This document shows positions 1 through 64,000 of a stretch of DNA of 64,000 nucleotides, one piece after another. Each line of letters begins with the position of its first letter. Within the stretch, counting starts at the first letter, position 1. Both the position numbers and the translations under genes were made by a program. The notes beneath the pieces are model-generated. The model worked only from the letters and a program-made list of their open reading frames with translations. It was not told the origin of the DNA and did no database searches. Origin of the DNA: a virus; the IMG/VR virus record IMGVR_UViG_3300030387_000070. One strand, written 5' to 3'.

Positions 1-1
1 G

Positions 2-283
2 ATTGAGTATGCAGAAGAATTAGCCGAGTGCTTTAATGAAAATTTTGATTGTAATGTACCTGAAAACGATGCGTGGAGTAACTGTATCGAAGAAGTATTT
101 AGCTCTCTTGGTAGAGTAGAAAAAATTAAACAAAAGTTGGAACGTAATGGATATTGGGTTGATGAACTTGAAAGCTCTGATGGTGATATTCGTATTTGTT
201 GTAATTGGAGTAGCCTTCCGATGTATTTTAATTCGTGGAAGGAAGTTAAAGAATGGATTGATGAGGTGGAAGGAATTGACTGA
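2..283 (+). CDS. hypothetical protein, 5' end outside window
   Basis: Frame 2 is open from the window edge to TGA 281-283 (..NGYWVDELESSDGDIRICCNWSSLPMYFNSWKEVKEWIDEVEGID*). Found by hand; absent from the ORF track because it has no start in the window. Confidence 0.45.
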   Translation: MEYAEELAECFNENFDCNVPENDAWSNCIEEVFSSLGRVEKIKQKLERNGYWVDELESSDGDIRICCNWSSLPMYFNSWKEVKEWIDEVEGID

Positions 284-509
284 TCCTTGCCGTTACTGTG
301 TGGCACCAGAGCGTTATCCTGGTTGCCACGACCATTGTGAAAAACTGAAAGCTCATCGTGAAAGTGACGAGTATAAGAAGCTGTGCGAATACAAAGAAAA
401 GTATTTCAGAAATAATATACCGAAGAATACAGTAGCTATCTATCATGATATGCGCCGCAAGAAGCACAAAGGTTTACATATGATGGGCTATAAAGGAATG
501 GGTGTTTGA
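261..509 (+). CDS. small Cys/His-rich protein
   Basis: C-terminal part of track ORF 147-509 (..DPCRYCVAPERYPGCHDHCEKLK..). The N-terminal part of that ORF overlaps the better upstream frame, so the start was moved to ATG 261. Confidence 0.45.
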   Translation: MRWKELTDPCRYCVAPERYPGCHDHCEKLKAHRESDEYKKLCEYKEKYFRNNIPKNTVAIYHDMRRKKHKGLHMMGYKGMGV

Positions 510-510
510 T

Positions 511-723
511 ATGGACGAGAATATTTTCAATAACATAATGGATTTTTTCGATGAATGGGAAGATACGTTAAATCATCGTATCGACACTACCATTGAAATG
601 ACAAGTGGGAAACCCGAATTAAACAACCATAAAGAAAGAGTTATTAATAAAATTACGGCGCAGAAAAAATTTCTCTGGGAACTAGAAGAATCTTTCTATG
701 ATAGATTTCAAAAAAGCAAATGA
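511..723 (+). CDS. hypothetical protein
   Basis: Track ORF 502-723. ATG 511 follows an AAGGA run. Tiles with neighbours. Confidence 0.5.
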   Translation: MDENIFNNIMDFFDEWEDTLNHRIDTTIEMTSGKPELNNHKERVINKITAQKKFLWELEESFYDRFQKSK

Positions 724-732
724 GGTGATAAA

Positions 733-954
733 ATGTGGGATTTAATTAAAGATGAATATTCCCCAAAATATGGAATCGGGTGTGCGACCTTTTTCCGTGA
801 CAAACAATTAAAAACAGCGATGGTTATGTATAAATATGACGGTCGTAGTGTTATGTTTTGCTATTCCGAGTACGATAATAAGATTCTATTTGACGGTGAT
901 AAAGACGAAATTGAGATGACTATCAAAAAGAAACTCAACTTTTGGAAGGATTAA
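733..954 (+). CDS. hypothetical protein (MWDL paralog 1)
   Basis: Track ORF with GAGGTG upstream. N-terminus MWDLIKDEYSPKYGIG resembles the next ORF. Confidence 0.55.
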   Translation: MWDLIKDEYSPKYGIGCATFFRDKQLKTAMVMYKYDGRSVMFCYSEYDNKILFDGDKDEIEMTIKKKLNFWKD

Positions 955-956
955 CT

Positions 957-1193
957 ATGTGGGATTTAATGGGTAACAATTATTCAGAAGTATACGGTAT
1001 TGGATATGCTTTACTGAATGGAATTTCAGCTGGGTTTTATGTAAGTGTCATGTACAAGAATCTTGGAAATGAAATTTACTTCTATTATCTTGATGATGCT
1101 CCTTACGGAGAGCTCGATGATAATACCAAAAATAAAATTGAGGATATTATCTATGATGACCTTAATAAGCGTCATATTTTTGGGGAGGACTGA
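957..1193 (+). CDS. hypothetical protein (MWDL paralog 2)
   Basis: Track ORF 942-1193 trimmed to ATG 957 (GGAAGGA upstream). MWDLMGNNYSEVYGIG parallels ORF 733. Confidence 0.55.
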   Translation: MWDLMGNNYSEVYGIGYALLNGISAGFYVSVMYKNLGNEIYFYYLDDAPYGELDDNTKNKIEDIIYDDLNKRHIFGED

Positions 1194-1195
1194 TT

Positions 1196-1444
1196 ATGTG
1201 GGATTTAAGAGAAGTTCATGCACTGCACGATGGTGATGGTTGGGTTTGGAATGAATCTTTTCATCACAAGAATGTGTTCGTATGTGAGAATGAAGATCCG
1301 AAAGAAATCTTTTGGCAAGAATGTCAGATGTTCTTCCTTCAGGATTATCTGAATAAATGTGAAGTCGTGGATGATGGCGATATCCTAGAACTTCAGCTGA
1401 AAGATTCCGGTGAACCAGTTCTCGCTATGATTGTGGCAGGGTAA
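1196..1444 (+). CDS. hypothetical protein (MWDL..LHDGD)
   Basis: Track ORF with GGAGGA upstream. The N-terminus MWDLREVHALHDGDGW recurs at ORF 57359. Confidence 0.55.
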   Translation: MWDLREVHALHDGDGWVWNESFHHKNVFVCENEDPKEIFWQECQMFFLQDYLNKCEVVDDGDILELQLKDSGEPVLAMIVAG

Positions 1445-1717
1445 ATGAGAATAGAGATGTTGCTTTTTAATGACGTTCTGGATGACTGCGTAGTAATTAT
1501 CAAAGATGATAATGGCAATAATAGAGTTGTTTCTGGTAGCGCTGATTCGATACTTTATGACTGGTGGCACGAATGCAATTATGTGGCAAGTAATGATTCT
1601 TTGGTTGTTTACGCAGCTTGTTTTGGAGTAGAAGTGAAATGCAAAACGTTCGGAGAATATATGGAAATGATTGATAAGATTGCCGGAAACTGCGATGGAA
1701 TTGAAAGGAAAGAATGA
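1445..1717 (+). CDS. hypothetical protein
   Basis: Track ORF. The start abuts the previous stop (TAAATG). Confidence 0.5.
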   Translation: MRIEMLLFNDVLDDCVVIIKDDNGNNRVVSGSADSILYDWWHECNYVASNDSLVVYAACFGVEVKCKTFGEYMEMIDKIAGNCDGIERKE

Positions 1718-1720
1718 GTT

Positions 1721-1891
1721 ATGCAACGATATGAAATTGTATTTTACCGCAATGATATTCTTGACGAGTTAATTCCATTTAAGAAAATGAATAAGGAATT
1801 TAATTCATATCAGGAAGCAAGAGTGTGGGCACAGAATGAGTTGTACGACTTGCCTACGGCAGTCGCAATGAATGTGTTTATGGACATTTGA
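1721..1891 (+). CDS. hypothetical protein (56 aa)
   Basis: Hand-found ORF below the track cutoff (MQRYEIVFYRNDILDELIPF..). AAGGAAAG upstream. Fills an otherwise empty gap. Confidence 0.4.
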   Translation: MQRYEIVFYRNDILDELIPFKKMNKEFNSYQEARVWAQNELYDLPTAVAMNVFMDI

Positions 1892-1900
1892 GGTGAGAAT

Positions 1901-2155
1901 ATGGACGCCTTACATACGATTATGAATGAGCTTAAAAGTGGAAAGATGTTTGGTAAGACCGAGCATGGTACAGTGAGTGATTACTTTCGGTGGAATGTAA
2001 TCAAGAGCGGTACATTTATCAGGTATCGCAACTTTGGACAAAGTTCAGTTGGTTGTAATCTTAAAGATCTTGCATGGGTTATTGAAGTGATTTTTAGGAC
2101 TACGCCAGAGAAGTTTCTTGAAAAGTATGAATGTATTGATTCTTGGGAGGTGTAA
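1901..2155 (+). CDS. hypothetical protein
   Basis: Track ORF with GAGGTGA upstream. Confidence 0.55.
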   Translation: MDALHTIMNELKSGKMFGKTEHGTVSDYFRWNVIKSGTFIRYRNFGQSSVGCNLKDLAWVIEVIFRTTPEKFLEKYECIDSWEV

Positions 2156-2251
2156 ATATGTTTAACATTGATGGTCGTAATTTCAAAGTTAAAATCTGGT
2201 CTGATTGGTACGCTTTTGAAGAAAAGGAAAGCGCATAAGAAGTGAATAGAT

Positions 2252-2437
2252 ATGAGCGACACTGAAAAGATTATCAATGCGTTAAAAGATGAATATTCTT
2301 ATTGGCAGAATATCGCTTATGAAGCACAAAAAGAAGGCGATGAAGAGGGAATGACATGGTATTATGGCAAAGCAACAGGAATAAAAAAATCTATCGAAAC
2401 AATCAAAAAAATGAAGGATTACGGAATCATTTTATAA
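2252..2437 (+). CDS. hypothetical protein
   Basis: Track ORF that tiles with neighbours. Confidence 0.45.
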   Translation: MSDTEKIINALKDEYSYWQNIAYEAQKEGDEEGMTWYYGKATGIKKSIETIKKMKDYGIIL

Positions 2438-2450
2438 AAGGGATATTGAT

Positions 2451-2639
2451 ATGAATTTACTTACATTTCTTTCTTTGGTCACTGATGGCACAAGCATAGC
2501 TCTTTGGGATGACTACAAGGAGCAAAAAATCAAAGATTATTGTAAACGTGACCAGATTTCAATTTCTGAAGCCAGTCGGTACGAAGTGTCGTTCTTTACG
2601 GCAGAATGCGAAGGTATGATTACAATTTTTGTGCATTAA
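2451..2639 (+). CDS. hypothetical protein
   Basis: Track ORF with AAGGGA upstream. Confidence 0.45.
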   Translation: MNLLTFLSLVTDGTSIALWDDYKEQKIKDYCKRDQISISEASRYEVSFFTAECEGMITIFVH

Positions 2640-2667
2640 AAAGATTGATAAAAGGGAGATTTTAGAT

Positions 2668-3534
2668 ATGAAAAACCTGTATTGCTATGATAATGAAATC
2701 ATAAAATGGACTTTACGCGACAATCTATATTGTTTGCATATTCAGCACGATGATATTGCGGACAATAATCCTCGTTGGTGGGACGAACATGATTCTGTAA
2801 TGGCCTGTTTTCATTCTCGGTATCGTCTTGGTGATAAGATTGATGCGAGTACGGCAGAAGAGTTTTGGAACAATCTTGTTTACGAGTATTGCTCTGATGA
2901 AGAAATTCTGGATGCACTTTTTAACATGAAGTTGGAAGATACCTGTGTCGTTGTTGATGAGAATTACAGTGACGAAAAACGATATACTATTTGTGGTATC
3001 GGAACTCTTTTTGATAAAAAGGTCTCTAATAATCCAATGTATGTTGGATTAAAGTATAACGAAATTGCTACATATGTTGCTGGTGAATTTTCTATTCGAG
3101 ATTGTCAGATTCTTCTTGATAAGCATATTGCATGGCTTCCTCTTTGGCTGCACGATCACTCTGGTTTATCTATGGATTGTGATACACGGTTCAGAGGTTC
3201 GTTGGATGACAGTAATGTTGGTTGGATTGTGATCGCTATTACGGATGGTTCGGATAATACCAAAAACGAAGCAGAACGAATCATGCGTAACGAGGTAAAG
3301 ACTTACAGCGATTATCTTTCTGGTGAAAACTATGGCTATACGCTTTATAAAGAAGAGCATGGAGAGTGGAAAGAAATTGACAGAGCATTCGGATTTATCG
3401 GTTCCGATGTATTTGAAAACGGTATCACATACAGCGTTGGCTGTGGCCTTGAAACAGCATTAAAGGAAGATCGGTGCCGTATCGGTGATGCAGAGAAGGT
3501 TGTGACCGTCACTTATAACTTTGATAAATGTTGA
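2668..3534 (+). CDS. conserved phage protein, function unknown
   Basis: Track ORF 2629-3534 trimmed to ATG 2668 (GGGAG upstream). Motifs LWLHDHSGLSM and VKTYSDYLSGENYGYTLY..FGFIGSD recall a widespread phage/ICE family whose name I cannot give. Confidence 0.6.
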   Translation: MKNLYCYDNEIIKWTLRDNLYCLHIQHDDIADNNPRWWDEHDSVMACFHSRYRLGDKIDASTAEEFWNNLVYEYCSDEEILDALFNMKLEDTCVVVDENYSDEKRYTICGIGTLFDKKVSNNPMYVGLKYNEIATYVAGEFSIRDCQILLDKHIAWLPLWLHDHSGLSMDCDTRFRGSLDDSNVGWIVIAITDGSDNTKNEAERIMRNEVKTYSDYLSGENYGYTLYKEEHGEWKEIDRAFGFIGSDVFENGITYSVGCGLETALKEDRCRIGDAEKVVTVTYNFDKC

Positions 3535-3557
3535 GTCCTAAAAGGGGTTGAATAGAT

Positions 3558-3722
3558 ATGGCATATAAATACACCGAAGAAGAAGTTTGGGATGCGATTC
3601 ATACACTTTCTGATATGAGAGCTGGATTTAACTGCTTTGACGAAAATGATGTACAGAAGTATGAAGCGTGTTCAATGGGGATTGTTGCATTAAGAACGCT
3701 TGTGGACGCCGATAAAAGTTGA
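3558..3722 (+). CDS. hypothetical protein (54 aa)
   Basis: Hand-found ORF (MAYKYTEEEVWDAIHTLSDM..) with AAAGGGG upstream. Fills a gap. Confidence 0.4.
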   Translation: MAYKYTEEEVWDAIHTLSDMRAGFNCFDENDVQKYEACSMGIVALRTLVDADKS

Positions 3723-3742
3723 ATTTTAGGAGGAAAATAAAG

Positions 3743-4237
3743 ATGGATAACAACATGATGGAACGTCAGATTGCTAATTATATGGTAGAGTATGGTACTA
3801 AGAATACAAATTATGGCACATGGGTGTTTGAGGTTGATGAACTGGCGAAAAAGTTCAATATTACAGAGAAATGGATTCAGGAACATGAAGACGGTATTAT
3901 GTCTGAGCTGTATCTCAGAGAAGAAGTGGCTGACGTTGAACGTGAATTAAGCGGCAATGATATGACTATCACACTTTTTGATGTGAATTTCTACACCGAC
4001 TATTGCCCTAACTACATTGAAGACAAACAGGAAAAGGATGATGACGTAAATCAGTATTGGTTTGCAGAAACACGTTGGTGTACCGATGATATTATTGGTA
4101 TTGCAAAAGACAATGGAATTAAAATGACTCCGCAGCAAGCAGAACAGTGGTGGAAGAAGAATGAAAATTGGTTCAAGAATATCATTGTAGAATATGGTAA
4201 TGAAGTGCTGGAAGATGCAGATTTTAGTGAGGTGTAA
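3743..4237 (+). CDS. hypothetical protein
   Basis: Track ORF 3719-4237 trimmed to ATG 3743, behind TAGGAGGA. Confidence 0.55.
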   Translation: MDNNMMERQIANYMVEYGTKNTNYGTWVFEVDELAKKFNITEKWIQEHEDGIMSELYLREEVADVERELSGNDMTITLFDVNFYTDYCPNYIEDKQEKDDDVNQYWFAETRWCTDDIIGIAKDNGIKMTPQQAEQWWKKNENWFKNIIVEYGNEVLEDADFSEV

Positions 4238-4240
4238 GTT

Positions 4241-4477
4241 ATGTGGTGTGTTGTAGAGTGCAATTGTGACGGCGGAACTATTTTTAGCCCGGATTTTTTT
4301 GATACAAAGGAAGACGCAATTAAATTTATCGAAAATAATGCGAATGAATGCTACGAAAGTGAGTGTGATTTACCGGAAGCAAACATCTATATTGGAAATG
4401 ATGGACTTTCTGCCACAGTAAGCACTGATGAGTACAGTTGGGTATGGCAAGCATTTGATATTTCAAACAAGATTTAA
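4241..4477 (+). CDS. hypothetical protein
   Basis: Track ORF with GTGAGGTG upstream. Confidence 0.5.
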   Translation: MWCVVECNCDGGTIFSPDFFDTKEDAIKFIENNANECYESECDLPEANIYIGNDGLSATVSTDEYSWVWQAFDISNKI

Positions 4478-4492
4478 AAGGAGAGTTTTATT

Positions 4493-4651
4493 ATGAAGTA
4501 TCAGGTAACTGTAGCTCGTACTGGCTATGTTGAAATTGAAGCCGATAATGAACAAGAAGCGATGGATATTGTTGCAAACGATATGAACTCAAAAGATATT
4601 GAATGGACGTGTGATTTTACAGTAACGGATTGTGAAGAGAGTGAGGAATAA
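4493..4651 (+). CDS. hypothetical protein (52 aa)
   Basis: Hand-found ORF (MKYQVTVARTGYVEIEADNEQEAMDIV..) with AAAGGAGAG upstream. Confidence 0.4.
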   Translation: MKYQVTVARTGYVEIEADNEQEAMDIVANDMNSKDIEWTCDFTVTDCEESEE

Positions 4652-4654
4652 ATT

Positions 4655-5137
4655 ATGGCTATCGTAAATGGATTTGATACTCAGAAACTGCGGTATATCC
4701 TCTTTGGTGATAAAGGCTATGAGATATACAAGGAAAACGATTTTTACTACCTAAGTAATGGATATGGTTATAAGTATGATGAGAAAGATGGTTGGTCTGA
4801 TTCTGATATTACAATGCTCCACAAATATTTTGAATATGTAAATCCTAGTTGTTGTTCATATTGGGAAAAATTTCATGATATAAAAGAGTTTAGACGAATC
4901 TACTATCAAGAAAACCGAGATGGTTGTTTGTACACTTATCCGTGTATTGTTTGCGAGATGGACAATAGAAATAAGGCTTTACTAAATGAGAAGTATACAA
5001 ACATTCTAGCAAAAGCGAAAAAGTGGGGTTGGTTTGCAGAGTGTAAGGATAGTTTAAGCTGCGTTCACTTTATGAATAAACAGAACACTCTTGAAGCATG
5101 GATTTGTCCGATTCGTTACAAAGAAGGTGCTATCTAA
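4655..5137 (+). CDS. hypothetical protein
   Basis: Track ORF with GTGAGGA upstream. Confidence 0.55.
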   Translation: MAIVNGFDTQKLRYILFGDKGYEIYKENDFYYLSNGYGYKYDEKDGWSDSDITMLHKYFEYVNPSCCSYWEKFHDIKEFRRIYYQENRDGCLYTYPCIVCEMDNRNKALLNEKYTNILAKAKKWGWFAECKDSLSCVHFMNKQNTLEAWICPIRYKEGAI

Positions 5138-5331
5138 TGTTCTATCATCTTGAATACTCTGTCAGACACTTTATGTACGGCGATACATATAGAGGGCATG
5201 AAGTCTATCCCACAAAAGAGCTGCGCGATGCAGAACTTGACTGGATGAAAACGTGTTACAGCAAGCCGACAGAGCTTGTCTATACAACATATGAAACCGA
5301 AACACTTAATGAAGATAAGATAATAATATAA
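5137..5331 (+). CDS. hypothetical protein
   Basis: Track ORF 5098-5331 trimmed to the ATG in the TAATG overlap with the previous stop. Confidence 0.45.
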   Translation: MFYHLEYSVRHFMYGDTYRGHEVYPTKELRDAELDWMKTCYSKPTELVYTTYETETLNEDKIII

Positions 5332-5344
5332 AGGAGAAAGATAT

Positions 5345-5605
5345 ATGTACAATGTTGATGAACATGATTTCAAAGTCAAAATTCATGATGGCTGGCTGAT
5401 TGCTACGGAATCGGCAGATAAAGAAAGCTTTCCGGGGATGGGAATTTTTTACTCTAAAGACGGGGAAACATTTTCATGGGACGATTTGATTACAATTGTT
5501 GAACAGGACGCAGAAAATGATAAGATTCAAACCGACCTGTATAAGAAAGGCTGCGAAGATTGTTGTTATGTTTTTAATTACGAAGATGGAGAATTGAGGA
5601 AGTGA
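5345..5605 (+). CDS. hypothetical protein
   Basis: Track ORF with AAAGGAGAAAG upstream. Confidence 0.55.
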   Translation: MYNVDEHDFKVKIHDGWLIATESADKESFPGMGIFYSKDGETFSWDDLITIVEQDAENDKIQTDLYKKGCEDCCYVFNYEDGELRK

Positions 5606-5613
5606 GTGTTGTG

Positions 5614-5823
5614 ATGAAAAGCTGCTTCAATAGAAATTTCTTTAAATTTAAAACAAAGTCTGGGTACATTATTATTTTGACTTCAACGGATAAAAATGGG
5701 CACATGACTGCATTTGTATTTAGCTCAGTCGATGGAAAAACTTTTCATCCGTGGGATTTGATTAAGGTTTTTGATAACGAGGACGAGCGTATGGCAGATT
5801 TCAATTATGACGACATGAGGTGA
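5614..5823 (+). CDS. hypothetical protein
   Basis: Track ORF 5602-5823; first ATG is at 5614. Confidence 0.45.
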   Translation: MKSCFNRNFFKFKTKSGYIIILTSTDKNGHMTAFVFSSVDGKTFHPWDLIKVFDNEDERMADFNYDDMR

Positions 5824-5828
5824 GAGTT

Positions 5829-6125
5829 ATGACTAGTCGTGAGATTGCAGAAGATTTCATCAATACAATGAACCCGTCAAGGTGGGCTGGTGTTGGTCAA
5901 AAGCCTGAAAATTTTGACACTAGAATTGTTACATACACTATTGATGGTTTTCCTGAATATGAGCTTGATATTTCTTATGACGAAGACGATGAACTTGGTT
6001 ATATAGCAATGCTTGAACTGAGATGGTCAGATGATGAGGAGTTGATCTACGTCTTTGATGTCCATGAAATCAATTCTGAGGATGAAATTGAATCTTCAAT
6101 CAATTATCTTATTGATGATCTTTAA
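5829..6125 (+). CDS. highly acidic small protein
   Basis: Track ORF 5820-6125 trimmed to ATG 5829 (GAGGTGAG upstream). Very D/E-rich (..ISYDEDDELGYIAMLELRWSDDEELIYVFDVHEINSEDEIESS..). Confidence 0.5.
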   Translation: MTSREIAEDFINTMNPSRWAGVGQKPENFDTRIVTYTIDGFPEYELDISYDEDDELGYIAMLELRWSDDEELIYVFDVHEINSEDEIESSINYLIDDL

Positions 6126-6150
6126 TAGAATAATATAAAGGAGAATGAAT

Positions 6151-6324
6151 ATGACAAAATTTGAGAAACAGACGGTTATTAACGCATTGCATTTTTATAG
6201 CGAATATTGTTGCAACCACAGTGAAAAATCTGCGAATATGATAGCACAGAAATGTACGGCTGAAGGTTTGCTTTATACATTTCAATCTATTCTGGATGAA
6301 AATGCAGGAAGTGTAAAAATCTAA
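6151..6324 (+). CDS. hypothetical protein (57 aa)
   Basis: Hand-found ORF (MTKFEKQTVINALHFYSEYCCNHSEK..) with AAAGGAGAA upstream. Confidence 0.4.
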   Translation: MTKFEKQTVINALHFYSEYCCNHSEKSANMIAQKCTAEGLLYTFQSILDENAGSVKI

Positions 6325-6344
6325 ATAGAATCGAGGTTTTAAAA

Positions 6345-6566
6345 ATGATTACAGTTGTTTATGACGATACGATGTGTAATGGTCCTTACCGTGTAGAGCA
6401 CAAAACAATGGAAGATGCGGTAGAGTCTGTTAATAATGATTTTGAGAGCTTGATGAAAGAATTGCGAGATGAAGGTTATGAACCTGAATGGATTCGTGAC
6501 GGTCATCATATGCTTGAGGTTTATGTTCCGAATACGTCTATTAACGCATGGTGGGATTTTGAGTAA
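6345..6566 (+). CDS. hypothetical protein
   Basis: Track ORF with GAGG upstream. Confidence 0.5.
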   Translation: MITVVYDDTMCNGPYRVEHKTMEDAVESVNNDFESLMKELRDEGYEPEWIRDGHHMLEVYVPNTSINAWWDFE

Positions 6567-6577
6567 GGAGAATTGAA

Positions 6578-6784
6578 ATGGACATTAACGAAATCAAAAT
6601 GTTTGAACAGAAGATGGTTGATAGCGCGTTTATTGACGCTGTTGATTATGATCCGAAGGTGGCTGCACGAGCTGTGGGAGCACGTAAGATGAAAATGAAG
6701 GGTGTGTGCTCCTTTAACGAATACATTGGTTATTTGCAGACGATTACCGGCAACGCAAAGTTGTTCTGGAAGTATCAGTTTTGA
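6578..6784 (+). CDS. hypothetical protein
   Basis: Track ORF with TAAGGAGAA upstream. Confidence 0.5.
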   Translation: MDINEIKMFEQKMVDSAFIDAVDYDPKVAARAVGARKMKMKGVCSFNEYIGYLQTITGNAKLFWKYQF

Positions 6785-6793
6785 GGTGATGAT

Positions 6794-7054
6794 ATGGTTT
6801 TGAAGCTTGAATTTACCGATGGTCACGAGCCATGGATATCATTTCCAATGAATAGAGAAGAGGCTTTAAACCTGTGGAATAAGCTGAGTAAGATGCCAAC
6901 GGTACGACCGGAGTTCAGGTTTGGCAAATTGAAGTGTCGCTGTGATTGTCTTGGCAACTGGTATGTTGCTCAGTGGTTTGATGGAATGCACAAGAGTAAG
7001 GAGTTCAGATATCTTGCCAACGCTTTGAAATACATGGAAAAAGAAACGGTTTAA
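6794..7054 (+). CDS. hypothetical protein
   Basis: Track ORF with GAGGTGA upstream. Confidence 0.5.
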   Translation: MVLKLEFTDGHEPWISFPMNREEALNLWNKLSKMPTVRPEFRFGKLKCRCDCLGNWYVAQWFDGMHKSKEFRYLANALKYMEKETV

Positions 7055-7076
7055 CGAATAGATTGTGAGGGTAAAA

Positions 7077-7337
7077 ATGTTTGTACTTATCAATACTTAT
7101 ATTGCAAAAGGTGAGAATTCATTTCTCCCAGAAGTTGTTTATAAAAAGGGTTTTAATACGATTCTTGAGGCGGAAAATGAAATGAACAAACAAGTGGACG
7201 ATATTCTTGTAAATCATTATTGTAAATATTATAAAGATGAAAGCGGTGAACAGAATTTTAGTGTTTTGCGATTAAAAGGTGATATTCGTATTGATGCTTG
7301 TGACGTATACGATTGGTGGAAAATCGTAGAGATTTGA
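7077..7337 (+). CDS. hypothetical protein
   Basis: Track ORF 7065-7337 trimmed to ATG 7077, behind GTGAGGG. Confidence 0.5.
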   Translation: MFVLINTYIAKGENSFLPEVVYKKGFNTILEAENEMNKQVDDILVNHYCKYYKDESGEQNFSVLRLKGDIRIDACDVYDWWKIVEI

Positions 7338-7365
7338 TAAAACAGTTCTTCTAGGAGGGAATAAT

Positions 7366-7557
7366 ATGATTGATAATAAGACTATGCTTTGCGCAATTGC
7401 AGGCAAACATAATATGGAAGTTCTTGAAGGGGCACTTGATACAGTCAATGAATTTTTGGATTCTGGTGCTGTTATTTATGTGAAAGTAAAAGGAAAAGAT
7501 GGTTTTGTAAAACTCGAAAAAATTGAAACCAGAGTGATGATTATGCCGTTTATTTAA
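7366..7557 (+). CDS. hypothetical protein
   Basis: Track ORF with TAGGAGGG upstream. Confidence 0.5.
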   Translation: MIDNKTMLCAIAGKHNMEVLEGALDTVNEFLDSGAVIYVKVKGKDGFVKLEKIETRVMIMPFI

Positions 7558-7579
7558 AAACATAAAGGAGTAAAACAAA

Positions 7580-8896
7580 ATGACTACTAACAATTCTATG
7601 ACCGTAATAACCTCTAAGCCCTTCGGCGCACTGAATGTGGATGTGTACCAGAATGATAAACATCAGTATTATATGACCCGTGAACAGATTGGGCGAGCAC
7701 TGGAATGTAAAGAACCTCGGAAGTACATTGCGAAGATTCATGAGCGTAATGCAGACCGTCTTGACCCGTTGAGCTCGGTCGTCAATTTGACGACTGAGGT
7801 CGGAAATTATACGCAAGAACGTCAAATATATATGTACAGTTTGCGTGGCGTAATGGAAATCTGCCGCCTTTCTCGTCAGCCGAAAGCAGATGCGTTTATG
7901 GATTTCTGCTGGGACATTATGGAATCTTTGATGCGTGGTGATTCCGTTCTTGCTACTCCTCAGATGGATGCTGCACTGAGTAAGGAGTTCATTGATGTAA
8001 GACTTCACGCTCTGTTTGATAGTGTGAAGAATCTTCAGAGTGAGCTTGATTCTACCCGGAAAAATCTTAGTGACCAGATCGAGGAGGCTCGTGCCACCAG
8101 TAATGAGGCACTGAATGTGATTAGCAGCGTATCTCAGTGTGTCCATCAGATTAAGGACAAGCAGATGGATGATGCGATTCGTTCTACCAGAAACTTCACT
8201 CCTCGTAAGGATGTGATGAGCGACTGGCGTAAGAAGATGTATGAACGTATCAATGTGATTGCCGCAATCAATGAAATGAAGGTTCAGGATGTATTTCGTG
8301 ATATTTACGAATATATGAATCGTGTCTATACCTTCGTTATTGAGGAAGAACGCAGAAAGTATTGTGCAAGAACCGGTCGCACTGGTCACATTCCTACGAT
8401 TGATATTGTTGAAGCAAGTACGATGTATAAGTCCATCTTTGGTGCTTTGGTTGAAGATTCGTATACTGAAGCAATCAATAAGAAGAAGGAAGAGACCGCT
8501 GAGCAGAAAGCTCTGCTTGAAGCTAAGGCTGTTGATGCAGCTCCTGAAGTAGATGTCTGTGTTGCTCCTGTGATTGAGGTAGAAGCTAAGGAAGTTGAGC
8601 CTGAACCGATTGTGGAGGAAAAGCCCAAGAAGCAGAGCGAAACGGCAAAAATTCTTTTCCCGATTCTGTTACCTTTGGCAGAAAAGCTTAATGATAAGCC
8701 TCAGTACAAGCACACTTATACTCTGATTTACGAGCGTATTGGCTATAAGAAAATGAATAATTTTTTTGTGGCTTACGAAAAGGCACATGGTAAGGCACCT
8801 CATCCGAAGACTAAGGTGTTTATCGAAAATGAAAAGAATCTCGCGCTGTTTAAGAAGACTGTGAAGCAGTTGATGAAAGAACAGGAGGATAAGTAA
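7580..8896 (+). CDS. phage anti-repressor, Bro-N domain family
   Basis: N-terminus ..FGALNVDVYQNDKHQYYMTREQIGRALEC..KIHERNADRL..YMYSLRGVMEICRLSRQPKADAFMDF matches the remembered BRO-N/anti-repressor pattern. Long low-complexity, charged C-terminal half. Confidence 0.7.
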   Translation: MTTNNSMTVITSKPFGALNVDVYQNDKHQYYMTREQIGRALECKEPRKYIAKIHERNADRLDPLSSVVNLTTEVGNYTQERQIYMYSLRGVMEICRLSRQPKADAFMDFCWDIMESLMRGDSVLATPQMDAALSKEFIDVRLHALFDSVKNLQSELDSTRKNLSDQIEEARATSNEALNVISSVSQCVHQIKDKQMDDAIRSTRNFTPRKDVMSDWRKKMYERINVIAAINEMKVQDVFRDIYEYMNRVYTFVIEEERRKYCARTGRTGHIPTIDIVEASTMYKSIFGALVEDSYTEAINKKKEETAEQKALLEAKAVDAAPEVDVCVAPVIEVEAKEVEPEPIVEEKPKKQSETAKILFPILLPLAEKLNDKPQYKHTYTLIYERIGYKKMNNFFVAYEKAHGKAPHPKTKVFIENEKNLALFKKTVKQLMKEQEDK

Positions 8897-8956
8897 ATGT
8901 ATGTAATATCGAATGGTCACAACTATTGGAAGATTAATGAATTCGAGGTGTGAGTT

Positions 8957-9139
8957 ATGCTCAAATATGGAAATATAACGTGTAAACGTTGTGGTATTAC
9001 ATGGTATGGACCAAAATGCGGAAAGCTTTACTGTGAAGAGTGTCGTAAGGTTGTAAACAACGAGAAGAGTCTCAAATGGTACAGAAGTAATAGAGAGCTT
9101 GTTGCAAGGAATCGTGCAGAGAGAAAGGCAATGAGGTGA
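8957..9139 (+). CDS. small zinc-ribbon protein
   Basis: CKRCG..CGKLYCEEC pairs followed by a basic tail. Sits immediately upstream of the recombinase. Confidence 0.5.
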   Translation: MLKYGNITCKRCGITWYGPKCGKLYCEECRKVVNNEKSLKWYRSNRELVARNRAERKAMR

Positions 9140-9963
9140 ATGTGATGAGTGCAGTTGTTGAAAGAAAAGAAGAACAGATATCTAAATTGATCTATTTTAA
9201 TCCGAAGCCTTCTGTTCCGGCTAAAAAACGTGGTGTTACAAAAAGTAAGCAGAAGCGCAAGCGTAATATTTCTCCAATTAGAAGCTTGGATGATGTTCAA
9301 ATGATTTCGGAATACTTCTGGGATAAAAAGCAATATCGCAATTGGTGTCTATTTAATGTAGGTATTGCAACTGGTTTGCGTGCTAGTGATTTGCTCAAAT
9401 TGAAGGTTTCCGATATGTCTTATTGCCTTTATAATGGAAAGATTGAAGTGGTTGAAGACGCTGGAGTTTGCATCGTTGAAGAAAAAACATCTAAATATCG
9501 TGAAATCATTCTTACTCCAGAAGCGAGAGATATCGTTGAAACATACATTAAGATTGCGAATCTTGGATATGACGATTGGATGTTTCCGTCTCGGCAGGGG
9601 AGTTGGAAAAAGTCATTGAGGACAAATGGTGGAGATGGGAAAACTGGTATTCCTCATATTGCAGAACCCAAAAAGGCCGGTGATCCTATTGATGTTGATT
9701 CTTTTGCTCGTATCCTTCGTAATGCTGGCAGAGATTTGGGTCTTAATTACAAGATTGCATCTCATTCTTGCCGTAAGACATTTGGTTATCGTGAGATGTG
9801 TCTTAATAAGGATGACAACCAGGCATTGTCTTGGATTCAGGGTCAGTTGAATCATAGTAGTCAGGACATTACATTACGGTACGTTGGTTTTGATGAGGAT
9901 AAGGCAAAAGAATATTATAAGAAGACTTTTTATGGTGTGAATACACACAGCTTGGAAGACTGA
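9136..9963 (+). CDS. tyrosine recombinase / phage integrase family
   Basis: Catalytic signature present in order: GLRASD (Arg), EEKTSK (Lys), ASHSCRKTF (His-x-x-Arg), LNHSS (His), TLRYVG (Tyr). Confidence 0.85.
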   Translation: MNVMSAVVERKEEQISKLIYFNPKPSVPAKKRGVTKSKQKRKRNISPIRSLDDVQMISEYFWDKKQYRNWCLFNVGIATGLRASDLLKLKVSDMSYCLYNGKIEVVEDAGVCIVEEKTSKYREIILTPEARDIVETYIKIANLGYDDWMFPSRQGSWKKSLRTNGGDGKTGIPHIAEPKKAGDPIDVDSFARILRNAGRDLGLNYKIASHSCRKTFGYREMCLNKDDNQALSWIQGQLNHSSQDITLRYVGFDEDKAKEYYKKTFYGVNTHSLED

Positions 9964-9968
9964 GGTGT

Positions 9969-10655
9969 ATGATGGCTGATACTTATATTAAAATCTGGGA
10001 TACTTACGAGAGCTACTTCGAACCCCTTAGTGCTGCTGAGGTGGGGCGTCTGGTACTGGCGATGATGAAATACAAATCGTCTGGAACGGAGCCTGAACTT
10101 AACGGAAATGAGCGGTATGTTTGGCCTGCTGTGAAGAGAGATTTGGATAAAGATGCCGAATACATCGAAGGTAAGAGGATTTCTGGTAAAGCTGGTGGTT
10201 CATCAAGCAAGCGTAAGCAAAACGAAGCAAACGCAAGCAAAACAAAGCTAGAAAAAGAAAAAGAGAAAGAAAAAGATAAGATATCGTCTTCGTCTTGTGA
10301 TGAGATGACAACGACAAAACCTATCGAGGATGTTTTCCGAGAGAATATCGGGAAGCTTGGTGCTACTGGTCAAAAGGCTTTAGCAGAATATGTTAAGCGC
10401 ATGGGTGACGAACTTGTGCTTGCTGTGATTGGTAAGTGTTCTGATCTCGGCGGTAGCACATGGGCTTATGTGCGAAAAGCTCTTGATGAAGCAGAATCTC
10501 TTGGTTGCAAGACTGCTGATGATTATCGCCGGGCTTGTCCGATAGGGAGTGGTCGTAACACGAGAGTGGATAGACAATCTCCCAGTGGGAATGATTGGCT
10601 AAAAAATGCAACGAAACGTCGTTCACTAGTTAAAAGAGAACTGGAAACAGCATGA
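9969..10655 (+). CDS. DnaD-like / phage replication-initiation-associated protein
   Basis: The N-terminus (WDTYESYFEPLSAAEVGRLVLAMMKY) and the C-terminal block (KALAEYVKRMGDELVLAVIGKCSDLGGSTWAYVRKALDEAESLG) resemble the DnaD/DnaB_2-type domain as I recall it. Confidence 0.5.
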   Translation: MMADTYIKIWDTYESYFEPLSAAEVGRLVLAMMKYKSSGTEPELNGNERYVWPAVKRDLDKDAEYIEGKRISGKAGGSSSKRKQNEANASKTKLEKEKEKEKDKISSSSCDEMTTTKPIEDVFRENIGKLGATGQKALAEYVKRMGDELVLAVIGKCSDLGGSTWAYVRKALDEAESLGCKTADDYRRACPIGSGRNTRVDRQSPSGNDWLKNATKRRSLVKRELETA

Positions 10656-10670
10656 GTGGAGGTTTAAATT

Positions 10671-11072
10671 ATGGGACTGTTACTCGGTTTGGGTTTGCTT
10701 GGTGCAGCGTTTGGTATTGATGCAGTGAAGCAAGCACCGTTTGATAGGGCATATCGCCGTCTGGAAAATGAATGGGGAACTTGTACATCGGAAGAGAGTA
10801 AACGATGTGATGCTCTGAAATATGCCGTACAGAACGGTTTGTGCTTCGAGAATGAAAAGAAGCCTGTGATTGAGTGGCAGAAGCTGAGGGATCTTCAGTG
10901 GAAATATCAGCTGGCTGGCATCTCTTGGCCGAGAGAATCTGCGATTCGAGATGTGTGCCGTCTGGCGGCTCGTGACCGTGGATTTGAGTACAAAGGCTAT
11001 CTGCGAAACACGTTGACGTTTGGTTATATCACTGATCCGAAAAATATTTGCAAGCTTGGCATCGTAGATTGA
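10671..11072 (+). CDS. hypothetical protein (N-terminal hydrophobic segment)
   Basis: Track ORF with GGAGG upstream. Confidence 0.5.
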   Translation: MGLLLGLGLLGAAFGIDAVKQAPFDRAYRRLENEWGTCTSEESKRCDALKYAVQNGLCFENEKKPVIEWQKLRDLQWKYQLAGISWPRESAIRDVCRLAARDRGFEYKGYLRNTLTFGYITDPKNICKLGIVD

Positions 11073-11086
11073 AAGGAGATTTGAAA

Positions 11087-11392
11087 ATGAATAACACTCG
11101 TAGAAAAGCTATTAAGCAGACCATTGACCATTTTTGTTCCATCCGTAAGAAGCTGGAGGAACTTGTATCTGAGGTCGAAAGTGTAAAATCCGATGTTGAG
11201 GATATCCAGTGGGAAGAAGAAGAGTATCGTGATAATATGCCGGAGAACCTACAGGGAAGTGAACGGTATGACAAAGCAGATGAAGCTTGCACAAACCTGT
11301 CCGATGCTGTGGATGCTCTGGATGATATGATTGGTGCGTTGGATTTTGATTTTGGAGATGTGACTACATCTCTTGAGGAAGCAATGGAATGA
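11087..11392 (+). CDS. acidic coiled-coil protein
   Basis: Track ORF 11048-11392 trimmed to ATG 11087, behind AAAGGAGA. Contains ..EEEEYRDNMPENLQGSERYDKADEA... Confidence 0.5.
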   Translation: MNNTRRKAIKQTIDHFCSIRKKLEELVSEVESVKSDVEDIQWEEEEYRDNMPENLQGSERYDKADEACTNLSDAVDALDDMIGALDFDFGDVTTSLEEAME

Positions 11393-11577
11393 TTAACAAA
11401 ACAAATCCATTGAGGAGAAATGCGTGGGCTGTGTTCTTGTACAGAGGTAGGCAAGTTTGTTCATACCTATTGCGTAATAGCAGTCTTGGTGATAAGGAAC
11501 GCATGGTAGAACTGCTGGCACGAAGGTACATGACAGAGCCTGAGAATATTGTTGTAGATATTGAATTTAGAGATTGA
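11389..11577 (+). CDS. hypothetical protein
   Basis: Track ORF with an ATGA overlap onto the previous gene. Confidence 0.45.
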   Translation: MINKTNPLRRNAWAVFLYRGRQVCSYLLRNSSLGDKERMVELLARRYMTEPENIVVDIEFRD

Positions 11578-11671
11578 GGTGATAGAGAATGACCGCATTT
11601 GTAATGTTTGCTTTTAATGTGGCACTGATAATAGCAGTGAATAATAGTCCGTTTGCGTTTTAAGTAGAGGC

Positions 11672-11905
11672 ATGAATATGAAAGAACTGGAAGAAATTTA
11701 CAATCGATTATATGATGAATACATTGACGCTAGACGAGAGCATTTTGAGGCTGCTCTCGATATGAAAAAGAATGGTGACAGAATATATCTACATGGTAAA
11801 GTGCATGGGTTAGAAATTGCTATTAACATCGTCGATGAAGTGCTCGAAAAGGTTAAGGCAGAATATACCAAGGAAGCTTTTGACGTAGACCCATATAAAA
11901 CCTAA
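11672..11905 (+). CDS. hypothetical protein
   Basis: Track ORF. Confidence 0.5.
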   Translation: MNMKELEEIYNRLYDEYIDARREHFEAALDMKKNGDRIYLHGKVHGLEIAINIVDEVLEKVKAEYTKEAFDVDPYKT

Positions 11906-11924
11906 ATTCTTTGGAGGATGGATA

Positions 11925-12137
11925 ATGAAGATTGAGCTAACTCTTAATGAAGCACGAGTGATTCAAGATGCACTTGATGTGACAAGTCTATGCAGGTCTG
12001 GATGTTATATGGGTTATAAGAGCGGCGACAAGGATTTGTGTTTTAGGCTTGAAAAAGATGGTAATTGGCATTGTAAGCTGATGCGAGAAATTGATTCCAT
12101 CAATGGCAAGCTTGAGGATGCAATGGACGGAAAGTGA
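11925..12137 (+). CDS. hypothetical protein
   Basis: Track ORF with GGAGGATGG upstream. Confidence 0.5.
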   Translation: MKIELTLNEARVIQDALDVTSLCRSGCYMGYKSGDKDLCFRLEKDGNWHCKLMREIDSINGKLEDAMDGK

Positions 12138-12327
12138 TAAAATCCGGGTTCTTGTGGATATTTAACAAAAGGATGTGTGGACCGATGATATAACTATTGA
12201 TGACGTAGGATTATTAGTAAAATTTTGGTAATTTTGATAATTGTGTTGAATAATCTCTTTGTGCGGTGTATGCTTGAGACAACCTCAATACAAGATGGTC
12301 AAGCCAAAAGAATGTGAGGTTAATATA

Positions 12328-12462
12328 ATGTGGATTATGATAATTTTACTTATGGTATTGAATGCTGTGTGCGCATTTGGTCTGTTAGGAGCGCTTTCCG
12401 ACGCAGATGATCAGAGTGAGCGGCTGGAAATGAAACAGGGAAGGAATGGTCGAAATGGATAA
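12328..12462 (+). CDS. small membrane protein (44 aa)
   Basis: Track ORF 12259-12462 trimmed to ATG 12328, behind GTGAGG. One hydrophobic helix (WIMIILLMVLNAVCAFGLLGAL). Confidence 0.4.
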   Translation: MWIMIILLMVLNAVCAFGLLGALSDADDQSERLEMKQGRNGRNG

Positions 12463-12685
12463 TTTGAAACCGTGTCCATTCTGCGGTGGAGAAGTTACCA
12501 TAGCAGAGGGCGGTTATCGCCAAACACGATGGATGTATGTTACGAGAGGAAACAAAGAAAATAGGTGCAACTGCTATGTTATCATGGAAAGCAAAACTTA
12601 CGACTTTGATTCCTCTGAAATGGAAAAAGCAAAAATCAAAACCGACCTTATCGAAGCGTGGAATAAACGGATTTATAAAAACTAA
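12455..12685 (+). CDS. Lar-family restriction-alleviation-like protein
   Basis: LKPCPFCGGEVTI...C.C...EAWNKR matches the Lar_restr_allev pattern as I recall it. Confidence 0.5.
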   Translation: MDNLKPCPFCGGEVTIAEGGYRQTRWMYVTRGNKENRCNCYVIMESKTYDFDSSEMEKAKIKTDLIEAWNKRIYKN

Positions 12686-12704
12686 GATTTAGAAGGAGAT
12701 AATA

Positions 12705-12857
12705 ATGGGCGTATTAGTAGACCGGGAAACGGCAAAGAAAGTTGAAAGAATCTTTGAACATCCAAACGAAATCTACTCTGTATATCTCAAATCGTCTGAC
12801 GAAGCAGTCTGGCTCCAAGGAAAAGTTGAACTATACAAATATTTAAGAAGCTTGTAA
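12705..12857 (+). CDS. hypothetical protein (50 aa)
   Basis: Hand-found ORF with AGAAGGAGA upstream. Confidence 0.4.
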   Translation: MGVLVDRETAKKVERIFEHPNEIYSVYLKSSDEAVWLQGKVELYKYLRSL

Positions 12858-12884
12858 AACTAAGTTCTACGGAGGAGATACATT

Positions 12885-13082
12885 ATGAAAAAGTTCGTTG
12901 CTCTTTTTGAAGGTTGGAATGATAAACACGATCATGAATGTATGTGCTATGTTATTGATGTGGATGATGACTTTGAAAGCATTTTGAGTGTTGAAGAACA
13001 GGCAGAGAGGATGGCTCGAAATGAATATCCTCATCTGAAAAGTTTTGAGACGCTTTACATCAAAGAACTGCTTAACAGATAA
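12885..13082 (+). CDS. hypothetical protein
   Basis: Track ORF with ACGGAGGAGA upstream. Confidence 0.5.
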   Translation: MKKFVALFEGWNDKHDHECMCYVIDVDDDFESILSVEEQAERMARNEYPHLKSFETLYIKELLNR

Positions 13083-13101
13083 AACTAATCTTTTATAGGA
13101 G

Positions 13102-13680
13102 ATGACTTCGGTGATACTAACATTAGGTATCGACAATTTTGATAAAGACAAATTTGAAATTCCTCATAATTCAGAAAAATCACAGTTCTTGAATAAGCCG
13201 GCAGGAGGTTTGTGGGGTTCAACTTTTACTCCAAATTATAATTATGTAAGTGATTGGGCGATGTTTGTTTTTGAAAACGATTTTGCCACTTCTATATACC
13301 GCAATGGAATCGCATACGAGCTAAATTCTAACGCCAGAGTTTTAGACGTTGATACTCGTTATGATTTCGTCAAACTGTTGAAGAACTTTGGGTGCCTTTG
13401 GCTTCCTGGATGTGCTTTAATTTGCATTCAAAACAAACGATTTATAGATTGGGACAAGATTGTTAAGCTTTATGACGCAGTTCATTTTAGTCGAGAAGCG
13501 ATTATATCTTGTCGTTTTATAATGAATGAGGAACGATTGGATAATGGCAAAGTGTTTACTGTGTCCAATTTGTACTCGTATGATTGCGAGAGTTGGGTAG
13601 TGTGTAACCCCGATGTGATTGATATGAAATCGATTCGCAAGATCGAAATAGATAGTGAAGGACGATTGGTGAAAAGCTAA
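13102..13680 (+). CDS. hypothetical protein
   Basis: Track ORF with TAGGAG upstream. Confidence 0.55.
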   Translation: MTSVILTLGIDNFDKDKFEIPHNSEKSQFLNKPAGGLWGSTFTPNYNYVSDWAMFVFENDFATSIYRNGIAYELNSNARVLDVDTRYDFVKLLKNFGCLWLPGCALICIQNKRFIDWDKIVKLYDAVHFSREAIISCRFIMNEERLDNGKVFTVSNLYSYDCESWVVCNPDVIDMKSIRKIEIDSEGRLVKS

Positions 13681-13690
13681 GTAAAAGGAG

Positions 13691-14008
13691 ATGGCTACAA
13701 TGAAGCGAAGAGTAAATGGAGATAAGTTCAAACGTGCAAAACAGTACATTGACAATAATCTGGGGCCAACTGAATTTTTGGCTTTGTGTTATGACTTGTA
13801 TGATTTTGAGCATGGAGTAAATAATAAGCCGAGTGGTCCATTTAATAAGACTCTGGATGTTCTTGGAATGTGGGATGAAACAGACTCTGTGGCCGCAGCA
13901 ATCATGGACTCTGCACACAAGATGTTTGGAAAAATGGTGTTTATGCTGCTGGAAGACAATGTGACGGAATATCTGGACTATGATGTGGATTGTTTGCACA
14001 GTGATTGA
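13691..14008 (+). CDS. hypothetical protein
   Basis: Track ORF with AAAGGAG upstream. Confidence 0.5.
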   Translation: MATMKRRVNGDKFKRAKQYIDNNLGPTEFLALCYDLYDFEHGVNNKPSGPFNKTLDVLGMWDETDSVAAAIMDSAHKMFGKMVFMLLEDNVTEYLDYDVDCLHSD

Positions 14009-14059
14009 TAAAACCAATATTTTTGAAAGGAAGGGATTCTTATTAACTCTAATTTGTTA

Positions 14060-14653
14060 ATGAATCGTGAGCAAAGTATTGCTATTGTGTGTATAATGTG
14101 CTTGCTGGCAGGGAATTTGATATCGAAGATTAGCCCGGTGAATCAGAACAATTCGTACCTTTATAATAGTAGTCCTCCGGCAATTAGTATTGTGCAACAA
14201 GAGGAAAAGGAACCAGAAGTCATTGTAGAGACTGTTACTGAAACGAAGGTGGTGAACTTTAGTCAGGGTAAACATGAGCTCACTGACGATGAGCGTGCTC
14301 TTGCGGAGCAGATTGTTGCTTGTGAAGCAGGTGCTGATAGTTTGGAAGGCCAAATGGCTGTGGCCCAATGTCTTTATGATTCCGCTGTGCTTGATGGTTT
14401 AACCATTCAGCAGGTCTTTAAGAAGTATGGTTATAGCTCCTTATATAATAGGAAGGTGACGGCAGAGAACGAACTGGCTGTGTCTATGGTATTTGATTAC
14501 GGCGCTAAGATTTCAGACAAACCCATTCAATGGTTTGTGACCCCGGCGTCAGCTCCCGGCAGTTGGCACGAGCGTGGAGCAACCTTTGCTGGACAATTTG
14601 GCGCACACAGGTTTTATTATGACGCGAAGCTGGTTGTGGATGATGCTGAGTAA
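14060..14653 (+). CDS. SleB/CwlJ-type cell-wall hydrolase with N-terminal membrane anchor
   Basis: Hydrophobic N-terminus (IAIVCIMCLLAGNLISKI). ERALAEQIVACEAGADSLEGQMAVAQCLYDSA resembles the Hydrolase_2 (SleB) core. Confidence 0.55.
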   Translation: MNREQSIAIVCIMCLLAGNLISKISPVNQNNSYLYNSSPPAISIVQQEEKEPEVIVETVTETKVVNFSQGKHELTDDERALAEQIVACEAGADSLEGQMAVAQCLYDSAVLDGLTIQQVFKKYGYSSLYNRKVTAENELAVSMVFDYGAKISDKPIQWFVTPASAPGSWHERGATFAGQFGAHRFYYDAKLVVDDAE

Positions 14654-14685
14654 ATGGCATCATCTAAAATTTCGATAAATAATAC

Positions 14686-14738
14686 AACAAAAAGATGTGT
14701 AATATATTGACGAAAACAAAAAGATGTGTATAATATAT
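14686..14738 (+). promoter_or_regulatory. sigma70-like promoter embedded in a direct repeat
   Basis: AACAAAAAGATGTGTAATATAT (14686-14707) and AACAAAAAGATGTGTATAATATAT (14715-14738). TTGACG at 14707-14712, a 16-nt spacer, then TATAAT at 14729-14734. Lies upstream of ORF 14777. Confidence 0.55.
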
Positions 14739-14776
14739 CTTGAAAGTTGTTTATGTGAGCGGAAGGCGGTATTTCA

Positions 14777-15103
14777 ATGAGTGAGAAAAAGGTTTTGGAA
14801 ATTATACAGGTTGAGAACTTTTTGAAGTACATAAGAAAAAAGCGAGTGTGGGTTTGTTTTATTTGCAATGGTGTGGATGTTCACATGATCTGCAAAAAGA
14901 TGGATGACATTGGTGTAGAGACACATGGGATTGTCAAAGGCATTGAATTTTTTGGAAACGAAAGTCATGTTGAGTTGCGGCAAGAATGCTACGAAGTAAG
15001 GAGAGTTGAGTTTAGGCCGGGCGATAAAGAGAAAGCGTATGAGATGATCTTCAATAACACCAGCGTGTTTGTGTCAGAGAATCCCGAGTTGTACGGGCAC
15101 TAA
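14777..15103 (+). CDS. hypothetical protein
   Basis: Track ORF downstream of the repeat-flanked promoter. Confidence 0.5.
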   Translation: MSEKKVLEIIQVENFLKYIRKKRVWVCFICNGVDVHMICKKMDDIGVETHGIVKGIEFFGNESHVELRQECYEVRRVEFRPGDKEKAYEMIFNNTSVFVSENPELYGH

Positions 15104-15122
15104 AAATATTTTCAAAAACCTC

Positions 15123-15158
15123 TTGACTTATATGGTTGTATCCTGTATAATATAGCTA
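15123..15158 (+). promoter_or_regulatory. promoter with reverse-oriented 21-bp motif (copy 1)
   Basis: TTGACT at 15123-15128, a 17-nt spacer, then TATAAT at 15146-15151. GTATCCTGTATAATATAGCTA occupies 15138-15158. Confidence 0.7.
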
Positions 15159-15194
15159 TGGAACGGAGCTACACTATTATAGAGGAGAAAGATT

Positions 15195-15614
15195 ATGGAC
15201 AACAATATTGACCCAAAGGTCGGAGAGGTTTGGTTGGTCGATTTGTCAAATGCGACAGGTCATCAGCAGCGCGGTATTCGACCGTTCGTTGTGACGAGCA
15301 ACAATAAGCGCAACTTCTTTAGCCCCACAATCAAAGGGAATCCATTGTCTTCCAGAATATACAAGCGCTCTCCGGTTCATGTTCTACTTTCAAAGGAAGA
15401 TTGTGATTTCTTAGAAGTTGACAGTATCGTTCTTTGTGAAGAGACTGACACGCTTAACAAAGGACAGTTCATCAAAAAACTTGGTGTCTTGTCGGAACGT
15501 CAGATGAATATGATTGCAATGGCAAGATGTAAGGATGAACCGTTTTTGCTCGCAGCATTCCTGAGCGGCGTACAACATACTATGGAATTTCAGAATTTTG
15601 CCGCATTTGCTTGA
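15195..15614 (+). CDS. PemK/MazF-family endoribonuclease toxin
   Basis: VGEVWLVDLSNATGHQQRGIRPFVVTS and ..VDSIVLCEETDTLNKGQFIKKLGVLSERQMNMI match the MazF/PemK pattern. GAGGAGAAAG upstream. Confidence 0.8.
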   Translation: MDNNIDPKVGEVWLVDLSNATGHQQRGIRPFVVTSNNKRNFFSPTIKGNPLSSRIYKRSPVHVLLSKEDCDFLEVDSIVLCEETDTLNKGQFIKKLGVLSERQMNMIAMARCKDEPFLLAAFLSGVQHTMEFQNFAAFA

Positions 15615-15667
15615 TTTTTTATAATGTTTAATGGTACACTACATATAATAAGAAGGAGTGTGCCACT

Positions 15668-16594
15668 ATGCTTACTGAAGAAAAAATCAACGCTTTTGCC
15701 GAAAGGTATTCTGATAAAAGCGGTAAGTTTGTTGTATCGACACTTAACAATGTTATGATCTATGAGGCCGAGTGTGGGTATGAGTTGTTTGATTTTACAA
15801 AAAATGATTTTGTAAAGATGTTTGCAAAATACAATTGGGTGAACTCAAGTCGTTCATTTAGAAATGTGAAATCAATAATCACTGGCTACATCAAAAGTGA
15901 AGATCGTACAAGTTTGTATGACTTGGCTGAATTTTCGGAAAATGACGTAAGTTCAGACGATATGTATGCAGACAAGTATTTTGCATCGGTTGATGAATTT
16001 GTTGACTTATTAAATAAATACGAAGAGCCATATCAGATTCGTATGAACGTGATTGCTGTATTATACTGGATCGGACTTACCGCTGGTGAAATTGTTAATC
16101 TAACAATCAATGATGTTGATTTTGAATCTCGTACTGTTCTCAATAGGACTGGTATTGATGCGAGGTTGATGGATATCATCAAGCAGTGTTATGAAATGAA
16201 ACAATATGATGCTCCCAACATGGGAGGATACAGAACGTTTTATGTCATAAACGGTGATTACATCCTTCGCAAAACAGAGGACAGGACTGGAGCAGACAGT
16301 GACCCAAAGATATCTACAAATACAATTCATACCTATTTTATGAGATTGAATGATATTCTCGAAAAAAGAGGTTGTTCTAAGATTTTGGACCAAAGACATT
16401 TAACAAGAAACAACGAGTATATCAAGGTTTATGACTATTGCAAAACTCATCCAGAATTTAATCTTGTAGAACTTAGCTTCGGAAATGGTAAAGATCCTCT
16501 TGCAGACATTATCGGAAGAAAGTGTAGCAAGGTAGCCTATATTAGCTTCCGGCAAGGATACAAGGGCTGGATTGAGTATTTCCATAAAAATTAA
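15668..16594 (+). CDS. tyrosine-recombinase-like protein, possibly catalytically degenerate
   Basis: IAVLYWIGLTAGEIVNLTINDVDF resembles the GLR..E box but has Thr in place of Arg. RHLTRN is a possible His-x-x-Arg box. The assignment is tentative. Confidence 0.35.
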   Translation: MLTEEKINAFAERYSDKSGKFVVSTLNNVMIYEAECGYELFDFTKNDFVKMFAKYNWVNSSRSFRNVKSIITGYIKSEDRTSLYDLAEFSENDVSSDDMYADKYFASVDEFVDLLNKYEEPYQIRMNVIAVLYWIGLTAGEIVNLTINDVDFESRTVLNRTGIDARLMDIIKQCYEMKQYDAPNMGGYRTFYVINGDYILRKTEDRTGADSDPKISTNTIHTYFMRLNDILEKRGCSKILDQRHLTRNNEYIKVYDYCKTHPEFNLVELSFGNGKDPLADIIGRKCSKVAYISFRQGYKGWIEYFHKN

Positions 16595-16598
16595 AAAT

Positions 16599-16621
16599 AG
16601 GGGCTTCGGCCCCTTAATTTT
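16599..16621 (+). terminator. rho-independent terminator
   Basis: AGGGGC-TTCG-GCCCCT hairpin followed by TAATTTT. Confidence 0.75.
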
Positions 16622-16628
16622 AACACGT

Positions 16629-16649
16629 TAGCTATATAATACAGGATAC
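16629..16649 (+). promoter_or_regulatory. 21-bp motif, forward (copy 2)
   Basis: TAGCTATATAATACAGGATAC, 22 nt upstream of ATG 16671. Contains TATAAT. The upstream sequence is A/T-rich with no clear TTGACA. Confidence 0.6.
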
Positions 16650-16670
16650 TTATTAGAAAGGGAAATGTAG

Positions 16671-18884
16671 ATGAGAACGCTTTTGCTGTTCCGTGGAGCA
16701 CCAGGTTGTGGGAAGTCCACCTATATTAAAGAGCATAATCTTGAGCAGTATGTATTGAATGCTGATACACTTCGACTTATGTGCCAGAGCGCACAGGAAA
16801 CACCTGCCGGGCGGATGGAGATCTCTCCGCAGAATGATGATGTTGTATGGGAGATGCTTTTCAAACTGCTTGAGGTGCGTATGAGTCATGGCGAGTTTAC
16901 CGTGATTGATGCAACGAATTCCAAGACGGTCGAAATGAATCGTTATAAGAATCTTGCAAAACAGTATCGTTATCGGATGTATGTTATTGACATGACGGAC
17001 CTTCCGATTGAGGAATGCAAACGAAGAAACGCTCAGAGAGAATGGCTGAATCGAGTTCCTGAAGCGGCCATTGATAAGATGTACGCTCGGTTTGCTACTC
17101 AAAAAGTTCCTTCTGGTGTGACAGTTCTTCCTTCTACTACGGATGTGATGTCCGATTTGAACTACTGTCCGAATGACTTCAACCAGTGGAAGAAGATCCA
17201 TATCATCGGTGATGTTCATGGCTGTTATACTTGTTTAAGTGAATACCTTGGTGAGATGAAGGACGACGAACTGTATATCTTCGTTGGTGATTATCTCGAT
17301 CGTGGCATCGAAAACGTTGAGGTATTCAAGTTCTTGTGTGATGTTGTAAATAACAACCGCAAGAATGTGATCCTTTTGGAGGGCAATCATGAGTGTTGGC
17401 TAAACAAGTGGGGGCATGATGAACCGGTTCAGAGTGAAGAGTTTGCAAACTACACTCGTCCGCAGCTCTTTAAAGCCGGTATTGACAAGAACACTGCTCG
17501 TAAGATCTATTCCAGAGTAGGCCAATGTGCCTACTTTGAGTATGATGGGAAGCGGTATTTCGTGAGCCACGGTGGTTTGAGTTATCTGCCTTATTTTCTT
17601 CCTTTCGTATCTGCTGATCAGATGATTAAAGGTGTAGGTCGCTATCCTGATATGCTAACCGTGGCTGAGTCTTGGGAAAAATCGATGCCGGATAGCTACA
17701 TTCAGATCTTCGGCCATCGAAATGTGCAGGATGTTCCTATTGATATGGGGCATCGGTGCTACAATCTCGAAGGAAAAATCGAGTTTGGTGGATATCTCCG
17801 TTGCGTTGAACTTGAACACGGTCAGTCAATCAAATGTGTAGAAACCAAGAACGATGTGTTCCGAAAAGAGGAGCCAAAGACTGAAACTGCCGTTGAAATG
17901 AAAACTGAGTTCGATAACGCAGAACTTGTTAGTAAGATGCGTCAAAGCAAATATGTGTTTGAGAAGCGATTCGGAGATATTTCTTCTTTCAACTTCTCTC
18001 GTGAAGCATTTTATAAGAAGCACTGGGATGAGGTTTCTACCAAAGCAAGGGGATTGTTCATTAACACAAAGACGAATAAGATTGTAGCTCGAAGCTATGA
18101 TAAGTTCTTTGCGGTTGATGAGCGGAATGAAACGAGAATTGGAAACCTACAGAACACTTTGAAGTTCCCAGTGACTGCATATCTAAAAGAGAACGGATTT
18201 CTTGGTATCATTTCGTATGATGCAGAACAGGATGGTCTGTTCATTGCAAGTAAATCCACTCCTGAAGGGCCTTTTGCAGATATGTTCCGAAAGATTATTA
18301 TGGATACTACTTCCGATGAAGATCGTAAGAATCTGAAGGAGGTTGCCAAGGAGCATGGCTCCATCATCTTTGAGGTTATTGATCCTGTGAATGATGCTCA
18401 TATCATAGAATACAAGAAACCGCACATTGTTTTGCTGGATGTTGTTGCAAACGATATGAATTTCAGTGTGATAGATTATGATGACTTGAAACGTGTCGCA
18501 GAAAAGTGTCATCTGCAGATTAAGGAGAAGGTTAAAACCTTTGAGAACTGGAGTGAATTCTATCCTTGGTATGAGGAAGTCATGAATGAGAACTATCTGT
18601 ACCATGACATCGAGCATGTTGAAGGCTTTGTTCTGAGAGATAGTAACAACTTTATGTTCAAGTTAAAGCTTCCTTATTATAAGCATTGGAAGTTCCTGCG
18701 TGGTGTTATGAAGAGCGTCCAGAAACGTGGCTATTACGAAAACACCGCCAAGCTGTTTACGGCTGAAGATAATTTGTTCTATGGTTGGATGCGTGAGCAA
18801 CGAGAGAAAGATCAAGAGGCGTTCAGCAAGAAGGGAATCATTCAGCTGCGAAATGAGTTCTATGCAAGTCAGCAGAAGAGTTGA
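16671..18884 (+). CDS. polynucleotide kinase-phosphatase fused to an RNA-ligase-type nucleotidyltransferase (Pnkp-like RNA repair enzyme)
   Basis: P-loop FRGAPGCGKSTY. Calcineurin-type phosphoesterase boxes IHIIGDVHGC, GDYLDRG, EGNHE and SHGG. C-terminal module with ARGLFINT..YDKFFAVDE and LKENGFLG (a Kx[DN]G-type motif I). The three-domain order matches bacterial Pnkp. Confidence 0.75.
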   Translation: MRTLLLFRGAPGCGKSTYIKEHNLEQYVLNADTLRLMCQSAQETPAGRMEISPQNDDVVWEMLFKLLEVRMSHGEFTVIDATNSKTVEMNRYKNLAKQYRYRMYVIDMTDLPIEECKRRNAQREWLNRVPEAAIDKMYARFATQKVPSGVTVLPSTTDVMSDLNYCPNDFNQWKKIHIIGDVHGCYTCLSEYLGEMKDDELYIFVGDYLDRGIENVEVFKFLCDVVNNNRKNVILLEGNHECWLNKWGHDEPVQSEEFANYTRPQLFKAGIDKNTARKIYSRVGQCAYFEYDGKRYFVSHGGLSYLPYFLPFVSADQMIKGVGRYPDMLTVAESWEKSMPDSYIQIFGHRNVQDVPIDMGHRCYNLEGKIEFGGYLRCVELEHGQSIKCVETKNDVFRKEEPKTETAVEMKTEFDNAELVSKMRQSKYVFEKRFGDISSFNFSREAFYKKHWDEVSTKARGLFINTKTNKIVARSYDKFFAVDERNETRIGNLQNTLKFPVTAYLKENGFLGIISYDAEQDGLFIASKSTPEGPFADMFRKIIMDTTSDEDRKNLKEVAKEHGSIIFEVIDPVNDAHIIEYKKPHIVLLDVVANDMNFSVIDYDDLKRVAEKCHLQIKEKVKTFENWSEFYPWYEEVMNENYLYHDIEHVEGFVLRDSNNFMFKLKLPYYKHWKFLRGVMKSVQKRGYYENTAKLFTAEDNLFYGWMREQREKDQEAFSKKGIIQLRNEFYASQQKS

Positions 18885-19001
18885 GTTAAAATAGACATTT
18901 TATCGTGATTTTCGTTAAAATAATTAACGAAGTATCGTGATATTTATTCCTCCGAAAATGCCATGCGTGGGGCTGACAGCCGGGAAAGACCGGCGATATA
19001 T

Positions 19002-19083
19002 GCCAAGGTGCTGCAAATGGGAGACAGGGCGAGCCCAAACCTCGCTGTGGAAACACATGCGGTTTCGAATACCGTCCTTGGCA
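19002..19083 (+). tRNA. tRNA-Leu(CAA), type II, CCA encoded
   Basis: Hand fold:
- acceptor GCCAAGG/CCTTGGC
- 3-bp D stem
- anticodon stem GCGAG/CTCGC with loop CCCAAAC
- extra arm TGTG-GAAA-CACA
- T arm GCGGT-TTCGAAT-ACCGT
- then A and CCA
Position 33 is C, which is unusual. Confidence 0.65.
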
Positions 19084-19114
19084 CCAGATAATTTTATGAA
19101 GAAAGGATGATTGC

Positions 19115-19798
19115 ATGGTTAATAGGGCAGAAGATCATATTGGTGATGTCTTTGATTTGTTTGAGGTGATTGATGTTATTCGAGATGAAAATAATATTCC
19201 ATCTTACAAATGTCGATGTAAAGAATGTGGATGGACAGGGCTAAAAAATATAGCTCAGGCGAGAGCGGTTAAAGTGTGTCGGCATAAACAATCGAGTGGC
19301 GATTATAGAAATTTTTCTACACGGTGGAAAAACAAAAGAATCGGACGAATCTTTCATGGAATGAAAGCAAGATGCTATGATGTTGATGATAAAAACTATA
19401 TAACGTATGGCATGAAAGGAATTTGTGTTTATCAAGAATGGTTGGATAATCCAAAGTCATTTGAAGAGTGGTCGTTGAAAAATGGATACAAAGATAGTTT
19501 GACAATCGATAGAATTGATTCGACAAAAGATTACTGTCCTGATAATTGCAGATGGATATCATTGGAAGATAATTCAAAATATAAATCCACAACTCGAATG
19601 TTAGAAGTAGATGGTGAAATACATACGGGACGTGATTGGGCGGCAGAATTAGGGCTTGGAACAAACACGATAAATAAATATGTAAGAAGATACGGAGAAG
19701 ATAATACAAAACAATTTATAAGAAGAGTATTAAAGGACCCGGATAAAGTGAATTCTCGACAAGGGAAACAAACTATCTATAATCTTTACATGAACTAA
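19115..19798 (+). CDS. HNH-type homing-endonuclease-like protein
   Basis: LTIDRIDSTKDYCPDNCRWISLEDNS is the HNH_3-like core. N-terminal CxxC zinc motif (CRCKECG). C-terminal HTH-like WAAELGLGTNTINKYVRRYG. Sits between two tRNA genes. Confidence 0.65.
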   Translation: MVNRAEDHIGDVFDLFEVIDVIRDENNIPSYKCRCKECGWTGLKNIAQARAVKVCRHKQSSGDYRNFSTRWKNKRIGRIFHGMKARCYDVDDKNYITYGMKGICVYQEWLDNPKSFEEWSLKNGYKDSLTIDRIDSTKDYCPDNCRWISLEDNSKYKSTTRMLEVDGEIHTGRDWAAELGLGTNTINKYVRRYGEDNTKQFIRRVLKDPDKVNSRQGKQTIYNLYMN

Positions 19799-19805
19799 AT
19801 TGAAA

Positions 19806-19845
19806 TGGCCCAGTGTAAAAACTGAGTACATTGGGCCAAATATTT
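19806..19845 (+). terminator. hairpin terminator after the HNH gene
   Basis: 12-bp stem TGGCCCAGTGTA / TACATTGGGCCA (one G-U pair) with a 9-nt loop, followed by an A/T-rich tail. Confidence 0.5.
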
Positions 19846-19851
19846 ATATGA

Positions 19852-19935
19852 GCACCCGTGGTGAAATTGGCAACCACGATGGACTTAAAATCCATTCCCG
19901 GTAACGGGTTGCGAGTCCGAGTCTCGCCGGGTGCA
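19852..19935 (+). tRNA. tRNA-Leu(UAA), type II
   Basis: Hand fold:
- acceptor GCACCCG/CGGGTGC
- anticodon stem ATGGA/TCCAT with loop CTTAAAA
- extra arm CCCG-GTAA-CGGG
- T arm GCGAG-TCCGAGT-CTCGC (non-canonical T loop)
No encoded CCA. Confidence 0.65.
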
Positions 19936-19940
19936 TATTT

Positions 19941-20013
19941 CTGGGCGTAGCGAAGTTGGCATCGCACCTGTTTTGGGAACAGGGGACCGCAAGTTCAAAT
20001 CTTGTCGCTCAGA
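19941..20013 (+). tRNA. tRNA-Pro(UGG), CCA encoded
   Basis: Hand fold:
- acceptor CTGGGCG/CGCTCAG
- D arm GCGA..TCGC
- anticodon stem CCTGT/ACAGG with loop TTTGGGA
- T arm GCAAG-TTCAAAT-CTTGT
- then A and CCA. Confidence 0.75.
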
Positions 20014-20019
20014 CCACTA

Positions 20020-20106
20020 CGAGGATTCGCCAAGTTGGTAAGGCAGCGGAATTTGACTCCGCCAGCGCTGAACAAGCGGTCACAGGTTCGAGTCCTGTAT
20101 CCTCGG
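20020..20106 (+). tRNA. tRNA-Gln(UUG)-like with a 19-nt extra arm
   Basis: Hand fold:
- acceptor CGAGGAT/ATCCTCG
- D arm TCGCCAAGTTGGTAAGGCA
- anticodon stem GCGGA/TCCGC with loop ATTTGAC
- variable region CAGCGCTGAACAAGCGGTC (CGCT/AGCG hairpin)
- T arm ACAGG-TTCGAGT-CCTGT
- discriminator G. Confidence 0.55.
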
Positions 20107-20113
20107 CTTATAT

Positions 20114-20195
20114 GCGGGTATGGTGTAACTGGCAGCCACGTCAGATTTAGGATCTGATGCCGAAAGGCGTGAGGGATCGTGCCCCTCTACCCGTA
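20114..20195 (+). tRNA. tRNA-Leu(UAG), type II, CCA encoded
   Basis: Hand fold:
- acceptor GCGGGTA/TACCCGT (G1-U72)
- anticodon stem TCAGA/TCTGA with loop TTTAGGA
- extra arm GCC-GAAA-GGC
- T arm GAGGG-ATCGTGC-CCCTC (atypical loop)
- then A and CCA. Confidence 0.55.
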
Positions 20196-20297
20196 CCACG
20201 GTCATAGAATGGTTGCGTACCGTTTGTTGATCTCCTTTACTATTATTCCCGGCTCGCCAGTGATGGTGCAGTAGTGCTTTGTAAGCTGGGTTTTCAT

Positions 20298-20369
20298 GCA
20301 GCGGTCGTACAACGGCTAGTACATCAGCCTTCCAAGCTGAGGATGAGGTTTCGACTACCTTTCGCTGCT
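20298..20369 (+). tRNA. tRNA-Gly(UCC), CCA encoded
   Basis: Hand fold:
- acceptor GCAGCGG/TCGCTGC
- D arm GTAC..GTAC
- anticodon stem TCAGC/GCTGA with loop CTTCCAA
- T arm GAGGT-TTCGACT-ACCTT
- then T and CCA. Confidence 0.75.
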
Positions 20370-20560
20370 CCAATCTTGTATGGGTAGGATCTTTAGCGGT
20401 CAGATCCAGCCGCGCCTGTGCAAGATACCACCCCGAAAGGGGCGAGATATAGGAAATGTGCATCGCTGTTATTCCTTCCTCGTCTATATGATATAGATGC
20501 AATAGTGTTTTATAAGGAAGGTCCCCAGTTGAATAGTTGCAGCTGTTTGACTGGTAATAT

Positions 20561-20634
20561 GGGATAGTAGCTCAGTTGGTCAGAGCTGGCGGCTCATAAC
20601 CGCTTGGTCGCGAGTTCAAATCTTGCCTGTCCCA
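20561..20634 (+). tRNA. tRNA-Met/Ile2(CAU)
   Basis: Hand fold:
- acceptor GGGATAG/CTGTCCC
- D arm GCTC-AGTTGGTCA-GAGC
- anticodon stem GGCGG/CCGCT with loop CTCATAA
- T arm GCGAG-TTCAAAT-CTTGC. Confidence 0.75.
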
Positions 20635-20742
20635 CTAACCCGATAGGGTGAATACATAGAATTTGCTAGAAATTTTGTTTTATGGGCGAATAAATAATAT
20701 GACGTTGATACGTCTATTATTTTTCGCTAATTTTTAAAGTTT

Positions 20743-20763
20743 TAGCTATGTAACACAGGATAC
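20743..20763 (+). promoter_or_regulatory. 21-bp motif, forward (copy 3)
   Basis: TAGCTATGTAACACAGGATAC, 18 nt upstream of GTG 20781. A/T-rich upstream sequence (CTAATTTTTAAAGTTT). Confidence 0.55.
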
Positions 20764-20780
20764 GAAAAGGAGGTGGTTTG

Positions 20781-21503
20781 GTGAAACATTATGGAAGTAT
20801 TTGCGAGATTGATGGTTCTAAGATTGAGCCTGTCTCGTGTATCACTGGTGGTTCACCTTGTTAGCCAAGACCTTTCTATTGCCGGCAAGCGGGCAGGTTT
20901 GGCTGGAGAACGGTCTGGTCTATTTATGGAAATGATTCGTGTGATAAAGGAGATGAGGGAGGCCACCAATGGAGAGTATCCAAAATTTGCAATCTGGGAA
21001 AACGTCCCAGGAGCCTTCTCTTCCAACAAAGGAGAAGACTTTAGATGTGTCTTGGAAGAATTTGCACGCATTGTCGAACCAAGTGTTTCAGTTCCTCGAC
21101 CTTCGGGAAGAGAATGTAAGTGGGCAAAAGCTGGAGCAATCGCCGGAAACGGATGGTCCTTGGCGTGGAGATTATTCGACGCTAGTGGTTGGGGTGTTCC
21201 CCAGCGTAGAAAACGTCTCGCGCTTGTCATGGACCTTAGAGGACAATGTGCCGGAAAAGTATTATTTGAGCAAACGGGCGTGTCAGGGGATCTTGATAAG
21301 AGCGTCAAGACGTGGAAAACCATTGCCCGACCTTCTGAAGGATGCACTGCAGGAGATGATTCATTGGTGGGAGATGAAAGATCCTACACTTTGAAGATTC
21401 GTTCTGGCTGCGCAGGGGGGGTAAAGGAGCACTCGTGCAGAATGAATTGAGTGCGACTCTCTCCACTTTGCAAGATCAGACTTTGTTCTGTGTAAAGCAT
21501 TAA
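20781..21503 (+). pseudogene. C5-cytosine DNA methyltransferase, catalytic part (motifs IV-VIII), frame-disrupted
   Basis: - GTG 20781 follows AAGGAGG by 7 nt and gives ..IEPVSCITGGSPC, then TAG at 20862.
- One frame over: QDLSIAGKRAGLAGERSGLF, WENVPGAFSS, GVPQRRKRLALV.
- Further homologous-looking pieces lie in the two other frames: ..LEDNVPEKYYLSKRACQGIL.. and GGKGALVQNELSATLSTLQDQTLF.
- At least 3 frame changes are needed to read all of this. Confidence 0.7.
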
Positions 21504-21515
21504 GGAGGGAACGGA

Positions 21516-22262
21516 TTGGAAAAAGAAACCAGTTTACATAATTTAAAACAAAATATTTCCACAGCGGTATTTGAAAGCCATAGTCAGGATGCTCGATACA
21601 CTCAGCAAGGTAATACAAGCCCAGCTTGTACAGCTCAATGGGGTACTGGTGGTAATAATATGCCGCTTGTCGCTGAAAAGAAAGCCTTTGCTATGCAGCG
21701 TATTGGCGAATATAAGGAAAGCGAACAGGCCAGCACAATGAAATCTCGTGATTATAAAGATGCAACTGATCTTGTAGTTGAAGAGAAAGAGGTGAAATGT
21801 GCTGGGTTTCCACTTGGATTTAGAGCAGAAAATACGAAATGCTACGATGAAGTGGCTACTACGCTTTGCAATGGTACGCGGCCTGGATTTACTACTGGAT
21901 GTGTTCTCAATTGGATTGTTCGCCGCTTGACTCCTGTTGAGTGTGAACGGTTACAGGGTTTTCCTGATGGATGGACCGATATTGGCGAGTGGGTTGACGA
22001 AAATGGTAAAAAGCACAAGCCAGCCGATTCTCCTCGGTACAAGGCGCTCGGCAATTCGATTGCTTTGCCTCAGTGGTATTGGATTTGCCAGAAGATGAAA
22101 CCGTATATTGGTGAAAATCCTACGCTTGGCAGTCTTTTCGATGGAATCGGTGGCTTTCCGCTTGTCTTTGAAAGTACGTATGGTGATGGTACTGCTATCT
22201 GGGGATCTGAAATTGAATCGTTTTGTGTTGCGGTGACAAAGAAGCATTTTCCAGAAGACTAA
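21516..22262 (+). CDS. C5-cytosine DNA methyltransferase, target-recognition and motif IX-X part with a C-terminally appended motif I-II
   Basis: TTG start 7 nt after AAGGAGG. Contains WGTGGNNMPLV, VRRLTPVECERLQGFPDGWT and RYKALGNSIALP. It then continues into LGSLFDGIGGFPLVFE..IWGSEIESFCVAVTKKHFPED*, which is the FxGxGG AdoMet motif normally found at the N-terminus. Confidence 0.75.
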   Translation: MEKETSLHNLKQNISTAVFESHSQDARYTQQGNTSPACTAQWGTGGNNMPLVAEKKAFAMQRIGEYKESEQASTMKSRDYKDATDLVVEEKEVKCAGFPLGFRAENTKCYDEVATTLCNGTRPGFTTGCVLNWIVRRLTPVECERLQGFPDGWTDIGEWVDENGKKHKPADSPRYKALGNSIALPQWYWICQKMKPYIGENPTLGSLFDGIGGFPLVFESTYGDGTAIWGSEIESFCVAVTKKHFPED

Positions 22263-22299
22263 ATCTCATAAAAGGCTAATTCAAATAAGAGGTGACACG

Positions 22300-22506
22300 A
22301 TGAACAGCAAATTTCCTATCAATGCAACCATCGACCCCGGCTCTTTGAATATTCCGGCAAGTCCTATCTTCCAAAAGGAAAAGAATACATATCTTTGTCC
22401 GTTTTGTGTGACGAAGCTGGAGAAGTTCGAGCGTGAATGTTCTGATTGTCATCGCAAGATGGATTGGAGTAGGTTTACTGAAAAGAAGGAGGAGATGTTC
22501 ACTTGA
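22300..22506 (+). CDS. small zinc-ribbon protein
   Basis: Track ORF with CPFC...CSDC pairs. Confidence 0.5.
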   Translation: MNSKFPINATIDPGSLNIPASPIFQKEKNTYLCPFCVTKLEKFERECSDCHRKMDWSRFTEKKEEMFT

Positions 22507-22781
22507 ATATAGATTTCTTCCAACGGCGCAAGACTCAGCTTGAAGATACGCTTCTTTTGAAAAATCAGGCGGTCGATATGCTTGATTATTTAAAGACACA
22601 TTGTATCAACAGCGACCAGTATTGTGCTATTCGAGACTACATTGAAGAAGCTGCGAAGATTCTGGAGAGTGACCTCGAATACGCAAACAACAAGTTGCAG
22701 TCCGCATTCAGACCTAAGTATGGTCGGAATAACAGATTAACTCGTGCTCAATCTAAGATGTTCCGTGATAGAGAATATTAA
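22503..22781 (+). CDS. hypothetical protein
   Basis: Track ORF with a TTG start overlapping the previous stop. Confidence 0.45.
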   Translation: MNIDFFQRRKTQLEDTLLLKNQAVDMLDYLKTHCINSDQYCAIRDYIEEAAKILESDLEYANNKLQSAFRPKYGRNNRLTRAQSKMFRDREY

Positions 22782-22798
22782 AAATGGGGTGATGCCAT

Positions 22799-23011
22799 AT
22801 GAACACATGCAAGAAAATATGTAACTGGTGTGGTCGTGAAATCAAGCCGATAGGTAGCGAGCAGGGAATCAGTTTTGAGCATCAATACTCTTATGGTAGC
22901 CAACTTGATGGTTCACTTTTGAGTTTTGATTTGTGTCCTGAGTGTTCAGAACGGTTCCCAGTAGTGCTCGGCGCAATGTTTATACATAATCCATTAAAGG
23001 ACGATTTCTAA
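22799..23011 (+). CDS. small zinc-ribbon protein
   Basis: Track ORF with CNWCG...CPEC pairs. Confidence 0.5.
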   Translation: MNTCKKICNWCGREIKPIGSEQGISFEHQYSYGSQLDGSLLSFDLCPECSERFPVVLGAMFIHNPLKDDF

Positions 23012-23156
23012 CGGCGGGTGCCGTATGAAATATAAGCCATCAATAAACCAGACGGAGGATAATACATAAAATGAATAGTGCATGAATTGATTTAAGACGA
23101 TAACAGGAAACATAAGTGATTATCAATGGAACAAAATTACATAAAGGAGACTTGAT

Positions 23157-24257
23157 ATGGCAGATAGAATTTTTAATCTTCCTCAGACCCGTGGTTCTTT
23201 TGAGATGGCTGGTAAGGTCACCGGCACCCAGCGTAGTAACTTCTATAACGAGAAGGAGACTAAGAGTGGTGCTATGCGCCGTGTCCTGAGCTTTGGCGTT
23301 CAGACTTCCAACGAAAACACTTTCTACGTTGATCTGGCTGGTATGCCTCGTGATAAGGTTTACTTCTTCCGTCGTGCCGATAAGGATAAGGGCATCGAGA
23401 AGGATAAGAAGGAAGTCGCTTGGAAGGATCGTCTGACTTATATTGCACCGGAAGGCTACGACATGATTGGCGTTAAGGTCGGTGTTACTAAGAAGACGAA
23501 TGAGTCTGGTAAGGTCGTCAATGATAACAAGACTCTAACCGACTTCGATGCAGCTAAGGAGATTTCCGAGAACCTGCATGACGGTGACAACGTGTATGTC
23601 CGTGGCAATATCGAGTACAGCACCTATAACGGCAAACACCAGATTCGCTTTGTTCCTACTCAGGTTTCTCTGAGCTCTAAGGAAATCGACTTCGATGCAG
23701 AGGGTTTTGAAGAGCTGGCTCTGTTTACTCAGACCATTGTTTATACTGGTTGCCGTAAGAGCGATGAGTGCGATGAGGTAGTTGTCGATGCAAAGATCGT
23801 GAACTACAACACCATTGAGGATGCAGAGTTCTTCATTGATTATAAGGCAAACGCTCAGAATAAGGTTCTGGCTGATTCTATTCGTAAGCGTCTGAAGCCT
23901 TATACTAGCTTCGAGTGTTTTGGTCCCATCGTTAATCAGCAGAAGGTTGAGGAAGTTGAGACTGAGAATATCTGGGGTGGTCCTAACAAGATGAAGCGTC
24001 AGAGCACTCCGGCAATTCGCAAGCTGTATATCGAGGGTGTTAATCCTGATTCCTTTGATCCGAATCCTGGTGATAAGGACGCGGAGCCCACTTACACTGA
24101 GGACAATATCTCTGAAGCACGGGCAAAAATTGCTGCCAACGCTCAGGCAAAGAAGGACTTCGACGGCAAAGCTGCTGAGAACGACACTTCTTGGTGGGGT
24201 GGTTCTAACAAGTCTACTGCAACTCCTGATGATGAGGAAGATATCAACTGGGGCTAA
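23157..24257 (+). CDS. putative ssDNA-binding protein
   Basis: Inferred from position directly upstream of a Sak4-like ATPase, the strong RBS AAAGGAGA, and an acidic C-terminal tail (..TPDDEEDINWG) like SSB tails. No canonical OB motif recognised. Confidence 0.35.
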   Translation: MADRIFNLPQTRGSFEMAGKVTGTQRSNFYNEKETKSGAMRRVLSFGVQTSNENTFYVDLAGMPRDKVYFFRRADKDKGIEKDKKEVAWKDRLTYIAPEGYDMIGVKVGVTKKTNESGKVVNDNKTLTDFDAAKEISENLHDGDNVYVRGNIEYSTYNGKHQIRFVPTQVSLSSKEIDFDAEGFEELALFTQTIVYTGCRKSDECDEVVVDAKIVNYNTIEDAEFFIDYKANAQNKVLADSIRKRLKPYTSFECFGPIVNQQKVEEVETENIWGGPNKMKRQSTPAIRKLYIEGVNPDSFDPNPGDKDAEPTYTEDNISEARAKIAANAQAKKDFDGKAAENDTSWWGGSNKSTATPDDEEDINWG

Positions 24258-24270
24258 AATTTTTTAGTTT

Positions 24271-24291
24271 TAGCTAAGTAATACAGGATAC
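24271..24291 (+). promoter_or_regulatory. 21-bp motif, forward (copy 4)
   Basis: TAGCTAAGTAATACAGGATAC, 37 nt upstream of ATG 24328. Confidence 0.5.
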
Positions 24292-24327
24292 CGATAAAAG
24301 AAAAGATTTAGAAAGGAATTTACATAT

Positions 24328-25488
24328 ATGGCTATTGTTTGTGATGCATCTGCTATTCGTAAGAAGCTTCGTATGCTTGTGTATGGCGAGCAGGGAACTG
24401 GTAAGTCTCGATTTGCTATGCAGTTCTGCTACATGAAGACTCCTGAAGGTCGTCCGTTCCGTGTTCTGTATCTGGATACTGAGTCTGGTTCTATCGACGA
24501 TTATCGTGAGGAACTGATGGAGAATGGGCTCGACCCGATGAATCTCCGTATCGTTTACACTCAGTCTCTCGCAGAGGTACAGGATTTCATCCATACCGTT
24601 GCAGATAATGAGGACTTCGAGGATGAAGATGGTAACGTTTGGCTGGATGCAGATGGCAAGCCTTTCCGTGCCGATGCTATCGTTGTTGACTCTGCAACTA
24701 TTCTTAATCTAACCACAAAACAGGGCTTGACCAATTTCTCGCAGAAGCGTGCAAAGGTTAAGGCTGCAGCACAGGGTCTGACCGGCGACGAGAAGTCGGT
24801 GAAGATTGAGGGTGCTGGTATGGAGTTGAAGGATTATCAGCAGCTGAACTTTAAGGGTCAGTCCCTGATTCTGGATCTGAATGCAACTGGTGTGAGCTAC
24901 ATCGTTATTTGCCGTGAGAAGGATGAGACTGAAACCAAGCTGGTGAATGGTTCTTCTGTGAGCGTTTCTACCGGTCGCAAGATTCCTGATGGCTTTAAGG
25001 GTCAGGAGTATAATGTCGGCACCGAGTTCCGTATGTACCATCCCGGCGATGATAAGTCTATCAACTTTGCTTATTTTGATAAGGATCGCACCGGTGTTCA
25101 TAATGGCGGTGAGGTTGTCGAAGACCTGACTCTGCTTGAGTATCAGGAGTATCTTGACCGCTCTGCAAAGAACCGTGAGGTCATCATCAAGAATGGTCTG
25201 AATGATGCAGTTAAGACCGAGATGAAGCTTCGTGCTCGTGAACTTGGTCTTGATGACAATGATATCAGTGATGATGCTCCTGCAGAGAACACCTCCGAAT
25301 CTAAGGAGCCTTCTCTGGATGACATTAAGGCAAAGCTGAACGATCTGATTGCTTCCGCTTCTCCTGTAAAGAAGAGTGCAGCACAGAAGGCAGTTAAGGC
25401 GGCTGGCCTGTCTACCGCATTCCGTTCCATGACTGACATCGAGGAACTGAAGAAGGTTGCCGCAATCATGGAGAAGGAACTGGCTTAA
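24328..25488 (+). CDS. RecA-like P-loop ATPase (AAA_24 / Sak4-like)
   Basis: Walker A LVYGEQGTGKSRFA and YLDTESGSIDDY. Long acidic C-terminal extension. Confidence 0.65.
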   Translation: MAIVCDASAIRKKLRMLVYGEQGTGKSRFAMQFCYMKTPEGRPFRVLYLDTESGSIDDYREELMENGLDPMNLRIVYTQSLAEVQDFIHTVADNEDFEDEDGNVWLDADGKPFRADAIVVDSATILNLTTKQGLTNFSQKRAKVKAAAQGLTGDEKSVKIEGAGMELKDYQQLNFKGQSLILDLNATGVSYIVICREKDETETKLVNGSSVSVSTGRKIPDGFKGQEYNVGTEFRMYHPGDDKSINFAYFDKDRTGVHNGGEVVEDLTLLEYQEYLDRSAKNREVIIKNGLNDAVKTEMKLRARELGLDDNDISDDAPAENTSESKEPSLDDIKAKLNDLIASASPVKKSAAQKAVKAAGLSTAFRSMTDIEELKKVAAIMEKELA

Positions 25489-26180
25489 TGGAACTTACCC
25501 GTAAATGCAAGATTTGCGGGAAGAACATTTTCATCGAGCGAGACCGTAGCACTTTTTTCTATGACAAGATTGGTTTTTACCATAAGGATTGTTTTGTAGA
25601 GAAAAAGAAAAATCAAAAACGCCCTTGGACAGATGACCTGCTAAGGGCATTTTTTGACAAAGTGAATGACACTACGGATAAAAAGGTCGATGATCTTCTT
25701 TCCAAAAAGAGAGAGCAAGACAAAAATCGTGAGCTTGCTCATATCAAACAGGAAGAGAAAAAGATTCTTTTCGACCATATTCGAGATACATACGCCCCGG
25801 CGGTTGTTCCTGGCAGCTTCTACTCGAAACTTACACAGTTGATTTCCGGTAATTATTACAAATATAGAGGTTCTATTCCTCCGCTAGAACTTTACGATAT
25901 GTGGGTTCTAGCGAAACCCCGACTAGATAAAATAATTGCCGAGAAAGAAGCAAAAGGCTGTGATATGAGTCAGCGATGGAATTACGACTTGGCTGTTTTA
26001 TTGGCTCAATATCCTAGTTATCTCGAACGAAAAGAAAGACTTGCTTCGATTCGCAGTGAAAGCGAAGACAAAACGAAGGAAAATCTGACTGAAACGGTAC
26101 TGAAACGAATGAAAACAGCACCGAAACAGAGTAAAAACGAGAATGAAATTGATATAAATGCAATTCTCGATGAGATATAA
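25488..26180 (+). CDS. zinc-finger protein, function unknown
   Basis: CKICGK...HKDC at the N-terminus. ATG overlaps the previous stop (TAATG). Confidence 0.5.
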   Translation: MELTRKCKICGKNIFIERDRSTFFYDKIGFYHKDCFVEKKKNQKRPWTDDLLRAFFDKVNDTTDKKVDDLLSKKREQDKNRELAHIKQEEKKILFDHIRDTYAPAVVPGSFYSKLTQLISGNYYKYRGSIPPLELYDMWVLAKPRLDKIIAEKEAKGCDMSQRWNYDLAVLLAQYPSYLERKERLASIRSESEDKTKENLTETVLKRMKTAPKQSKNENEIDINAILDEI

Positions 26181-26193
26181 AAGAGGTTGGTAA

Positions 26194-27409
26194 ATGGATA
26201 ATACAGTTCATGACGCTCAAAGATTGAAGGAGCTTCAGGCACTCCCTCTTGAGCGAAAGATTCAAATCACTCAAAATCGCATCCAGGAATGGTATATGCA
26301 CTATGATGGCGGTGTGTACGTAAGCTTCTCCGGTGGTAAGGATTCTACTGTACTTGCTCATTTGACAAAGCAGCTGTTCCCAGATGTCCCGCTTGTGTTT
26401 AGTAATACAGGCTTGGAATACTCGTCAATCCAGAAATTTGCACGAAACGCAGATGCTGTTTTTGTTTATCCCAAGATGGGATTTAGTGATGTGGTCTCTA
26501 CATATGGTTATCCTCTTATCTCTAAAGAAGTGGCTGAAGCGATTTACTACGCTAGACGAATCAGAAATAGCGGCGCAGCCACCATGAGAGAGAGAGAGAG
26601 TAAGAACAACTCTCAGGAAAAAACAAGAACTTCTGGGTTTAAGGATGAACTGTCTGGGAGGTGTCTTTAGCAACCCGTGGCTTTACGATGAAACAGGAGT
26701 CTTTCAAGGAAACAGACGGACGATTCTACTTGGTAATGAACCGGGAGCTGAAATGCAGGCTGGAACAAAATCCATGTTCAATAAGGAAAAATGGTTGCCA
26801 GCAACACAAGAACTTCCGTTTGCAATTTCTCATTACTGCTGTTCAGTTATGAAAAAAGGTCCGATGAAGAAGTACGCAAGGGCAACCAAGCGTAAACCTA
26901 TTATTGGAACGTTGACTGATGAAAGTCGTGTTCGCAAGCAAGCTTGGATTCGACATGGGTGTAATGCTTTTGATAGCAAGTCTCCAACAAGTCAGCCTAT
27001 GAGTTTTTGGACTGAGCAGGACGTGCTCACTTTCATCAAACAGTCAGGAATTCAAATTGCAGATGTCTATGGCGATATTGTTCCTACGAGTGATAAGCCG
27101 GATGCGCCATTGTGCTGTACTGGGTGTGATCGTACCGGATGCACGTTTTGCGGATTTGGAGCTCACAACAAGAATGACAATAGATTCTCAACTCTTGCAG
27201 AACTTGACCCAAAGAAGTACGAGTATAGTATGAATGGTGGTCAATGGGTAGACAATCCAAAATATGATGCAACTGCACCAGAGTATGATGGTGTATGGAA
27301 GAATTGGAACCCGAAGAAAATCTGGGTGCCAAGCAAAGAAGGTCTTGGACTGAGAAAAGTTTTCGATATGTTTAATGAACTGTATCCAAACAACAAAATT
27401 CAATATTAA
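26194..27409 (+). pseudogene. PAPS-reductase-like PP-loop protein, frame broken
   Basis: YVSFSGGKDSTVLAHL is the PP-loop SGGKDS motif. The reading frame changes by +1 between track ORFs 26194-26670 and 26645-27409. The second frame is already open from 26588 (ERERVRTTLRKKQELLGLRMNCLGG..). Confidence 0.65.
26586..26600 (+). repeat. (GA)7G dinucleotide tract
   Basis: GAGAGAGAGAGAGAG, read directly. It lies where the two frames of the PAPS-reductase-like gene overlap. Confidence 0.95.
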
Positions 27410-27432
27410 AAAATATAAAGGGAGGTGGATGA

Positions 27433-28956
27433 GTGGAACTCATTTCAAATATCCCGAACGAAATTTTATTTGTTGGTGCAATTTACAAGCATCCTGACTA
27501 TTTGGTCGAGTATGGGCATTATGTCAAGAGCAAGTACGATTTTGCCGATGAAGCAACAAAATTTTTCTACGATGCAGCGTTAATTATTTATGAAACTCGG
27601 ACTCAAGAATTTAATAAAACGTCTGTTTTAACGTTTATGGCTGAAGACGAGTCCAGATTGTCCCAATATAAGCGGCTGAAGGGCTGGTCAACCATTGAAT
27701 ACTACATGAGTCTTGCGAATGACGATGATATCAAGGGATATTTCAATATCCTGAAGAAATATTCGCTACTTCGTGAGTATCAGAGAAACGGATTTAACAT
27801 TGAAGGAATCTTGAAGCATCGACAGTTTGAAATGTTTGGTGCTCAGGACATTTACAAATTGATTCGTGGCAAGGCAGACAAGATCAATACGGTTATCATT
27901 ACAAACGATGATGCTGAGATTTTGAATAATGGTCTGCTGCCAATGGTCAATGAACGTCTGAGCGTTCCTGATATGGGCTTGCCGTTCCAGTACCCCATCA
28001 TGAACGATTTATTCCGAGGATTGAAGCTGGGCACTGTGATGTTCAATGGTATGCCATCTAACGCTGGCAAGACTAGATACATGATGGCGATTGTTGCCTA
28101 CGTCACATTAGTTCAAAAGCAAAAAGCTCTTTTGCTGCTGAATGAGATGGATCTTGAGTCAGTCCGGTATTGCTTACTGGTTACCGCCATCAACAATCCT
28201 GAATTTCAAGAGTTGCATGGTCATCGCTTCCACAAGGATGAGCGAGAAATCACTCTTGGAATGTACCGGGATGCAAATGGAAACTTCATCTTCCGAAAGC
28301 AAAACGAAGATGGAGAATACATAGAAAGCATTGATGAGTTTACCGCTCGTGTCTACGAAGAAAGCGAAGAGTACCGCAATGTGCTTGATGTTTGCCAGTG
28401 GATTGAGAGCGAATCACAAGGCTTGATTATCGCAAAGGATGTTTCAGCTGATTATAGTGATAAGTCTCTGCGATTTGAAATCCAGAAGGCAGCTCTCACT
28501 CAGGGAGTTAAGTATGTGTTCTACGATACTCTAAAGAACGATATTGCATCTATTGGTGAATGGGCAGCGTTCAAGGTCACGGCCACCGAGCTTGAAGAGA
28601 TTGCGAAAAATCTAAAGATCTTTATCTATGGTAGCATCCAGTTGGCTGAAAATGCCCATGAGTATCTTCCTGATGAGCTGAATTCAAACAACATTGCTGA
28701 GTCAAAAATGATTAAGCATGTTGCTTGGACGATGGTTTTATTCAAGGAGATTCCAAAAGATAAGTTTGCGAAGTATCAATACATCTCTCATGACCCTGAG
28801 TGGGGCGGTGACTGTGCCCATCGGCTAAATCCAGATAAGCGGTATTACGTTGGAAACATCGATAAGAACCGCTTTGGTGAGAAAAAGAAAATCATGTTTG
28901 AAGTGAATTTGAATCAGAATATTTGGAGAGAGGTCGGTGTCTGCACCAGAAAGTAA
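27433..28956 (+). CDS. DnaB-like replicative DNA helicase
   Basis: 507 aa. N-terminal DnaB-like region, then a RecA-type core with GMPSNAGKTRYMMAIV (Walker A-like) and LLLNEMDLE. GGAGGTGGATGA upstream of GTG. Confidence 0.65.
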   Translation: MELISNIPNEILFVGAIYKHPDYLVEYGHYVKSKYDFADEATKFFYDAALIIYETRTQEFNKTSVLTFMAEDESRLSQYKRLKGWSTIEYYMSLANDDDIKGYFNILKKYSLLREYQRNGFNIEGILKHRQFEMFGAQDIYKLIRGKADKINTVIITNDDAEILNNGLLPMVNERLSVPDMGLPFQYPIMNDLFRGLKLGTVMFNGMPSNAGKTRYMMAIVAYVTLVQKQKALLLLNEMDLESVRYCLLVTAINNPEFQELHGHRFHKDEREITLGMYRDANGNFIFRKQNEDGEYIESIDEFTARVYEESEEYRNVLDVCQWIESESQGLIIAKDVSADYSDKSLRFEIQKAALTQGVKYVFYDTLKNDIASIGEWAAFKVTATELEEIAKNLKIFIYGSIQLAENAHEYLPDELNSNNIAESKMIKHVAWTMVLFKEIPKDKFAKYQYISHDPEWGGDCAHRLNPDKRYYVGNIDKNRFGEKKKIMFEVNLNQNIWREVGVCTRK

Positions 28957-28965
28957 GGAACTACA

Positions 28966-29988
28966 ATGGTAAATATCGCAGATCTGAAAAATTACATTCT
29001 TGAAGAACAGCAGATTGAACCGATTCTGGAGGAACTTGGTTGTCATCATATCAGTCACAAGACTGGTTATTACCAGTGTGCAAATCCAGATGGTGACAAT
29101 AGAACGGCACTCTGTATCTACGAGAATGAGAATCTTACTGCGGTAGATTACACACGAGATATTGCCAATGGAAAGACCAGTTATGATTTGATTTCTGTCG
29201 TCCAGTTCTTTCTGGAACTGTCTTTCCCAAAAGCCATTAAGCAAATCTGCGAATGGGTTGGTCTTGACTACTATCACAACTTTGAGGAAGACCTTCCTAA
29301 AAGTATGTTGATTCTAAAAGAGCTCATTGCCATGCAAAATGAAGGCGAAGAATACGAGGATGACCGTCCGATAGTCCCCATCTCCGAAGCCATTCTCGGT
29401 TATTACAAACCTTATGTGAACCAGATTTTTGCTGATGATGGGATATCTTATGAGACGCAGCAGGAGTTTGAAATTGGCTTTGATGAATTGACAAATAGAA
29501 TCACGATTCCAATCAGAGACGAAATTGGCACTCTGGTTGGTGTAAAGGGAAGATACTTCGGCAAGCCGCCTGAAGGCGAGATGAAGTACAAGTATATTGA
29601 GCCGTGTGCCAGAAACCGTATTCTGTATGGCCTGTATAAGACAGAGCCGTATATCAAGAATGAAGGTCTGGTATATGTTGGTGAAGCTGAAAAGTCTGTC
29701 ATGCAGATGTGGAACATAGATGTCTGCAACTGTGTGGCGACTGGCGGTAAGAAGGTTTCACAGAATCAAATTGAAATTTTGACACGTCTTTGCGTTGATA
29801 TTTGCTTTGTCTTTGATAAAGACGTTCAGCTTAGTGAGCTTATGGTTCTCGCCAATCGATTCGTCGATGGCGTAAGTGTGTATGCTGTAGTAGATGATAA
29901 AGGGATTCTGGATGAAAAGGAAGCCCCAACTGATAATCCTGAAAAATTTAAGGCATTGATTGAGAATTGTGTTAGGAGAATTAAATGA
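28966..29988 (+). CDS. DNA primase (Toprim)
   Basis: Toprim-like VYVGEAEKSVMQMW..ATGGKK..CFVFDKD. Adjacent to the helicase. Confidence 0.6.
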   Translation: MVNIADLKNYILEEQQIEPILEELGCHHISHKTGYYQCANPDGDNRTALCIYENENLTAVDYTRDIANGKTSYDLISVVQFFLELSFPKAIKQICEWVGLDYYHNFEEDLPKSMLILKELIAMQNEGEEYEDDRPIVPISEAILGYYKPYVNQIFADDGISYETQQEFEIGFDELTNRITIPIRDEIGTLVGVKGRYFGKPPEGEMKYKYIEPCARNRILYGLYKTEPYIKNEGLVYVGEAEKSVMQMWNIDVCNCVATGGKKVSQNQIEILTRLCVDICFVFDKDVQLSELMVLANRFVDGVSVYAVVDDKGILDEKEAPTDNPEKFKALIENCVRRIK

Positions 29989-31709
29989 ATGTAAAACTCT
30001 GGAAGGGGAGTAGGAACGACCTATCAGACCCGATTGGAACGATTATGGAGAACAGAGGGGTTGAGGATTATAAGACCTACATGAACCTAGATGATTCTTG
30101 TCTGAATTCTCCGTGGGAACTGGACAACATGGAAGATGCTGTCATGATGTTGAATAAACACCTTTGGAAAAAGTCTACCATCTCTATCCTTGTAGACTGT
30201 GATGTGGACGGTTTTACAAGTGCTTCGATGATGTTTCAGTATTTGAAGGCGATTGGTTATTTTAGAAAAATCAATGTTCTGTATCATAGTGGCAAGGAAC
30301 ATGGACTCTCTAAAGAAATTGAGGTTCCACCTGAAACTACTTTGCTGATTATTCCTGACGCTGGCAGCAATGATGTTGAGCAGTGTAGGGAACTCCATGA
30401 AAAGGGCATTGATATTTTGATTCTTGATCATCATATCTGCGATAGAGAAAATCCTTACGCGATAATTGTCAACAACCAGAATGGCACATATCCTAACAAG
30501 GAACTGTCCGGTGCGGGTGTTGTGTATAAGTTCCTTCAGGCTGTTGATGAAAGTAATTGGACTGATGTTGCAGACCGATATCTTGATTTGGTGGCGGTCG
30601 GAAATATTGGTGATGTAATGGATATGCACTCGCATGAAACAAAACGGCTTTGTACAAAGGGCTTGGCACGAATTGTGAATCCGATGATTTGTGCTCTGGT
30701 TGAGGCGAATAGCTTCAACATTAAGGGTGACCCTACTATCAATGATGTTCAGTTCTACATTGTCCCGATGATGAATGCACTGATTCGTGTTGGCTCATCT
30801 GAACAAAAGAAGCGGATGTTTCGTGCAATGGTCAGTGAAGAACAGACTTTCCAATACACTCCGACTCGTGGTAAGAATGCTGGTGTCACGATTGATGAAA
30901 CTCTTGCGCAGCATGTGGCTCGTGAGTGTTCCTCTTGTAAGTATCAACAGAATAAAATCAAGGACAAGGCTGTTGGAGAGCTTCAGAAGTTGATTGAAAA
31001 GCACGGTGCAGACCAGAACAAGATTCTTTTCTGCAACTCCACAGGTGTTCTTGATAACACTTTGACTGGTGTTGTGGCAATCAAGCTTGCTGAAATGTAT
31101 GCGAAACCGTGCGTGTTGCTCCGTACTTTTACTGACGAACCGGATTATTATGGTGGTTCGATGAGAAATCCTGACGGTTCTCCGATTGAAAGCCTAAAGG
31201 AATTCTTGATGAGCACCGGAGATTTTGAATCGGTTCTTGGTCATGACAATGCTGCTGGTGTGAAAATCAAGAAAGAAAATGTGTCAAAGGCTATTGCAGA
31301 CTGTGATGAGCTACTTAAAGATGTCACGATGAGTAAGGCAATCGTGGTTGACTTTGATTTTGATTACAATAAATTGAACGTTGCATTGCCGAAAACGATG
31401 TATGAGATGCACAAAATCTGGGCACAGGGTATTTCTGAGCCGTATTTCTACATTAGAAACATTCCGCTTGTTCATAGTGGATGTGCTCCGATGGGCAAAA
31501 ACGGTAATATGTGGAAGTATTCTGATGAAGAAAAAGGCATTGATTTTGTGTGTTTTAATGACAATGGCCGGATGATTGGCTGGATTAACAATGACTTCTA
31601 TGGTGGTCAAGAAGAAAAATACATCAATGCTGTATGCCGGTTGTCTTTGAATCAGTATGGAAACAAGGTGACTCCGCAGGCACAGATTGTTGATTTTGAG
31701 GTGATTTGA
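29985..31709 (+). CDS. DHH-family phosphoesterase, RecJ-like
   Basis: DHH motifs VDCDVDGFTS, IIPDAGSND and ILDHHI. Confidence 0.7.
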   Translation: MNVKLWKGSRNDLSDPIGTIMENRGVEDYKTYMNLDDSCLNSPWELDNMEDAVMMLNKHLWKKSTISILVDCDVDGFTSASMMFQYLKAIGYFRKINVLYHSGKEHGLSKEIEVPPETTLLIIPDAGSNDVEQCRELHEKGIDILILDHHICDRENPYAIIVNNQNGTYPNKELSGAGVVYKFLQAVDESNWTDVADRYLDLVAVGNIGDVMDMHSHETKRLCTKGLARIVNPMICALVEANSFNIKGDPTINDVQFYIVPMMNALIRVGSSEQKKRMFRAMVSEEQTFQYTPTRGKNAGVTIDETLAQHVARECSSCKYQQNKIKDKAVGELQKLIEKHGADQNKILFCNSTGVLDNTLTGVVAIKLAEMYAKPCVLLRTFTDEPDYYGGSMRNPDGSPIESLKEFLMSTGDFESVLGHDNAAGVKIKKENVSKAIADCDELLKDVTMSKAIVVDFDFDYNKLNVALPKTMYEMHKIWAQGISEPYFYIRNIPLVHSGCAPMGKNGNMWKYSDEEKGIDFVCFNDNGRMIGWINNDFYGGQEEKYINAVCRLSLNQYGNKVTPQAQIVDFEVI

Positions 31710-31710
31710 T

Positions 31711-32058
31711 ATGGGAAATCGGAAGCGTGCTATTGCCATCGACTTTGATGGCACTCTCTGTGAGAATAATTATCCCGATATTGGTGAGCCAAACTGGAAT
31801 GTAATTTATGAAGCAATTCAGGAACAGAAGCATGGTGCGGGCTTGATTCTATGGACTTGCCGGGAAGGGAAGCTCTTGTATGACGCAATGGAAGCTTGCT
31901 TCGATTGGGGCATTCAGTTTGATGCAATCAATGAGAGCCTTCCTGAGTGGAAAGAGCATTTTGGCACTGCTCCTAGAAAGGTTGGAGCTGATGAATATTG
32001 GGATGATAAGGCTAAAGTTGTAAAGAATGGAGAGTTGATTGATAATGCTGATGCCTGA
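31711..32058 (+). CDS. small HAD-superfamily hydrolase-like protein
   Basis: AIAIDFDGTLC is a DxDGT motif I. Confidence 0.45.
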   Translation: MGNRKRAIAIDFDGTLCENNYPDIGEPNWNVIYEAIQEQKHGAGLILWTCREGKLLYDAMEACFDWGIQFDAINESLPEWKEHFGTAPRKVGADEYWDDKAKVVKNGELIDNADA

Positions 32059-32230
32059 ACAGTTTGAAGCAGACGTTAAAGAATTTATCGCAGAATGCCA
32101 AAGCCATCCAGTGATAGATTTATCAAAAGATGATCCATGCGAAGGATGTCGCTTTGAGGACTTTTGCGATAGGTTTTATCCGGGCGATGGTAGCACATGG
32201 CATTGGCGAGTTTATGAAGGGGGCGAATGA
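32045..32230 (+). CDS. hypothetical protein
   Basis: Track ORF 32039-32230; first ATG is at 32045. Confidence 0.4.
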   Translation: MLMPEQFEADVKEFIAECQSHPVIDLSKDDPCEGCRFEDFCDRFYPGDGSTWHWRVYEGGE

Positions 32231-32989
32231 ATGGTTTACATTACAGGTGATATTCATGGTGATTTTAATCGTCTCTTAAAGCTAAATAAGTTTTGCCATA
32301 AACACAATCTTGGAAGGAATGACTGGATTGTCTGCCTTGGCGATGTCGGTTTGAACTACTACGGCAAGGATGACCCTCGTGAATGGAGTATCAAGACCAT
32401 CGCCGCAGATATTCCTGCAAATCTGTTTTGTATTCATGGCAACCACGAGCGCCGCCCGTCTCGTAAGGATGGTTACAAACTAAGGAAGATTTGTGGTGAT
32501 ATTTGCGGAAGAGTGTGGTATGACCCGCAGTATCCAAACCAGTATTTTGCTATTGATGGTGAGGTTTACCAGATTTCTGCTGATATGGAAATTTTGAACT
32601 GCCTTGTTTGCGGCGGAGCTTATTCCGTAGATAAATATTATCGGTTGGAGCGGGGATATAATTGGTTTCCCGATGAACAGCCGAATGAAAAAATAAAAAA
32701 GAAAGTTGCGCAGCAGGTAAACGATAGTAATATCGATGTTGTGTTAAGTCACACCTGTCCGACACGCTACGTTCCTACAGAGTTGTTTCTTAGTTGTGTT
32801 GATCAAAGCACTGTTGATAGTTCTACGGAAGAGTTTCTTGATGATATTCTTGATATTCTGGAAGAGACTCATATTGGTAAGCCGTTCTGGTATTTTGGTC
32901 ACTTCCATGGAAATAAATACACTGACAATTATGTGATGCTTTTTGATGATGTTATTAAATTTGGAGATAAGGTGAATACGGATGACTAA
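32231..32989 (+). CDS. calcineurin-like metallophosphoesterase
   Basis: YITGDIHGD, LGDVGLNY and IHGNHE boxes. Confidence 0.7.
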   Translation: MVYITGDIHGDFNRLLKLNKFCHKHNLGRNDWIVCLGDVGLNYYGKDDPREWSIKTIAADIPANLFCIHGNHERRPSRKDGYKLRKICGDICGRVWYDPQYPNQYFAIDGEVYQISADMEILNCLVCGGAYSVDKYYRLERGYNWFPDEQPNEKIKKKVAQQVNDSNIDVVLSHTCPTRYVPTELFLSCVDQSTVDSSTEEFLDDILDILEETHIGKPFWYFGHFHGNKYTDNYVMLFDDVIKFGDKVNTDD

Positions 32990-33305
32990 AGATAAAAGTT
33001 TACGAGTGCTTGATTATATTGATGGCAAGGAAATCCTCATTCAAATGGGTGAGGAAGGTTCTGAGCTGTCGAAAGCTGCGATAAAGTTTTATCGTGCAAT
33101 TGACATGAAGAACCCAACACCTGTAAGTATCAATGAAGCTTACGAAAATCTCGTAGAAGAATTCGGTGATGTGTTGAACTGTATCTACGCATACTATGAT
33201 GATGACGAGGATTGCATCTTAGCGTTTACATCGAAAGCGAATGAGATTGCTAACGAGAAGCGCAAGCGCTGGATTAAGCGTCTGAAGGAACGCGACCAGT
33301 TTTAA
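32982..33305 (+). CDS. MazG-like nucleotide pyrophosphohydrolase (tentative)
   Basis: EEGSELSKAAIKF...LVEEFGDVLNCIY resembles the EExxE...ExxD helical MazG pattern. Confidence 0.4.
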   Translation: MTKDKSLRVLDYIDGKEILIQMGEEGSELSKAAIKFYRAIDMKNPTPVSINEAYENLVEEFGDVLNCIYAYYDDDEDCILAFTSKANEIANEKRKRWIKRLKERDQF

Positions 33306-33323
33306 TGGTGAAAGGAGAATAGA

Positions 33324-36300
33324 ATGCCAAGTAGTCTACACACACACTCGAATTACAGTCTACTAGATGGGTACTCTTCTCCTGAAGAAAATCTAAAAAG
33401 AGCATCAGAACTTGGTTTGAAAGCCATTGCCATTACGGAACATGGTGAGGTAACAAGCTGGCCGTACTATTCTGAACTAAAAGGCAAGTATCCGAATGTC
33501 AAACTTCTTTATGGTATCGAGGCATACGAGTGCGAAGATAGGGAAGTCAAGGACAAGAATAGTAAATATTGGCATTTAATCATTATTGCCAAGAACGAAG
33601 CTGGTCGTCAGGCAGTCAATCGCTTATCTACACTCGGTCATCTTCATGGCTTTTACAGCCGTCCTCGTATCACAAAAGAGGATATCGCTAAGGAAGATAC
33701 GAATAATTTGATTATCCTGTCTGCTTGTTTGGCGAGTAGGCTGTCAAGAACGGATGATTATGACACTTGTGTCAAGCTGGTTCAAGAGTATAAGAGCTTA
33801 TTCCCTCACTATTATCTTGAGGTTCAGGCTCATGCAAACAGTGAACAAGCAAAATATAATCAGAAAATCATGCGGTTGGCAAACGATACTCATACAAAAG
33901 TAGTCGTCACAAACGATGTTCATGCTGCTACCAAAGAGGATCTTTATTATCAAGATTATTTCCTTCGTATCGCTCATGATACGGAAACCGCCACAGAAAT
34001 CTATGAAGGGTGCTACTTCATGTCTCGTGATGAGCAGCATAGAGCCCTTGATAATCAGATTGGATACGATGCGGCAGAATGGTGTATCAATAATACTGAC
34101 GAGGTTGCTGATCTGTGTGATGATGTGGATATGCCTTGGCATGAACCGGAACTTCCCAAAATTGAGATTCCGCCACAGTATTCTAATTCGGCAGCTTATC
34201 TGAAAGACCTTGTAAAAGAGGGATGTAAGAAACGTAGCATTGATAAGTTTGATGTAGAAAAGCAGAAAATCTATCGAAAACGTGTTGATGATGAGCTGTT
34301 TGTCATTGAGAAGAAAGACTTCTGTGACTACTTTTTGATTCTGGTTGATTACATCAACTGGTGTAAGAAAAATGATGTCATTGTTGGCCCTGGTCGTGGT
34401 TCTGCTGCTGGTTCTCTTGTATGTTACCTGATTGGCATTACGCAGCTTGATTCCATCAAGTATGAACTTGACTTCGGACGATTCCTTACCATTGAGCGAA
34501 AAGACCTTCCTGACGTTGATGTTGATGTCAGTGACCGTGCCAAGGTTGTCGAGTATCTGACACAGAAGTATGGAGAAGATCGAGTAGTTCAGGTTATGAA
34601 CATCGTGTACACTACTCCGGTTACTTCAATTCAAGATGTTGGTAAGGTGCTCGGTTTCCCGTATGCCGAGATAAGAAAAATCAGTGAGAAGTTCGTTCAA
34701 AAGACATGGAAAGATTGCCTTGAAGCCAACACAGAAGTAGCTGAGAATCCAAAATATAAGGAACTACTTGATATTGCAAGTCATATCAATGGTCGCCCAC
34801 GAGGATATGGTATCCATGCTGGCGGTGTTATTGTTTGCCGACATCCTTATTACGAGTATATCGGTATCCGGCATGGTACTGACGGAGAGCACGTTATTTC
34901 CGTTGATAAGGTGATGGACGAGAAGATTGGACTTGTTAAGTTTGATATTCTTGGTGTTGCGTCGCTGGTTGCCATTGATGAAGCGAAGCGTGAGGATAAT
35001 ATTCCAGACTGGGAAATTGATATCAACAATCCTGAATTTGAAAACGACAAGGCAACTTACGATTTGATTTGCTCCGGTAAGACAGACAATCTATTCCAGA
35101 TTGAATCGTCCGGCATGAAAGATCTGGTTGCGCAGCTTCAACCTAGGTCGATTGAAGAACTATCCGCTTTGATTGCTCTTTATCGCCCTGATGCAATGCC
35201 GTCCATTCCTACATACGTTGACTGCAAGTATCATCCCGAACACATTCATTATTTCCATCCTGATATGGAACCAATTTTCCGCAGTACCTATGGCGTGAAC
35301 ATCTATCAGGAACAGAGTATGAAGCTCACAAAGGTCTTTGGTGGCCGAAGCGATGCTGGTGCTGATAGAATGCGTAAGTGCTTGGCAAAGAAAAAACCTG
35401 AGAAGGTCAAGGAAGAGGTAGAACTTCTTCACGATGAAATTCTTGCAAATGGATACGATAAAGCAACCGCTGAGTATATTTGTAACGAGTTGTCAACGAA
35501 GGGCGGCTATGGTTTCAATAAGTGTATTTCTGGCAACACGAAGTTGTGGAGAATGAGAAGTGGTCGGTTTGAGCCTACTGTTGCAGAAATGTACAAGATT
35601 CGCAATGATAGGAAGTTTGCTATCTTGACAAATCACACACATCTTAGGGACAAATATAGACGATACGGTTACGGTAGTGCGTTGTCAATGTGTGATGATG
35701 GACGCATTCGGATGAATAAAATTATTGATATCAAGTATTCTGGATATCGAATGCTGTATCGTGTAACAACTGAGACCGGTGCGACCATTGAATGTACAGA
35801 TAATCATAAATTCCCGACAACTGATGGCATTAAGTTGCTTTCTGATATGAGAATTGGTGATGAGTTATATGAGATTGGTGCTTATGAGGTTTGCAGAAAC
35901 AAGTATAATCTGACGGATGGAAATTTCGAAAGCAATTTGCCGAAGCCGGGACAAATGGGGTTCCAGACGAAGGAATTTAGTGCGAATCGTCTGTTTGAAG
36001 AGACGAAAGAAAAGAATAGACTGAAAAGAAGCCCATGTGAAATTTGCGGTAGAGAATATTCCGAAGATGCTCGTTTTGAAGTACACCACAAAGATTTTGA
36101 CCATACGCATAATGTACCTGATAACTATACTTGGTGCTGTGCATCGTGTCACAAGAAACTTCATTACGCTCACGGGCGAGTAAAACAGTATGAAAAGGGC
36201 ATCCCGTCAAAGACCGCTAAGATTATTTCTATTGAGGAAATTGGTTTTGATGATGTCTATGATGTGACAATGGATGCTCCGAATCACAATTTTGTAGTGT

Positions 36301-37340
36301 CAACTGGTATTGTAACTTGCAACTCTCATTCACAAGCCTATGCTGACATCTGTCTCCAGACTGCATATTTGAAAGCCCACCATCCGCTTGCATTCTTTAA
36401 GGCTATGCTGAACCTGAATAAAGCAAAGGTCGGCAAGGTCAACAAGATTATGGTGGATGCACGCAGCTTTGATATTCAGATTCTTCCGCCGAGTATCAAT
36501 CGTTCCGGCATGGACTTTACTGTGTCAAATGGTAAAATCCTGTTTGGCTTATCTGCTATCGGTGGTATTGGCGATACGCTTGCTGAAACTATCATTGCAG
36601 AACGAGATAGAAATGGAAAATTTAAGGGACTTGATGATTTCACGAGTCGTGTTCGTGCAACGAAGGCGCAGATTATTGCATTGGTTAAATCCGGTGCGAT
36701 TCCTACAAAGAACAAACGAATATTCTTGGAAAAGTACATTACCAGCGGTCTGGAACAATCTGAGTTTAAGCCAGTCAGTACACTTCCTACCAAGGCAGTT
36801 TTGCTGAGTAAGTGGGGTATTGATACAGAGCATTATAAGGTTGGTAAAAAGGTTGACAAAGAAACCGTCTTACGGATCTATAATGAAAAGCGCCGTGTCG
36901 TACATGAAACCGAGAAGCTGAAAAAGAAAGAAGCGTATATGGACGAGCAGACCACAAAATATCTACAAGATGAAGAACTTTGGGAGTTCCAGACTTTGCA
37001 GACCTTTATCAGTGACCCGAATCCTTTCGAGAAGGCATTTACTTATATCAAGGATTTCTCTGAAATCGAAGAAGGTGATTCTTGTGTACTGGTTGGTATT
37101 ATCGCAAAGATTCAGAAGAAGAAAACGAAGACTGGTATGCAGTTTGCATTTGTAAATCTGTATTCTGGCGATGGTATTATTGAGCTGACCGTATGGCCGA
37201 GAGTCTTGTCGGATTATCAGGATTTGATTGTAAAGGGAAGTCAGGTGGCTGTGCTTGGAAAGAAGGAAGATGAATCGCACGTTATTGCAAGCAACTTCAA
37301 ACCTTACAAGCAGTGGTTGCATGATAGAGAGATAGCGTAA
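33324..37340 (+). CDS. dnaE: DNA polymerase III alpha subunit (DnaE-type) interrupted by an intein
   Basis: PHP N-terminus (LHTHSNYSLLDG, ITEHG). GPGRGSAAGSLVCYLIGIT, ERKDLPDVDVDV, HAGGV. GYGFNK|C...N|SHSQAYA..AYLKAHHP. Confidence 0.9.
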   Translation: MPSSLHTHSNYSLLDGYSSPEENLKRASELGLKAIAITEHGEVTSWPYYSELKGKYPNVKLLYGIEAYECEDREVKDKNSKYWHLIIIAKNEAGRQAVNRLSTLGHLHGFYSRPRITKEDIAKEDTNNLIILSACLASRLSRTDDYDTCVKLVQEYKSLFPHYYLEVQAHANSEQAKYNQKIMRLANDTHTKVVVTNDVHAATKEDLYYQDYFLRIAHDTETATEIYEGCYFMSRDEQHRALDNQIGYDAAEWCINNTDEVADLCDDVDMPWHEPELPKIEIPPQYSNSAAYLKDLVKEGCKKRSIDKFDVEKQKIYRKRVDDELFVIEKKDFCDYFLILVDYINWCKKNDVIVGPGRGSAAGSLVCYLIGITQLDSIKYELDFGRFLTIERKDLPDVDVDVSDRAKVVEYLTQKYGEDRVVQVMNIVYTTPVTSIQDVGKVLGFPYAEIRKISEKFVQKTWKDCLEANTEVAENPKYKELLDIASHINGRPRGYGIHAGGVIVCRHPYYEYIGIRHGTDGEHVISVDKVMDEKIGLVKFDILGVASLVAIDEAKREDNIPDWEIDINNPEFENDKATYDLICSGKTDNLFQIESSGMKDLVAQLQPRSIEELSALIALYRPDAMPSIPTYVDCKYHPEHIHYFHPDMEPIFRSTYGVNIYQEQSMKLTKVFGGRSDAGADRMRKCLAKKKPEKVKEEVELLHDEILANGYDKATAEYICNELSTKGGYGFNKCISGNTKLWRMRSGRFEPTVAEMYKIRNDRKFAILTNHTHLRDKYRRYGYGSALSMCDDGRIRMNKIIDIKYSGYRMLYRVTTETGATIECTDNHKFPTTDGIKLLSDMRIGDELYEIGAYEVCRNKYNLTDGNFESNLPKPGQMGFQTKEFSANRLFEETKEKNRLKRSPCEICGREYSEDARFEVHHKDFDHTHNVPDNYTWCCASCHKKLHYAHGRVKQYEKGIPSKTAKIISIEEIGFDDVYDVTMDAPNHNFVVSTGIVTCNSHSQAYADICLQTAYLKAHHPLAFFKAMLNLNKAKVGKVNKIMVDARSFDIQILPPSINRSGMDFTVSNGKILFGLSAIGGIGDTLAETIIAERDRNGKFKGLDDFTSRVRATKAQIIALVKSGAIPTKNKRIFLEKYITSGLEQSEFKPVSTLPTKAVLLSKWGIDTEHYKVGKKVDKETVLRIYNEKRRVVHETEKLKKKEAYMDEQTTKYLQDEELWEFQTLQTFISDPNPFEKAFTYIKDFSEIEEGDSCVLVGIIAKIQKKKTKTGMQFAFVNLYSGDGIIELTVWPRVLSDYQDLIVKGSQVAVLGKKEDESHVIASNFKPYKQWLHDREIA
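35523..36323 (+). mobile_element. intein (267 aa) with HNH endonuclease domain inside DnaE
   Basis: Inserted in the conserved GYGFNK-SHS box. Begins CISGNTKLW, has block B IECTDNHKF, an HNH core CEICG..FEVHHKDFDHTHNVPDNYTWCCASCHKKLH, and ends NHNFVVSTGIVTCN followed by Ser. Confidence 0.85.
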
Positions 37341-37352
37341 GAGGGTTATAAA

Positions 37353-39683
37353 GTGGCAGATAAGAAATTTAATGAAAATATGATCCGTTGCTACATTAGG
37401 ATAAAACGAGTCTTTTATCCGAAAGATGGGAAGGAGGTGGAGCCCGGCGGCTTCGCCACTTTCTCTGCCGAAGTGATAAAAGTCAAGCAGGGGAACCCCA
37501 TTATGAGCCGATACAGTGACCTCCGACTGAAAGGCAACGTCCCTAGCCTTGATATGAATAAGACTTATTCGTTCTGTGGTGAGTATGTTCACCATGAAAA
37601 GTTTGGGGACCAGTATAAAATCGTCTATATGAACGAGTTCCAAGAGATTACTGACCCAGAAGAACAGAAAAGTTTTCTCCATTTTATCTTAACAGAACAT
37701 CAGTTTGAGATGCTTTACGAAGCATTTGATAATCCGTATGAGATCATCAAGAACGGTGATATCAAGTCTCTTTGCACTGTTAGTGGTATCACAGAAGGTC
37801 GAGCACAGAAAATTATCGATGCCTTTGAAAATAACATTGATAACAGCGAAGCATACACGAAGCTGATTGAGTATGGTTTGACTCCAAGTGCAATCGGAAA
37901 ACTTGTTCATCAATATCACGGTGCAGACACTCTTGTGAAGAAAATTGAAGAGAATCCTTATGTTCTGATTGACGATGTATATGGGATTGGATGGAAGAAA
38001 GCTGACGCTCTTGCTTTGAATATGGGATTGAAGCCAAACTCTCAGTTCCGAATTGAAGCTTACGTCATGCATTTTCTTGCTGATCGTGCCGAAGAAGGCA
38101 ATTCTATCATCCCGGCAAACCAGACAATCAATAGTTGCATTAAGGAACTTGGCTTGGATGAGGGTGACCAAGAGGTTATCAAGAGAGCACTTTTCCATCT
38201 GCACGATGTCCGCGAAACGCTTTGGTGGAGTGATGATCGTCAGGAATTTGCTTTAACAAGAGTGTGGAATCTGGAAAATAAGATTTCAAAGGAAATTAAG
38301 CGTCTGGCGGATGCACCTGTCGAGCCGATTGGTCGAAACATGGATGCTGCAATCGACGAAGCAGAACATGCTCTTGGCATCGAGTACACTGAGGAGCAGA
38401 GAGATGCTATTAAAAAGGTATGCTCTAGCAACATCTGTATCTTAACAGGCTACGGCGGAACTGGTAAAAGTACCGTTGTCGCTGGTGTTCTAAAGGTTCT
38501 TCGTGGTAAGTCTTTTGCTCAGACTGCACTTTCTGGTCGTGCCGCAGCTCGTATGCAGGAGATTACTGGTCAGGATGGAAAGACCATTCACCGTCTTCTT
38601 GGCTACGACATCGAGAACGGTGGGTTTGTTCACGATAAGGACAATCCTCTGGAAGAAGACATTATCATTCTGGATGAGACCTCTATGGTTGGAGCTCAGT
38701 TGTTCTATGACTTGATTCAGGCTATCGAGACCGGAAAGCGATTCATCATGATTGGCGATGACGGCCAGCTTGAGAGTATTGGTATGTGCAACATCTTCAA
38801 GGATATGCTTGCCTCCAAGGTTGTTCCGGTTGCTCGCTTGACGAAGATTCACCGTCAGGCTGCTAAGTCAGCGATTATCACAGAGAGCATCAAGGTTCGT
38901 AATGCCACGCAGTTGGTTCCTTACGGTTGGGCTGGTAATGAGATTCGTGGTGAGCTGCGTGATTTGGAGCTAGATATCTACAAGGATGCAGGCGAGTCGT
39001 TTAACCACATCATCAATCAATACCGTACCTTATATAATAAGGTAGGGAATGACAGCGCAAAGATTCAGATTGTACTTCCGCAGAAGCTCCGTGGTAGCAT
39101 TTGCACCTACGAGGTGAATAACGCCATTCAGGAAATTGTAAATCCGAGTCGTGGTCAGGCAGAAGCAAAGGTCACAATCTACGGTGATGGCAAGGATAGA
39201 GTGTACACTCTGCGTGAGGGCGATCAGGTCATTATCAACAAGAATAACTATGAGCTTCATACATACAATCTCAAGACAAAGAAAAAGGAAGAGAAGTGTC
39301 CGGTGTTCAACGGAAACCGTGGCATTATCCGAAAGATTGAGAGTAGTTTTATTCTGGTTGACTTTGACCAGTGGGGAACTATCTTCATTCCTCATTATTT
39401 TGGTGGGAACAACATCTGGGCAACACTTGAACTCGCTTATGCTTTGAGTTGTCATAAACTGCAAGGTAGCGAAGCTCCGTATGTAATTGTCGGCATGGAC
39501 AACTCTGCATACCTGATGTTGACGAGAGAATGGCTCTATACGGCCATCACTCGTGCCAAGAAGTATTGTGTGATTTGCGCCGAAACTCATGCTCTTGATC
39601 GGGCTGTAAAGACTTCAAGAGTGCCATATAAGCGGACGTTCTTGAAGGAATTTTTACGGAAAGAATTTTCAGAAAAGCGTTGA
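37353..39683 (+). CDS. RecD-like SF1 DNA helicase
   Basis: Walker A ILTGYGGTGKST and Walker B IIILDETSMV. C-terminal YALSCHKLQGSEAPYVIV..TAITRAKK. Confidence 0.8.
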   Translation: MADKKFNENMIRCYIRIKRVFYPKDGKEVEPGGFATFSAEVIKVKQGNPIMSRYSDLRLKGNVPSLDMNKTYSFCGEYVHHEKFGDQYKIVYMNEFQEITDPEEQKSFLHFILTEHQFEMLYEAFDNPYEIIKNGDIKSLCTVSGITEGRAQKIIDAFENNIDNSEAYTKLIEYGLTPSAIGKLVHQYHGADTLVKKIEENPYVLIDDVYGIGWKKADALALNMGLKPNSQFRIEAYVMHFLADRAEEGNSIIPANQTINSCIKELGLDEGDQEVIKRALFHLHDVRETLWWSDDRQEFALTRVWNLENKISKEIKRLADAPVEPIGRNMDAAIDEAEHALGIEYTEEQRDAIKKVCSSNICILTGYGGTGKSTVVAGVLKVLRGKSFAQTALSGRAAARMQEITGQDGKTIHRLLGYDIENGGFVHDKDNPLEEDIIILDETSMVGAQLFYDLIQAIETGKRFIMIGDDGQLESIGMCNIFKDMLASKVVPVARLTKIHRQAAKSAIITESIKVRNATQLVPYGWAGNEIRGELRDLELDIYKDAGESFNHIINQYRTLYNKVGNDSAKIQIVLPQKLRGSICTYEVNNAIQEIVNPSRGQAEAKVTIYGDGKDRVYTLREGDQVIINKNNYELHTYNLKTKKKEEKCPVFNGNRGIIRKIESSFILVDFDQWGTIFIPHYFGGNNIWATLELAYALSCHKLQGSEAPYVIVGMDNSAYLMLTREWLYTAITRAKKYCVICAETHALDRAVKTSRVPYKRTFLKEFLRKEFSEKR

Positions 39684-39715
39684 CAATCATGTTCGTATCC
39701 TGTATAATATAGCTA
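39680..39715 (+). promoter_or_regulatory. promoter with reverse-oriented 21-bp motif (copy 5)
   Basis: TTGACA at 39680-39685 (overlaps the helicase stop codon), a 17-nt spacer, then TATAAT at 39703-39708. GTATCCTGTATAATATAGCTA occupies 39695-39715. Confidence 0.7.
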
Positions 39716-39753
39716 TGAAAAGTCTCCATCTCGGAGGCTTAAAATTCTCTCTT

Positions 39754-39774
39754 TAACTATATAATACAGGATAC
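39754..39774 (+). promoter_or_regulatory. 21-bp motif, forward (copy 6)
   Basis: TAACTATATAATACAGGATAC. Confidence 0.55.
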
Positions 39775-39785
39775 GGGAAAGGAAT

Positions 39786-39817
39786 GGCTTGCTCGTAATG
39801 GCAAGCCTTTCTTTATT
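39786..39817 (+). terminator. rho-independent terminator-like hairpin
   Basis: GGCTTGC (39786-39792) pairs with GCAAGCC (39801-39807), followed by TTTCTTTATT. Confidence 0.6.
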
Positions 39818-39822
39818 CATTA

Positions 39823-39843
39823 CAACTATATAACACAGGATAC
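39823..39843 (+). promoter_or_regulatory. 21-bp motif, forward (copy 7)
   Basis: CAACTATATAACACAGGATAC, 14 nt upstream of ATG 39857 (AAGGAGG lies between). Confidence 0.55.
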
Positions 39844-39856
39844 GCAAGGAGGCTTT

Positions 39857-41188
39857 ATGACAGATAAAGAGCTCATAGGTAAGCTCGATGCGATGGTAAA
39901 GGCATTGCAGAGCACGAAGAAAAAGACAGATAAGACCCGCATTTTGCTGGATGAACGAAAGGATTTTGGGGCTGAAGCTGACGAGTTGATGGCCTTCTTC
40001 CGATTCTTGCTTGATCCGGCAATCGTAACTGGACTGTCGGATGCAAAAATCAATAAGCAGGTGAGTGCCAAGCCTGAAATTGATATCCAGTATCTCAGTT
40101 GTGGATACCTTTATATTATGGGTGCTGGTCACAACACTGGTTCTGACGCATCCATCGCAACAATTCAAAATTATTTACATAAAAATCCTGAAAATGAAGA
40201 GTTTCTGAAGCGGCTGTTTACCAAAAATCTTCCGATTGGCGTTGAGGCAGCTGCCATCAATAAGGTATATGGCGAGGAAATTATTCCTGTCTGGGAAGTC
40301 CAGCAGGGATATCCAATCGATAAGGTGAAGTTGAAACCCGGCACATGGTTTAGTCTGAGTCAGAAGATGAACGGCAATAGGGGCACAATGTATCGTGGAG
40401 ATTTAATTTCTCGTCAAGCGCAGAAGTTTGAAGGACTCGATCATATTAAGAATGATCTGCTCGCTCTATATGATGGAGGTGTGGAGAGGCGAGATTCTTT
40501 GGTGTTTGATGGCGAACTCATTTATAAGAACCCTGAAGGAATGTCGGACGGAGAGGCGTTTCGTTTCGGCACTGGCCTACTTAATTCTGACAGCAAGAAC
40601 AAGACTGGAATTAAATTTGTGATTTTTGATGTAATTCCTGTTGTAGAGTTCGACTGTGAAAAGTGTGCTGTCCAGTATCAAACCCGCCGGGAATGGCTAA
40701 ATTGTCTTCGTGCGGAGATTGCTCGTAAGAATCTTGAAAACATCGAAATTGTTCCAATGGTATACGAAGGTACTGACCAGAGTGTGATTCCGAAGTGGCT
40801 TGATTATGCTGTGGCACATGATTGGGAGGGTTTGATGTTGAACACCAATGTTCCTTATCAGCGTAAGCGTCATACCGGCTGTCTCAAAATTAAGCGTTTT
40901 TACACTGTTGACCTGCGAATCACCGCGATTGAAGAGGGTCAGAATCGTCTGGCTGGTACGATGGGCGCTCTGGTTGTGGACTACAAGGGCAACGAGCTTC
41001 GTGTCGGCTCTGGTTTTGATGATGCTACGAGAGCTGCTGTGTGGGCAAATCCTGATAATTACATCGGCAAGATCGTTGAATGTAAGTACAAAGAGGTCAC
41101 GATGGATAAAAAGACCGGTCTTGAGTCTCTGCAATTCCCGACCTTTGTAAGATTTAGAGATGACAAGAATGAGGTGTCTTATGGCTGA
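39857..41188 (+). CDS. ATP-dependent DNA ligase
   Basis: Motif I SQKMNGNRG, III VFDGELIY, IV WEGLMLN, V CLKIKRF. C-terminal OB-like region. Confidence 0.75.
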   Translation: MTDKELIGKLDAMVKALQSTKKKTDKTRILLDERKDFGAEADELMAFFRFLLDPAIVTGLSDAKINKQVSAKPEIDIQYLSCGYLYIMGAGHNTGSDASIATIQNYLHKNPENEEFLKRLFTKNLPIGVEAAAINKVYGEEIIPVWEVQQGYPIDKVKLKPGTWFSLSQKMNGNRGTMYRGDLISRQAQKFEGLDHIKNDLLALYDGGVERRDSLVFDGELIYKNPEGMSDGEAFRFGTGLLNSDSKNKTGIKFVIFDVIPVVEFDCEKCAVQYQTRREWLNCLRAEIARKNLENIEIVPMVYEGTDQSVIPKWLDYAVAHDWEGLMLNTNVPYQRKRHTGCLKIKRFYTVDLRITAIEEGQNRLAGTMGALVVDYKGNELRVGSGFDDATRAAVWANPDNYIGKIVECKYKEVTMDKKTGLESLQFPTFVRFRDDKNEVSYG

Positions 41189-41528
41189 TGTTAGATTGAT
41201 TGACTCAAATAAGGCTGAAAAGGAATTTGAATCTTGCTTAAATCTTCTTTGTAAAAATCCTATAACAAGTAACACGTATGAAATGAGTTTTAGTAGGCAG
41301 ATTTGTAACGCAGCTTTACGAACTTTGCAGAACACTCCGACCATCGACCCGGAAACGCTGCGACCGGTGGCACACTGGGAGGAAATTCCAGGCTCCTATG
41401 TGAGCTGTGCTGGGAAAAACTCATGGTGTGAACCAGCAACCCGTTGCTCGAACCCAGAATGTAGAGAGGTGAACCCGTGTGGCCTCAAAACGCCATTTTG
41501 CCCGATGTGTGGTGCAAAGATGGAGTGA
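41181..41528 (+). CDS. hypothetical protein with C-terminal zinc ribbon
   Basis: Track ORF 41160-41528 trimmed to ATG 41181, behind GAGGTG. Contains ..CSNPEC...CPMCG. Confidence 0.5.
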   Translation: MADVRLIDSNKAEKEFESCLNLLCKNPITSNTYEMSFSRQICNAALRTLQNTPTIDPETLRPVAHWEEIPGSYVSCAGKNSWCEPATRCSNPECREVNPCGLKTPFCPMCGAKME

Positions 41529-41531
41529 ATC

Positions 41532-41843
41532 ATGGCTAAAAACAAGTTAAAAGATTCCTTTTATTGGATGGGTAAGAATGGGCAAGAATGCAATGTTGAT
41601 TTGTCGTCCGAGCGTGTAAGCCGTTATATCAATGAAGCTAAAAATAATCTAAAGAAGATCCCGAAGGGCAAAGGAGATTTTTGCTATGTTGCTGGCAAAG
41701 AGGCACTTGTTATTGGAACGGTAAATAAAGAAGGAGAACGTTCAATCTTTGTTGCAAGAGACTATTTTGAAGCGGATTACGTTCCGGGATGCGGGTGGAT
41801 AAAAGTGGAGGATGAAGATGAATCTTTCAAAGAAGACGATTAA
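41532..41843 (+). CDS. hypothetical protein
   Basis: Track ORF. Confidence 0.5.
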   Translation: MAKNKLKDSFYWMGKNGQECNVDLSSERVSRYINEAKNNLKKIPKGKGDFCYVAGKEALVIGTVNKEGERSIFVARDYFEADYVPGCGWIKVEDEDESFKEDD

Positions 41844-42090
41844 GCATATCCTTCGGATTCTGGATAATAAATGTATCGAGGTTCCTACGAAGACATCCGC
41901 TTATAGCAGCGGTGGACGTAGAATTTTGACTCGTGATTTTGAGCCAAAGGAGTCACACGGAATGAATGGCTGGCAACGAATCGTCTATGTACCGTCCGAA
42001 GGATATTTCTACGGAATTTATAACGGAAAATCGGAAGAAGATTGGGACATTCCAGATATCTGGTCTCCTGCCCAGCTTGCTGATTTATGA
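41812..42090 (+). CDS. hypothetical protein
   Basis: Track ORF; GGAGGATGAAG precedes the ATG. Confidence 0.45.
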   Translation: MKMNLSKKTIKHILRILDNKCIEVPTKTSAYSSGGRRILTRDFEPKESHGMNGWQRIVYVPSEGYFYGIYNGKSEEDWDIPDIWSPAQLADL

Positions 42091-42100
42091 GGTTTTTAAA

Positions 42101-42313
42101 ATGCTACTTTTAACGCTAGATGGAGAGATTATAAATCTTGACCGCATGGCAATCATTGATACCGCAAGCCTTAATGTTTATGCAAGGCAGGGCATGGGTG
42201 AGCGTGGAATTGTTCTTGGCAGCTATAACTCCGAAAGTAGATGCTATGACGTTATTGCAAATATTTTTGACTGCTATCGAAAAAATGAGAAAGCATACAT
42301 AATGCCAAAATGA
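42101..42313 (+). CDS. hypothetical protein
   Basis: Track ORF 41966-42313 trimmed to ATG 42101, after the previous stop. Confidence 0.45.
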   Translation: MLLLTLDGEIINLDRMAIIDTASLNVYARQGMGERGIVLGSYNSESRCYDVIANIFDCYRKNEKAYIMPK

Positions 42314-42549
42314 ATGATTTTAAAAAACTAGCTATCCCAAAGAAAGAACGACTTGAAGTTCAACTTACGGATGGCACAGAAGAGCACAATATATTGTACA
42401 TAATCACATCTCTAGCCACTATTAAAGGTGCTGAGATTTTTAAAAATTTTCGTTTGTATTCTGTAGGCTCCGCCGGGGAGCTCAACTTATTAGAGAAGCG
42501 AGACGGCGATCCCTACTTTGATAAGCTGAAAGGAACAGAATATGAGTAA
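42310..42549 (+). CDS. hypothetical protein
   Basis: Track ORF with an ATGA overlap. Confidence 0.45.
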   Translation: MNDFKKLAIPKKERLEVQLTDGTEEHNILYIITSLATIKGAEIFKNFRLYSVGSAGELNLLEKRDGDPYFDKLKGTEYE

Positions 42550-42889
42550 TTCGATGAATCGAGAAGACCGGCGCAGAGAGCAGCGTAAGGCACGAATCCT
42601 TGCCCGGCGAATCAAAAAGGCCGGTGGTCCCGACTTTCTGGCTGGAATGCCCGCAGAGGAATGGGAGCCAAAGATTGGTGATGAGGTCACTATTAAGGTA
42701 AAGAGGATTCAGGGTAAGAAGGATTTCTTCAAGATGAGTCCTCAGTATCAGGACTTTATCAATAGCCTTGAAGACGGAAAGCCTTACAAGATTACCAGTA
42801 CCGGCATGAAGGGTCAGGTTTACGGCATTGACGCACATCCTTATTTCCAGATTTGGAAGGGTGATATGGAACCCTACAAGGAGTCCTAA
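42542..42889 (+). CDS. hypothetical protein (basic N-terminus)
   Basis: Track ORF. Confidence 0.5.
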   Translation: MSNSMNREDRRREQRKARILARRIKKAGGPDFLAGMPAEEWEPKIGDEVTIKVKRIQGKKDFFKMSPQYQDFINSLEDGKPYKITSTGMKGQVYGIDAHPYFQIWKGDMEPYKES

Positions 42890-43134
42890 TGAGGATGTAC
42901 TTCAGGACGGACTATTATGCAGATGTTGGCATAGATGAAGTCGTTCGGCTTCAAAGAGGAACTACATGCGAAGTAGTTTCAGAAACTGAATTTTTTTATT
43001 TTATCGTAACTGATAATGAATCATTCAGGAAAATGTTAAACATTGTCATGATTCCAAAAGAAGACCTTGAAGATGATGTATATGTCGTGACTGGTAAGAG
43101 CGAAAAACTTGAGGAAGGAGGTGGGGTGATATGA
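42889..43134 (+). CDS. hypothetical protein
   Basis: Track ORF with a TAATG overlap. Confidence 0.45.
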   Translation: MRMYFRTDYYADVGIDEVVRLQRGTTCEVVSETEFFYFIVTDNESFRKMLNIVMIPKEDLEDDVYVVTGKSEKLEEGGGVI

Positions 43135-43334
43135 TTGGTATTGACCATCGTGAGCAGGGTCGTAAGAAACGAGCCCTTGCAGAGTATTATAGGACCTTAG
43201 CTCGATATCCTGTCGAGTGTGGAGAGCCGATTACATATCAGTTGTCAGAAGAGCAGCTTAAACAGGTTCTCTGTGGAGAGGTTACTGTTGATGAGTTGAT
43301 TGAAAAAGGTGAGGTAAATGAGAGACAGAATTAA
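43131..43334 (+). CDS. hypothetical protein
   Basis: Track ORF with GGAGGTGGGG upstream. Confidence 0.5.
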   Translation: MIGIDHREQGRKKRALAEYYRTLARYPVECGEPITYQLSEEQLKQVLCGEVTVDELIEKGEVNERQN

Positions 43335-43335
43335 G

Positions 43336-43482
43336 ATGTGGATCGCTTTCATTAAGATTTTTAAGGATTATCTTATTGCGGTCGGAATCATGATTGCGTT
43401 GTGGCTGTTGTCTTGCCTTATCAAATATGGGATTTCAGTATCCAACTTCCCAGATTGGTTTAAGTTTGCACTTCTAAAATAA
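43336..43482 (+). CDS. small membrane protein (48 aa)
   Basis: Hand-found ORF with one hydrophobic helix (LIAVGIMIALWLLSCLI). Confidence 0.35.
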   Translation: MWIAFIKIFKDYLIAVGIMIALWLLSCLIKYGISVSNFPDWFKFALLK

Positions 43483-43493
43483 AGGAGGATTAA

Positions 43494-43718
43494 ATGGTAA
43501 CCGATATTCTTAATAGAGAGATTCATGTTGGCGACACAGTTCTTAGAGCTAGAACTCGAAATGGTCGCGGAGTTCTTTGGAGCATTCGTAAAGTTGTCTC
43601 AATTATGAACGTAATGATTAAAGTTCAAGACGGAAAGTACACAACGAATGTTGCACCCAGGAATTGTATCGTAATTGACGAGAGTGACATTCCTGAAAAC
43701 TGGCAGGACGAATATTAA
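43494..43718 (+). CDS. hypothetical protein
   Basis: Track ORF with AAAGGAGGA upstream. Confidence 0.5.
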   Translation: MVTDILNREIHVGDTVLRARTRNGRGVLWSIRKVVSIMNVMIKVQDGKYTTNVAPRNCIVIDESDIPENWQDEY

Positions 43719-43728
43719 GGAGAGTTGA

Positions 43729-44445
43729 ATGACTGTTGATTTGATCGCGTACACACAGCGAGTTGTTCCTACAAGTGATAAGAATCCTTTAGATATTGTG
43801 GAGGAAGCTGCGAGTATTTGTTACGATTCTTCAATGACTGACGATTATAAGATTGCCAAGGGATGTAAGGCAAGCGGTCACTATTCTGTGCTTGAGCACA
43901 TCAATTTTACGTTTTACGTCAAAGATGTAAGCCGAGCACTTCTGGCGCAGATTAGTCGTCATCGACATATTAGCATGAGCTGCCGCAGCCAGCGTTATTG
44001 CAGCGAGGATGGATTCAAGTATGTGAACCCGTTTACCGGTGAAGATGCTGATGTTTTCGATAATATGATGTCGGACATTGATACCGATTATCAGATTCTC
44101 AAGAAGTATCACAACGCCAAAAACGAAGATGCCCGTGCAGTTCTGCCAAATGCTTGCTGTACAGAGTTTTACATTACGATGAACGCTCGTGCTTTGATTG
44201 AGATGAGTCATCTTCGACTTTGTTCTAGGGCTCAAAAAGAAATCCGCGAGATGTTTACAGAAATGAAGAAGGAAGTTACACAGATTTGTCCTGAAGTAGC
44301 AAACTGGATGGTTCCTTCCTGCGAGGCTAATCCGAAGTATCCGTTCTGCCCAGAGGGTCGTGGTTGCTGTGGCCGTCATCCTCGGTTGGCAGATGTTTAT
44401 AAGCCTATTGAAAAAAACAAGGAGGTTATTGATGCAAACACTTGA
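43729..44445 (+). CDS. thyX: flavin-dependent thymidylate synthase
   Basis: ThyX signature SRHRHISMSCRSQRY (RHRxxSxxxxSxR), plus HYSVLEH. Confidence 0.9.
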   Translation: MTVDLIAYTQRVVPTSDKNPLDIVEEAASICYDSSMTDDYKIAKGCKASGHYSVLEHINFTFYVKDVSRALLAQISRHRHISMSCRSQRYCSEDGFKYVNPFTGEDADVFDNMMSDIDTDYQILKKYHNAKNEDARAVLPNACCTEFYITMNARALIEMSHLRLCSRAQKEIREMFTEMKKEVTQICPEVANWMVPSCEANPKYPFCPEGRGCCGRHPRLADVYKPIEKNKEVIDANT

Positions 44446-44926
44446 CGAAATTAAGAAGAACGTAGACCATCCAGTCCATTACGGCGGTGCAGACAATCCC
44501 TACGAAGCCATTAAAGTGTTGCGAGAGTGGCAGCTGGATAAAGATGCTTACCTTTGGAATGTTGGTAAGTATCTGAGCCGTGCAGGTCACAAAGATGGCA
44601 ATTCTCAGCTTCAAGATTTGACGAAGGCACGTTGGTATTTGGACTATAAAATCCGGCTTTTAGAGGAACAACAGAAGATTACTGAAAGTGTCGTAGATAC
44701 GCTAAAGAAGATTCCTGATGAGGCTAATGATAAGCTGACTACGATGCCGGATTGCGGAGACGTTTATATTCCTACTATTGGAAAGACAGTAAAAGAATGC
44801 GTTCAGTATGTTCCTCGTCATGCAAAGCCTGACTATACGGATGATTTGGTTTTCCGTCCAGAAATCCATGCTCCAAGCATTGAAACTGCCGTGGTTCCTG
44901 ATTGCGCCGATGAAGTCAAGTTTTAA
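44432..44926 (+). CDS. DUF3310-like protein
   Basis: Track ORF 44360-44926 trimmed to ATG 44432, behind AAGGAGG. VDHPVHYGGADNPYEAIKVLREW resembles the DUF3310 core as I recall it. Confidence 0.45.
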   Translation: MQTLDEIKKNVDHPVHYGGADNPYEAIKVLREWQLDKDAYLWNVGKYLSRAGHKDGNSQLQDLTKARWYLDYKIRLLEEQQKITESVVDTLKKIPDEANDKLTTMPDCGDVYIPTIGKTVKECVQYVPRHAKPDYTDDLVFRPEIHAPSIETAVVPDCADEVKF

Positions 44927-44939
44927 GAGGTTTACATAA

Positions 44940-45497
44940 ATGAGATACAACTGGAAGTTACCTATTATCGTTATTTGTGTCGTGCTGATTTCCATTCTTG
45001 GCATGACCTTTATTGTGCAGGGGCCTAAGAACACGGCCATCTCTTATGAAGAGCAGATTCAGGAAGCTAAGTCTGGCATTGAGATTCAGGAGAAGCGCAG
45101 AGCTGATCTGATTCCAAATCTGGTTGAAACCGTCAAGGCTTATGACCAACATGAGTATCAGACTTTGATGGATGTTGTGAATGCTCGTGGCACTTCCGGC
45201 CAGACCGCTCAAGAAATTACGACTCAGATTGCAGCTATTGCGGAAGCATATCCTGAACTGAAGTCTAGCGACAACTACAAGGAGCTTATGAATGAGTTAT
45301 CCGTCACTGAAAATTTGATTGCAAACTATCGTGGCGATTACAATCGCGTCGTGAAGGAATATAAGCAGAGCGTTCGTAAGTTTCCGAACTCCTTTCTGCT
45401 GGGTCTGACTGGATATGAGGTTCAGAATTATGAGTATCTGTCCTATGAGGGGAATGAGGCGGCACCGGCAGTCGGTAACCTTTTTGGAAATCTGTAA
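44940..45497 (+). CDS. lemA: LemA-family membrane protein
   Basis: N-terminal TM helix, then ..QEKRRADLIPNLVETVKAYDQHEYQTLMDVVNAR..AYPELKSSDNYKELMNEL..YNRVVKEYKQSVRKFPN, typical of LemA. Confidence 0.8.
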   Translation: MRYNWKLPIIVICVVLISILGMTFIVQGPKNTAISYEEQIQEAKSGIEIQEKRRADLIPNLVETVKAYDQHEYQTLMDVVNARGTSGQTAQEITTQIAAIAEAYPELKSSDNYKELMNELSVTENLIANYRGDYNRVVKEYKQSVRKFPNSFLLGLTGYEVQNYEYLSYEGNEAAPAVGNLFGNL

Positions 45498-46221
45498 TGC
45501 CGAAATTACTTATCGTGAATTGATCGTCAGTGTTGGTATTGTGTTCATTATGCTGATACTTGGTAGCGTTATCGCTGGAAATATCACCAGAGATTCACTT
45601 GAGCAGAAAAAAGAATATAATACAGCAATTTCGATTGAGTCCGAAAATATGTTCGATTATGGAATGAGAACCAACGTAGGTAATGCTTTTTGCCAAGGCG
45701 CACTAGAAGCAGTAGATACCGTAAGCGATCCACGTATCGACGGTCAGTGGATGTATATCTATTGCGAAGAAAAGCATTACACGATGCATACACGAACTGT
45801 CACTACTACGGATAGCAAAGGCCATACAAAAACAAGAGTCGAAACGTACTGGACTTGGGACTATTACAGCTCAGAAGAGCATAGCTCCAAAAATGTAACG
45901 TTTCTGGGTAAAGAATTTAAGTATGGTGACATCAAAATGCCATCCAGCAAGTACCTGACAACTGTACAAGTCAGTTCTCATGTGAAATTCGAGTTTTATG
46001 TCAAAGATGTTCGTTATGATGGTACATTATACGCGAATTTGAGCGATAAAAGTATACATAATGCACAGTTCATTAAAAACAAAAACATTGAAGAAGCACG
46101 AGATTATATGATTTCTGCAGCTGGTACACGAGTGGTTTGGTTTTATATATTCTGGATCGCATTGATTGTAGCTGTGGTCGGAGTTTTTTATGTGGCCGAA
46201 AATCGTTGGTTGGAAGATTAA
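45484..46221 (+). CDS. membrane protein downstream of LemA (start uncertain)
   Basis: Track ORF 45415-46221. An N-terminal and a C-terminal TM helix (VSVGIVFIMLILGSVIAG and VVWFYIFWIALIVAVVGVFYV). The start was placed after the LemA coding end but is not well supported. Confidence 0.45.
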   Translation: MEICNAEITYRELIVSVGIVFIMLILGSVIAGNITRDSLEQKKEYNTAISIESENMFDYGMRTNVGNAFCQGALEAVDTVSDPRIDGQWMYIYCEEKHYTMHTRTVTTTDSKGHTKTRVETYWTWDYYSSEEHSSKNVTFLGKEFKYGDIKMPSSKYLTTVQVSSHVKFEFYVKDVRYDGTLYANLSDKSIHNAQFIKNKNIEEARDYMISAAGTRVVWFYIFWIALIVAVVGVFYVAENRWLED

Positions 46222-46232
46222 GAGGTGATTGC

Positions 46233-48428
46233 ATGAAATGTGTGATTAAACGCGATGGAACGAAAGTTCCTTTTGATAAGAGTAAGATTGTAAATGCGAT
46301 TGAGAAGGCGATGACGAATACGACTGGGGGAGTTGATTCTCGCGTGTCTAACGCTATTGCAGACTACATCGCAGACATTCCTGATACGATGTCTGTAGAG
46401 CAGATTCAGGATGTGGTTATTGGTCAGTTGAAAAATAGCCCTCTTTCGGATGTGGCTGACGCTTATAGTCACTGGCGTATTCTTCGGCAGGAGATTCGTG
46501 AGAAGCAGCGAGCGTATGGCGAAATTCTCTCCATCTGTGATGTAGATAACGAGAAGGTCAAGCAGGAGAACAGCAACAAAAATCCTGTTGTGAATAGCGT
46601 GCAGCGCGACTATATGGCTGGCGAAGTCTCCAAAGATCTGAGCTTTAATCTGCTTCTCCCGAAAGATATTGTGGATGCTCACTATGATGGCCGAATTCAT
46701 TTCCACGATTCCGACTATTTTGCTCAGCACATGTTTAACTGCTCGTTGGTCAATCTGGAAGATATGTTGCAGAACGGCACTGTGATTTCTGGTACTGGCA
46801 TTGATAAACCCCACAGCTTTTCTACCGCCTGCAACATTGCCACACAGATCATTGCGCAGGTGGCATCCAATCAGTACGGCGGCCAGAGCATTACGTTGTC
46901 TCATCTGGCTCCTTTTGTGGATGTCTCCCGAAAGAAGATTGCGGGTGAAGTCCATGAGGAGTTTTACGACATGATTCAAAACAATGAGATTGATAAAATG
47001 CCAAATCAGGAGACTATCAATCGAATTGTAGAGAAGCGTTTACATAAAGAAATCGTTGCAGGTGTTCAGACTATTCAGTATCAGGTCATTACTTTGATGA
47101 CCACAAACGGGCAGGCTCCTTTTATTACCATTTTTATGTACCTAGATGAAGTTCCTGAAGGCCAGACCCGTGATGACCTTGCAATTATCATTGAAGAAGT
47201 TCTTCGTCAGCGCATTAAAGGTGTGAAAAATGAAACTGGTGCATGGATTACTCCGGCTTTCCCAAAATTGATTTATGTGCTGGAAGAAGACAACATTCGA
47301 GATAATTCTAAGTATTACTATCTGACTGAACTGGCAGCTAAATGTACTGCCAAGAGATTCGTACCTGACTACATTTCTGAGAAGAAGATGTTTGAGTACA
47401 AAGGTGCTTGCTACCCCTGTATGGGATGTCGCAGCTTCCTGACTCCTGATCGAACCACCGAGAATATTTCTGGTGCCATGAATTGGGAGAAGGGCCACAA
47501 GTATTATGGTCGCTTTAATGCCGGTGTTGTCACCATCAATCTGGTAGATGTTGCTTGTAGCTCTAAGAAGGATATTTCTGAGTTTTGGAAAATTTTTGAT
47601 GAGCGTCTTGAACTGTGCCATCGAGCACTTCAGATTCGGTATAAGCGATTGATGGGTACGCCTTCTGATGTTAGTCCAATTCATTTTCAGCATGGTGCAA
47701 TCGCACGTTTGAAGAAGGGCGAGAAGATTGATAAATTGCTGTTTGACGGATATGCAACCATCAGTTTAGGTTACGCAGGTCTGTATGAATGTGTAAAGTA
47801 TATGACCGGTAAGAGCCATACTGATGATAAGGCAAAACCTTTTGCTCTTGAGATTATGCAACATATGAACGACAAGTGCAGTGAGTGGAAGGTAGCAGAA
47901 AATATTGATTACAGTCTCTACGGCACCCCGCTGGAATCCACCACCTACAAGTTCGCCAAGTGCCTGCAAAAGCGGTTTGGCATCATTCCAGATGTAACCG
48001 ACCATGATTACATCACCAATAGCTATCATGTCGTGGTTCGTGAGCATATTGATGCATTCAAGAAGCTGAAGTTTGAGTCTGAGTTTCAGCAGCTGTCTCC
48101 CGGCGGAGCCATCTCGTATATCGAGTGCCCTAATATGACCAACAACATTCCTGCTGTGATGAGTGTCATCAAATACATCTACGACACTATTATCTACGCA
48201 GAGCTGAACATCAAGTCTGATTATTGTCAGGTTTGTGGTTATGACGGCGAGATTAAGATTGTCGAGGACAATGGTAAGCTTGTTTGGGAATGCCCAAATT
48301 GTGGTAATCGAGACCAGAATAAACTGAATGTTGCACGACGTACCTGCGGATTTATTGGGACTCAGTTTTGGAATCAGGGGCGGACGCAAGAGATTCGAGA
48401 TCGAGTAGTTCATCTGAGCGATAACTAA
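46233..48428 (+). CDS. nrdD: anaerobic ribonucleoside-triphosphate reductase
   Basis: Trimmed to ATG 46233, behind AGAGGTGA. ATP-cone N-terminus (VIKRDGTKVPFDKSKIVNAIEKA). C-terminal zinc site (CQVCG...CPNCG) and glycyl-radical tail RRTCGFIG. Confidence 0.9.
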   Translation: MKCVIKRDGTKVPFDKSKIVNAIEKAMTNTTGGVDSRVSNAIADYIADIPDTMSVEQIQDVVIGQLKNSPLSDVADAYSHWRILRQEIREKQRAYGEILSICDVDNEKVKQENSNKNPVVNSVQRDYMAGEVSKDLSFNLLLPKDIVDAHYDGRIHFHDSDYFAQHMFNCSLVNLEDMLQNGTVISGTGIDKPHSFSTACNIATQIIAQVASNQYGGQSITLSHLAPFVDVSRKKIAGEVHEEFYDMIQNNEIDKMPNQETINRIVEKRLHKEIVAGVQTIQYQVITLMTTNGQAPFITIFMYLDEVPEGQTRDDLAIIIEEVLRQRIKGVKNETGAWITPAFPKLIYVLEEDNIRDNSKYYYLTELAAKCTAKRFVPDYISEKKMFEYKGACYPCMGCRSFLTPDRTTENISGAMNWEKGHKYYGRFNAGVVTINLVDVACSSKKDISEFWKIFDERLELCHRALQIRYKRLMGTPSDVSPIHFQHGAIARLKKGEKIDKLLFDGYATISLGYAGLYECVKYMTGKSHTDDKAKPFALEIMQHMNDKCSEWKVAENIDYSLYGTPLESTTYKFAKCLQKRFGIIPDVTDHDYITNSYHVVVREHIDAFKKLKFESEFQQLSPGGAISYIECPNMTNNIPAVMSVIKYIYDTIIYAELNIKSDYCQVCGYDGEIKIVEDNGKLVWECPNCGNRDQNKLNVARRTCGFIGTQFWNQGRTQEIRDRVVHLSDN

Positions 48429-48442
48429 ACAAAGGATGAAAT

Positions 48443-48775
48443 ATGGATACTACACAACAGATTTTAGAGCGAGATTGGGATAATGATTTTGTTAAAAAGA
48501 TGCAGAATCGTATTTTGGTATCTCATTATAAATATGGTTGGATGAATCAGACATATCCAGATTTGGCTCAAGCTGTAAAGGAAATTTATCCAAGAGTCAA
48601 AAAGTATTTAGAGACAGGAAATACAGAATGGCTCATTGATGTTGCTAATTTTGCAATGATTGAATATTTGCATCCTAGCGTTGTTGGAGCGCATTTCAAA
48701 GGAACAGATAGTGAAGAGTCTCCGGGACTGACAAGTGGAATCAGCTACAAAGAACTCGAAGAGAGTATGAAGTAA
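48443..48775 (+). CDS. hypothetical protein
   Basis: Track ORF with AAAGGATGA upstream. Confidence 0.5.
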   Translation: MDTTQQILERDWDNDFVKKMQNRILVSHYKYGWMNQTYPDLAQAVKEIYPRVKKYLETGNTEWLIDVANFAMIEYLHPSVVGAHFKGTDSEESPGLTSGISYKELEESMK

Positions 48776-48899
48776 AATTTGAATATAAGTGGTGGGTTGG
48801 TGGGATTACATATGAAAGAAATCATTGTTTTCTTCGTGATTGTATGGGTTATCGCCTATTACATTCTGAAAGACAACTATAAAGATTAAGGAGATATTT

Positions 48900-49751
48900 A
48901 TGAAGAAATTTATGGCAATTTTTGTTGCATTCCTCGTTGCAGTTGGCGCAGTGCTTTGTACCGAGCGGGTACATACTGGTTATGTTGGTGTTGTTTATTC
49001 CGCGAATGGGGTCGAGCAGCAGACTATTTCTCAGGGCTGGCACTTTATGAGTCCTCTGAAGCATGTATCTGAGTTCCCGATTATTCAGCAGCGAGTGGTA
49101 TTTTCTAACGCTCCGTCTGATTATGGCGCAAAGGAACACGCAGATTGGCACATTGATGCTCCTGCTAATGGTGGTACGATTGCAATCAACTTGACTGTCA
49201 ATTATAACTTCCTGCCGGAGCATGTTGTTGAACTGTATACCAAGTTTGGTGGCATGGATGGTGAGAGCCTGATGGAGAGCAAAATCCAGAACGACATTAT
49301 TGCTTATGTTAAGGAAGTCACTCCTCAGTTCAGTGTCATGCAGATTTATTCTGATGATCGCGCAGGTGTTAATACTGCAATCACCAACTATCTGAATGAG
49401 AAGCTGACCGCAGAGTATGGAATCAATGTCTCTTCTGCGCTGATTGTTGACGCACAGCCTGACGATACCCTGATGCAGAAGATTCGTGCCAAGGAGCAGG
49501 CGAAGCAGGATGCAGAGATTGCAGAGCTGAATAAGCAGACCGCTCTAGCTCAGGCGGAGACTGACAAGGTTAAGGCGCAGACGGAAGCTGACGTTAAGAT
49601 GATTGAAGCACAGGCCGAGGCTGATGCAAATAAGGTGCTTTCCGAGTCTATTACTCCTGAGCTGATCCAGATGAAGGAAGCAGAAGCTCGTCTGAAGCAT
49701 GGTTGGATCACCGTTCAGGGTGCAGATACAGTCGTTACCAAGGGTGAGTAA
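48900..49751 (+). CDS. SPFH / band-7 (prohibitin-like) membrane protein
   Basis: N-terminal TM helix, then GYVGVVYSANGVEQQTISQGWHFMSPL..EFPIIQQ and a C-terminal alanine/glutamine-rich coiled coil. Confidence 0.75.
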   Translation: MKKFMAIFVAFLVAVGAVLCTERVHTGYVGVVYSANGVEQQTISQGWHFMSPLKHVSEFPIIQQRVVFSNAPSDYGAKEHADWHIDAPANGGTIAINLTVNYNFLPEHVVELYTKFGGMDGESLMESKIQNDIIAYVKEVTPQFSVMQIYSDDRAGVNTAITNYLNEKLTAEYGINVSSALIVDAQPDDTLMQKIRAKEQAKQDAEIAELNKQTALAQAETDKVKAQTEADVKMIEAQAEADANKVLSESITPELIQMKEAEARLKHGWITVQGADTVVTKGE

Positions 49752-49784
49752 ATAAGAATTACGATAAAGATTGGAGTCTATAAA

Positions 49785-50045
49785 ATGAAACGAATGTTTG
49801 GCATGATGCCCAGTAGTGAAGTTGAATTGCGTGAAAGTTACAAAGATAATTTTGGACTGACCGTAAGAATTGAAGCTGGCAAGCATGGATGGACTATTAT
49901 GTGGGCAGATGGTGATTCTGATTACAAGGATGTCGATGCAGAATCCGCTATTGAAAATTTTAATGAAGCATTTGAGACTGCACAGAATAGGATTGGAAAA
50001 CTCGTAAAAGTGCGTTGTTGTGGTGAATGTTGCGGTGAGTGCTAA
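49785..50045 (+). CDS. hypothetical protein (C-terminal CCGECCGEC)
   Basis: Track ORF. Confidence 0.5.
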   Translation: MKRMFGMMPSSEVELRESYKDNFGLTVRIEAGKHGWTIMWADGDSDYKDVDAESAIENFNEAFETAQNRIGKLVKVRCCGECCGEC

Positions 50046-50078
50046 GAGGTCTTATAAAATGAAAATTTTTGAAAGAAG

Positions 50079-50306
50079 GTGATTAACATAAACGCATGGA
50101 AGAAATTCTTTAAGGCACTTGGTTCTTTTCTTGGAATTGTTCTTATTCTGGTGGCTACATATTTTATCTCGTGGATTACCACGATCGGTATTATCTGGCT
50201 GATTTTTAAGCTGCTGAATATTACGTTTACCATCAAGGTCGCAACAGGTATTTGGTTGGCACTTATTTTACTTGAATGTTTCATTAAGGGCAATCGAAGT
50301 AAATAA
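50079..50306 (+). CDS. small membrane protein
   Basis: Track ORF with two or three hydrophobic helices. Confidence 0.45.
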   Translation: MININAWKKFFKALGSFLGIVLILVATYFISWITTIGIIWLIFKLLNITFTIKVATGIWLALILLECFIKGNRSK

Positions 50307-50347
50307 ATCAACTAGTAGGGTGGGCGTGGTGGCATGAAAGGAGCTAT

Positions 50348-50524
50348 ATGGATTATTGGTCTGTTGAAGTAATGTATTACGATGACGGGCATCAGGCGTT
50401 CAATACATATATGGTAAAAGCACAGGATCAAAATGACGCCATGAACAAAGCACATCATCGTTTTGAAAAATCTCATCCCGGTACGAGCTGCATGATTCAG
50501 AATGTAGAAAAGGCAGGTGGCTGA
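50348..50524 (+). CDS. hypothetical protein (58 aa)
   Basis: Hand-found ORF (MDYWSVEVMYYDDGHQAFNTYMVKAQDQNDAMNKAHH..) with AAAGGAG upstream. Confidence 0.4.
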   Translation: MDYWSVEVMYYDDGHQAFNTYMVKAQDQNDAMNKAHHRFEKSHPGTSCMIQNVEKAGG

Positions 50525-50525
50525 G

Positions 50526-50738
50526 ATGGAAGACGAAAATATCGTTTATGAAAACATCAATTCAAAAGACGATGATGAAAAATTTGTTCTAGCGCCTTGG
50601 GGTTGCCTTAATTGTGCATTCAAGGATTTCGGTTTAGAACTTCCTAAAATCTCTAGAAAGATGGCAGAAGCTTTAATGGATGATTTCTTTGAAATTATGG
50701 AAATGGCTGGCATTATAGAGAGGGAAAATGAATCTTGA
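50526..50738 (+). CDS. hypothetical protein
   Basis: Track ORF 50517-50738; first ATG is at 50526. Confidence 0.45.
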   Translation: MEDENIVYENINSKDDDEKFVLAPWGCLNCAFKDFGLELPKISRKMAEALMDDFFEIMEMAGIIERENES

Positions 50739-50808
50739 TAAAAGTGCCGTTCTATCGTGAAATTTCATCAAATTTATAACGTAGATATGTTAAATAATAG
50801 GAGGCAAA

Positions 50809-51207
50809 ATGAAGAAGTGGACAGGAAGGCTGCTCAAAGCAGAAGGCTACGAAATCCGAAATGCAGAAATCAGAAATGTTAGTCTTAGTATGGCAGATCA
50901 TGGAGTTTTGACTTCCTATTTGACATTGGATGGTCACGAATGGGGCGTTTGCTATGGCGGCTATGTTCTCGGTAAGGGATATGTCGGGAGTAAGACTTTT
51001 GAAGGATATGCTTCTGGCATGGAGGCCATTATGCGAATCATGGATACTGTTGGTTGCGACAAGTACGAAAGTATGAAAGGCAAGTATGTCCGTGTAGCAA
51101 CCAAGGGATGGGGTAGTACGGTAAAAATTATCGGCAATATTCTTGAGGATAAGTGGTTTGATTATGGATCTTTCTTTGATGACAAAGAGAAAGAGGAGGC
51201 TGGCTAA
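50809..51207 (+). CDS. hypothetical protein
   Basis: Track ORF with TAGGAGG upstream. Confidence 0.55.
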   Translation: MKKWTGRLLKAEGYEIRNAEIRNVSLSMADHGVLTSYLTLDGHEWGVCYGGYVLGKGYVGSKTFEGYASGMEAIMRIMDTVGCDKYESMKGKYVRVATKGWGSTVKIIGNILEDKWFDYGSFFDDKEKEEAG

Positions 51208-51208
51208 T

Positions 51209-51577
51209 ATGGATGCGGATGAGTTCATTATTAACGTAATTGCAAAGAAAAACAACGGAACAATTGAACTTTCTGTTCCTGATGATGTATTCAATCAGGC
51301 TGAACGTATTCTTTTGAAAAACGAACAATGCGTATTCTGCAAGACTCTCCCAGCGGAAGCCTTTGGCAGTGATTCGTGGATTAGCGTAAAAGAAGATTTG
51401 CCCAAAACTAATCCAAAGACTTGTGAAAGCGAGCCTGTTCTTGCTTATGACCCAGAAATGGGGAAGGCGGTAGTATTTTATCACGAGGATGGGCACTGGT
51501 ATGATATTGTTGACCGTAATTGGTGTCGTGTAGAGCCAACTCATTGGATGCTTTTGCCAGATGACCCACAGGAGTAA
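51209..51577 (+). CDS. DUF551-like protein
   Basis: Trimmed to ATG 51209, behind AGGAGG. WISVKEDLPKTNP...VLAYD...HWMLLPDDP is the DUF551 pattern as I recall it. Confidence 0.5.
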   Translation: MDADEFIINVIAKKNNGTIELSVPDDVFNQAERILLKNEQCVFCKTLPAEAFGSDSWISVKEDLPKTNPKTCESEPVLAYDPEMGKAVVFYHEDGHWYDIVDRNWCRVEPTHWMLLPDDPQE

Positions 51578-51582
51578 TTGAC

Positions 51583-51837
51583 ATGGAAAAGAAATACGTA
51601 AAAATCTTTAAATGCCGTGGATGCAATCGCGATATCATTAAAAATGATGTTGATTTATCTATTGCTGAGAAATGGACTCTTTCAGGAATGTTTCAAGATG
51701 GGTGTAAACCCGTTGAAGTGTCTGGCGGTTCTAGGCTCTCTGGACAGAATAAATTCCTGCTTCATCGGTGTGATCCAGAGAAGCTTTGTATTTGTGATTT
51801 CATTGGATGGAAAGAAATCGAGGCTAAAAATGATTAA
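51583..51837 (+). CDS. hypothetical protein
   Basis: Track ORF. Confidence 0.45.
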   Translation: MEKKYVKIFKCRGCNRDIIKNDVDLSIAEKWTLSGMFQDGCKPVEVSGGSRLSGQNKFLLHRCDPEKLCICDFIGWKEIEAKND

Positions 51838-52168
51838 CGATCCTTTTGTAGAAGATGGTATCATTTCCTGCCAGTGCTGTGGAAGTGGTGAATATCTCTT
51901 TAATGAAGATGGTAACCGAAATAACTACTGCGGCCAGTGTGGTTCTAAGATTGACTGGGTAGAAGACGAAGACGGCTGGAAGAGTAAAAATACTGACCTG
52001 CCAAAATATGGAGCGTTGTGTCAAATTAAATATAAAGATGGCCGAGAAGATACGGCTGTTTTAAATTCTTATGTTGGATGGCATACTGAAGGCGTATTTA
52101 ATACACTCAAGGAGCCAGATTATTGGCGTTATTTTACGGAGGATAACGATGAAAAAAGTGACTCTTGA
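51830..52168 (+). CDS. zinc-ribbon plus DUF551-like protein
   Basis: Trimmed to ATG 51830. CQCCG...CGQCG, then W..KNTDLPKYGALCQIKY...YWRYF. Confidence 0.45.
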   Translation: MINDPFVEDGIISCQCCGSGEYLFNEDGNRNNYCGQCGSKIDWVEDEDGWKSKNTDLPKYGALCQIKYKDGREDTAVLNSYVGWHTEGVFNTLKEPDYWRYFTEDNDEKSDS

Positions 52169-52496
52169 ACTTCTGGTTGATGAAAACGGAGACGAAGATA
52201 TCAACCCTATTAAAAGTGAGATCGAGAGCGCTCTTCAACGCTGTTACCACGATATGAAGTTGGTTTCATACGAAGAAGAGAAGCTCGATGTACGATGGTT
52301 TTGTGCAAAAGACGTAACTCCTCCTGTCCCAGAGTATGGTATGTGTTCTGAAGATGTCATCGTAAAATACAAGGATGGCACAGAAAGCGTTGCGTGCATC
52401 ACATTTAATGGAGTGTGGTACGATACTGATTACAATGAAGTTGCAGATGCAATAGTGTATTGGCGATACATGACGGATGACGAAAAGCCAGATTAA
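52149..52496 (+). CDS. DUF551-like protein
   Basis: Trimmed to ATG 52149, behind GGAGGA. ..AKDVTPPVPEYGMCSEDVIVKY...VYWRYMTDD. Confidence 0.45.
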   Translation: MKKVTLELLVDENGDEDINPIKSEIESALQRCYHDMKLVSYEEEKLDVRWFCAKDVTPPVPEYGMCSEDVIVKYKDGTESVACITFNGVWYDTDYNEVADAIVYWRYMTDDEKPD

Positions 52497-52531
52497 CAAA
52501 TAAAATTCCGCTTTTAACAGAAAGGAAAGGC

Positions 52532-52840
52532 ATGTTTAAGACTTTTAAAAATACTGCTGTATGCGTCCTTCTGGCAGCGATTATGCTGACTGGATGCAGT
52601 GCAAGTGTGAAAGACTCAGTAGGAAATGTAGCTGTAGAGAATGGCTGGTTCTATCGTATCAGTGATACTCCTATGGTATACGACAAAGATACACACATTA
52701 TGTATTACTTATTCTCTAAATGTACAGGCAATCAAGGCTACGGTTATATGTCTCCTTATTATAATGAGCACGGTCAGATGTGCTACTACGTTGATGGTCA
52801 GGTTATTCCAATCGAGGAGGTGCTAATCGATGCTGACTGA
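52532..52840 (+). CDS. putative lipoprotein
   Basis: Signal peptide with a lipobox (VLLAAIMLTGCSAS). Confidence 0.55.
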   Translation: MFKTFKNTAVCVLLAAIMLTGCSASVKDSVGNVAVENGWFYRISDTPMVYDKDTHIMYYLFSKCTGNQGYGYMSPYYNEHGQMCYYVDGQVIPIEEVLIDAD

Positions 52841-53036
52841 GATTGTTTGGATGCTTGTTAAATCGTATATCGTTTTGATTCTTACAGCCGCAATTATCCG
52901 CTCTGAAGAAATTCTATACGATTTCTTACGTAATACTGTAATGTATGACATCAAACTTAAATATGTAAAGTGGACTGTCGTTGCACTGAATATTCTTATT
53001 ATCGTATGTGTGAGTCTATGGACAAAGGTGATTTAA
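52830..53036 (+). CDS. small membrane protein
   Basis: Track ORF with two hydrophobic helices. Confidence 0.45.
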   Translation: MLTEIVWMLVKSYIVLILTAAIIRSEEILYDFLRNTVMYDIKLKYVKWTVVALNILIIVCVSLWTKVI

Positions 53037-53037
53037 A

Positions 53038-53475
53038 ATGGATACTAGCTTTAATTTAAAGCACGTTCCCGGAAGCTTTGCATGGATTATTGAGCGAGAG
53101 AATGCCGACAAAAACTGTAATAAATGTGATACCAACGGAAATGTGAATATAACATTCTTTGACGGTACTCAGAAAAAGTGGCGTTGCCCAATTTGCCTTG
53201 GATACAAAAAGGTTGTAAAAGACGTATATCGAATCAAAAAATGTAAAATCAAGAGAGTAAACATCGGAGCAAGGATTAACGAAGATGGCAATTTAACGGT
53301 AGAAGAAGAATCTATTCAACTAGAAGGAACTAACATAAGGGACAATATCGATCCTGATTTTGAGTATTACATTCGTAATATTTATGACACAGAAAGTGAT
53401 GCGAAAATTGCGGCAAACGAAATCAATAAAGCACGAGGGAACACTGATGAATTATATGAAGATTGTCCCATGTGA
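53038..53475 (+). CDS. hypothetical protein with zinc ribbon
   Basis: Track ORF with CNKC...CPIC pairs. Confidence 0.5.
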   Translation: MDTSFNLKHVPGSFAWIIERENADKNCNKCDTNGNVNITFFDGTQKKWRCPICLGYKKVVKDVYRIKKCKIKRVNIGARINEDGNLTVEEESIQLEGTNIRDNIDPDFEYYIRNIYDTESDAKIAANEINKARGNTDELYEDCPM

Positions 53476-54001
53476 TATAGCGAATGGTCCGGGCGTAAGA
53501 GTCACGTTATTCTGTGCTGGTTGCAATCACCATTGCCCCGGTTGCCAGAATCCTACTACATGGGACCCGAATGGTGGTCAGCCATTCACAGATGAAACGC
53601 TTGATAAAATTGTAGATTTACTTCGACCTGATTATATTCAGGGGCTTACGCTTACTGGTGGAGACCCACTGTATCCAGAGAACAGGGAGATGATTTGCAA
53701 AATTCTAATAAGAGTCAGACACGAGTTTGAAGGAAGCAAAGACATTTGGATGTGGACTGGATATACATGGGAAGAATTGATTCAACAGGCGGCAGAAGAA
53801 TTGAAATATCAAACTATTCCGACAACGGTAACAATTATTCGAAACATAAACGTGCTAGTCGATGGTCCATATATCGAATCTAAACGAGATATCTCTTTGC
53901 CGTACATGGGGAGTTCCAATCAACGTGTAATCGGCTGTAATAAGAGTTTTGCTTTACGAAGACCAGTCCTTTGGTGGACTCCAGAAGAGAAAGGAAAATA
54001 A
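53447..54001 (+). CDS. nrdG: anaerobic ribonucleotide reductase activating protein (radical SAM)
   Basis: Trimmed to ATG 53447. DIANGPGVRVTLFCAGCNHHCPGCQNPTTW carries the CxxxCxxC cluster motif. Confidence 0.85.
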   Translation: MNYMKIVPCDIANGPGVRVTLFCAGCNHHCPGCQNPTTWDPNGGQPFTDETLDKIVDLLRPDYIQGLTLTGGDPLYPENREMICKILIRVRHEFEGSKDIWMWTGYTWEELIQQAAEELKYQTIPTTVTIIRNINVLVDGPYIESKRDISLPYMGSSNQRVIGCNKSFALRRPVLWWTPEEKGK

Positions 54002-54002
54002 T

Positions 54003-54551
54003 ATGGATTTAGGAAACGTAACTAAGTATTTTTATGGGCATCACGGAACTGTAGAGGCTTGTTCCAGTGTTTATCGTCCAAACATCAAAATCAATAAACT
54101 GCACGAAGATGCTTATCTGCCGACTTATGGTTCTAAAAATGCTGCTTGCGCAGACCTTTATGCCTATATCGGTTTTGATGACGCAACGATGGTAAACAAG
54201 AATGGCGATCGCTGCATTATGATTCAGCCGGGTGAGACAGTTAAGGTACATACCGGTTTGCGGATGGCTCCGCCTGAAGGTTGGTATGTCGCTATTTATG
54301 CTCGCAGCGGTTTAGCAACAAAGCAGGGTTTGGCTCCTGCGAATAAAACAGGGATTTGTGATCAGGATTACCGTGGAGAATATATTGTGGCACTACATAA
54401 TCATTCTAATATCCCTCAAATGATTACTCATGGCGACCGTATTGCTCAGATGGCAGTTGTTCCGTTCTGGCAGGCTGATTTTGAAGAAGTTTCCAAATTG
54501 GACGAAACTGAGCGTGGAGCGGGCGGGTTTGGATCTACTGGAAAACAGTAA
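54003..54551 (+). CDS. dut: dUTP diphosphatase
   Basis: Trimmed to ATG 54003. ACADLYA, ARSGLATKQGL, GICDQDYRGE, GDRIAQM and RGAGGFGSTG. Confidence 0.85.
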   Translation: MDLGNVTKYFYGHHGTVEACSSVYRPNIKINKLHEDAYLPTYGSKNAACADLYAYIGFDDATMVNKNGDRCIMIQPGETVKVHTGLRMAPPEGWYVAIYARSGLATKQGLAPANKTGICDQDYRGEYIVALHNHSNIPQMITHGDRIAQMAVVPFWQADFEEVSKLDETERGAGGFGSTGKQ

Positions 54552-55024
54552 TGGAGAGAATTATGGGAAAGACAATTGATACATCCGAGCTTTTATATCG
54601 GATGGGCAAGTATGCAGAAATCGATGTTGGAGAAGAAGAACATAACGCGTTTATGCATTTCATGCTTCTTTTGACTCGCACAATTGAGAAGATGCCGAAT
54701 GCTGCATTGACTCATAAAAATCCGATTGATGATGAGATTATGGAAAATCAGTACAAGTTGGTGAACGCAATCTCACTTGTGACTGGTCGCACTAGAAACG
54801 ACGGCTGGTATCTTACTTGGATTGGCATGACCATGAAGATTGTACGGTTGAAGAGTGGAGAATCAGCTGGTTTCCGGTACATCAAAGATAATGAGGGGCA
54901 TGATTATCCGGGCGCAATGCACACATCTTGTGTTGTTGATTATTACATCTCAAGTGACAAGAAAAATATTATTGTCCAGACTGAGAACACTATTTATAAA
55001 TTTGAAAAAATTGAGGAGGACTAA
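54551..55024 (+). CDS. hypothetical protein
   Basis: Track ORF with a TAATG overlap onto dut. Confidence 0.5.
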   Translation: MERIMGKTIDTSELLYRMGKYAEIDVGEEEHNAFMHFMLLLTRTIEKMPNAALTHKNPIDDEIMENQYKLVNAISLVTGRTRNDGWYLTWIGMTMKIVRLKSGESAGFRYIKDNEGHDYPGAMHTSCVVDYYISSDKKNIIVQTENTIYKFEKIEED

Positions 55025-55027
55025 ATT

Positions 55028-55333
55028 ATGGCTAAGTATTTTTATGTTTACAATATCGCCGGTGTCGAGGATTCTATTGTAAAGATGTTCAACACTGATA
55101 CTGGCGTAATGGGTGAGAAAAGCGTCAAGAAGGATCGTATGGATGGGTTTATTGATGGTATCAAGACGAGTGGCTTTGTTTTGAACAAAGAGCTGGCAGA
55201 AGCTGACGTTGCAGAGGCCGAAGCAAAGCGTGTTCTGGCAGAGAAAATGACAGCTTATCAGGCAGCTCGCGATGACTATCACAACAAGAGTGAGACTCTG
55301 AAGAAGGTCAAGGCCAAGTACGGTATTAAATAA
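55028..55333 (+). CDS. hypothetical protein
   Basis: Track ORF with GAGGAGGA upstream. Confidence 0.5.
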   Translation: MAKYFYVYNIAGVEDSIVKMFNTDTGVMGEKSVKKDRMDGFIDGIKTSGFVLNKELAEADVAEAEAKRVLAEKMTAYQAARDDYHNKSETLKKVKAKYGIK

Positions 55334-55345
55334 GGAGAACACATA

Positions 55346-55657
55346 ATGAAGTATTATACGGTTGAATCTCATGCTGAGAAAGAAGCTCCATTTGGAATTG
55401 CATGGCAAGTAAAGCTGTTTGACGAGCATACTCTTTTGGAGGAATACGACCATATCTTTTATAACGAGATTGCTGGCTACTGCAAGTGTCTTGAAGATAT
55501 AGGATTCGTGGATGAGCGATGGACTTTTAAAAGGCCACAGGACGAAGACATCCATGACTTTGTTAAAATGTGCATAAAGAAAAAGGAGAATGCACTTCAG
55601 ACGGAGTGGTATGAAATGACCGGTAACTGGCCGAATGGCGCAGTGACTCTCGATTAA
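55346..55657 (+). CDS. hypothetical protein
   Basis: Track ORF with AAGGAGAA upstream. ..GYCKCLEDIGF resembles ORF 59783 (GYCQCLNDLGY). Confidence 0.5.
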   Translation: MKYYTVESHAEKEAPFGIAWQVKLFDEHTLLEEYDHIFYNEIAGYCKCLEDIGFVDERWTFKRPQDEDIHDFVKMCIKKKENALQTEWYEMTGNWPNGAVTLD

Positions 55658-55686
55658 AAGGTAAATTTTACGGAGGAAGTGATTCT

Positions 55687-56019
55687 ATGGCATACGCAGG
55701 CAAAAATGGATACGATAAAGACACGGATATTTTATTTCCGATAGCTACTAATATTATTGGATGGGTAGGTAAAACAGATAGAGAAGAGATTCTTGATCTC
55801 AGTTTTGAACGAATTTCCCTTTATCAAGTAGGGAAGATCCTTGAAAAACTTGGCTATCAGAATATTGATATGAGCGAAAACGGATGGGAAATGGATTACT
55901 GGTGGGAGTACGAACTTGCCAATAACGCCAATGATATTCCAAACCTTCCTTGTCGAGTTCAAATTAAAGGAAGTTGCGCAGAGGGCACAATGATGCTTAA
56001 TGTTTTAGATAACGAATAA
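55687..56019 (+). CDS. hypothetical protein
   Basis: Track ORF with ACGGAGGAAG upstream. Confidence 0.5.
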   Translation: MAYAGKNGYDKDTDILFPIATNIIGWVGKTDREEILDLSFERISLYQVGKILEKLGYQNIDMSENGWEMDYWWEYELANNANDIPNLPCRVQIKGSCAEGTMMLNVLDNE

Positions 56020-56054
56020 CTCTAATAGTAGTGGTGGGTGGGAGGAATAAATGT

Positions 56055-56300
56055 ATGAAACGGAATATCACAATAAAACAGACTTGCAATTGTAATGGTG
56101 ATAACTGTACTCAAATTGGAATCATTCGCAACGATGAAGTATATGTCATGCAAACAAGTTCTCCGAAAAGAGAAGACCCAGCGGAATTTACGTGCAGTAT
56201 GCCTGAACAGAAACATTGTTTAAAAAATATCCTTTATAAGATTGTAGAAAAACTAAATAGTCTTATTGGATGGATTATAGATACGTTTAACGATATTTGA
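56055..56300 (+). CDS. hypothetical protein
   Basis: Track ORF 56031-56300 trimmed to ATG 56055, behind GGGAGGA. Confidence 0.45.
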   Translation: MKRNITIKQTCNCNGDNCTQIGIIRNDEVYVMQTSSPKREDPAEFTCSMPEQKHCLKNILYKIVEKLNSLIGWIIDTFNDI

Positions 56301-56313
56301 TCAAGGAGATTGT

Positions 56314-56532
56314 ATGAAAGCACATATTCGAGAAGAAAAGAAAACAACTCCATTAAAACTTGGTGAGGGAATATTACTTCAAGAGAAAGATGGAAAAATT
56401 TACAAGGTTTGCGATACAGTAGAATATGATGAGACGCATACCGACGATGAAGTTATAAAGGTTGCTTTATCTGAAGAAAATATGATTGTTGGATCGAACT
56501 TTTTTAATACATCGTTTGTGTTTACAGATTGA
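56314..56532 (+). CDS. hypothetical protein
   Basis: Track ORF with AAGGAGA upstream. Confidence 0.5.
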   Translation: MKAHIREEKKTTPLKLGEGILLQEKDGKIYKVCDTVEYDETHTDDEVIKVALSEENMIVGSNFFNTSFVFTD

Positions 56533-56541
56533 GGTGTAGAT

Positions 56542-56772
56542 ATGCACAAGACTGATAGTTTGAAAAATCCGGTAATCGTATTTCCATGTAAGAATTGCGG
56601 TTGCACAACTAAGATTCGAGTGGCTTCTTTTGAAAATCCTGATTTGGACATTCCTGAGAATAATGTGATTGCGTGCTATAGATGTAGAGCGGAAGTTGCT
56701 GGGTCTGAGTTTATTTCTTGGAAAGAAGCAACTAAAACTATTTTTACCGTGGAGGTGCCAGATGGCGATTAA
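56542..56772 (+). CDS. zinc-ribbon protein (tandem family, member 1)
   Basis: CKNCGC...CYRCRAEV. Ends ..FTVEVPDGD with the next gene's start embedded. Confidence 0.5.
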   Translation: MHKTDSLKNPVIVFPCKNCGCTTKIRVASFENPDLDIPENNVIACYRCRAEVAGSEFISWKEATKTIFTVEVPDGD

Positions 56773-56995
56773 GATTATTGAACACAAACATGAGCGAAAG
56801 AAAATAAGATATGCCGTTAAATTCCTTTGTAAATGTGGATGCGTATTTTGGGCTGATGACGAAGATACGAAAATTCCAAAAGAATTTGATTGGACTGAAT
56901 ACTCACCGGTTAAACAGGCGATTTGCCCAGAATGCAACACAGAAGTTTCATCTTGTTTATCTGCAGTTCCAAGAGAAAAGATTTTTGTGGATTGA
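56762..56995 (+). CDS. zinc-ribbon protein (tandem family, member 2)
   Basis: Trimmed to ATG 56762. MAIKIIEHKHERKKIRYAVKFLCKCGCVFWADDED...CPECN. Confidence 0.5.
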   Translation: MAIKIIEHKHERKKIRYAVKFLCKCGCVFWADDEDTKIPKEFDWTEYSPVKQAICPECNTEVSSCLSAVPREKIFVD

Positions 56996-57003
56996 GGTGC
57001 CAA

Positions 57004-57303
57004 ATGGCTATACGAATTGAAGTCCATGGTAAAGAAAGAGAAAAAACAAAATACTCAGTAGAGTTTAGATGTTCTAGCTGCGGTTGCGAGTTTTGGGTTG
57101 ATGCAGATTCTCTTGGAGAGTTCAAGCCAGCCAATTATTGTGATTTAAAGTATAACTGTCCTGAATGTGATTCTAGTTCTTATCCGGTTGATATTATGGA
57201 GAACAGCCGTATCTTTAATGAGCACAAATGGAAACCTGTATTTTGGCAGATTATCGAATCTCCATTTCATCGGTATTGTAGAATTTGCGATAAAGAAAAA
57301 TAA
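57004..57303 (+). CDS. zinc-ribbon protein (tandem family, member 3)
   Basis: Trimmed to ATG 57004. MAIRIEVHGKEREKTKYSVEFRCSSCGCEFWVDADS...CPECD parallels member 2. Confidence 0.5.
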   Translation: MAIRIEVHGKEREKTKYSVEFRCSSCGCEFWVDADSLGEFKPANYCDLKYNCPECDSSSYPVDIMENSRIFNEHKWKPVFWQIIESPFHRYCRICDKEK

Positions 57304-57358
57304 TATGCTAAAGCAAGCTTATTTTTAAGAATGTATGTTTTAAAGTGTGGTGAACGTA

Positions 57359-57757
57359 ATGGAAGTTTGGGAACTAAATCTTCTGCATGATGGGGATATA
57401 GAACAAATATGTATGTGCTCTGATGAACAACCACTATTTGAAATGGCAGTCGATAGGGCATTTAATTTATTTGCAAAAATAAATGAGTGGCCTCTCAAAC
57501 AAGAAAATTGTCATGCTTCCGTAAGTGTAAACGACAAGCTTCATTCTATTTTAGTGAAGATTAGCACACAAGACGATAATACAGTTGAACTTTGGGAGTA
57601 TAAATGGGAATGTATTTATAAAGAACCTCATGAAGACAAGTCTAGTGACACCTTACTTCAGGAAGTTGTTTCTCGTGTACGAAACATTCCAAAACTATTT
57701 TATGATTGGGCAGAGAATTTCTGCTGGAAAGCGAGAAAAAATGGCTATTTGCAGTAA
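57359..57757 (+). CDS. hypothetical protein (W-E-L..LHDGD N-terminus)
   Basis: Track ORF 57347-57757 trimmed to ATG 57359. MEVWELNLLHDGD echoes ORF 1196. Confidence 0.45.
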   Translation: MEVWELNLLHDGDIEQICMCSDEQPLFEMAVDRAFNLFAKINEWPLKQENCHASVSVNDKLHSILVKISTQDDNTVELWEYKWECIYKEPHEDKSSDTLLQEVVSRVRNIPKLFYDWAENFCWKARKNGYLQ

Positions 57758-58085
57758 ATGTCTACATAAAGAAGTATGCGCTTTTAGGAAGCAAACAAAA
57801 GATAGTTGCGCCGAATTTTGCGAAGACTTCCTCGGTTGGGTCAAGGTCATGGATGAGCGTCCGATTCCTTTAAAAGACAACATTATAATAAGCGATTATG
57901 GTAATTCATTTATCGGATATTACGATTACGATAAGCGAGATCGAGAGTACTTTTACGATGTAAACGCCCTCGAAAAAATTTATGAATGTCCATCTTACTG
58001 GCTGAAAGGACTTAATTTGCATGAGCAGGAAAAAATCGCTAACAGAGAATACAAGTGTAGGAAATCCAATATGGGACAAGTATGA
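57741..58085 (+). CDS. Cys-rich plus DUF551-like protein
   Basis: Trimmed to ATG 57741. CSKCLHKEVC..C..FC, then GWVKVMDERPIPLKD. Confidence 0.45.
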   Translation: MAICSKCLHKEVCAFRKQTKDSCAEFCEDFLGWVKVMDERPIPLKDNIIISDYGNSFIGYYDYDKRDREYFYDVNALEKIYECPSYWLKGLNLHEQEKIANREYKCRKSNMGQV

Positions 58086-58389
58086 GATTGTGGGAGTCTC
58101 TTTTGACACATCAAATAATCCAAACAAGAAGTTCTTCAAGCCGGTTTACATAATGCCGGATGGAGATGTCGTAGCTTGCGATGGGACTCACGATTTCAAT
58201 TATGATCCTAACAAAGAAATTCAAATTGTTCCAAAGGAATCTATCCCATTTTATGGCAAGCCAACAGAGCCTGCTGTTTATTGTGATGATGATGGCAACT
58301 GTGTGGATGTTGACGGTAATCCTCTCGGTATGAAATGGGACGACTCTATGGAGAAACAGTTCCGAACGGTAAAAACTAGACTTTTATGA
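58021..58389 (+). CDS. hypothetical protein (start uncertain)
   Basis: Track ORF. It overlaps the previous gene by about 65 nt, so the true start may be internal. Confidence 0.4.
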   Translation: MSRKKSLTENTSVGNPIWDKYEIVGVSFDTSNNPNKKFFKPVYIMPDGDVVACDGTHDFNYDPNKEIQIVPKESIPFYGKPTEPAVYCDDDGNCVDVDGNPLGMKWDDSMEKQFRTVKTRLL

Positions 58390-58399
58390 GGTAGATTGA

Positions 58400-58861
58400 A
58401 TGGACGATAGATTTTCAATCGAAAAGAATCACTGGGAAATACAAAATCCAGAATGGGAAAGCTATTCTCATTTCATCTGCACTAAAGACCATTATTGGAC
58501 TGGTGTACACGGTATCAGCAACTATTTTCTTCAATATAAGAATTTTGGCAGAAGTAAACCAGTCGAACGATTTTCTGTAGAATGGCCGAACTTCGTAGAG
58601 CACATGTGGTTTATCCATTGGCGTGGCCCATGGGATTATATTTTTGCTTCATATAAATTATCCGAAATCAAACGATTTTTAGAACTTGATATTGATGCTA
58701 TTAAAAAGAACCATTGGCCGGATGGCCGCTGCACTTGCTACAGTGTTTATGACTACGTGACGAAAAAATGGTACTATTTTAAAATCGAAAATTTGGGAAC
58801 ATTTTATGGATGCGCGTGGCCGTTGGGTGATGATACAGGGGAGGTGATTAAATGTGACTAA
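58400..58861 (+). CDS. hypothetical protein
   Basis: Track ORF with GAGGTAG upstream. Confidence 0.5.
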   Translation: MDDRFSIEKNHWEIQNPEWESYSHFICTKDHYWTGVHGISNYFLQYKNFGRSKPVERFSVEWPNFVEHMWFIHWRGPWDYIFASYKLSEIKRFLELDIDAIKKNHWPDGRCTCYSVYDYVTKKWYYFKIENLGTFYGCAWPLGDDTGEVIKCD

Positions 58862-59345
58862 ACAAATAGGCTATTATAAATCCGACTGGTATATTATGGG
58901 CATCGACGGTAAATACAACAACGCCTGTATCTCACATACAGAATCGCAGCTTCGATATACAGTTCCAAGGTCGCCAGAATGGACCATCAATGGATTGGGT
59001 TTTGCTTACATTAGAGAACATGGATTTGAAGATTATCCTGAACTCTATGGTATTGTATTCTATGATATGGAGTGGTGGCGACGAAAACGCTATCAGGGTG
59101 ACTTTTATGTAGAGATACCAATTTGCGATTTATGTGCAGATACCTTTCATTTAAAATGGCGTTATAAGGAATTTCGTGTACATCAGTGGTCCAACTTGAG
59201 AAAAGAAACAAAGTGGGTGAAAGGCAGAAGCAACTACACTATTTGTGAGCTCGCCCATAAATTACCACATGAAGAGTTTATTGAGTATTTGAAAGACAAC
59301 GGCATCTATATTGTAAACGAAAGTGGTGTTGAACTTGGATGGTAA
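58854..59345 (+). CDS. hypothetical protein
   Basis: Track ORF with a GTG start behind GGGGAGGTGA. Confidence 0.5.
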   Translation: MTKQIGYYKSDWYIMGIDGKYNNACISHTESQLRYTVPRSPEWTINGLGFAYIREHGFEDYPELYGIVFYDMEWWRRKRYQGDFYVEIPICDLCADTFHLKWRYKEFRVHQWSNLRKETKWVKGRSNYTICELAHKLPHEEFIEYLKDNGIYIVNESGVELGW

Positions 59346-59742
59346 AGATGTAAAGCTTTCTCTTGGTGAGAAAATCTTGTTATCAATCATTGTTATATTC
59401 GCAATTCTCTTCATTGGATATTTTGTATGGGTGATTGGCGACGGTATCTATCGTCATTATAATCCGATTGAGTGGACTGCCACTATTGAAGAACTGGAAT
59501 CTGGCATCTACGGATATACATCTACTATGGTATCTAATGTCCCAGCAGAAAATTATGAGATGCTTACGGTTCTTTGTAATGGCACTTATATGAATATCAA
59601 AGGACATGTAAAAATTGTATATGATAGCAACGCTCCATATATCGAATATAAGTCAACCAATACTGTTAATACTGACTCTGTAATAATTCATGTTCAAAAA
59701 GGACAGATTAAAAATAATGGAGTTAGTACAGTAACGAGGTGA
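59323..59742 (+). CDS. membrane-anchored protein
   Basis: Track ORF with an N-terminal TM helix (ILLSIIVIFAILFIGYFVWVI). Confidence 0.45.
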   Translation: MVLNLDGKDVKLSLGEKILLSIIVIFAILFIGYFVWVIGDGIYRHYNPIEWTATIEELESGIYGYTSTMVSNVPAENYEMLTVLCNGTYMNIKGHVKIVYDSNAPYIEYKSTNTVNTDSVIIHVQKGQIKNNGVSTVTR

Positions 59743-59782
59743 TTCTTATGGAAGAATTAGGGTTTTATAAAGGAGGGCGCTA

Positions 59783-59953
59783 ATGAAGGATTTTAACTTT
59801 TATAGAGCAAAGTATATTCGTGATGGGAAATGGCGAATTGAGTTTTTCGATAAAGACGAAAAGTATGTTGGTTCTATTTATAAAGTAGGGTCGGACGGCG
59901 TCCGTGGGTATTGCCAGTGTTTAAATGATCTTGGCTACAAAGCAATTTTATAA
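59783..59953 (+). CDS. hypothetical protein (56 aa)
   Basis: Hand-found ORF (MKDFNFYRAKYIRDGKWRIEFFDKDEKYVG..) with AAAGGAGGG upstream. Confidence 0.4.
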   Translation: MKDFNFYRAKYIRDGKWRIEFFDKDEKYVGSIYKVGSDGVRGYCQCLNDLGYKAIL

Positions 59954-59982
59954 AACTTGGATTCTTATAAAGGAGGTTCACA

Positions 59983-60810
59983 ATGATTATTGATTGCAAA
60001 TCTATTGCACAAGATATCAAAGATAAAATCAAGAATATTATCGCAGAGGCCGATTACACTCCTGTTTTACATATTTATCAAGTAGGGGATAATCCTGCGT
60101 CTAATGCTTATATTAGAGGTAAATTGCGTGACTGTGAAGAGGTGGGGATCGAAGTAGAACTTATTAAACTGCCAGAAAATATTACTGAAGATGAATTGAA
60201 TAACAAGATCTTAGAAGATTATAATTGGGAATATGTGAACGGTATCATTGTTCAGCTTCCGTTGCCAAAACATATCAATCCTAAAAATATCTACATTCCA
60301 GACGCAGTTGATGTTGATGGATTTAATTCTACATCCAAATTTCAGCCTTGCACTCCGCTGGGCGTTATGAAGATTTTTGACTCCATCGGTTACGATCTGG
60401 ATGGCAAGAATGTGCTTGTGTGTGGTCAATCTGATATCGTAGGTCGTCCGTTGGTCAATATGCTGATTAAGCGGCACTGTAATGTAATCTCTGTGAATAG
60501 TACGGGTTCCGCCATGAAAGCCACTGCCATCGGATTTGGAATAGTCAATGTTATTATTTCCGCCGTTGGTAAGCGTGACTTTATTTCGACGTTTGATTTA
60601 TTTGATACGGATGTTTGCATCGACGTTGGTATCAACTATGACGAGAACGGAAAGCAGCACGGCGATTGTACTGATGCTGTTTATGATATGAAGGATGTCA
60701 AAGTAACACCTCGTATCGGCGGAGTTGGCCTTATGACTCGCGCTATGCTCTTATATAATGTATGTGTGGCGAAATACGGGGCAGAGAAGATGGAAGAGGT
60801 GATTGAATGA
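59983..60810 (+). CDS. folD: bifunctional methylenetetrahydrofolate dehydrogenase / methenyl-THF cyclohydrolase
   Basis: VGDNPASNAYIRGKLRDCEEVGI, GIIVQLPLPKHI, DVDGF, PCTPLGVMKIF, GQSDIVGRPL and TPRIGGVGLMTRAML. Confidence 0.85.
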   Translation: MIIDCKSIAQDIKDKIKNIIAEADYTPVLHIYQVGDNPASNAYIRGKLRDCEEVGIEVELIKLPENITEDELNNKILEDYNWEYVNGIIVQLPLPKHINPKNIYIPDAVDVDGFNSTSKFQPCTPLGVMKIFDSIGYDLDGKNVLVCGQSDIVGRPLVNMLIKRHCNVISVNSTGSAMKATAIGFGIVNVIISAVGKRDFISTFDLFDTDVCIDVGINYDENGKQHGDCTDAVYDMKDVKVTPRIGGVGLMTRAMLLYNVCVAKYGAEKMEEVIE

Positions 60811-61037
60811 AAGAACAGAAAATTCCGCTTGAACAGCAACTTATATATAACGTAGAAGAAGTAGCAACCCTCTTGAAAACTACACGCCCTGTGGTATACT
60901 CTTTAATAGAAAAGGGTTATCTTCCGAGCATTGTTCTTGGCAGACGGAAAGTGACGAGGAAGGCACTACTTACATTTCTTGATAAGAACGAGAACACTAA
61001 TTTTAGCCAAATCTTGAAATCAAAACAACTATCGTAA
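60807..61037 (+). CDS. excisionase-family HTH DNA-binding protein
   Basis: YNVEEVATLLKTTRPVVYSLIEKGYLPSIVLGRRKV..KALLTFL fits the HTH_17/Xis-type pattern. It is the last phage ORF before the junction. Confidence 0.6.
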   Translation: MKEQKIPLEQQLIYNVEEVATLLKTTRPVVYSLIEKGYLPSIVLGRRKVTRKALLTFLDKNENTNFSQILKSKQLS

Positions 61038-61049
61038 GCCATTTGGTCG

Positions 61050-61098
61050 TGCCCACAAAATTGCCCACATTTTATTTTCTGTGGGCAAACCGTGGGCA
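61050..61098. repeat. att-like cluster of four 7-8 bp recombinase-site-like repeats
   Basis: TGCCCACA at 61050-61057 and 61062-61069. The inverted copies TGTGGGCA at 61080-61087 and GTGGGCA at 61092-61098. Confidence 0.6.
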
Positions 61099-61149
61099 AA
61101 TCGACAATTTGTTTCCAAAGAATGACGTACACACGTCAAAACTTTATAG

Positions 61150-61224
61150 ATGGCAAAGGACGAAGCCCGTCACGGCCGTGGCTTCGAGGGCCTGCTGAAG
61201 CGCTACTTCAACACCGAAGTCTGA
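61150..61224 (+). pseudogene. 3'-terminal remnant of a rubrerythrin-family gene
   Basis: Encodes MAKDEARHGRGFEGLLKRYFNTEV*, which matches the remembered C-terminus (..ARDEARHGKAFEGLLKRYF) of rubredoxin/rubrerythrin-type peroxidases. An in-frame TAG lies immediately upstream (61147-61149). GC content rises sharply here. Confidence 0.5.
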
Positions 61225-61249
61225 TAAGGGTTCCCCGGTTATCTATGCT

Positions 61250-61288
61250 GCCCGCTGCAAGGACATTCCGCCTTGCAGCGGGCTTTTT
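61250..61288 (+). terminator. rho-independent terminator
   Basis: GCCCGCTGCAAGG-ACATTCC-GCCTTGCAGCGGGC followed by TTTTT. Confidence 0.8.
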
Positions 61289-61380
61289 GTGTTTCAATCG
61301 TGGTGACGACTTCTTTCGTAAAAATGGAATCCTAAAGATGCGCAAAGCGAACGCGGTGCGCATTTAAAATCGTCCCGCTA

Positions 61381-61421
61381 AAAGAGGCAGCTGCGCAGAA
61401 TTTCGCACAGCTGCCTCTTTT
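61381..61421. terminator. bidirectional hairpin terminator (serves copA on the - strand)
   Basis: AAAGAGGCAGCTGCGC-AGAATTTC-GCACAGCTGCCTCTTTT, with A/T runs on both sides. Confidence 0.75.
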
Positions 61422-61435
61422 GTGGTGGCTGAACC

Positions 61436-63994
61436 TTACTGGATGCCGGTAACAGGATAATCCTGTGCTTCCACGGCCTTCTTCAGCACCTCATCGTCCA
61501 CTTCGGCGTTCAGGGTAACGATGGCGGTACCGGCTTCGTGGCTGACAACAGCCTCGTCCACCTGCGGCAGAGCCTCCAAAGCCTTCTTGACGCGGGCTTC
61601 ACAGTGATGGCACATCATACCTTCTACGGTCAGGGTCTTTTTCATAGCAATCTTCTCCTTGTAAGTTGTATCTTCCTCCGCTGCGGGCTGCACAAGGGCA
61701 GCGGGCAGGGCAGGGACGTGTTTGGGCGGGTGGTCATGTTTTGCGCTGTGCAGGTCAAACAGGTTCAGCCGCAAGGCGTTGCTCACCACGCAGAAGCTGG
61801 AAAGGCTCATGGCAGCTGCGCCGAACATGGGGTTCAGCGTCAGTCCCAATGGAATGAACACACCGGCTGCCAGCGGGATGCCGATGATGTTATAGATGAA
61901 CGCCCAGAACAGGTTTTCGTGGATGTTGCGCAGGGCAGCACGGCTCAGCCGGATGGCGGCGGGCACGTCCGACAGCTTGGAGTTCATCAGTACCACGTCT
62001 GCAGCGTCAATGGCTACGTCTGTGCCTGCGCCAATGGCAATGCCGGTGTCAGCGCGGGTCAGGGCAGGAGCATCGTTGATGCCGTCGCCCACCATAGCTA
62101 CCTTGCCGTACTTTTGCAGCTGCCGGATGACGGCCTCCTTGCCCTCGGGCAGCACTCCCGCGATCACCTCGTCCACCCCGGCCTGTCGGCCAATGGCCTC
62201 GGCAGTGCGCTGGTTGTCGCCGGTCAGCATCACGACCCGGATACCCATATTTCGCAGCTCCCGGATGGCCTGCGGGCTGTCCTCCTTGATGGTATCTGCC
62301 ACTGCGATAACGCCCAGCAAACGACCTGCGCCACCAAAGAACAGGGGCGTCTTACCCTGTGCAGCCAGCGCGGCGGCTTCGGCTTGCAGCGCAGCGGGGA
62401 TGGCGACCTTTGCGCCGATAAAGGCCGCATTGCCGCCAAAGATCTCCTTGCCTTCCAGCGTGGCGGTAAGGCCGTTGCCCGGCAGGGCGGTAAAATCGGT
62501 AACAGAGGGCAGCTCCAGCTGCTTTTCCTCCGCATAGGCCAGCACTGCCCGCGCCAACGGGTGCTCGCTGCGGCCCTCCAGCGCGGCGGCCAGCGTGAGC
62601 AGCTCGGTCTCAGTCACGCCCGCAGCGGGCAGAAGGTCGGTGACGGTAGGTTCGCCGCAGGTGATTGTGCCGGTCTTGTCCAGCGCTACGATGCGGGTGC
62701 GTCCGGCTTCTTCCAGCGCCGCAGCGGTCTTGAACAGGATGCCGTTCTTCGCACCAAGGCCGTTGCCCACCATAATAGCCACCGGCGTTGCCAGACCCAG
62801 CGCACAGGGGCAGCTGATGACCAGCACCGAGATGCCCCGCGCCAGCGCGTAGCCCACATCCCGCCCCAGCAGCAGCCAGACAAGGGTGGTGACCACCGCA
62901 ATGCTGATGACCGCAGGCACGAAAAAGCCGGATACGGTATCTGCGATCTTTGCAATGGGGGCTTTGGTGGCGGCGGCATCGCTGACCATGCGGATGATCT
63001 GCGCCAGCGTGGTGTCCTCGCCTACGCGGGTAGCGCGGCACTGCAAATAGCCGGACTGGTTGGTGGTGGCGGCGCTTACCTTATCGCCCACGGCCTTGTC
63101 CACCGGGATGCTTTCGCCGGTCAGGGCGCTCTCGTTCACGGCGCTGCTGCCCTCCAGCACAATGCCGTCCACCGGGATGTTCTCGCCCGGACGCACCACA
63201 AAGATGTCCTCTTTCTGCACCTGCTCAATGGGCACGGTCACCTCGGCACCGTCCCGCAGCAGGGTGGCGGTTTTGGGGGCTAGCTTCATCAGGCTTTTGA
63301 GCGCATCGGTGGTCTTGCCCTTGGAGCGTGCCTCCAGCATTTTGCCCACCGTGATGAGGGTCAAAATCATGGCGGCAGACTCAAAATAGAACTCCATCAT
63401 GTAGTGCATGACTAGTTCCTCGTTGCCGTGTAGCTGCGCATCGGTCATGGCAAACAGGGCGTAGGTGCTCCATACAAAGCTTGCCATCGAGCCCATAGCC
63501 ACCAGCGTATCCATGTTGGGGGAGCGGTGCACCAGCCCCTTGAAGCCGTTGATGAAAAATTTCTGGTTGATCACCATCACGATGCCCGCCAGCAGCAGCT
63601 GTACCAGCCCCATGGCAATGTGGTTGCCGTCAAACCAGCGGGGCAGCGGCCAGCCCCACATCATGTGCCCCATGGAAAAGTACATCAGCACCAGCAAAAA
63701 GCCCAGCGAGGCGATAAGCCGCCGCTTTAGCTTGGGTGTTTCGTGGTCGGCCAGTGCGTCCAGCTCTGCGCTGGTACTGGCAGCGGCAGCAGCGGTCTTT
63801 TTAGGGCTTGCACCGTAACCGGCCTGCTCTACGGCACGGATAATGGCGGAATCTTCTGCTGTGCCCTCCACCCCCATGGAGTTTGTCAGCAGGCTTACCG
63901 AACAGCCGGTAACGCCCGGCACGCTCTTTACGGCCTTTTCTACCCGGGCAGAGCAGGCCGCGCAGCTCATGCCGGTAACGTTGAATTGTTCCAT
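61436..63994 (-). CDS. copA: copper-translocating P-type ATPase
   Basis: 852 aa. N-terminal [21 protein letters not shown] motif [30 protein letters not shown], and a C-terminal second [19 protein letters not shown]-rich. Confidence 0.95.
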
Positions 63995-64000
63995 TGTTGT

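Follow-up and report, generated by a model that had tools for sequence, protein, structure and literature searches.

A length-variable GA dinucleotide tract as a putative contingency locus in a PAPS-reductase-like accessory gene of a large gut phage

A perfect (GA)7 repeat divides one PP-loop gene into ORFs of 158 and 254 aa in the window (the whole 64,000-nucleotide stretch of viral DNA that was analyzed, IMG/VR record IMGVR_UViG_3300030387_000070), and the same position in close relatives is occupied by tracts of other lengths. The (GA)n tract is likely, at a probability that we put near three in four, to be a slipped-strand contingency locus that toggles an accessory phage enzyme gene between intact (ON) and truncated (OFF) forms. 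The number of GA units drives a three-state frame cycle of the gene, with units presumably gained and lost by polymerase slippage during phage replication and with changes in length that may be reversible on short time scales. Each lineage would thereby hedge its bets, with some of its progeny ON and some OFF. The enzyme, through a conjectural trade-off between cost and benefit, may be advantageous in some hosts and costly in others, which would place it under fluctuating host-dependent selection. An initial annotation had offered a phase-variable gene controlled by a simple-sequence repeat, a decayed gene, and an assembly error as possible readings; consensus assemblies, with tracts of 4 to 15 units as the sole lesion in a gene under purifying selection, support the first and speak against the other two.

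The features referred to below are as follows, in window coordinates.

26194..27409, + strand: whole PAPS-reductase-like PP-loop gene; the window allele is OFF, and the restored protein has 403 aa if the tract is (GA)5 and 405 aa if it is (GA)8
26194..26670, + strand: ORF1, the N-terminal PP-loop half alone, 158 aa, the truncated product of the OFF allele
26588..27409, + strand: +1 frame segment, with the rest of the PAPS_reduct domain, the Cys cluster, and the C-terminal domain
26586..26599, + strand: (GA)7 simple-sequence repeat, the frameshift site, starting with the G of codon ATG131
26668..26670, + strand: TAG stop that ends frame 1 if n = 1 mod 3
26618..26623, + strand: A6 run, not the shift site; AAAAGA of equal length in relatives
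26187..27412, + strand: limits of the single-gene accessory cassette, taken from genomes without the gene

ORF1 carries the SGGKDS PP-loop, reads ..ATMRERESKNNSQEK.., and ends at the TAG, and the +1 frame opens at 26588, after a TGA at 26585-26587, and extends to 27409; on both points, the sequence bears out the initial annotation. The tract likewise lies where it had been placed, with GAGAGAGAGAGAGAG at 26586-26600 comprising (GA)7 and a trailing G, but the A6 run listed with it had been given as 26617-26622, one position too early. The match to PF01507 (PAPS_reduct) is split between the two window ORFs, with profile positions 3-46 in ORF1 and 67-170 in the second frame (ORF2), which indicates that they form one gene. 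Addition of one GA unit in silico, anticipated earlier to give a single ORF of about 405 aa, gives exactly 405 aa, and removal of two units gives 403 aa; in this ON frame, the tract codes for Arg-Glu repeats. ORF1 and ORF2 exactly match the proteins DAO62182.1 and DAO62181.1, respectively, on a 135,656-bp contig. At the thresholds used, the window holds just two simple repeats, of which (GA)7 is one, and when the window was simulated 200 times with a first-order Markov model, no dinucleotide repeat of at least 7 units arose.

Two other explanations of the split ORFs in the window were considered and rejected. The annotated start of ORF2 is the ATG at 26645, which is ACG (Thr) in most relatives, so separate translation of ORF2 is unlikely; in addition, the upstream AAGG sits too near this ATG to serve it. 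The A6 run was rejected as the shift site, as relatives differ there by substitution and carry no indel. No suppressor tRNA was found in the window, and frame 1 meets a TGA seven codons past the TAG at 26668-26670, so it would stop anyway. A tie to the Phassvirus group, in which TAG is recoded and whose genome size is similar to that of this phage (PMC10607447), was considered as well.

All data on alleles are assembly consensus sequences. The 48 close-relative alleles consist of 30 IMG/VR-plus-window alleles (29 IMG/VR loci, on contigs mostly of ~120 to 139 kb, and the window) and 18 ENA alleles that were found by a DNA-pattern scan of metagenome contigs. The tract was present in all 48 assemblies at 4 to 15 units, and a repeat occupies the homologous site in distant relatives; neither a uniform (GA)8 nor a repeat absent from relatives, both envisaged in the initial annotation, was seen. 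The 30 IMG/VR-plus-window alleles had 5 (six alleles), 7 (five), 8 (three), 9 (three), 10 (five), 11 (two), 12 (three), 13 (one), 14 (one), or 15 (one) GA units, and 11 of them were ON and 19 OFF. The ENA alleles, also of 4 to 15 units, included 7 ON and 11 OFF, which gives pooled values of 18/48 ON and 30/48 OFF. Unit numbers of n = 2 mod 3 (5, 8, 11, and 14) produce a protein of 396 to 407 aa that contains an (Arg-Glu)k stretch of variable length; n = 1 mod 3 leaves a fragment of 156 to 162 aa, and n = 0 mod 3 leads to a TAA stop immediately 3' of the tract. OFF alleles are spread over both alternative frames. A change in GA number alone restores an ORF of 396 to 407 aa in 30 of 30 full-length genes.

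Roughly 8000 homologues of the restored protein were found, and nearly all of the best 120 align over the full query length; they are single ORFs and not the two natural genes that the initial annotation had entertained. The closest homologue (P0001) has 403 aa, is 96% identical, and reads ATMRERVRTT at the tract, corresponding to (GA)5, so that the window carries two GA units (+4 nt) more. Another allele (P0004) combines (GA)4 with a compensating 1-nt deletion 34 nt downstream, by which ten residues are recoded, indicating that this segment is highly tolerant of change.

Strong purifying selection acts on the gene whether the allele is ON or OFF. Across the 30 full-length genes, pN/pS was 0.07 at a pS of 0.27, and the ratio was 0.067 in OFF-OFF pairs (pS up to 0.5) compared with 0.088 in ON-ON pairs. 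Constraint is concentrated in the N and C parts, where pN/pS was 0.04, whereas a value of 0.41 was obtained for the insert at residues 129 to 190.

Changes in tract length recur among otherwise identical sequences. After duplicates were collapsed, 35 distinct haplotypes were obtained, and five haplotype groups shared identical 400-nt flanks with unlike tract lengths (8/10; 8/7; 8/12/9; 9/12/8; and 11/10), four of the five containing both ON and OFF forms. The difference in GA number did not correlate with flank divergence (Spearman rho, 0.06), and the closest nonidentical pair, 0.4% apart over 7.2 kb, had 9 and 12 units. ON forms made up 6 of 7 haplotypes with at most 6 units and 7 of 28 with long tracts (Fisher p = 0.006, a test weakened by the phylogenetic nonindependence of the alleles). 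This bias is as expected if stable alleles must work while mutable ones can be OFF.

Two further observations concern the frame and rate of these changes. The gene was ON in 13 of the 35 distinct haplotypes, which is not different from one third (binomial p = 0.72); this fraction is the value that frame-neutral drift would give, and it counts against a contingency locus. A crude rate of length change, taken from pairs with <2% divergence, exceeded the rate of substitution per site by a factor of only tens to hundreds, which also counts against it.

A mutable tract at this site is found well beyond the close relatives. The subfamily set comprised 24 loci encoding homologues of ~48 to 61% identity; 16 of them were compared at the nucleotide level, and every pair was at most 80% identical. 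The subfamily genes contained 33 repeats in ~30 kb (1.11 per kb) compared with 22 in ~155 kb of flanks (0.14 per kb), an enrichment of ~8-fold (Poisson p ~1e-18). The repeats at the site are (GA)n, (AC)n, or poly-G, all located 15 to 50 nt past the conserved YYARR codons, and the genes are often frameshifted exactly there. In nine loci, the repeat within this interval was as follows.

L032: (GA)7
L034: (GA)9
L039: (AG)4 A (AG)8
L043: G9
L045: G9
L047: G10
L052: (AG)11
L055: (AC)5
L056: G8 C (AG)4

Nine of the 21 loci tested for repair were disrupted, and a change in a single repeat restores seven of the nine to 418 to 451 aa; intact (ON) subfamily proteins carry (ER)2-6 at the repeat site. Poly-Gly, (Arg-Glu)n, and (Thr-His)n share nothing as peptides, so the conserved property is the presence of a mutable tract at the site. 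More distant and mostly shorter members (34 to 45% identity) showed little enrichment, with 0.24 compared with 0.16 repeats per kb; the trait is specific to the subfamily. A broader proposition, to which we would give even odds, is that this subfamily of PAPS-reductase-like genes, from phages of human-gut and other metagenomes, keeps a dedicated mutability site that accepts any repeat motif. Expression of the enzyme would then be under generic stochastic frameshift switching, and the gene would be marked as one in conflict with the host, for example a nucleic-acid modification or counter-defence enzyme with a benefit that reverses from host to host.

The protein is a member of the PP-loop ATP pyrophosphatase superfamily with a PAPS-reductase fold, as judged from profile and structure-model matches. 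Against PF01507 (gathering cut-off, 22.5), the restored protein gave 55 bits; it has the SGGKDS PP-loop at residues 46 to 51 and is assigned to PHROG 424. Its AlphaFold2 model has a pLDDT of 82.5 and is confident for residues 10 to 120 and 190 to 403 but poor for residues ~121 to 190; the tract begins at codon 131, inside this poorly conserved, low-confidence insert, and a helix is modeled at residues 131 to 146, directly after the tract. The top Foldseek matches in the PDB are CysH and APS reductases (6vpu, 1sur, and 2goy) at a probability of 1.0 and a TM-score on the target of 0.5 to 0.57, and the relation to solved proteins is remote by sequence, with only 12% identity to CysH. Matching to the CysH model NF002537 gave 25.5 bits against an equivalog cut-off of 154, and the protein fell below every NCBIfam cut-off.

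In its SGGKDS PP-loop and PAPS-reductase fold, the protein resembles CysH, DndC, SspD, and BrxP. It differs from the last three in that PADLOC matches were confined to residues 20 to 86, containing the PP-loop (BrxP, E = 3e-11; SspD, 2e-7; DndC, 4e-3) and in that no DndA/D/E, SspA-C, or BREX core partners were found in the window neighborhood; from all four it differs by an extra C-terminal domain of ~100 aa together with the variable insert. Cysteines C214, C215, C255, C307, C315, and C318 are invariant, and C310 is nearly so; the CC pair and the CxxC cysteines recall what we take to be the iron-sulfur ligands of APS reductase and DndC. The enzyme, a predicted ATP-pyrophosphatase with CC and CxxC...CxxC cysteines, probably modifies nucleic acid or transfers sulfur. 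Homologues of PAPS reductase are very common and enigmatic in phages, and a review likewise concludes that their function is unknown (PMC11437467). The literature searched contained no report connecting a PAPS-reductase gene of a phage with frameshifts or repeats.

The gene is a dispensable single-gene accessory cassette. Among 80 genomes with a DnaB helicase at least 99% identical to that of the window, 59 lacked the gene, 19 carried it with the tract, and 2 carried a tract-less form at 73% identity. At the empty sites, position 26186 is joined straight to 27413 through a microhomology that resembles a ribosome binding site (AAAGAGG / AAAGGGAGG). The neighbors in the window include a Sak4-like ATPase, DnaB, primase, and RecJ. 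A dedicated partner gene was considered and rejected, as the upstream 230-aa ORF also occurs in genomes without the cassette, and no recurrent partner was seen near distant homologues, whose neighbors are heterogeneous genes of replication and recombination. A further candidate contingency gene of the window, that of a C5-methyltransferase whose poly-G tract varies from 7 to 11 units, was rejected. Its allele has three independent lesions, among them 4 nt inserted into the catalytic PCQ motif and a TAA in frame, so that decay or a split gene fits it better than a clean switch.

The phage itself is a large gut phage (~135 kb) with its own replisome, ligase, NrdD, RNA ligase/kinase, and 7 tRNA genes, and its nearest deposited relatives infect Bacillota; its own host is probably a gut bacterium of that phylum. 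A near-identity search of INPHARED gave no match for the gene or for 27433-33000, and protein matches in that database were distant only, at <40% to phages of Ruminococcus and Clostridium and, for a helicase, 36% to Geobacillus virus E3. No close relative was found among GTDB genomes.

The strongest competitor of a contingency locus is an unstable, non-adaptive microsatellite in a protein that has a use, or at least room, for a helical spacer of Arg-Glu; OFF alleles would then be transient losses of function in a dispensable gene and would have no bet-hedging value. An ON share of about one third is what would arise without selection on frame, loss of the gene is evidently tolerated in the 59 of 80 family genomes that lack it, and a helix is modeled just past the tract, at residues 131 to 146. 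We nevertheless regard this explanation as unlikely. A share of ~60% OFF is far too high for deleterious variants in a gene with a pN/pS of 0.07, and every one of the 48 tracts is pure despite a pS of 0.27 in the rest of the gene. Moreover, repeats are ~8-fold more frequent in the gene than in the flanks, and the poly-G and (AC)n tracts of other lineages encode chemically unrelated peptides at the site, so that mutability and not the peptide has been conserved.

A smaller chance attaches to recoding, in which slippage of RNA polymerase or the ribosome on (GA)n would yield full-length enzyme at any tract length, OFF alleles would be leaky, and length would be nearly neutral. Recoding would account for purifying selection in OFF lineages and for frame-random lengths, and a GA repeat permits perfect re-pairing after a 2-nt shift. 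Against this, OFF alleles occur in both alternative frames, with n = 0 mod 3 meeting the TAA right after the tract, and short tracts are almost always in frame, which is unexpected if frame is irrelevant. To our knowledge, slippage during elongation is documented for homopolymers and not for dinucleotide repeats. No stimulatory RNA structure was detected downstream, the fold of 26575-26700 having a z score of -0.12 relative to shuffles. Programmed ribosomal frameshifting in particular was rejected, since relatives share no fixed two-frame layout but occur in all three frames (a single ORF in 11 of 30 close alleles, and either of the other frames in those that are OFF) and no structure follows the tract.

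A decaying pseudogene, for which the two ORFs of the window and the split in 30 of 48 relatives might be taken, is very improbable. The repeat was the sole lesion in 30 of 30 full-length genes, and none of the 19 that are OFF has a second lesion, in contrast to the three independent lesions in the neighboring C5-methyltransferase allele. Together with the low pN/pS of OFF-OFF pairs (0.067, at pS up to 0.5), this excludes decay. A sequencing or assembly artefact, which might be suspected where repeats are error-prone and allele lengths rest on assemblies, is scarcely credible and cannot explain ten different lengths of 4 to 15 units in 48 independent assemblies from IMG/VR and ENA, identical tracts in identical genomes, and the recurrence of exact OFF products (that of (GA)9 on 230 contigs and the ORF1 protein of the window on 33).

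Dinucleotide repeats that act by frame are familiar from Helicobacter pylori, in which CT repeats in the coding regions of oipA and hopZ bring about three-state frame cycling by slipped-strand mispairing. Both encode surface proteins of a bacterium and bear the repeat close to the 5' end, whereas the gene described here belongs to a phage and has its repeat in an internal loop, starting at codon 131 out of 403. In the phasevarion DNA methyltransferases of Haemophilus, Neisseria, and Moraxella (e.g., ModM), which are bacterial and have a known activity and regulon (PMC6902483), a repeat in the coding sequence likewise decides whether an enzyme is produced; DNA is the substrate in phasevarions, while a nucleic acid is presumed to be the substrate here.

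Switching by simple repeats in phages is already known from Fletchervirus and the T-even phages; the new elements are a dinucleotide as the repeat and a hotspot common to the subfamily. As summarized in later papers, poly-G tracts of 7 to 11 units within ORFs of Fletchervirus phages of Campylobacter shift frame and give rise to ON and OFF subpopulations (Sorensen et al. 2021, Cell Rep, via PMC11959909 and PMC12633550). The likeness lies in a simple repeat inside a phage ORF whose variable length alters the frame. According to the same summaries, the Fletchervirus repeats are homopolymers in genes for receptor-binding proteins, and the proof is experimental, from phages in culture; the present case is a dinucleotide repeat in an accessory gene for a non-structural enzyme, from an uncultured gut phage that is known from assemblies alone. 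In T-even phages, A-runs in the DNA-modification gene agt, which encodes a glucosyltransferase, have been described as contingency loci (Gomez, Barrick and Waters 2025 preprint, PMC12633550) that mediate a trade-off between two host restriction systems (PMC12633550). There, as here, the repeat lies in a dispensable phage enzyme gene; agt frameshifts are reversible, and the trade-off is similar to that proposed above (PMC12633550). The T-even tracts are A6-A9 runs with variant frequencies of ~1e-4 to 1e-3 and a consensus that stays ON (PMC12633550), whereas in the gut phage the consensus itself varies between natural populations, with OFF alleles in the majority, and the subfamily as a whole retains the repeat site. 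The account of phage homopolymers in PMC12633550 makes no mention of dinucleotide repeats.

Contingency loci of phages have been recognized only recently, and those published concern phages in culture and runs of a single base. The tract described here adds ON/OFF variation in length across natural populations, in dozens of independent human-gut metagenomes, in the form of a GA dinucleotide repeat with a very wide dynamic range of 4 to 15 units that would control a single accessory cassette in a widespread phage of ~135 kb. It also carries a warning for annotation, in that gene callers break such genes in two, DAO62182.1 and DAO62181.1 being an example, and annotators may then discard them as pseudogenes. 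The occurrence of unrelated repeat motifs at one codon position in homologues of ~50% identity argues that mutability itself has been selected, and a dedicated site of this kind, if real, would be the first conserved contingency site described in viruses at the level of a gene family. The phage PAPS-reductase family would thereby be singled out as being under fluctuating host-dependent selection, which may provide a handle for finding its function.

A broken gene for a C5-cytosine DNA methyltransferase contains a homopolymeric G run, and no other homopolymer of G or C in the window reaches 6 bases. The methyltransferase and its run are listed here with a tRNA cluster and other open reading frames of the window.

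9136-9963, open reading frame encoding a tyrosine-recombinase-like protein
15668-16594, second of the two tyrosine-recombinase-like open reading frames
19002-20635, cluster of seven tRNA genes (three Leu, Pro, Gln, Gly, and Met)
19115-19798, HNH endonuclease open reading frame, between the first two tRNA genes of the cluster
20700-22262, plus strand, circularly permuted C5-cytosine DNA methyltransferase (PF00145), broken
21415-21421, G7 run in the C5-methyltransferase gene

Among the 12 close relatives of the window methyltransferase allele, the G run is 7 bases long in four, 8 in four, 9 in one, 10 in two, and 11 in one. In the other 66 alleles of the family, the codons for this Gly-Gly-Gly read GGT GGY GG and form no run. 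The G7 run is a second hypervariable repeat, and it is located in a DNA modification gene. Most family members carry the methyltransferase as a single open reading frame of about 490 amino acids. The window lineage has three lesions. One is a 4-nt insertion near position 20855 within the catalytic PCQ motif, and another is a frameshift at the poly-G run. The third, a TAA in frame at 21501-21503, is followed by a ribosome binding site and a TTG at 21516. The broken gene may reflect decay or, alternatively, a working split enzyme.

The PAPS-reductase-like gene, a single-gene cassette at 26187-27412, shows a clean presence/absence polymorphism; 21 of the 80 genomes whose DnaB helicase is at least 99% identical carry the gene, and the cassette junction falls within RBS-like microhomology. 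The allele encoding P0004, a homologue of this gene's product, has (GA)4 and has also lost 1 nt at a point 34 nt downstream (AGAACTTCTGG to AGAATTCTGG). Its product is intact at 400 amino acids and uses the alternative frame for ten residues (SKNNSQEKTR); the frame was recovered by restoration at a second site.

In phages with distant homologues of this gene (about 48 to 61% identity), poly-G or poly-C runs of 7 to 11 bases occur in neighboring genes, in the flanks of loci L035, L037, L041/L042, L045, L047, L055, and L056. These phages may have several repeat-controlled genes, in which respect they may resemble Fletchervirus, the Campylobacter phages with hypermutable poly-G tracts. One distant phage contig (L036) carries the gene as two tandem paralogues, at 1841-2968 and 3001-4110. 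Other repeats are occasional among more distant homologues: L297 contains (AT)16 at 3335-3366, corresponding to gene nucleotide 335, and near gene nucleotide 736 there is a G9 in L296 and a G8 in L298, the match lengths of both not being multiples of 3.

In one case (L062), the phage locus lies at 211,967-218,380 of a 468,450-bp scaffold (ENA ERZ28576188 scaffold_2) that is approximately 3.5 times the size of the phage genome. Possible explanations are an integrated prophage, a concatemer, and a mis-scaffold, and the scaffold could point to the host of the phage.

What the first reader, a model, noticed from the sequence alone, without database searches (positions are those of the whole stretch)
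35523..36323. HNH-containing intein in DnaE with a Cys-Asn C-terminal junction instead of His-Asn
Seen:
- A 267-aa insertion splits the conserved GYGFNK / SHS..AYLKAHHP box of the Pol III alpha subunit.
- It starts with Cys (CISGNT) and has a block-B TDNH.
- It has an internal HNH nuclease (CEICG..HHKDFDH..N..CASCHKKLH).
- It ends ..VSTGIVTCN and is followed by Ser.

Established knowledge: class-1 inteins start with Cys or Ser and end in Asn followed by Cys, Ser or Thr. The penultimate residue is usually His, which assists Asn cyclisation. Most homing domains in inteins are LAGLIDADG, and HNH types are the minority.

Inference: this is an intein that must still splice, because the replicase depends on it, and it has an atypical penultimate Cys.
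Basis: partly seen in the sequence, partly recalled or inferred. Interest (0 to 1): 0.5.

Follow-up and report, generated by a model that had tools for sequence, protein, structure and literature searches.

The report
Mobile HNH intein in phage DnaE
A phage DNA polymerase gene carries a self-splicing, mobile protein insert (an intein with its own HNH nuclease), and its odd-looking Cys-Asn ending is the normal state for a large phage-borne family of such inserts, so it is a clear but fairly ordinary example.

Summary
Window 35523-36323 encodes a 267-aa in-frame insert (CISGNT...GIVTCN|S) that splits the GYGFNK/SHS motif of a 1338-aa Pol III alpha gene (33324-37340). More than 110 protein clusters at 96-98% identity are exactly 1071 aa (1338-267).

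It is a class-1 intein: Cys1, block B TxxH, block F Asp and His, terminal Asn and +1 Ser are all present, and the predicted fold is HINT. It carries a nested Cys4-zinc HNH nuclease.

Among 133 full-length homologues from a 1.84-billion-protein library, all at the same DnaE motif, the penultimate residue is Cys in 68, Ser in 60 and His in none. It has switched at least 27 times on the family tree. Non-His penultimate residues are already known to be common in phage inteins.

The element looks recently mobile. An identical ~1.2-kb module (the intein plus up to ~400 nt of downstream extein) sits in backbones about 12% apart. dN/dS is 0.035 overall and 0.025 for the HNH module.

In passing: 7 of 55 close relatives in IMG/VR carry a 227-nt group-I-intron-like insert 7-8 nt from the intein site.

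Verdict: a new member of a known kind; modest interest.

The parts
33324..35522 (+). dnaE N-extein (PHP, palm and fingers up to ...GGYGFNK)
   Evidence: ORF. Pfam PHP, DNA_pol3_alpha and DNA_pol3_finger match. NCBIfam DnaE models end at residue ~734.
35523..36323 (+). Intein, 267 aa: class-1 HINT splicing domain with a nested HNH endonuclease
   Evidence: Translation. Intein_splicing scores 41.3 bits and TIGR01445 33.8 bits. Exactly this stretch is absent from the 1071-aa alleles. Foldseek top hits are all inteins.
35523..35540 (+). Block A (CISGNT), with the Cys1 nucleophile
   Evidence: Cys1 is present in 127 of 127 family members.
35571..35672 (+). Conserved three-helix insert (aa 17-50) between block A and the first beta-strands; role unknown, possibly DNA recognition
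   Evidence: The AF2 model has helices 20-28, 30-35 and 39-48 with pLDDT up to 94. M23, N28, A33, L41 and K44 are >=85% conserved. The insert is kept in the natural mini-inteins.
35790..35816 (+). Block B (ECTDNHKFP), with T92 and H95 of the TxxH motif
   Evidence: T92 is present in 126 of 127 and H95 in 127 of 127. The block aligns to block B of the Ssp DnaB and DnaE inteins.
35892..36206 (+). Endonuclease module (aa 124-228): linker plus HNH. It is dispensable for splicing, because the natural mini-inteins lack it
   Evidence: Seven mini-intein relatives (161-178 aa) lack exactly this stretch. dN/dS of the module is 0.025.
36036..36164 (+). HNH core (aa 172-214): CEIC...EVHH...N...CASCH, a Cys4 zinc site plus the catalytic His and Asn
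   Evidence: Pfam HNH scores 18.5 bits, below its cut-off. C172, C175, H188, H189, N201, C206, C209 and H210 are each present in 124-127 of 127 members. The family profile hits the HNH of a group II intron maturase, 6me0. HNH or HNH_3 matches 7 of 7 members tested.
36255..36299 (+). Block F (VYDVTMDAPNHNFVV), with D247 (F:4) and H255 (F:13)
   Evidence: D247 is present in 116 of 127 (another 10 have Asn) and H255 in 126 of 127. The block aligns to block F of the Ssp DnaB and halophilic DnaE inteins.
36303..36326 (+). Block G (TGIVTCN) plus the +1 Ser codon. The penultimate Cys266 codon TGC is at 36318-36320, and the terminal Asn267 codon is at 36321-36323
   Evidence: Sequence. Asn267 is present in 127 of 127. 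In the 133-homologue census the penultimate residue is Cys 68, Ser 60, His 0 and the +1 residue is Ser in 131 of 133.
36324..37340 (+). dnaE C-extein (SHSQAY..., HhH and OB domains)
   Evidence: HHH_6 and the OB fold match. The stretch is contiguous with the N-extein in the 1071-aa alleles.
35491..36719 (+). Module shared without a single difference with the occupied allele L005: the intein plus <=32 nt upstream and ~396 nt downstream of extein (a co-conversion tract)
   Evidence: There are 0 differences over 1229 nt, against ~10 per 100 nt in the rest of the gene. The window backbone is L001-like and the L005 backbone is L007-like outside the module. Other alleles share shorter tracts, ending at ~36503 and ~36509.

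Best explanation
Window 35523-36323 is a mobile class-1 intein inserted between Lys733 and Ser of the invariant fingers motif GYGFNK|SHS in the Pol III alpha (DnaE) gene of an uncultured phage of about 135 kb, of Firmicutes type.

Splicing (inferred from established chemistry). After translation the HINT domain removes itself by the standard four steps:
1. Cys1 forms a thioester.
2. Ser+1 attacks it to give the branched intermediate.
3. Asn267 cyclises to release the intein.
4. An O-to-N shift restores YGFNKSHS.
The usual helper of step 3, the penultimate His, is replaced by Cys266. In this family that position is always a small residue, Cys or Ser. The help for Asn cyclisation is most likely supplied by the invariant block F His255 and Asp247, as in other inteins that lack the penultimate His.

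Mobility (inferred). The nested Cys4-zinc HNH nuclease (aa ~172-214) acts at the DNA level. It cuts or nicks empty dnaE alleles during co-infection or phage-prophage encounters. Repair from the occupied allele then copies in the intein together with a stretch of flanking extein, mostly downstream.

What is shown and what is inferred. Shown here: the boundaries, the motifs, the fold, the presence/absence polymorphism, the identical module in divergent backbones, purifying selection, and the family-wide Cys/Ser at the penultimate position. Inferred: actual splicing, nuclease activity and its cut site, and the role of H255.
For: - Exact boundaries: 1071-aa empty alleles at 96-98% identity. At DNA level the 801 nt are cleanly absent. 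The spliced product aligns without a gap to Taq Pol III alpha.
- Intein identity: Pfam and NCBIfam intein models score above their cut-offs. PDB sequence hits are to the DnaB and DnaE mini-inteins over blocks B, F and G. Foldseek top hits are all inteins.
- Catalytic set: C1, T92, H95, D247, H255 and N267 are invariant or nearly so in 127 homologues, and so are the HNH residues.
- Penultimate position: Cys 68, Ser 60, Gly 2, Ala 2, Leu 1 and His 0 in 133 homologues. In viral and genomic loci the pattern is the same, with Cys-Asn 48 and Ser-Asn 28. There are at least 27 switches on the tree and no strongly co-varying column.
- Mobility: there are 0 differences over 1229 nt between the window and L005, against ~10% elsewhere in the gene. 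The same module sits in L001-like and L007-like backbones. Tract ends differ between alleles. In IMG/VR, 4 of 55 close relatives are occupied.
- Selection: dN/dS is 0.035 for the intein and 0.025 for the HNH module, against 0.037 for the extein.
- Homing-cycle relatives: mini-inteins that lack aa 124-228 occur at the same site.
- Literature: phage inteins often lack the penultimate His, and a block F His may substitute for it (PMC5050341). F:4 and F:13 are recognised assisting residues (PMC4031507).
Against: - No splicing or cleavage experiment exists for this element or for any family member that I could find.
- Pfam HNH is below its gathering score on this copy (18.5 against 21.4).
- The AF2 model is only moderate (mean pLDDT 68.6). 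It is poor for the last 12 residues, so the geometry around Cys266 is unknown.
- This phage population recombines heavily across the whole gene. The shared module could therefore have spread by general recombination without nuclease action.
- The window and L005 share the same downstream tract end (~36720). That is not expected for two independent homing events.
- A role of the block F His in Asn cyclisation is not universal. Tori et al. saw no major role for it in two inteins (PMC2807308).
Confidence: 0.85

Rival explanations
1. Conditional splicing. Cys266, next to the scissile Asn, together with Cys1 forms a disulfide or a Zn/Cu-binding site. Maturation of the phage replicase would then be gated by redox state or metal availability, and the Cys/Ser alternation would reflect lineages with and without this switch.
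For: - Cys is kept at this position in about half of a large family, which argues it is tolerated or selected.
- Redox traps and Zn inhibition involving active-site Cys residues are known for the DnaE and DnaB inteins (structures 3nzm and 1zde appear among the fold hits; PMC6195587 is listed).
Against: - Cys and Ser have swapped at least 27 times with no co-varying partner, which fits near-neutral interchange (one nucleotide change: TGY to TCY or AGY).
- No coordinates were available, so the Cys1-Cys266 distance could not be measured.
- The C-terminal 12 residues of the model have low confidence.
Confidence: 0.08
2. The intein is real, but it spreads by ordinary homologous recombination between co-infecting phages. 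The HNH domain would be inactive as a homing nuclease, or would serve another purpose.
For: - The whole dnaE gene is a recombination mosaic in this population.
- The window and L005 share the same downstream tract end.
- Pfam HNH is below its cut-off on this copy.
Against: - The HNH catalytic and zinc residues are each present in 124-127 of 127 members.
- dN/dS of the module is 0.025.
- Where the nuclease has been lost, the whole module is deleted, giving mini-inteins. That is the expected fate of a nuclease that is useful only for homing.
- The identical tract is centred on the insert and is asymmetric.
Confidence: 0.12
3. The insert is a decayed or splicing-defective intein, or a non-splicing HINT/BIL-type domain. 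On this reading the dnaE allele is non-functional, and the loss of the penultimate His is a symptom of that.
For: The penultimate His is absent.
Against: - All the other catalytic residues are intact and invariant.
- The extein has dN/dS 0.037 and the intein 0.035.
- Occupied alleles occur in 134.7-136.9-kb viral contigs and in protein clusters of 337 and 42 member sequences.
- The +1 nucleophile is present, which type B BILs lack (PMC4031507).
- His-less inteins are known to splice (PMC5050341).
Confidence: 0.03

Closest known systems
Cyanobacterial split DnaE inteins (Ssp DnaE, Npu DnaE)
   Same: - Same host protein and the same fingers motif.
- Class-1 chemistry with Cys1.
- Blocks B, F and G align (7qil, 4kl5, 1zde).
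- The IntC part of NCBIfam PRK07373 aligns to the last 35 residues.
- They also lack a penultimate His. By my recollection Ssp has Ala and Npu has Ser; the related halophilic DnaE intein 7qil ends ...FIASN in the alignment.
   Different: - Their site is Y|C(=G)FNK (native junction AEY|CFNK, PMC3759424), three residues upstream of FNK|SH.
- They are split into two genes and carry no endonuclease.
- Their +1 residue is Cys, not Ser.
- Sequence identity is low (E ~1e-6 to 1e-9).
In-frame HNH inteins of actinobacteriophages, including those in DNA polymerase (Gosselin, Arsenault & Gogarten, bioRxiv 10.1101/2025.01.02.630785); example Gordonia phage Wojtek gp72
   Same: - A phage-borne intein with an in-frame HNH nuclease, in the same motif of Pol III alpha.
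- Wojtek is the best hit in GenBank phages (28.5% identity over 97% of the intein).
- That paper lists in-frame HNH inteins as rare and DNA polymerase as one of their hosts.
   Different: - Only ~28% identical.
- The Wojtek insert sits two residues upstream (YSF|C...HHN|N), ends in His-Asn, and is followed by Asn.
- The hosts are actinobacteria rather than a gut Firmicutes-type phage.
Chromosomal DnaE inteins at the same FNK|SH site in Actinomycetota and Chloroflexota genomes (for example Solirubrobacterales, Ktedonobacterales, Nesterenkonia)
   Same: - Same insertion point, ...N|SH[AS].
- The splicing blocks are related (partial profile matches of 45-75 bits).
   Different: - They end in canonical Ser-His-Asn (ANGIVSHN).
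- They match only the core of the profile. They lack this family's N-terminal helical insert and its HNH module.
- They are chromosomal rather than phage-borne.
Mycobacteriophage class-1 inteins lacking the penultimate His (for example Bethlehem gp51 RDF intein, Gly at G:6; Kelley et al. 2016, PMC5050341)
   Same: - They are phage inteins in replication or DNA-metabolism proteins with a non-His G:6.
- They have been shown to splice well. Restoring His slowed splicing in the RDF intein.
   Different: - The host proteins are different, and so by my recollection is the endonuclease type (LAGLIDADG).
- The G:6 residues reported there are Gly, Lys and Ser; Cys is not mentioned.

Membership tests
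Class-1 intein | N-terminal Cys or Ser nucleophile (block A) | tested here: met
   Cys1 is present, and in 127 of 127 family members.
Class-1 intein | Block B Thr-x-x-His | tested here: met
   T92-D-N-H95 is present. T92 is in 126 of 127 and H95 in 127 of 127. The block aligns to block B of solved inteins.
Class-1 intein | C-terminal Asn followed by a Cys, Ser or Thr +1 nucleophile (block G) | tested here: met
   The sequence reads ...TCN|S. The last residue is Asn in 133 of 133, and the +1 residue is Ser in 131 and Cys in 2.
Class-1 intein | Penultimate His (G:6). This is typical and assists Asn cyclisation, but it is not strictly defining | tested here: not met
   The residue is Cys266. The family has Cys 68, Ser 60 and His 0. 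Inteins without this His are accepted members of the class (PMC5050341; PMC4031507).
Class-1 intein | Block F assisting residues (F:4 Asp, F:13 His) | tested here: met
   D247 and H255 are present, in 116 of 127 and 126 of 127 members.
Class-1 intein | Precise in-frame insertion relative to intein-less homologues, in a conserved functional motif | tested here: met
   The 1071-aa alleles lack exactly these 267 aa. The spliced sequence is continuous with Taq Pol III alpha through YGFNKSH.
Class-1 intein | HINT fold | tested here: met
   An AF2 model (mean pLDDT 68.6) gives Foldseek hits 1-21, all inteins, at E 1e-5 to 1e-3. Confidence is moderate only.
Class-1 intein | Autocatalytic protein splicing that yields ligated exteins | not testable with these tools
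   It is inferred only, from purifying selection and from persistence in near-complete phage genomes.
Class-3 intein | No N-terminal nucleophile, plus the WCT triplet (Trp B:12, Cys F:4, Thr G:5) | tested here: not met
   Cys1 is present, B:12 is Phe97 and F:4 is Asp247. Only Thr265 at G:5 matches. The definition is taken from PMC4031507.
HNH (beta-beta-alpha-Me) endonuclease | The His...Asn...His catalytic motif with flanking CxxC pairs forming a zinc site, and a match to HNH profiles | tested here: met
   C172, C175, H188, H189, N201, C206, C209 and H210 are each present in 124-127 of 127 members. Pfam HNH scores 18.5 bits on this copy, below its cut-off of 21.4, but HNH or HNH_3 matches all 7 members tested. 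The family profile hits the HNH of maturase 6me0 at E 2e-5. YajD-family HNH matches at E 2e-5.
HNH (beta-beta-alpha-Me) endonuclease | Metal-dependent DNA cleavage or nicking | not testable with these tools
   No assay was possible. There is only indirect support, from dN/dS 0.025 and from deletion of the whole module in the mini-inteins.
Homing (mobile) intein | Presence/absence polymorphism at one site among near-identical host genes | tested here: met
   In the protein collection, 2 occupied clusters stand against 118 empty ones among the top 120. In IMG/VR, 4 of 55 are occupied.
Homing (mobile) intein | Co-conversion of flanking extein sequence with the element, and incongruence between element and host-gene history | tested here: met
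   An identical 1229-nt module sits in backbones ~12% apart. Tract ends vary between alleles. The intein haplotypes have dS ~1.4, against 0.6 for the extein alleles.
Cyanobacterial split DnaE intein family | Insertion at Y|CFNK, with the intein split into separately encoded N and C parts | tested here: not met
   This intein is contiguous and sits at FNK|SH, three residues downstream (native junction AEY|CFNK, PMC3759424).
Group I intron (the 227-nt insert seen in related alleles, not in this window) | A match to the RF00028 core structure at the curated threshold, with U.G at the 5' splice site and a terminal G | tested here: inconclusive
   RF00028 scores 39.7 bits (gathering score 50), E 1.2e-8, over the full model. 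P1 and P10 pairings that I read off the printed sequence would restore the reading frame. However, the nucleotide before the inferred 3' splice site is A.

The most novel reading that the evidence does not exclude
The Cys/Ser alternation at the penultimate position is functional tuning rather than neutral drift. In the Cys versions such as this one, Cys266 together with Cys1 makes splicing sensitive to redox state or to metals, so that maturation of the phage replicase, and hence replication, is gated by the state of the host cell. A second, independent novel reading concerns the ORF-less group-I-like intron found 7-8 nt away in sister alleles. It may compete with the intein-encoded HNH nuclease at the same hot spot, or be mobilised by it in trans.
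Probability: 0.08. Interest if true: 0.6.

Novelty: new member of a known kind. Interest (0 to 1): 0.3.

Why it matters
For annotation, the 1338-aa ORF should be read as a 1071-aa DnaE plus a 267-aa HNH intein.

For intein biology, the useful point concerns the family rather than this single copy. Hundreds of phage-borne DnaE inteins at one site have entirely given up the penultimate His in favour of Cys or Ser, while keeping the block F His and Asp. More distant chromosomal inteins at the same site keep His-Asn. That is a natural data set for asking how Asn cyclisation is assisted without that His. It also offers compact inteins (161-178-aa mini versions) with a Ser +1 junction that might interest protein engineers.

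The phage population around this window shows three states of one hot spot: empty, intein-occupied and intron-occupied. Clear co-conversion tracts are visible as well. This makes it a tidy system for studying homing dynamics in uncultured gut phages.

None of this overturns current understanding.

Tried and rejected
- The word-indexed protein search with the intein alone gave only 4 hits and suggested a rare family. The exhaustive profile search showed that this was a sensitivity artefact, so I dropped the idea.
- The search for related loci with the fragment-containing alignment A1 failed because it had no conserved stretch. I rebuilt the query as A2 from full-length members.
I redid it on gene-only alignments.
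- A megablast of dnaE against GenBank phages found nothing relevant, only a 60-nt match to Streptomyces phages.
- I considered calling this an SPbeta-type phage, because of a YorF-like gene and the gene order. The best cultured match is Brevibacillus phage Sundance at only 33% identity, so I make no such claim.
- I looked for a residue co-varying with Cys versus Ser at the penultimate position. No column stood out (highest mutual information 0.25 bits).
- The literature searches found no use of the phrase 'penultimate cysteine' with intein and no G:6 tabulation listing Cys. This is absence of evidence only. The library lacks most subscription papers and InBase.
- The geometry of Cys1 relative to Cys266 could not be examined. 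The structure tool returns no coordinates, and the last 12 residues of the model have low confidence.
- I could not reconcile the splice sites of the 227-nt insert with both a U.G 5' site and a terminal G. This is left unresolved.

Full report
**1. The observation**

Window 33324-37340 (+) is a single 1338-aa ORF. It matches the PHP, DNA_pol3_alpha, finger, HHH_6 and OB domains of the Pol III alpha subunit. NCBIfam DnaE models break at residue ~734 and resume at ~966-1001.

The insert scores above the curated cut-offs of Pfam Intein_splicing (41.3 against 35.8 bits) and TIGR01445 intein_Nterm (33.8 against 24.5). Pfam HNH is just below its cut-off (18.5 against 21.4). The PDB sequence hits are the Ssp DnaB, Npu DnaB and DnaE mini-inteins, over blocks B and F/G.

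**2. The boundaries are exact**

A search of the 5.8-billion-sequence collection with the whole ORF returned 120 top clusters. Of these, 118 lack the insert, nearly all of them exactly 1071 aa (= 1338-267), at 95-98% identity. Two carry an insert: P0005 (1338 aa, 97%, 337 member sequences) and P0094 (1340 aa, 74%, 42 members).

The empty alleles read GYGFN[A/K]SHSQAYAV across the site, 81 with Ala and 37 with Lys at the -1 position. At DNA level the 801 nt are cleanly absent from L001, L002, L003, L007 and L008. The in-silico spliced product aligns without a gap to Taq Pol III alpha residues 736-913 (3e0d, 2hpi) straight through YGFNKSH.

**3. What it is**

I aligned 127 full-length homologues (see section 4). 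The following residues are invariant or nearly so:
- Cys1: 127 of 127.
- Thr92 and His95 (block B TxxH): 126 and 127.
- Asp247 (F:4): 116, with another 10 Asn.
- His255 (F:13): 126.
- Asn267: 127.
- The HNH set Cys172, Cys175, His188, His189, Asn201, Cys206, Cys209 and His210: 124-127 each.

An AF2 model (mean pLDDT 68.6; the last 12 residues are poor) finds only inteins among its top Foldseek matches in the PDB: Ssp DnaB, Ssp and Npu DnaE, and Mtu RecA. The family profile also hits the HNH domain of a group II intron maturase (6me0, E 2e-5). All 7 members tested match Pfam HNH or HNH_3.

The class-3 signature is absent, since F:4 is Asp, B:12 is Phe and Cys1 is present. This is therefore a class-1 intein with a nested Cys4-zinc HNH nuclease.

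Seven natural mini-intein relatives (161-178 aa) at the same site lack exactly residues ~124-228. They keep everything else, including a conserved three-helix insert at residues 17-50. That defines the endonuclease module and shows the later stage of the homing cycle.

**4. The Cys-Asn ending**

The word-indexed search with the intein alone found only four fragments. The exhaustive HMMER profile search of 1.84 billion representatives gave a very different picture. It found 9167 hits at E<=1e-3 and 286 at E<=1e-30, and the best 150 nearly all matched over the full length.

I tabulated the junctions of those hits:
- First residue: Cys in 140 of 140.
- Last residue: Asn in 133 of 133.
- +1 residue: Ser in 131, Cys in 2.
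- Penultimate residue: Cys 68, Ser 60, Gly 2, Ala 2, Leu 1, His 0.

All of them sit in the same DnaE motif, Y[GSA]FN[KRA..]|C...N|SH[SA]. A subset is shifted by one residue.

An independent census of viral and genomic loci gave Cys-Asn 48 and Ser-Asn 28. The only His-Asn endings before a Ser (13) were all in a distant chromosomal clade (Solirubrobacterales, Chloroflexia, Ktedonobacterales, Nesterenkonia; ANGIVSHN|SH). That clade matches only the core of the profile.

On a neighbour-joining tree the penultimate residue changes at least 27 times, against a shuffled expectation of 45. No other column co-varies strongly with it. Cys and Ser are therefore interchangeable in this family, and the Cys here is inherited, not a lesion.

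The literature already records that phage inteins frequently lack the penultimate His (Gly, Lys and Ser are reported). It also records that restoring His can even slow splicing, and that an upstream block F His may take over the role (PMC5050341; PMC4031507). A dissenting result is that the block F His had no major role in two inteins (PMC2807308).

I found no paper that mentions Cys at this position. That is weak evidence, given how much of the literature the library lacks.

**5. Evidence that it is, or recently was, mobile**

- The window and the occupied allele L005 differ at about 10 sites per 100 nt over most of dnaE. Over 35491-36719 they have zero differences in 1229 nt. That stretch is the intein plus at most 32 nt upstream and ~396 nt downstream.
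- Outside that module the window backbone matches the empty allele L001 (A-type). L005 matches the empty allele L007 (K-type), which is ~12% divergent from L001.
- Against L001, the window is identical for 375 nt upstream. It then differs at AAT AAG versus AAC GCC, at TCT versus AGC for Ser+1, and at 16 sites in the first 100 nt downstream. The differences taper out by ~36720.
- Further occupied alleles from IMG/VR, on contigs of 134.9 and 136.9 kb, share shorter identical tracts that end at ~36503 and ~36509. A second intein haplotype, 92% identical at protein level, has different flanks.
- Between the two haplotypes dN/dS is 0.035 overall and 0.025 for the HNH module. That is as constrained as the polymerase (0.037). 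Synonymous divergence is ~1.4 between the intein haplotypes, against 0.6 between the host alleles.

This is the pattern expected of endonuclease-driven homing with asymmetric co-conversion. The gene is also a general recombination mosaic, so nuclease-independent spread cannot be excluded. The shared tract end at ~36720 in two different backbones remains unexplained.

**6. Context**

The surrounding genes form a phage replication module: a DnaB-like helicase, primase, RecJ-like nuclease, DnaE, a RecD-like helicase, ligase, ThyX and NrdD/G. There are tyrosine recombinases upstream, and FolD and a CopA-type ATPase at the 3' end. Related viral contigs are 120-141 kb long. The nearest cultured relative is Brevibacillus phage Sundance, at only 33% identity in DnaE, followed by human faecal phage contigs. 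The window holds no second copy of this intein family.

**7. Comparison with what is known**

The PolIII alpha fingers region is a recognised intein hot spot with several sites within 75 residues. Site 'a' is the split cyanobacterial intein (PMC4760082). That split site is AEY|CFNK (PMC3759424), three residues upstream of this one.

In-frame HNH inteins are a known minority type. They were recently reported in actinophage DNA polymerases (bioRxiv 10.1101/2025.01.02.630785). Gordonia phage Wojtek is the best GenBank phage hit, at 28.5% identity.

The element is therefore a new member of a known kind. The mildly new point is at family level: an abundant phage-borne clade in which the penultimate position is Cys or Ser and never His.

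**8. Seen in passing**

Of 55 close relatives in IMG/VR, 44 are empty, 4 carry the intein and 7 carry a 227-nt ORF-less insert. That insert interrupts the Phe codon of the same motif, 7-8 nt upstream of the intein site. It matches the Rfam group I intron model over its full length (39.7 bits, below the gathering score of 50; E 1.2e-8).

The pairings of an internal guide sequence with both exons, which I read off the printed sequence, would restore GGA-UUU-AAC. However, the nucleotide before the inferred 3' splice site is A, not G. The call therefore remains inconclusive.

**9. Verdict**

It overstated the oddity of the Cys-Asn ending, which is the family norm. Interest is modest (0.3).

Noticed in passing
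L155:2691-2917 (also L156, L157, L158, L166, L171 and L172); the equivalent point in the window is within the Phe codon at 35514-35516: Seven of 55 close dnaE relatives in IMG/VR carry a 227-nt ORF-less insert, 7-8 nt upstream of the intein site. It matches the Rfam group I intron model over its full length (39.7 bits, below the gathering score of 50; E 1.2e-8). The same hot spot therefore exists in three states: empty, intein-occupied and intron-occupied. The inferred 3' splice site is preceded by A, not the canonical G.
   Followed up: partly
L006:718-4758 (Gordonia phage Wojtek gp72, OL455890.1): The HNH-containing insert in Wojtek DnaE reads ATYSF|CVTGDT...GFIHHN|NIAHC. It is two residues upstream of the site used here and ends in His-Asn. 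The residue after the terminal Asn is Asn, which is not a usual +1 nucleophile.
   Followed up: no
Loci L050, L108, L051, L053-L055; proteins P0125, P0126, P0130, P0135, P0137, P0139: Homologous inteins of this family occupy three adjacent registers of the same motif: YxF|..|C-SAH, YxFN|..|[SC]SH and YxFNx|..|SH. The insertion point has therefore crept by one or two residues within one family.
   Followed up: partly
L015, L016, L017, L108, L117, L118, L119: Mini-intein derivatives of 161-178 aa occur at the same DnaE site. They lack exactly the linker plus HNH module (aa ~124-228 of the window intein). They keep the N-terminal helical insert and the Cys/Ser-Asn ending.
   Followed up: yes
window 16671-18884 (+) compared with L004:1-1733: The polynucleotide kinase/phosphatase-RNA ligase gene has no intein in this window. 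Its counterpart in the related phage contig L004 carries a LAGLIDADG intein (precomputed Pfam Intein_splicing and LAGLIDADG_2). L004 also has a SegE-like GIY-YIG gene at 22626-23585. This phage group hosts several kinds of homing elements.
   Followed up: no
window 36720 (downstream end of the shared tract): The identical tract shared by the window and L005 ends at the same position (~36720), although their backbones differ (L001-like and L007-like). Other occupied alleles end at ~36503 and ~36509. A shared end is not expected from independent homing events.
   Followed up: partly
window 37340-37353 compared with L001:13216-13449 and L005:14017-14253: Related contigs have a 77-78-aa ORF between dnaE and the RecD-like helicase gene. 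In the window the helicase ORF starts 13 nt after the dnaE stop, so that small gene is absent here, as it is in L004.
   Followed up: no
window 59983-60810 (+) and 61436-63994 (-); also 9136-9963 and 15668-16594: FolD-like and CopA-type P-type ATPase genes lie at the 3' end of the window, and two tyrosine-recombinase-like genes lie upstream. Some empty dnaE alleles lie on contigs of 305-468 kb. Together these suggest a temperate phage, or a prophage with host flank or auxiliary genes.
   Followed up: no
window 35571-35672 (intein aa 17-50): A conserved, confidently modelled three-helix insert sits between block A and the first beta-strands of the HINT domain. It is kept even in the mini-inteins. 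Its role is unknown; it might help in DNA recognition or be a family-specific structural element.
   Followed up: partly

Follow-up and report, generated by a model that had tools for sequence, protein, structure and literature searches.

The 170-bp stack of regulatory elements between the helicase and DNA ligase genes of this viral DNA most likely consists of one strong host-type promoter and three boxes of a phage repressor, which would now place an SPbeta-type switch outside Bacillus. The analysed stretch of 64,000 nucleotides (64 kb), referred to here as the window, is part of a ~135-kb SPbeta-like prophage of Faecalibacterium. The gene order yorF-G-I-J-K-L is common to the window and SPbeta, a YonO-like RNA polymerase is encoded in relatives of the prophage, and the flank matches Faecalibacterium. 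Integrase-fold monomeric repressors with long, dispersed operators have, to our knowledge, been described only in 2023–2025, and only in Bacillus SPbeta-like phages. If our reading is true, the same switch runs a widespread family of ~135-kb prophages in Faecalibacterium, a major human gut commensal, and both an operator sequence and a heteroimmune sister allele are at hand.

Organization of the helicase–ligase intergenic region

The gap between the helicase and ligase genes contains the promoter P1, a conserved hairpin, a strong terminator and three copies of AGCTATATAAYACAGGATAC (Table 1). The −35 hexamer of P1 shares bases with the stop codon of the helicase gene (TGA, 39681-39683). The ligase, whose ATG is at 39857, is the first gene of a same-strand gene block of ~20 kb. 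Re-inspection of the sequence located all of the elements described in an earlier note on this DNA at the coordinates given there, and a comparison across relatives, which that note had suggested, indicates that the layout is kept in 61/61 distinct relatives. Across 65 distinct sequences, the mean column entropy is 0.22 for the whole intergenic region, and 0.35 and 0.62 for the third codon positions of the helicase and the ligase, respectively. In the same sequences, it is 0 at the −35 and −10 hexamers of P1 and at the 5′ arm of the terminator stem, 0.06-0.11 in the ACAGGATAC blocks of the boxes (0.06 for that of box 3), and 0.5-0.7 in the spacers. Near-identical DNA was sought in annotated phages, and relatives of the ligase in a reference genome collection, with no match in either case.

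Table 1. Coordinates of the regulatory elements and genes discussed in the text
Feature	Position	Strand	Evidence or remarks
Second reversed-box promoter, TTGACT-17-TATAAT	15123-15157	+	box at 15138-15157
MrpR/YopR/SroF-like integrase-fold protein, 308 aa, proposed box-binding repressor	15668-16594	+	
Solo forward box	16630-16649	+	between the terminator of the repressor gene and a polynucleotide kinase/RNA ligase gene
Solo forward box	20744-20763	+	after the terminator of a tRNA cluster, before methyltransferase genes
Solo forward box	24272-24291	+	upstream of a Sak4-like ATPase gene
RecD2-like helicase gene	37353-39683	+	Pfam AAA_30, HHH_RecD2, UvrD_C_2, SH3_13
P1, consensus sigma-A promoter, TTGACA-17-TATAAT	39680-39708	+	TTGACA 39680-39685, 17-nt spacer, TATAAT 39703-39708; both hexamers invariant in 65 distinct relatives; predicted start near 39715
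Box 1, reversed (GTATCCTGTATAATATAGCT on the + strand)	39695-39714	-	19-mer scan, weight matrix
Hairpin 1, 8-bp stem	39720-39740	+	RNA fold; arms AAGTCTCC 39720-39727 and GGAGGCTT 39733-39740
C/U-rich linker, AAAATTCTCTCTTT	39741-39754	+	conserved, entropy 0.13 (65 distinct sequences)
Box 2 (P2 of the earlier note), AACTATATAATACAGGATAC	39755-39774	+	19-mer scan, weight matrix
Intrinsic terminator	39779-39817	+	stem 39786-39807, A-rich lower stem, tail TTTCTTTATT
Box 3 (P3 of the earlier note), AACTATATAACACAGGATAC	39824-39843	+	abuts the ligase RBS
RBS AAGGAGG and ATP-dependent DNA ligase gene	39846-41188	+	Pfam DNA_ligase_OB_2; ORF map

The region had been described as three stacked promoters, of which one holds up. 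P1 is a convincing host-type promoter, as had been claimed for its perfect −35/−10; it is the sole 12/12 sigma-70-type match within the window. The other two, P2 and P3, are copies of the box, and their status as promoters is unsupported, as they lack a −35 and vary at key −10 positions. A −35-like hexamer 16-18 bp upstream is absent at every forward box checked. The TATAAT-like hexamer of P2 and P3 has an entropy of 0.27-0.38, compared to 0 for the −10 of P1 (65 distinct sequences). The variants found in forward boxes are TATAAC (the rule at P3), AGTAAY, AGTAAC, TGTAAC and CGTGAC, and both the A at position 2 and the T at position 6, which are critical for sigma-A, vary. The invariant part of the forward boxes is the flanking ACAGGATAC. 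Such a pattern of conservation fits a protein site and not a sigma-A −10 element.

Distribution and geometry of the 20-bp box

A scan with a 19-mer, allowing up to 3 mismatches, yielded 7 matches in the window (0.03 expected), a number reached in 0 of 100 shuffles. The seven boxes score 32-36 bits with a weight matrix, and the rest of the window scores 12 bits or less. Relatives have further sites, namely families X and Y and one ahead of the RNA polymerase gene, which bring the total to ~12 boxes per genome. The conserved core of 20-24 bp is asymmetric; symmetry is confined to its TATA-A-TATA centre, and the two arms, GTATCCTG and AGCTAT, bear no relation to each other.

Box 1 covers the spacer and −10 hexamer of P1 and the bases up to about +1. 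Reversed boxes are also located inside consensus promoters at 15123-15157 and in family X of the relatives, and the inverted pair of family Y brackets a separate TTGAAT-17-TGgTATAAT promoter. Counted from the outer end of box 1, the distance to box 2 is 62 bp, and box 3 is 69 bp after box 2. The spacing from reverse to forward box is 60-64 bp in 107/107 distinct contexts from three locus families. All solo boxes, in the window and in relatives, are co-oriented with the genes. The window has three strong intergenic terminators on the + strand. Each has a forward box and an RBS in the next 20-30 nt, and these three terminator-to-RBS gaps contain no promoter-like sequence besides the box. The 3′ edge of a solo box is a mosaic junction, with 3-6 alternative classes of downstream sequence, and one box copy carries a partial duplication of the box end. 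As judged from its occurrence in both orientations and in inverted pairs, and from its change with the adjacent repressor gene (see below), the motif is not promoter-specific.

With its three 20-bp repeats in a span of 150 bp, placed between a helicase and a ligase gene and beside a strong promoter, the stack could be taken for the iteron array of a replication origin, for which P1 would provide transcriptional activation or a primer. We consider this hardly credible, since each genome has about nine more copies of the box at scattered sites, each adjacent to an RBS or in a promoter, and since spacings of 62 and 69 bp with mixed orientation are unlike those of iteron arrays. Moreover, there is no skew change at the stack, and a DnaD-like initiator gene is located elsewhere (9969-10655). 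It is also very improbable that the inverted box pairs are the ends of a miniature mobile element, or sites of a recombinase that shuffles cassettes. The inverted 20-bp repeats do enclose a constant ~42 bp, the mosaic junctions and the partly duplicated copy would suit recombination at the boxes, and a second integrase-family gene is present at 9136-9963. However, target-site duplications are absent, the sequence enclosed by a pair in family X is unrelated to that in family Y, and the boxes occupy functional positions, in promoters and beside RBSs. The mosaicism is explained by ordinary homologous exchange at repeated regulatory sequences.

The candidate repressor and its proposed operator

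The 308-aa protein is encoded in an operon that includes a MazF-like toxin gene and has a reversed box in its promoter (15123); this promoter (15123-15157) probably drives the MazF-like and repressor-like genes. A profile of the protein family, compared with PDB sequences, matched YopR (E 8.8e-12) and MrpR (5e-11) over the full length, the next match being the tyrosine recombinase XerA (1.6e-3). In hhalign comparisons with YopR, the profile of close homologues alone gave a probability of 0.6%, and the family deepened by the addition of distant homologues gave 97.5%. The Pfam family MrpR_N_CB matches 21/21 close and 18/30 distant members (best E 7.7e-16). The top six Foldseek matches in the PDB are SroF-DNA, SroF-Sar, YopR (three chains) and MrpR, and the structural model of the 308-aa protein is mediocre (pLDDT 66.8, TM about 0.27), with a poor C-terminal half. 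The first catalytic arginine motif of the recombinases, GLR, is replaced by GLT, with the threonine invariant in 21 close homologues; this position varies in the wider family and is the only catalytic position placeable on the model. These profile and fold comparisons establish distant homology between the 308-aa protein and MrpR/YopR/SroF, the master repressor of SPbeta. Comparison of the repressor of the window and of P0083 with annotated phages returned nothing useful. In the Bacillus phages, MrpR binds a box termed SPBRE in 10 promoter regions, one of which belongs to its own operon (PMC10516654), and SroF binds as a monomer to a non-palindromic 26-bp box at many distant sites (bioRxiv 10.1101/2025.11.27.690993).

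Because sequences within the family vary too little to test for covariation, a sister clade was sought. In this clade (L288), the PemK (MazF-like) protein, a 133-aa protein and the DnaD-like protein are 94%, 89% and 84% identical to their counterparts in the window, compared to only 34% for the repressor. Both of the boxes that flank the operon are replaced in place by GTATAGTAWACAGAATTT with their orientations kept, one copy being reversed in the promoter and the other forward after the terminator. This concerted change, observed for one clade pair at two sites, appears to be the signature of an immunity region in which the specificity of the box tracks the repressor allele. Drift of specificity within the family was rejected, as variant cores such as GGATGC are site-specific and not genome-wide. 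Divergence between the clades is also seen in a neighbouring 108-aa protein (14777-15103), which, thus, may be an alternative box-binding partner; with a pI of 6.1-7.6, it is not obviously an acidic DNA-mimic antirepressor. The sister-clade repressor (P0079) was not found in viral and metagenome contigs, and a search of IMG/VR for the sister-type box gave only 41 unrelated single matches.

Since a box is located inside the promoter of the repressor operon and the boxes change with the repressor, the motif is best read as the operator of the prophage's own master repressor and the functional counterpart of SPBRE, an assignment that we favour with moderate confidence. We infer that the 308-aa protein binds the box and acts in repression. 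One of the roles proposed in the earlier note, a titration array, comes close to this reading in that it, too, envisages an array for a factor that binds the motif. Several points argue against the operator assignment. The co-oriented solo boxes and the terminator-box-RBS gaps resemble promoters, a consensus promoter that fires straight into a terminator is not accounted for, and in sequence the box resembles neither SPBRE nor the box of phi3T.

The resemblance to promoters raises the possibility that the forward boxes are phage promoters, used by the YonO-like single-chain polymerase or by the host polymerase with a phage factor. The forward copies would then restart transcription past host-type terminators, and the reversed copies would shut off or oppose early sigma-A promoters. 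The motif is indeed an asymmetric 20-bp sequence, AT-rich and then GG, that ends 2-36 nt before an RBS, and the co-orientation of solo boxes with genes, their place after all three strong intergenic terminators in gaps with no other promoter, and the YonO-like polymerase of the relatives agree with this view. We nevertheless regard it as unlikely. The region of SPbeta that is read by YonO has no SPBRE. In the present family, boxes stand ahead of early genes, replication genes and the polymerase gene itself, and the 6-7 kb that follow the latter in relatives have no box. Furthermore, in family Y only a few bases separate the forward box from a good sigma-A promoter upstream of it, the boxes change along with the adjacent repressor gene, and reversed copies would transcribe into regions without leftward genes. 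No promoter sequence is known for YonO-class polymerases (PMC5467207). YonO of SPbeta has a single start site and one late operon, and the early and replication genes are transcribed by the host polymerase (PMC5467207). The more specific proposal of a promoter for a YonO-type polymerase, or of a dual promoter and repressor operator, is decidedly improbable; here, the reversed copies in consensus sigma-A promoters would silence transcription by the host once the phage enzyme is present. The forward box behind every strong terminator, with no further promoter in between, hints at such a role.

If the box is the operator, each copy would be clamped in the lysogen by one repressor monomer, presumed to be catalytically inactive. 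Occupancy of box 1 would occlude P1. Boxes 2 and 3, together with the terminator, which would end the DnaE-helicase operon, would block residual or read-through transcription into the ligase and nucleotide-metabolism genes. Upon induction, the repressor would be removed and P1 would fire, with most transcripts expected to stop at 39808-39817 and to yield an RNA of ~100 nt made up of the 5′ hairpin, the linker and the terminator. The ligase block might then be expressed via read-through, weak initiation inside box 3, or both. Like the other steps of this scheme, the source of the ligase transcripts and any role of the short RNA are inferred.

The predicted P1 transcript and comparison with known systems

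In the predicted P1 transcript, hairpin 1 is close to the 5′ end. Its stem is conserved, with 99.7% of cells paired in 40 sequences, and the 5-nt loop (ATCTC) is variable in relatives. Within the same 40 sequences, one pair changes from C-G to U-A in 5, and another from U-G to U-A in 4. The tail, AAAATTCTCT, has no canonical U-tract, and the terminator scan gave no + strand call there. The hairpin after P2, previously likened to a terminator, was called by the scan; its stem has 8 pairs, of which 5 are G-C, and six core pairs are invariant in 40 sequences. As hairpin 1 is not a terminator, the P1 transcript should run on to the terminator at 39786-39817, and a length of ~100 nt is expected, in place of the 40-60 nt proposed earlier. 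A leaderless mini-ORF at the P1 start (ATG 39715, 13 codons) was discarded, as most relatives have ATA.

The P1 unit could be the gene of a ~100-nt small RNA, or a loading site for antitermination in the style of lambda N or Q, where short transcripts would be made until an antiterminator allows reading into the ligase block. We give this possibility some limited credence, and it is compatible with the operator model. It would account for an invariant consensus promoter followed by a conserved hairpin with a variable loop and one compensatory change, for a linker that is better conserved than the spacers, and for the z-score of −4.5 with which the predicted RNA folds. At another locus, the relatives have a paralogous cassette in which a promoter with a reversed box is followed by a comparable small hairpin plus T-run and then by a forward box. 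On the other hand, the covariation amounts to one event, and an Rfam search with the P1 RNA gave no match at the gathering threshold and only noise at E up to 10. The best duplex between the linker and the ORF start regions of the window (−24.3 kcal/mol) is no better than those of 30 shuffled linkers, which span −19.5 to −29 kcal/mol. In addition, an antiterminator gene was not found, and a related lineage couples the ligase directly to the upstream gene without such a unit.

In lambda PR′-qut-tR′ (6S RNA) and N-nut, a strong constitutive promoter, a protein site between −35 and −10, a hairpin and a near terminator result in a short default RNA. The P1 unit is similar to these in layout only, as no Q- or N-like gene was found here and the box is also located far from promoters and co-varies with the repressor homologue. 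PeSL (promoter-early stem-loop) cassettes of T4-type phages consist of a stem-loop and ordinary sigma-70 early promoters at cassette boundaries. They share with the present system the repeated short regulatory units at gene-cassette boundaries with mosaic exchange; however, the unit repeated here is a repressor-type box without a −35.

With the MrpR-SPBRE system of SPbeta and phi3T, the Faecalibacterium prophage shares a homologous repressor (E about 1e-11) with an integrase-like fold, a long non-palindromic box (15-26 bp class; 20-24 bp here), and about 10-12 boxes at distant early promoters, including that of the repressor operon. In both, boxes are found near replication genes and upstream of the gene for a YonO-type polymerase. 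The gene order of the replication module is as in SPbeta, and two boxes about six helical turns apart can bracket a promoter, as do the two SPBREs, 64 bp apart, around the yonX promoter. The differences are also clear. The box sequence is unrelated to those of SPbeta and phi3T, and the host is a Clostridia gut anaerobe rather than a Bacillus. The boxes here occur in both orientations and in inverted pairs with a fixed spacing of 62-63 bp, whereas all SPbeta boxes are co-oriented with genes. Unlike in SPbeta, the forward boxes are without evident −35/−10 context and are placed after terminators, and the repressor operon includes the MazF-like toxin gene. In addition, tblastn searches of the window and of the loci fetched from relatives, with SPbeta AimR, YopM, YopN, YopO, YopP, YopQ and YosL as queries, gave no match; linkage of the module aimR-aimP-aimX to the repressor operon is a defining feature of arbitrium phages and not of the repressor-box pair.

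If the operator assignment is true, the prophage family displays features that have not been reported for SPbeta, namely the occurrence of boxes in either orientation, inverted pairs whose spacing is fixed at six turns, the coupling of boxes to terminators, and boxes that serve as junctions for the exchange of gene cassettes. The fragment 39680-39856 contains one promoter, three boxes and one terminator, which can be dissected together.

The helicase-ligase spacer and its conservation

The ~170-bp spacer between the RecD2-like helicase and ATP-dependent DNA ligase genes contains three copies of a 20-bp motif (boxes), one reversed and two forward, as the earlier note had reported in proposing three stacked promoters (P1, P2 and P3). 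P1 is borne out, as it is the sole 12/12 promoter match in 64 kb. The motif has seven matches in the window versus 0.03 expected, and a weight matrix assigns these boxes 32-36 bits, with all else in the window at 12 bits or less. P2 and P3 are not supported as sigma-A promoters: a -35 is absent from all forward boxes, and their TATAAT-like hexamer (variants TATAAC, AGTAAY, TGTAAC and CGTGAC) differs at the positions that sigma-A needs most. P1 is the only predicted canonical promoter in the stack, and it is covered by box 1. Its predicted RNA is ~100 nt long (39715 to about 39815) instead of the 40-60 nt previously supposed, with a fold of -30.7 kcal/mol (z -4.5). An Rfam search with this RNA returned no family match, and no target sought within the window beat shuffled controls.

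Using the ligase protein as query, we obtained 80 loci on viral contigs of ~80-140 kb, the majority sampled from the human gut, together with 5 metagenome contigs encoding an identical ligase protein. Comparison across these relatives, as proposed earlier, found the entire layout in all 61 distinct upstream sequences. The mean column entropy of the spacer is 0.22, versus 0.35 and 0.62 for third codon positions of the helicase and ligase genes, respectively. Entropy is 0 in the P1 hexamers and the 5' arm of the terminator stem, 0.06-0.11 in the ACAGGATAC blocks of the boxes, 0.27-0.38 in the 'TATAAT' within P2 and P3, and 0.5-0.7 in the spacers between elements. In hairpin 1, 99.7% of cells are paired, the loop varies, and one pair is changed from C-G to U-A in 5 sequences. 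A mini-ORF opening where P1 transcription is predicted to start was rejected as not conserved, since most relatives have ATA in place of its ATG.

One lineage, with a ligase of 74-77% identity, has an ERCC4-type nuclease gene ahead of the ligase gene and directly after DnaE; helicase, spacer and boxes are all absent from its ligase locus. As this lineage has the gene without the stack, ligase expression as such does not require it. The RecD2 helicase is missing from two loci of a related lineage (L332:648-2550 and L336), where the nuclease gene overlaps the ligase start. The window DnaE contains an intein (Pfam Intein_splicing, residues 747-998); DnaE in some relatives has 1071 residues and no intein.

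Features of the window, in coordinate order
Feature	Position	Strand	Remark
Second integrase-family ORF	9136-9963		Pfam Phage_integrase, E 1e-15; adjoins DnaD-like replication protein gene
108-aa ORF	14777-15103		behind TTGACG-16-TATAAT promoter at 14707-14734
Box, reversed	15138-15157		inside second P1-type promoter, TTGACT-17-TATAAT
MazF/PemK-like toxin gene	15195-15614		directly 5' of repressor-like gene, same operon
Repressor-like gene (308 aa)	15668-16594
Box, forward	16630-16649	+	after terminator, just 5' of ribosome-binding site
HNH endonuclease gene	19115-19798		just 5' of tRNA cluster
Six-tRNA cluster	19756-20634		behind TCGACA-16-TATAAT promoter; ends in terminator, then forward box
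Box, forward	20744-20763	+	after terminator, just 5' of ribosome-binding site
Adjacent ORF pair	20791-22262		both match DNA methyltransferase families
Box, forward	24272-24291	+	just 5' of ribosome-binding site
Adjacent ORF pair	26194-27409		both match PAPS-reductase-like families
DnaE-type DNA polymerase III alpha subunit gene	33324-37340
RecD2-like helicase gene	37353-39683	+	stop codon is upstream limit of spacer
P1, perfect sigma-70-type promoter	TTGACA 39680-39685, 17-nt spacer, TATAAT 39703-39708	+	sequence
Box 1, reversed	39695-39714		inside P1
Hairpin 1, AAGTCTCC-ATCTC-GGAGGCTT	39720-39740	+	sequence
Box 2, forward	39755-39774	+
Terminator	stem 39786-39807, tail TTTCTTTATT	+	terminator scan
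Box 3, forward	39824-39843	+	abuts ligase-gene AAGGAGG
ATP-dependent DNA ligase gene	39857-41188	+	start is downstream limit of spacer
Excisionase-like small ORF	60809-61037		at phage/host junction
CopA-type heavy-metal ATPase gene	61436-63994	-	product 98% identical to Faecalibacterium intestinale protein

A candidate box-binding repressor

The explanation that best fits the 20-bp motif is an operator box for an MrpR/SroF-like repressor, the candidate being a 308-aa protein whose gene is driven, together with the MazF/PemK-like gene, by a promoter at 15123. It matches a PHROG integrase family (E 3.5e-11), and the recombinase GLR motif is GLT in this protein. The window protein alone matches Pfam MrpR_N_CB with an E of 7e-4, short of the curated cut-off, and all 21 close homologues match (best E 4e-6). 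A close-homologue profile retrieved 70 relatives of about 320-345 aa from 1.84 billion representatives; 18 of 30 members, including distant ones, match the same Pfam family (best E 7.7e-16). The deeper family profile aligns full-length with the solved YopR (E 8.8e-12) and MrpR (5e-11), followed by XerA at 1.6e-3, and hhalign gives it 97.5% probability against SPbeta YopR. The AlphaFold model has a pLDDT of 66.8; the top six Foldseek matches in the PDB are SroF-DNA, SroF-Sar, YopR (three chains) and MrpR, with low TM-scores. For Bacillus arbitrium phages, PMC10769878 describes host MazF as being targeted by phage factors.

A 36%-identical homologue led to a sister clade (ENA ERZ15610570 NODE_3134 and relatives). 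Gene order at one of its loci, L288, is that of the window, with 94% identity for PemK (MazF-like), 89% for a 133-aa protein and 84% for the DnaD-like protein, versus 34% for the repressor homologue and 29% over 48 aa for the 108-aa protein encoded upstream. There, GTATAGTAWACAGAATTT takes the place and orientation of two boxes, the reversed one in the operon promoter and the forward one that follows the terminator; the -35, terminator and ribosome-binding site are kept. In this one clade and at these two sites, the joint change is what an immunity region holding a putative cognate repressor-operator pair would be expected to show. The sister-type box gave only unrelated single matches in IMG/VR. 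The 108-aa protein (pI 6.1, i.e. not acidic) diverges between the clades as strongly as the repressor, among surrounding genes that are 73-94% identical, and may be a repressor partner, such as an antirepressor. For the second integrase-family ORF, identity between the clades is 47%.

Box placement in relatives and in SPbeta-like phages

Each of the three strong + strand intergenic terminators in the window (16599, 20701 and 39786) is followed by a forward box at 20-30 nt or less. In the spacer, the ligase block would be insulated by its terminator acting together with boxes 2 and 3. The flanking ACAGGATAC is retained in 86% of 488 box instances. An exact-pattern scan of viral contigs identified further box families, which together with the window sites give about 12 boxes per genome. 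Family X has TTGACA-17-TATTAT and a reversed box; next come a small hairpin plus T-run, a forward box and a gene preceded by its ribosome-binding site. Family X is a paralogue of the P1-hairpin-P2 cassette. The reverse-then-forward spacing is 60-64 bp in 107 of 107 distinct contexts (mode 62) and is common to three locus families, of which X and the ligase cassette may be duplicates of each other.

In the main rival explanation, judged less likely, a phage polymerase would use the forward boxes as its promoters. Relatives encode a 927-aa protein resembling YonO, the single-chain RNA polymerase of SPbeta (E 1.6e-22), with a solo forward box ~30 nt 5' of its gene. However, SPbeta YonO has a single start site (PMC5467207), and the boxes co-vary with the repressor gene. 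The family Y layout is also contrary, with a separate TTGAAT-17-TGgTATAAT promoter between the reversed and forward boxes, at the head of the operon with the YonO-like gene. No box was found in the 6-7 kb 3' of that gene. At one such locus in a relative (L174:1248-7690), a sigma-A promoter in an inverted box pair precedes a ~260-nt leader, which looks structured, and then an operon that includes the polymerase gene with its own forward box at the same ~30-nt distance.

Among repressors of the kind favored here, SroF of phi3T encircles a non-palindromic 26-bp box as a monomer, reading 24 bp, and its boxes lie at widely separated genomic sites (bioRxiv 10.1101/2025.11.27.690993). We derived the SPbeta element (CAAATACAAAWAATATGTATA) from the SPbeta record; its sites vary, lying in the spacer of TAGACA-17-TATAAT, 5' of the -35, or between start site and ribosome-binding site. 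At SPbeta yonX, a promoter lies between two copies with a 64-bp separation. In sequence, the SPbeta element and the window motif are not similar. The window's replication gene order matches yorF-G-I-J-K-L of SPbeta.

At the solo forward boxes (window 16649, 20763 and 24291) and in family X, the 3' edge of the box is a mosaic junction: upstream sequences fall into 1-3 classes, one dominant, and downstream sequences into 3-6, several being different genes. One box copy has a partial duplication, ...ACAGGATACgcAGGATAC.

Prophage end and host

The phage genes all lie on one strand at ~40% G+C, which rises to 62% beyond the excisionase-like ORF, in the last 3 kb, where the CopA-type ATPase is encoded; window 60809-64000 is thus a prophage end. 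The G+C jump, the Faecalibacterium-like CopA and the junction ORF together identify Faecalibacterium as the host, despite a 20-point phage-host gap in G+C. Elsewhere in the window, the two adjacent ORF pairs, of methyltransferase and PAPS-reductase-like families, both have the look of a single gene broken into two parts.
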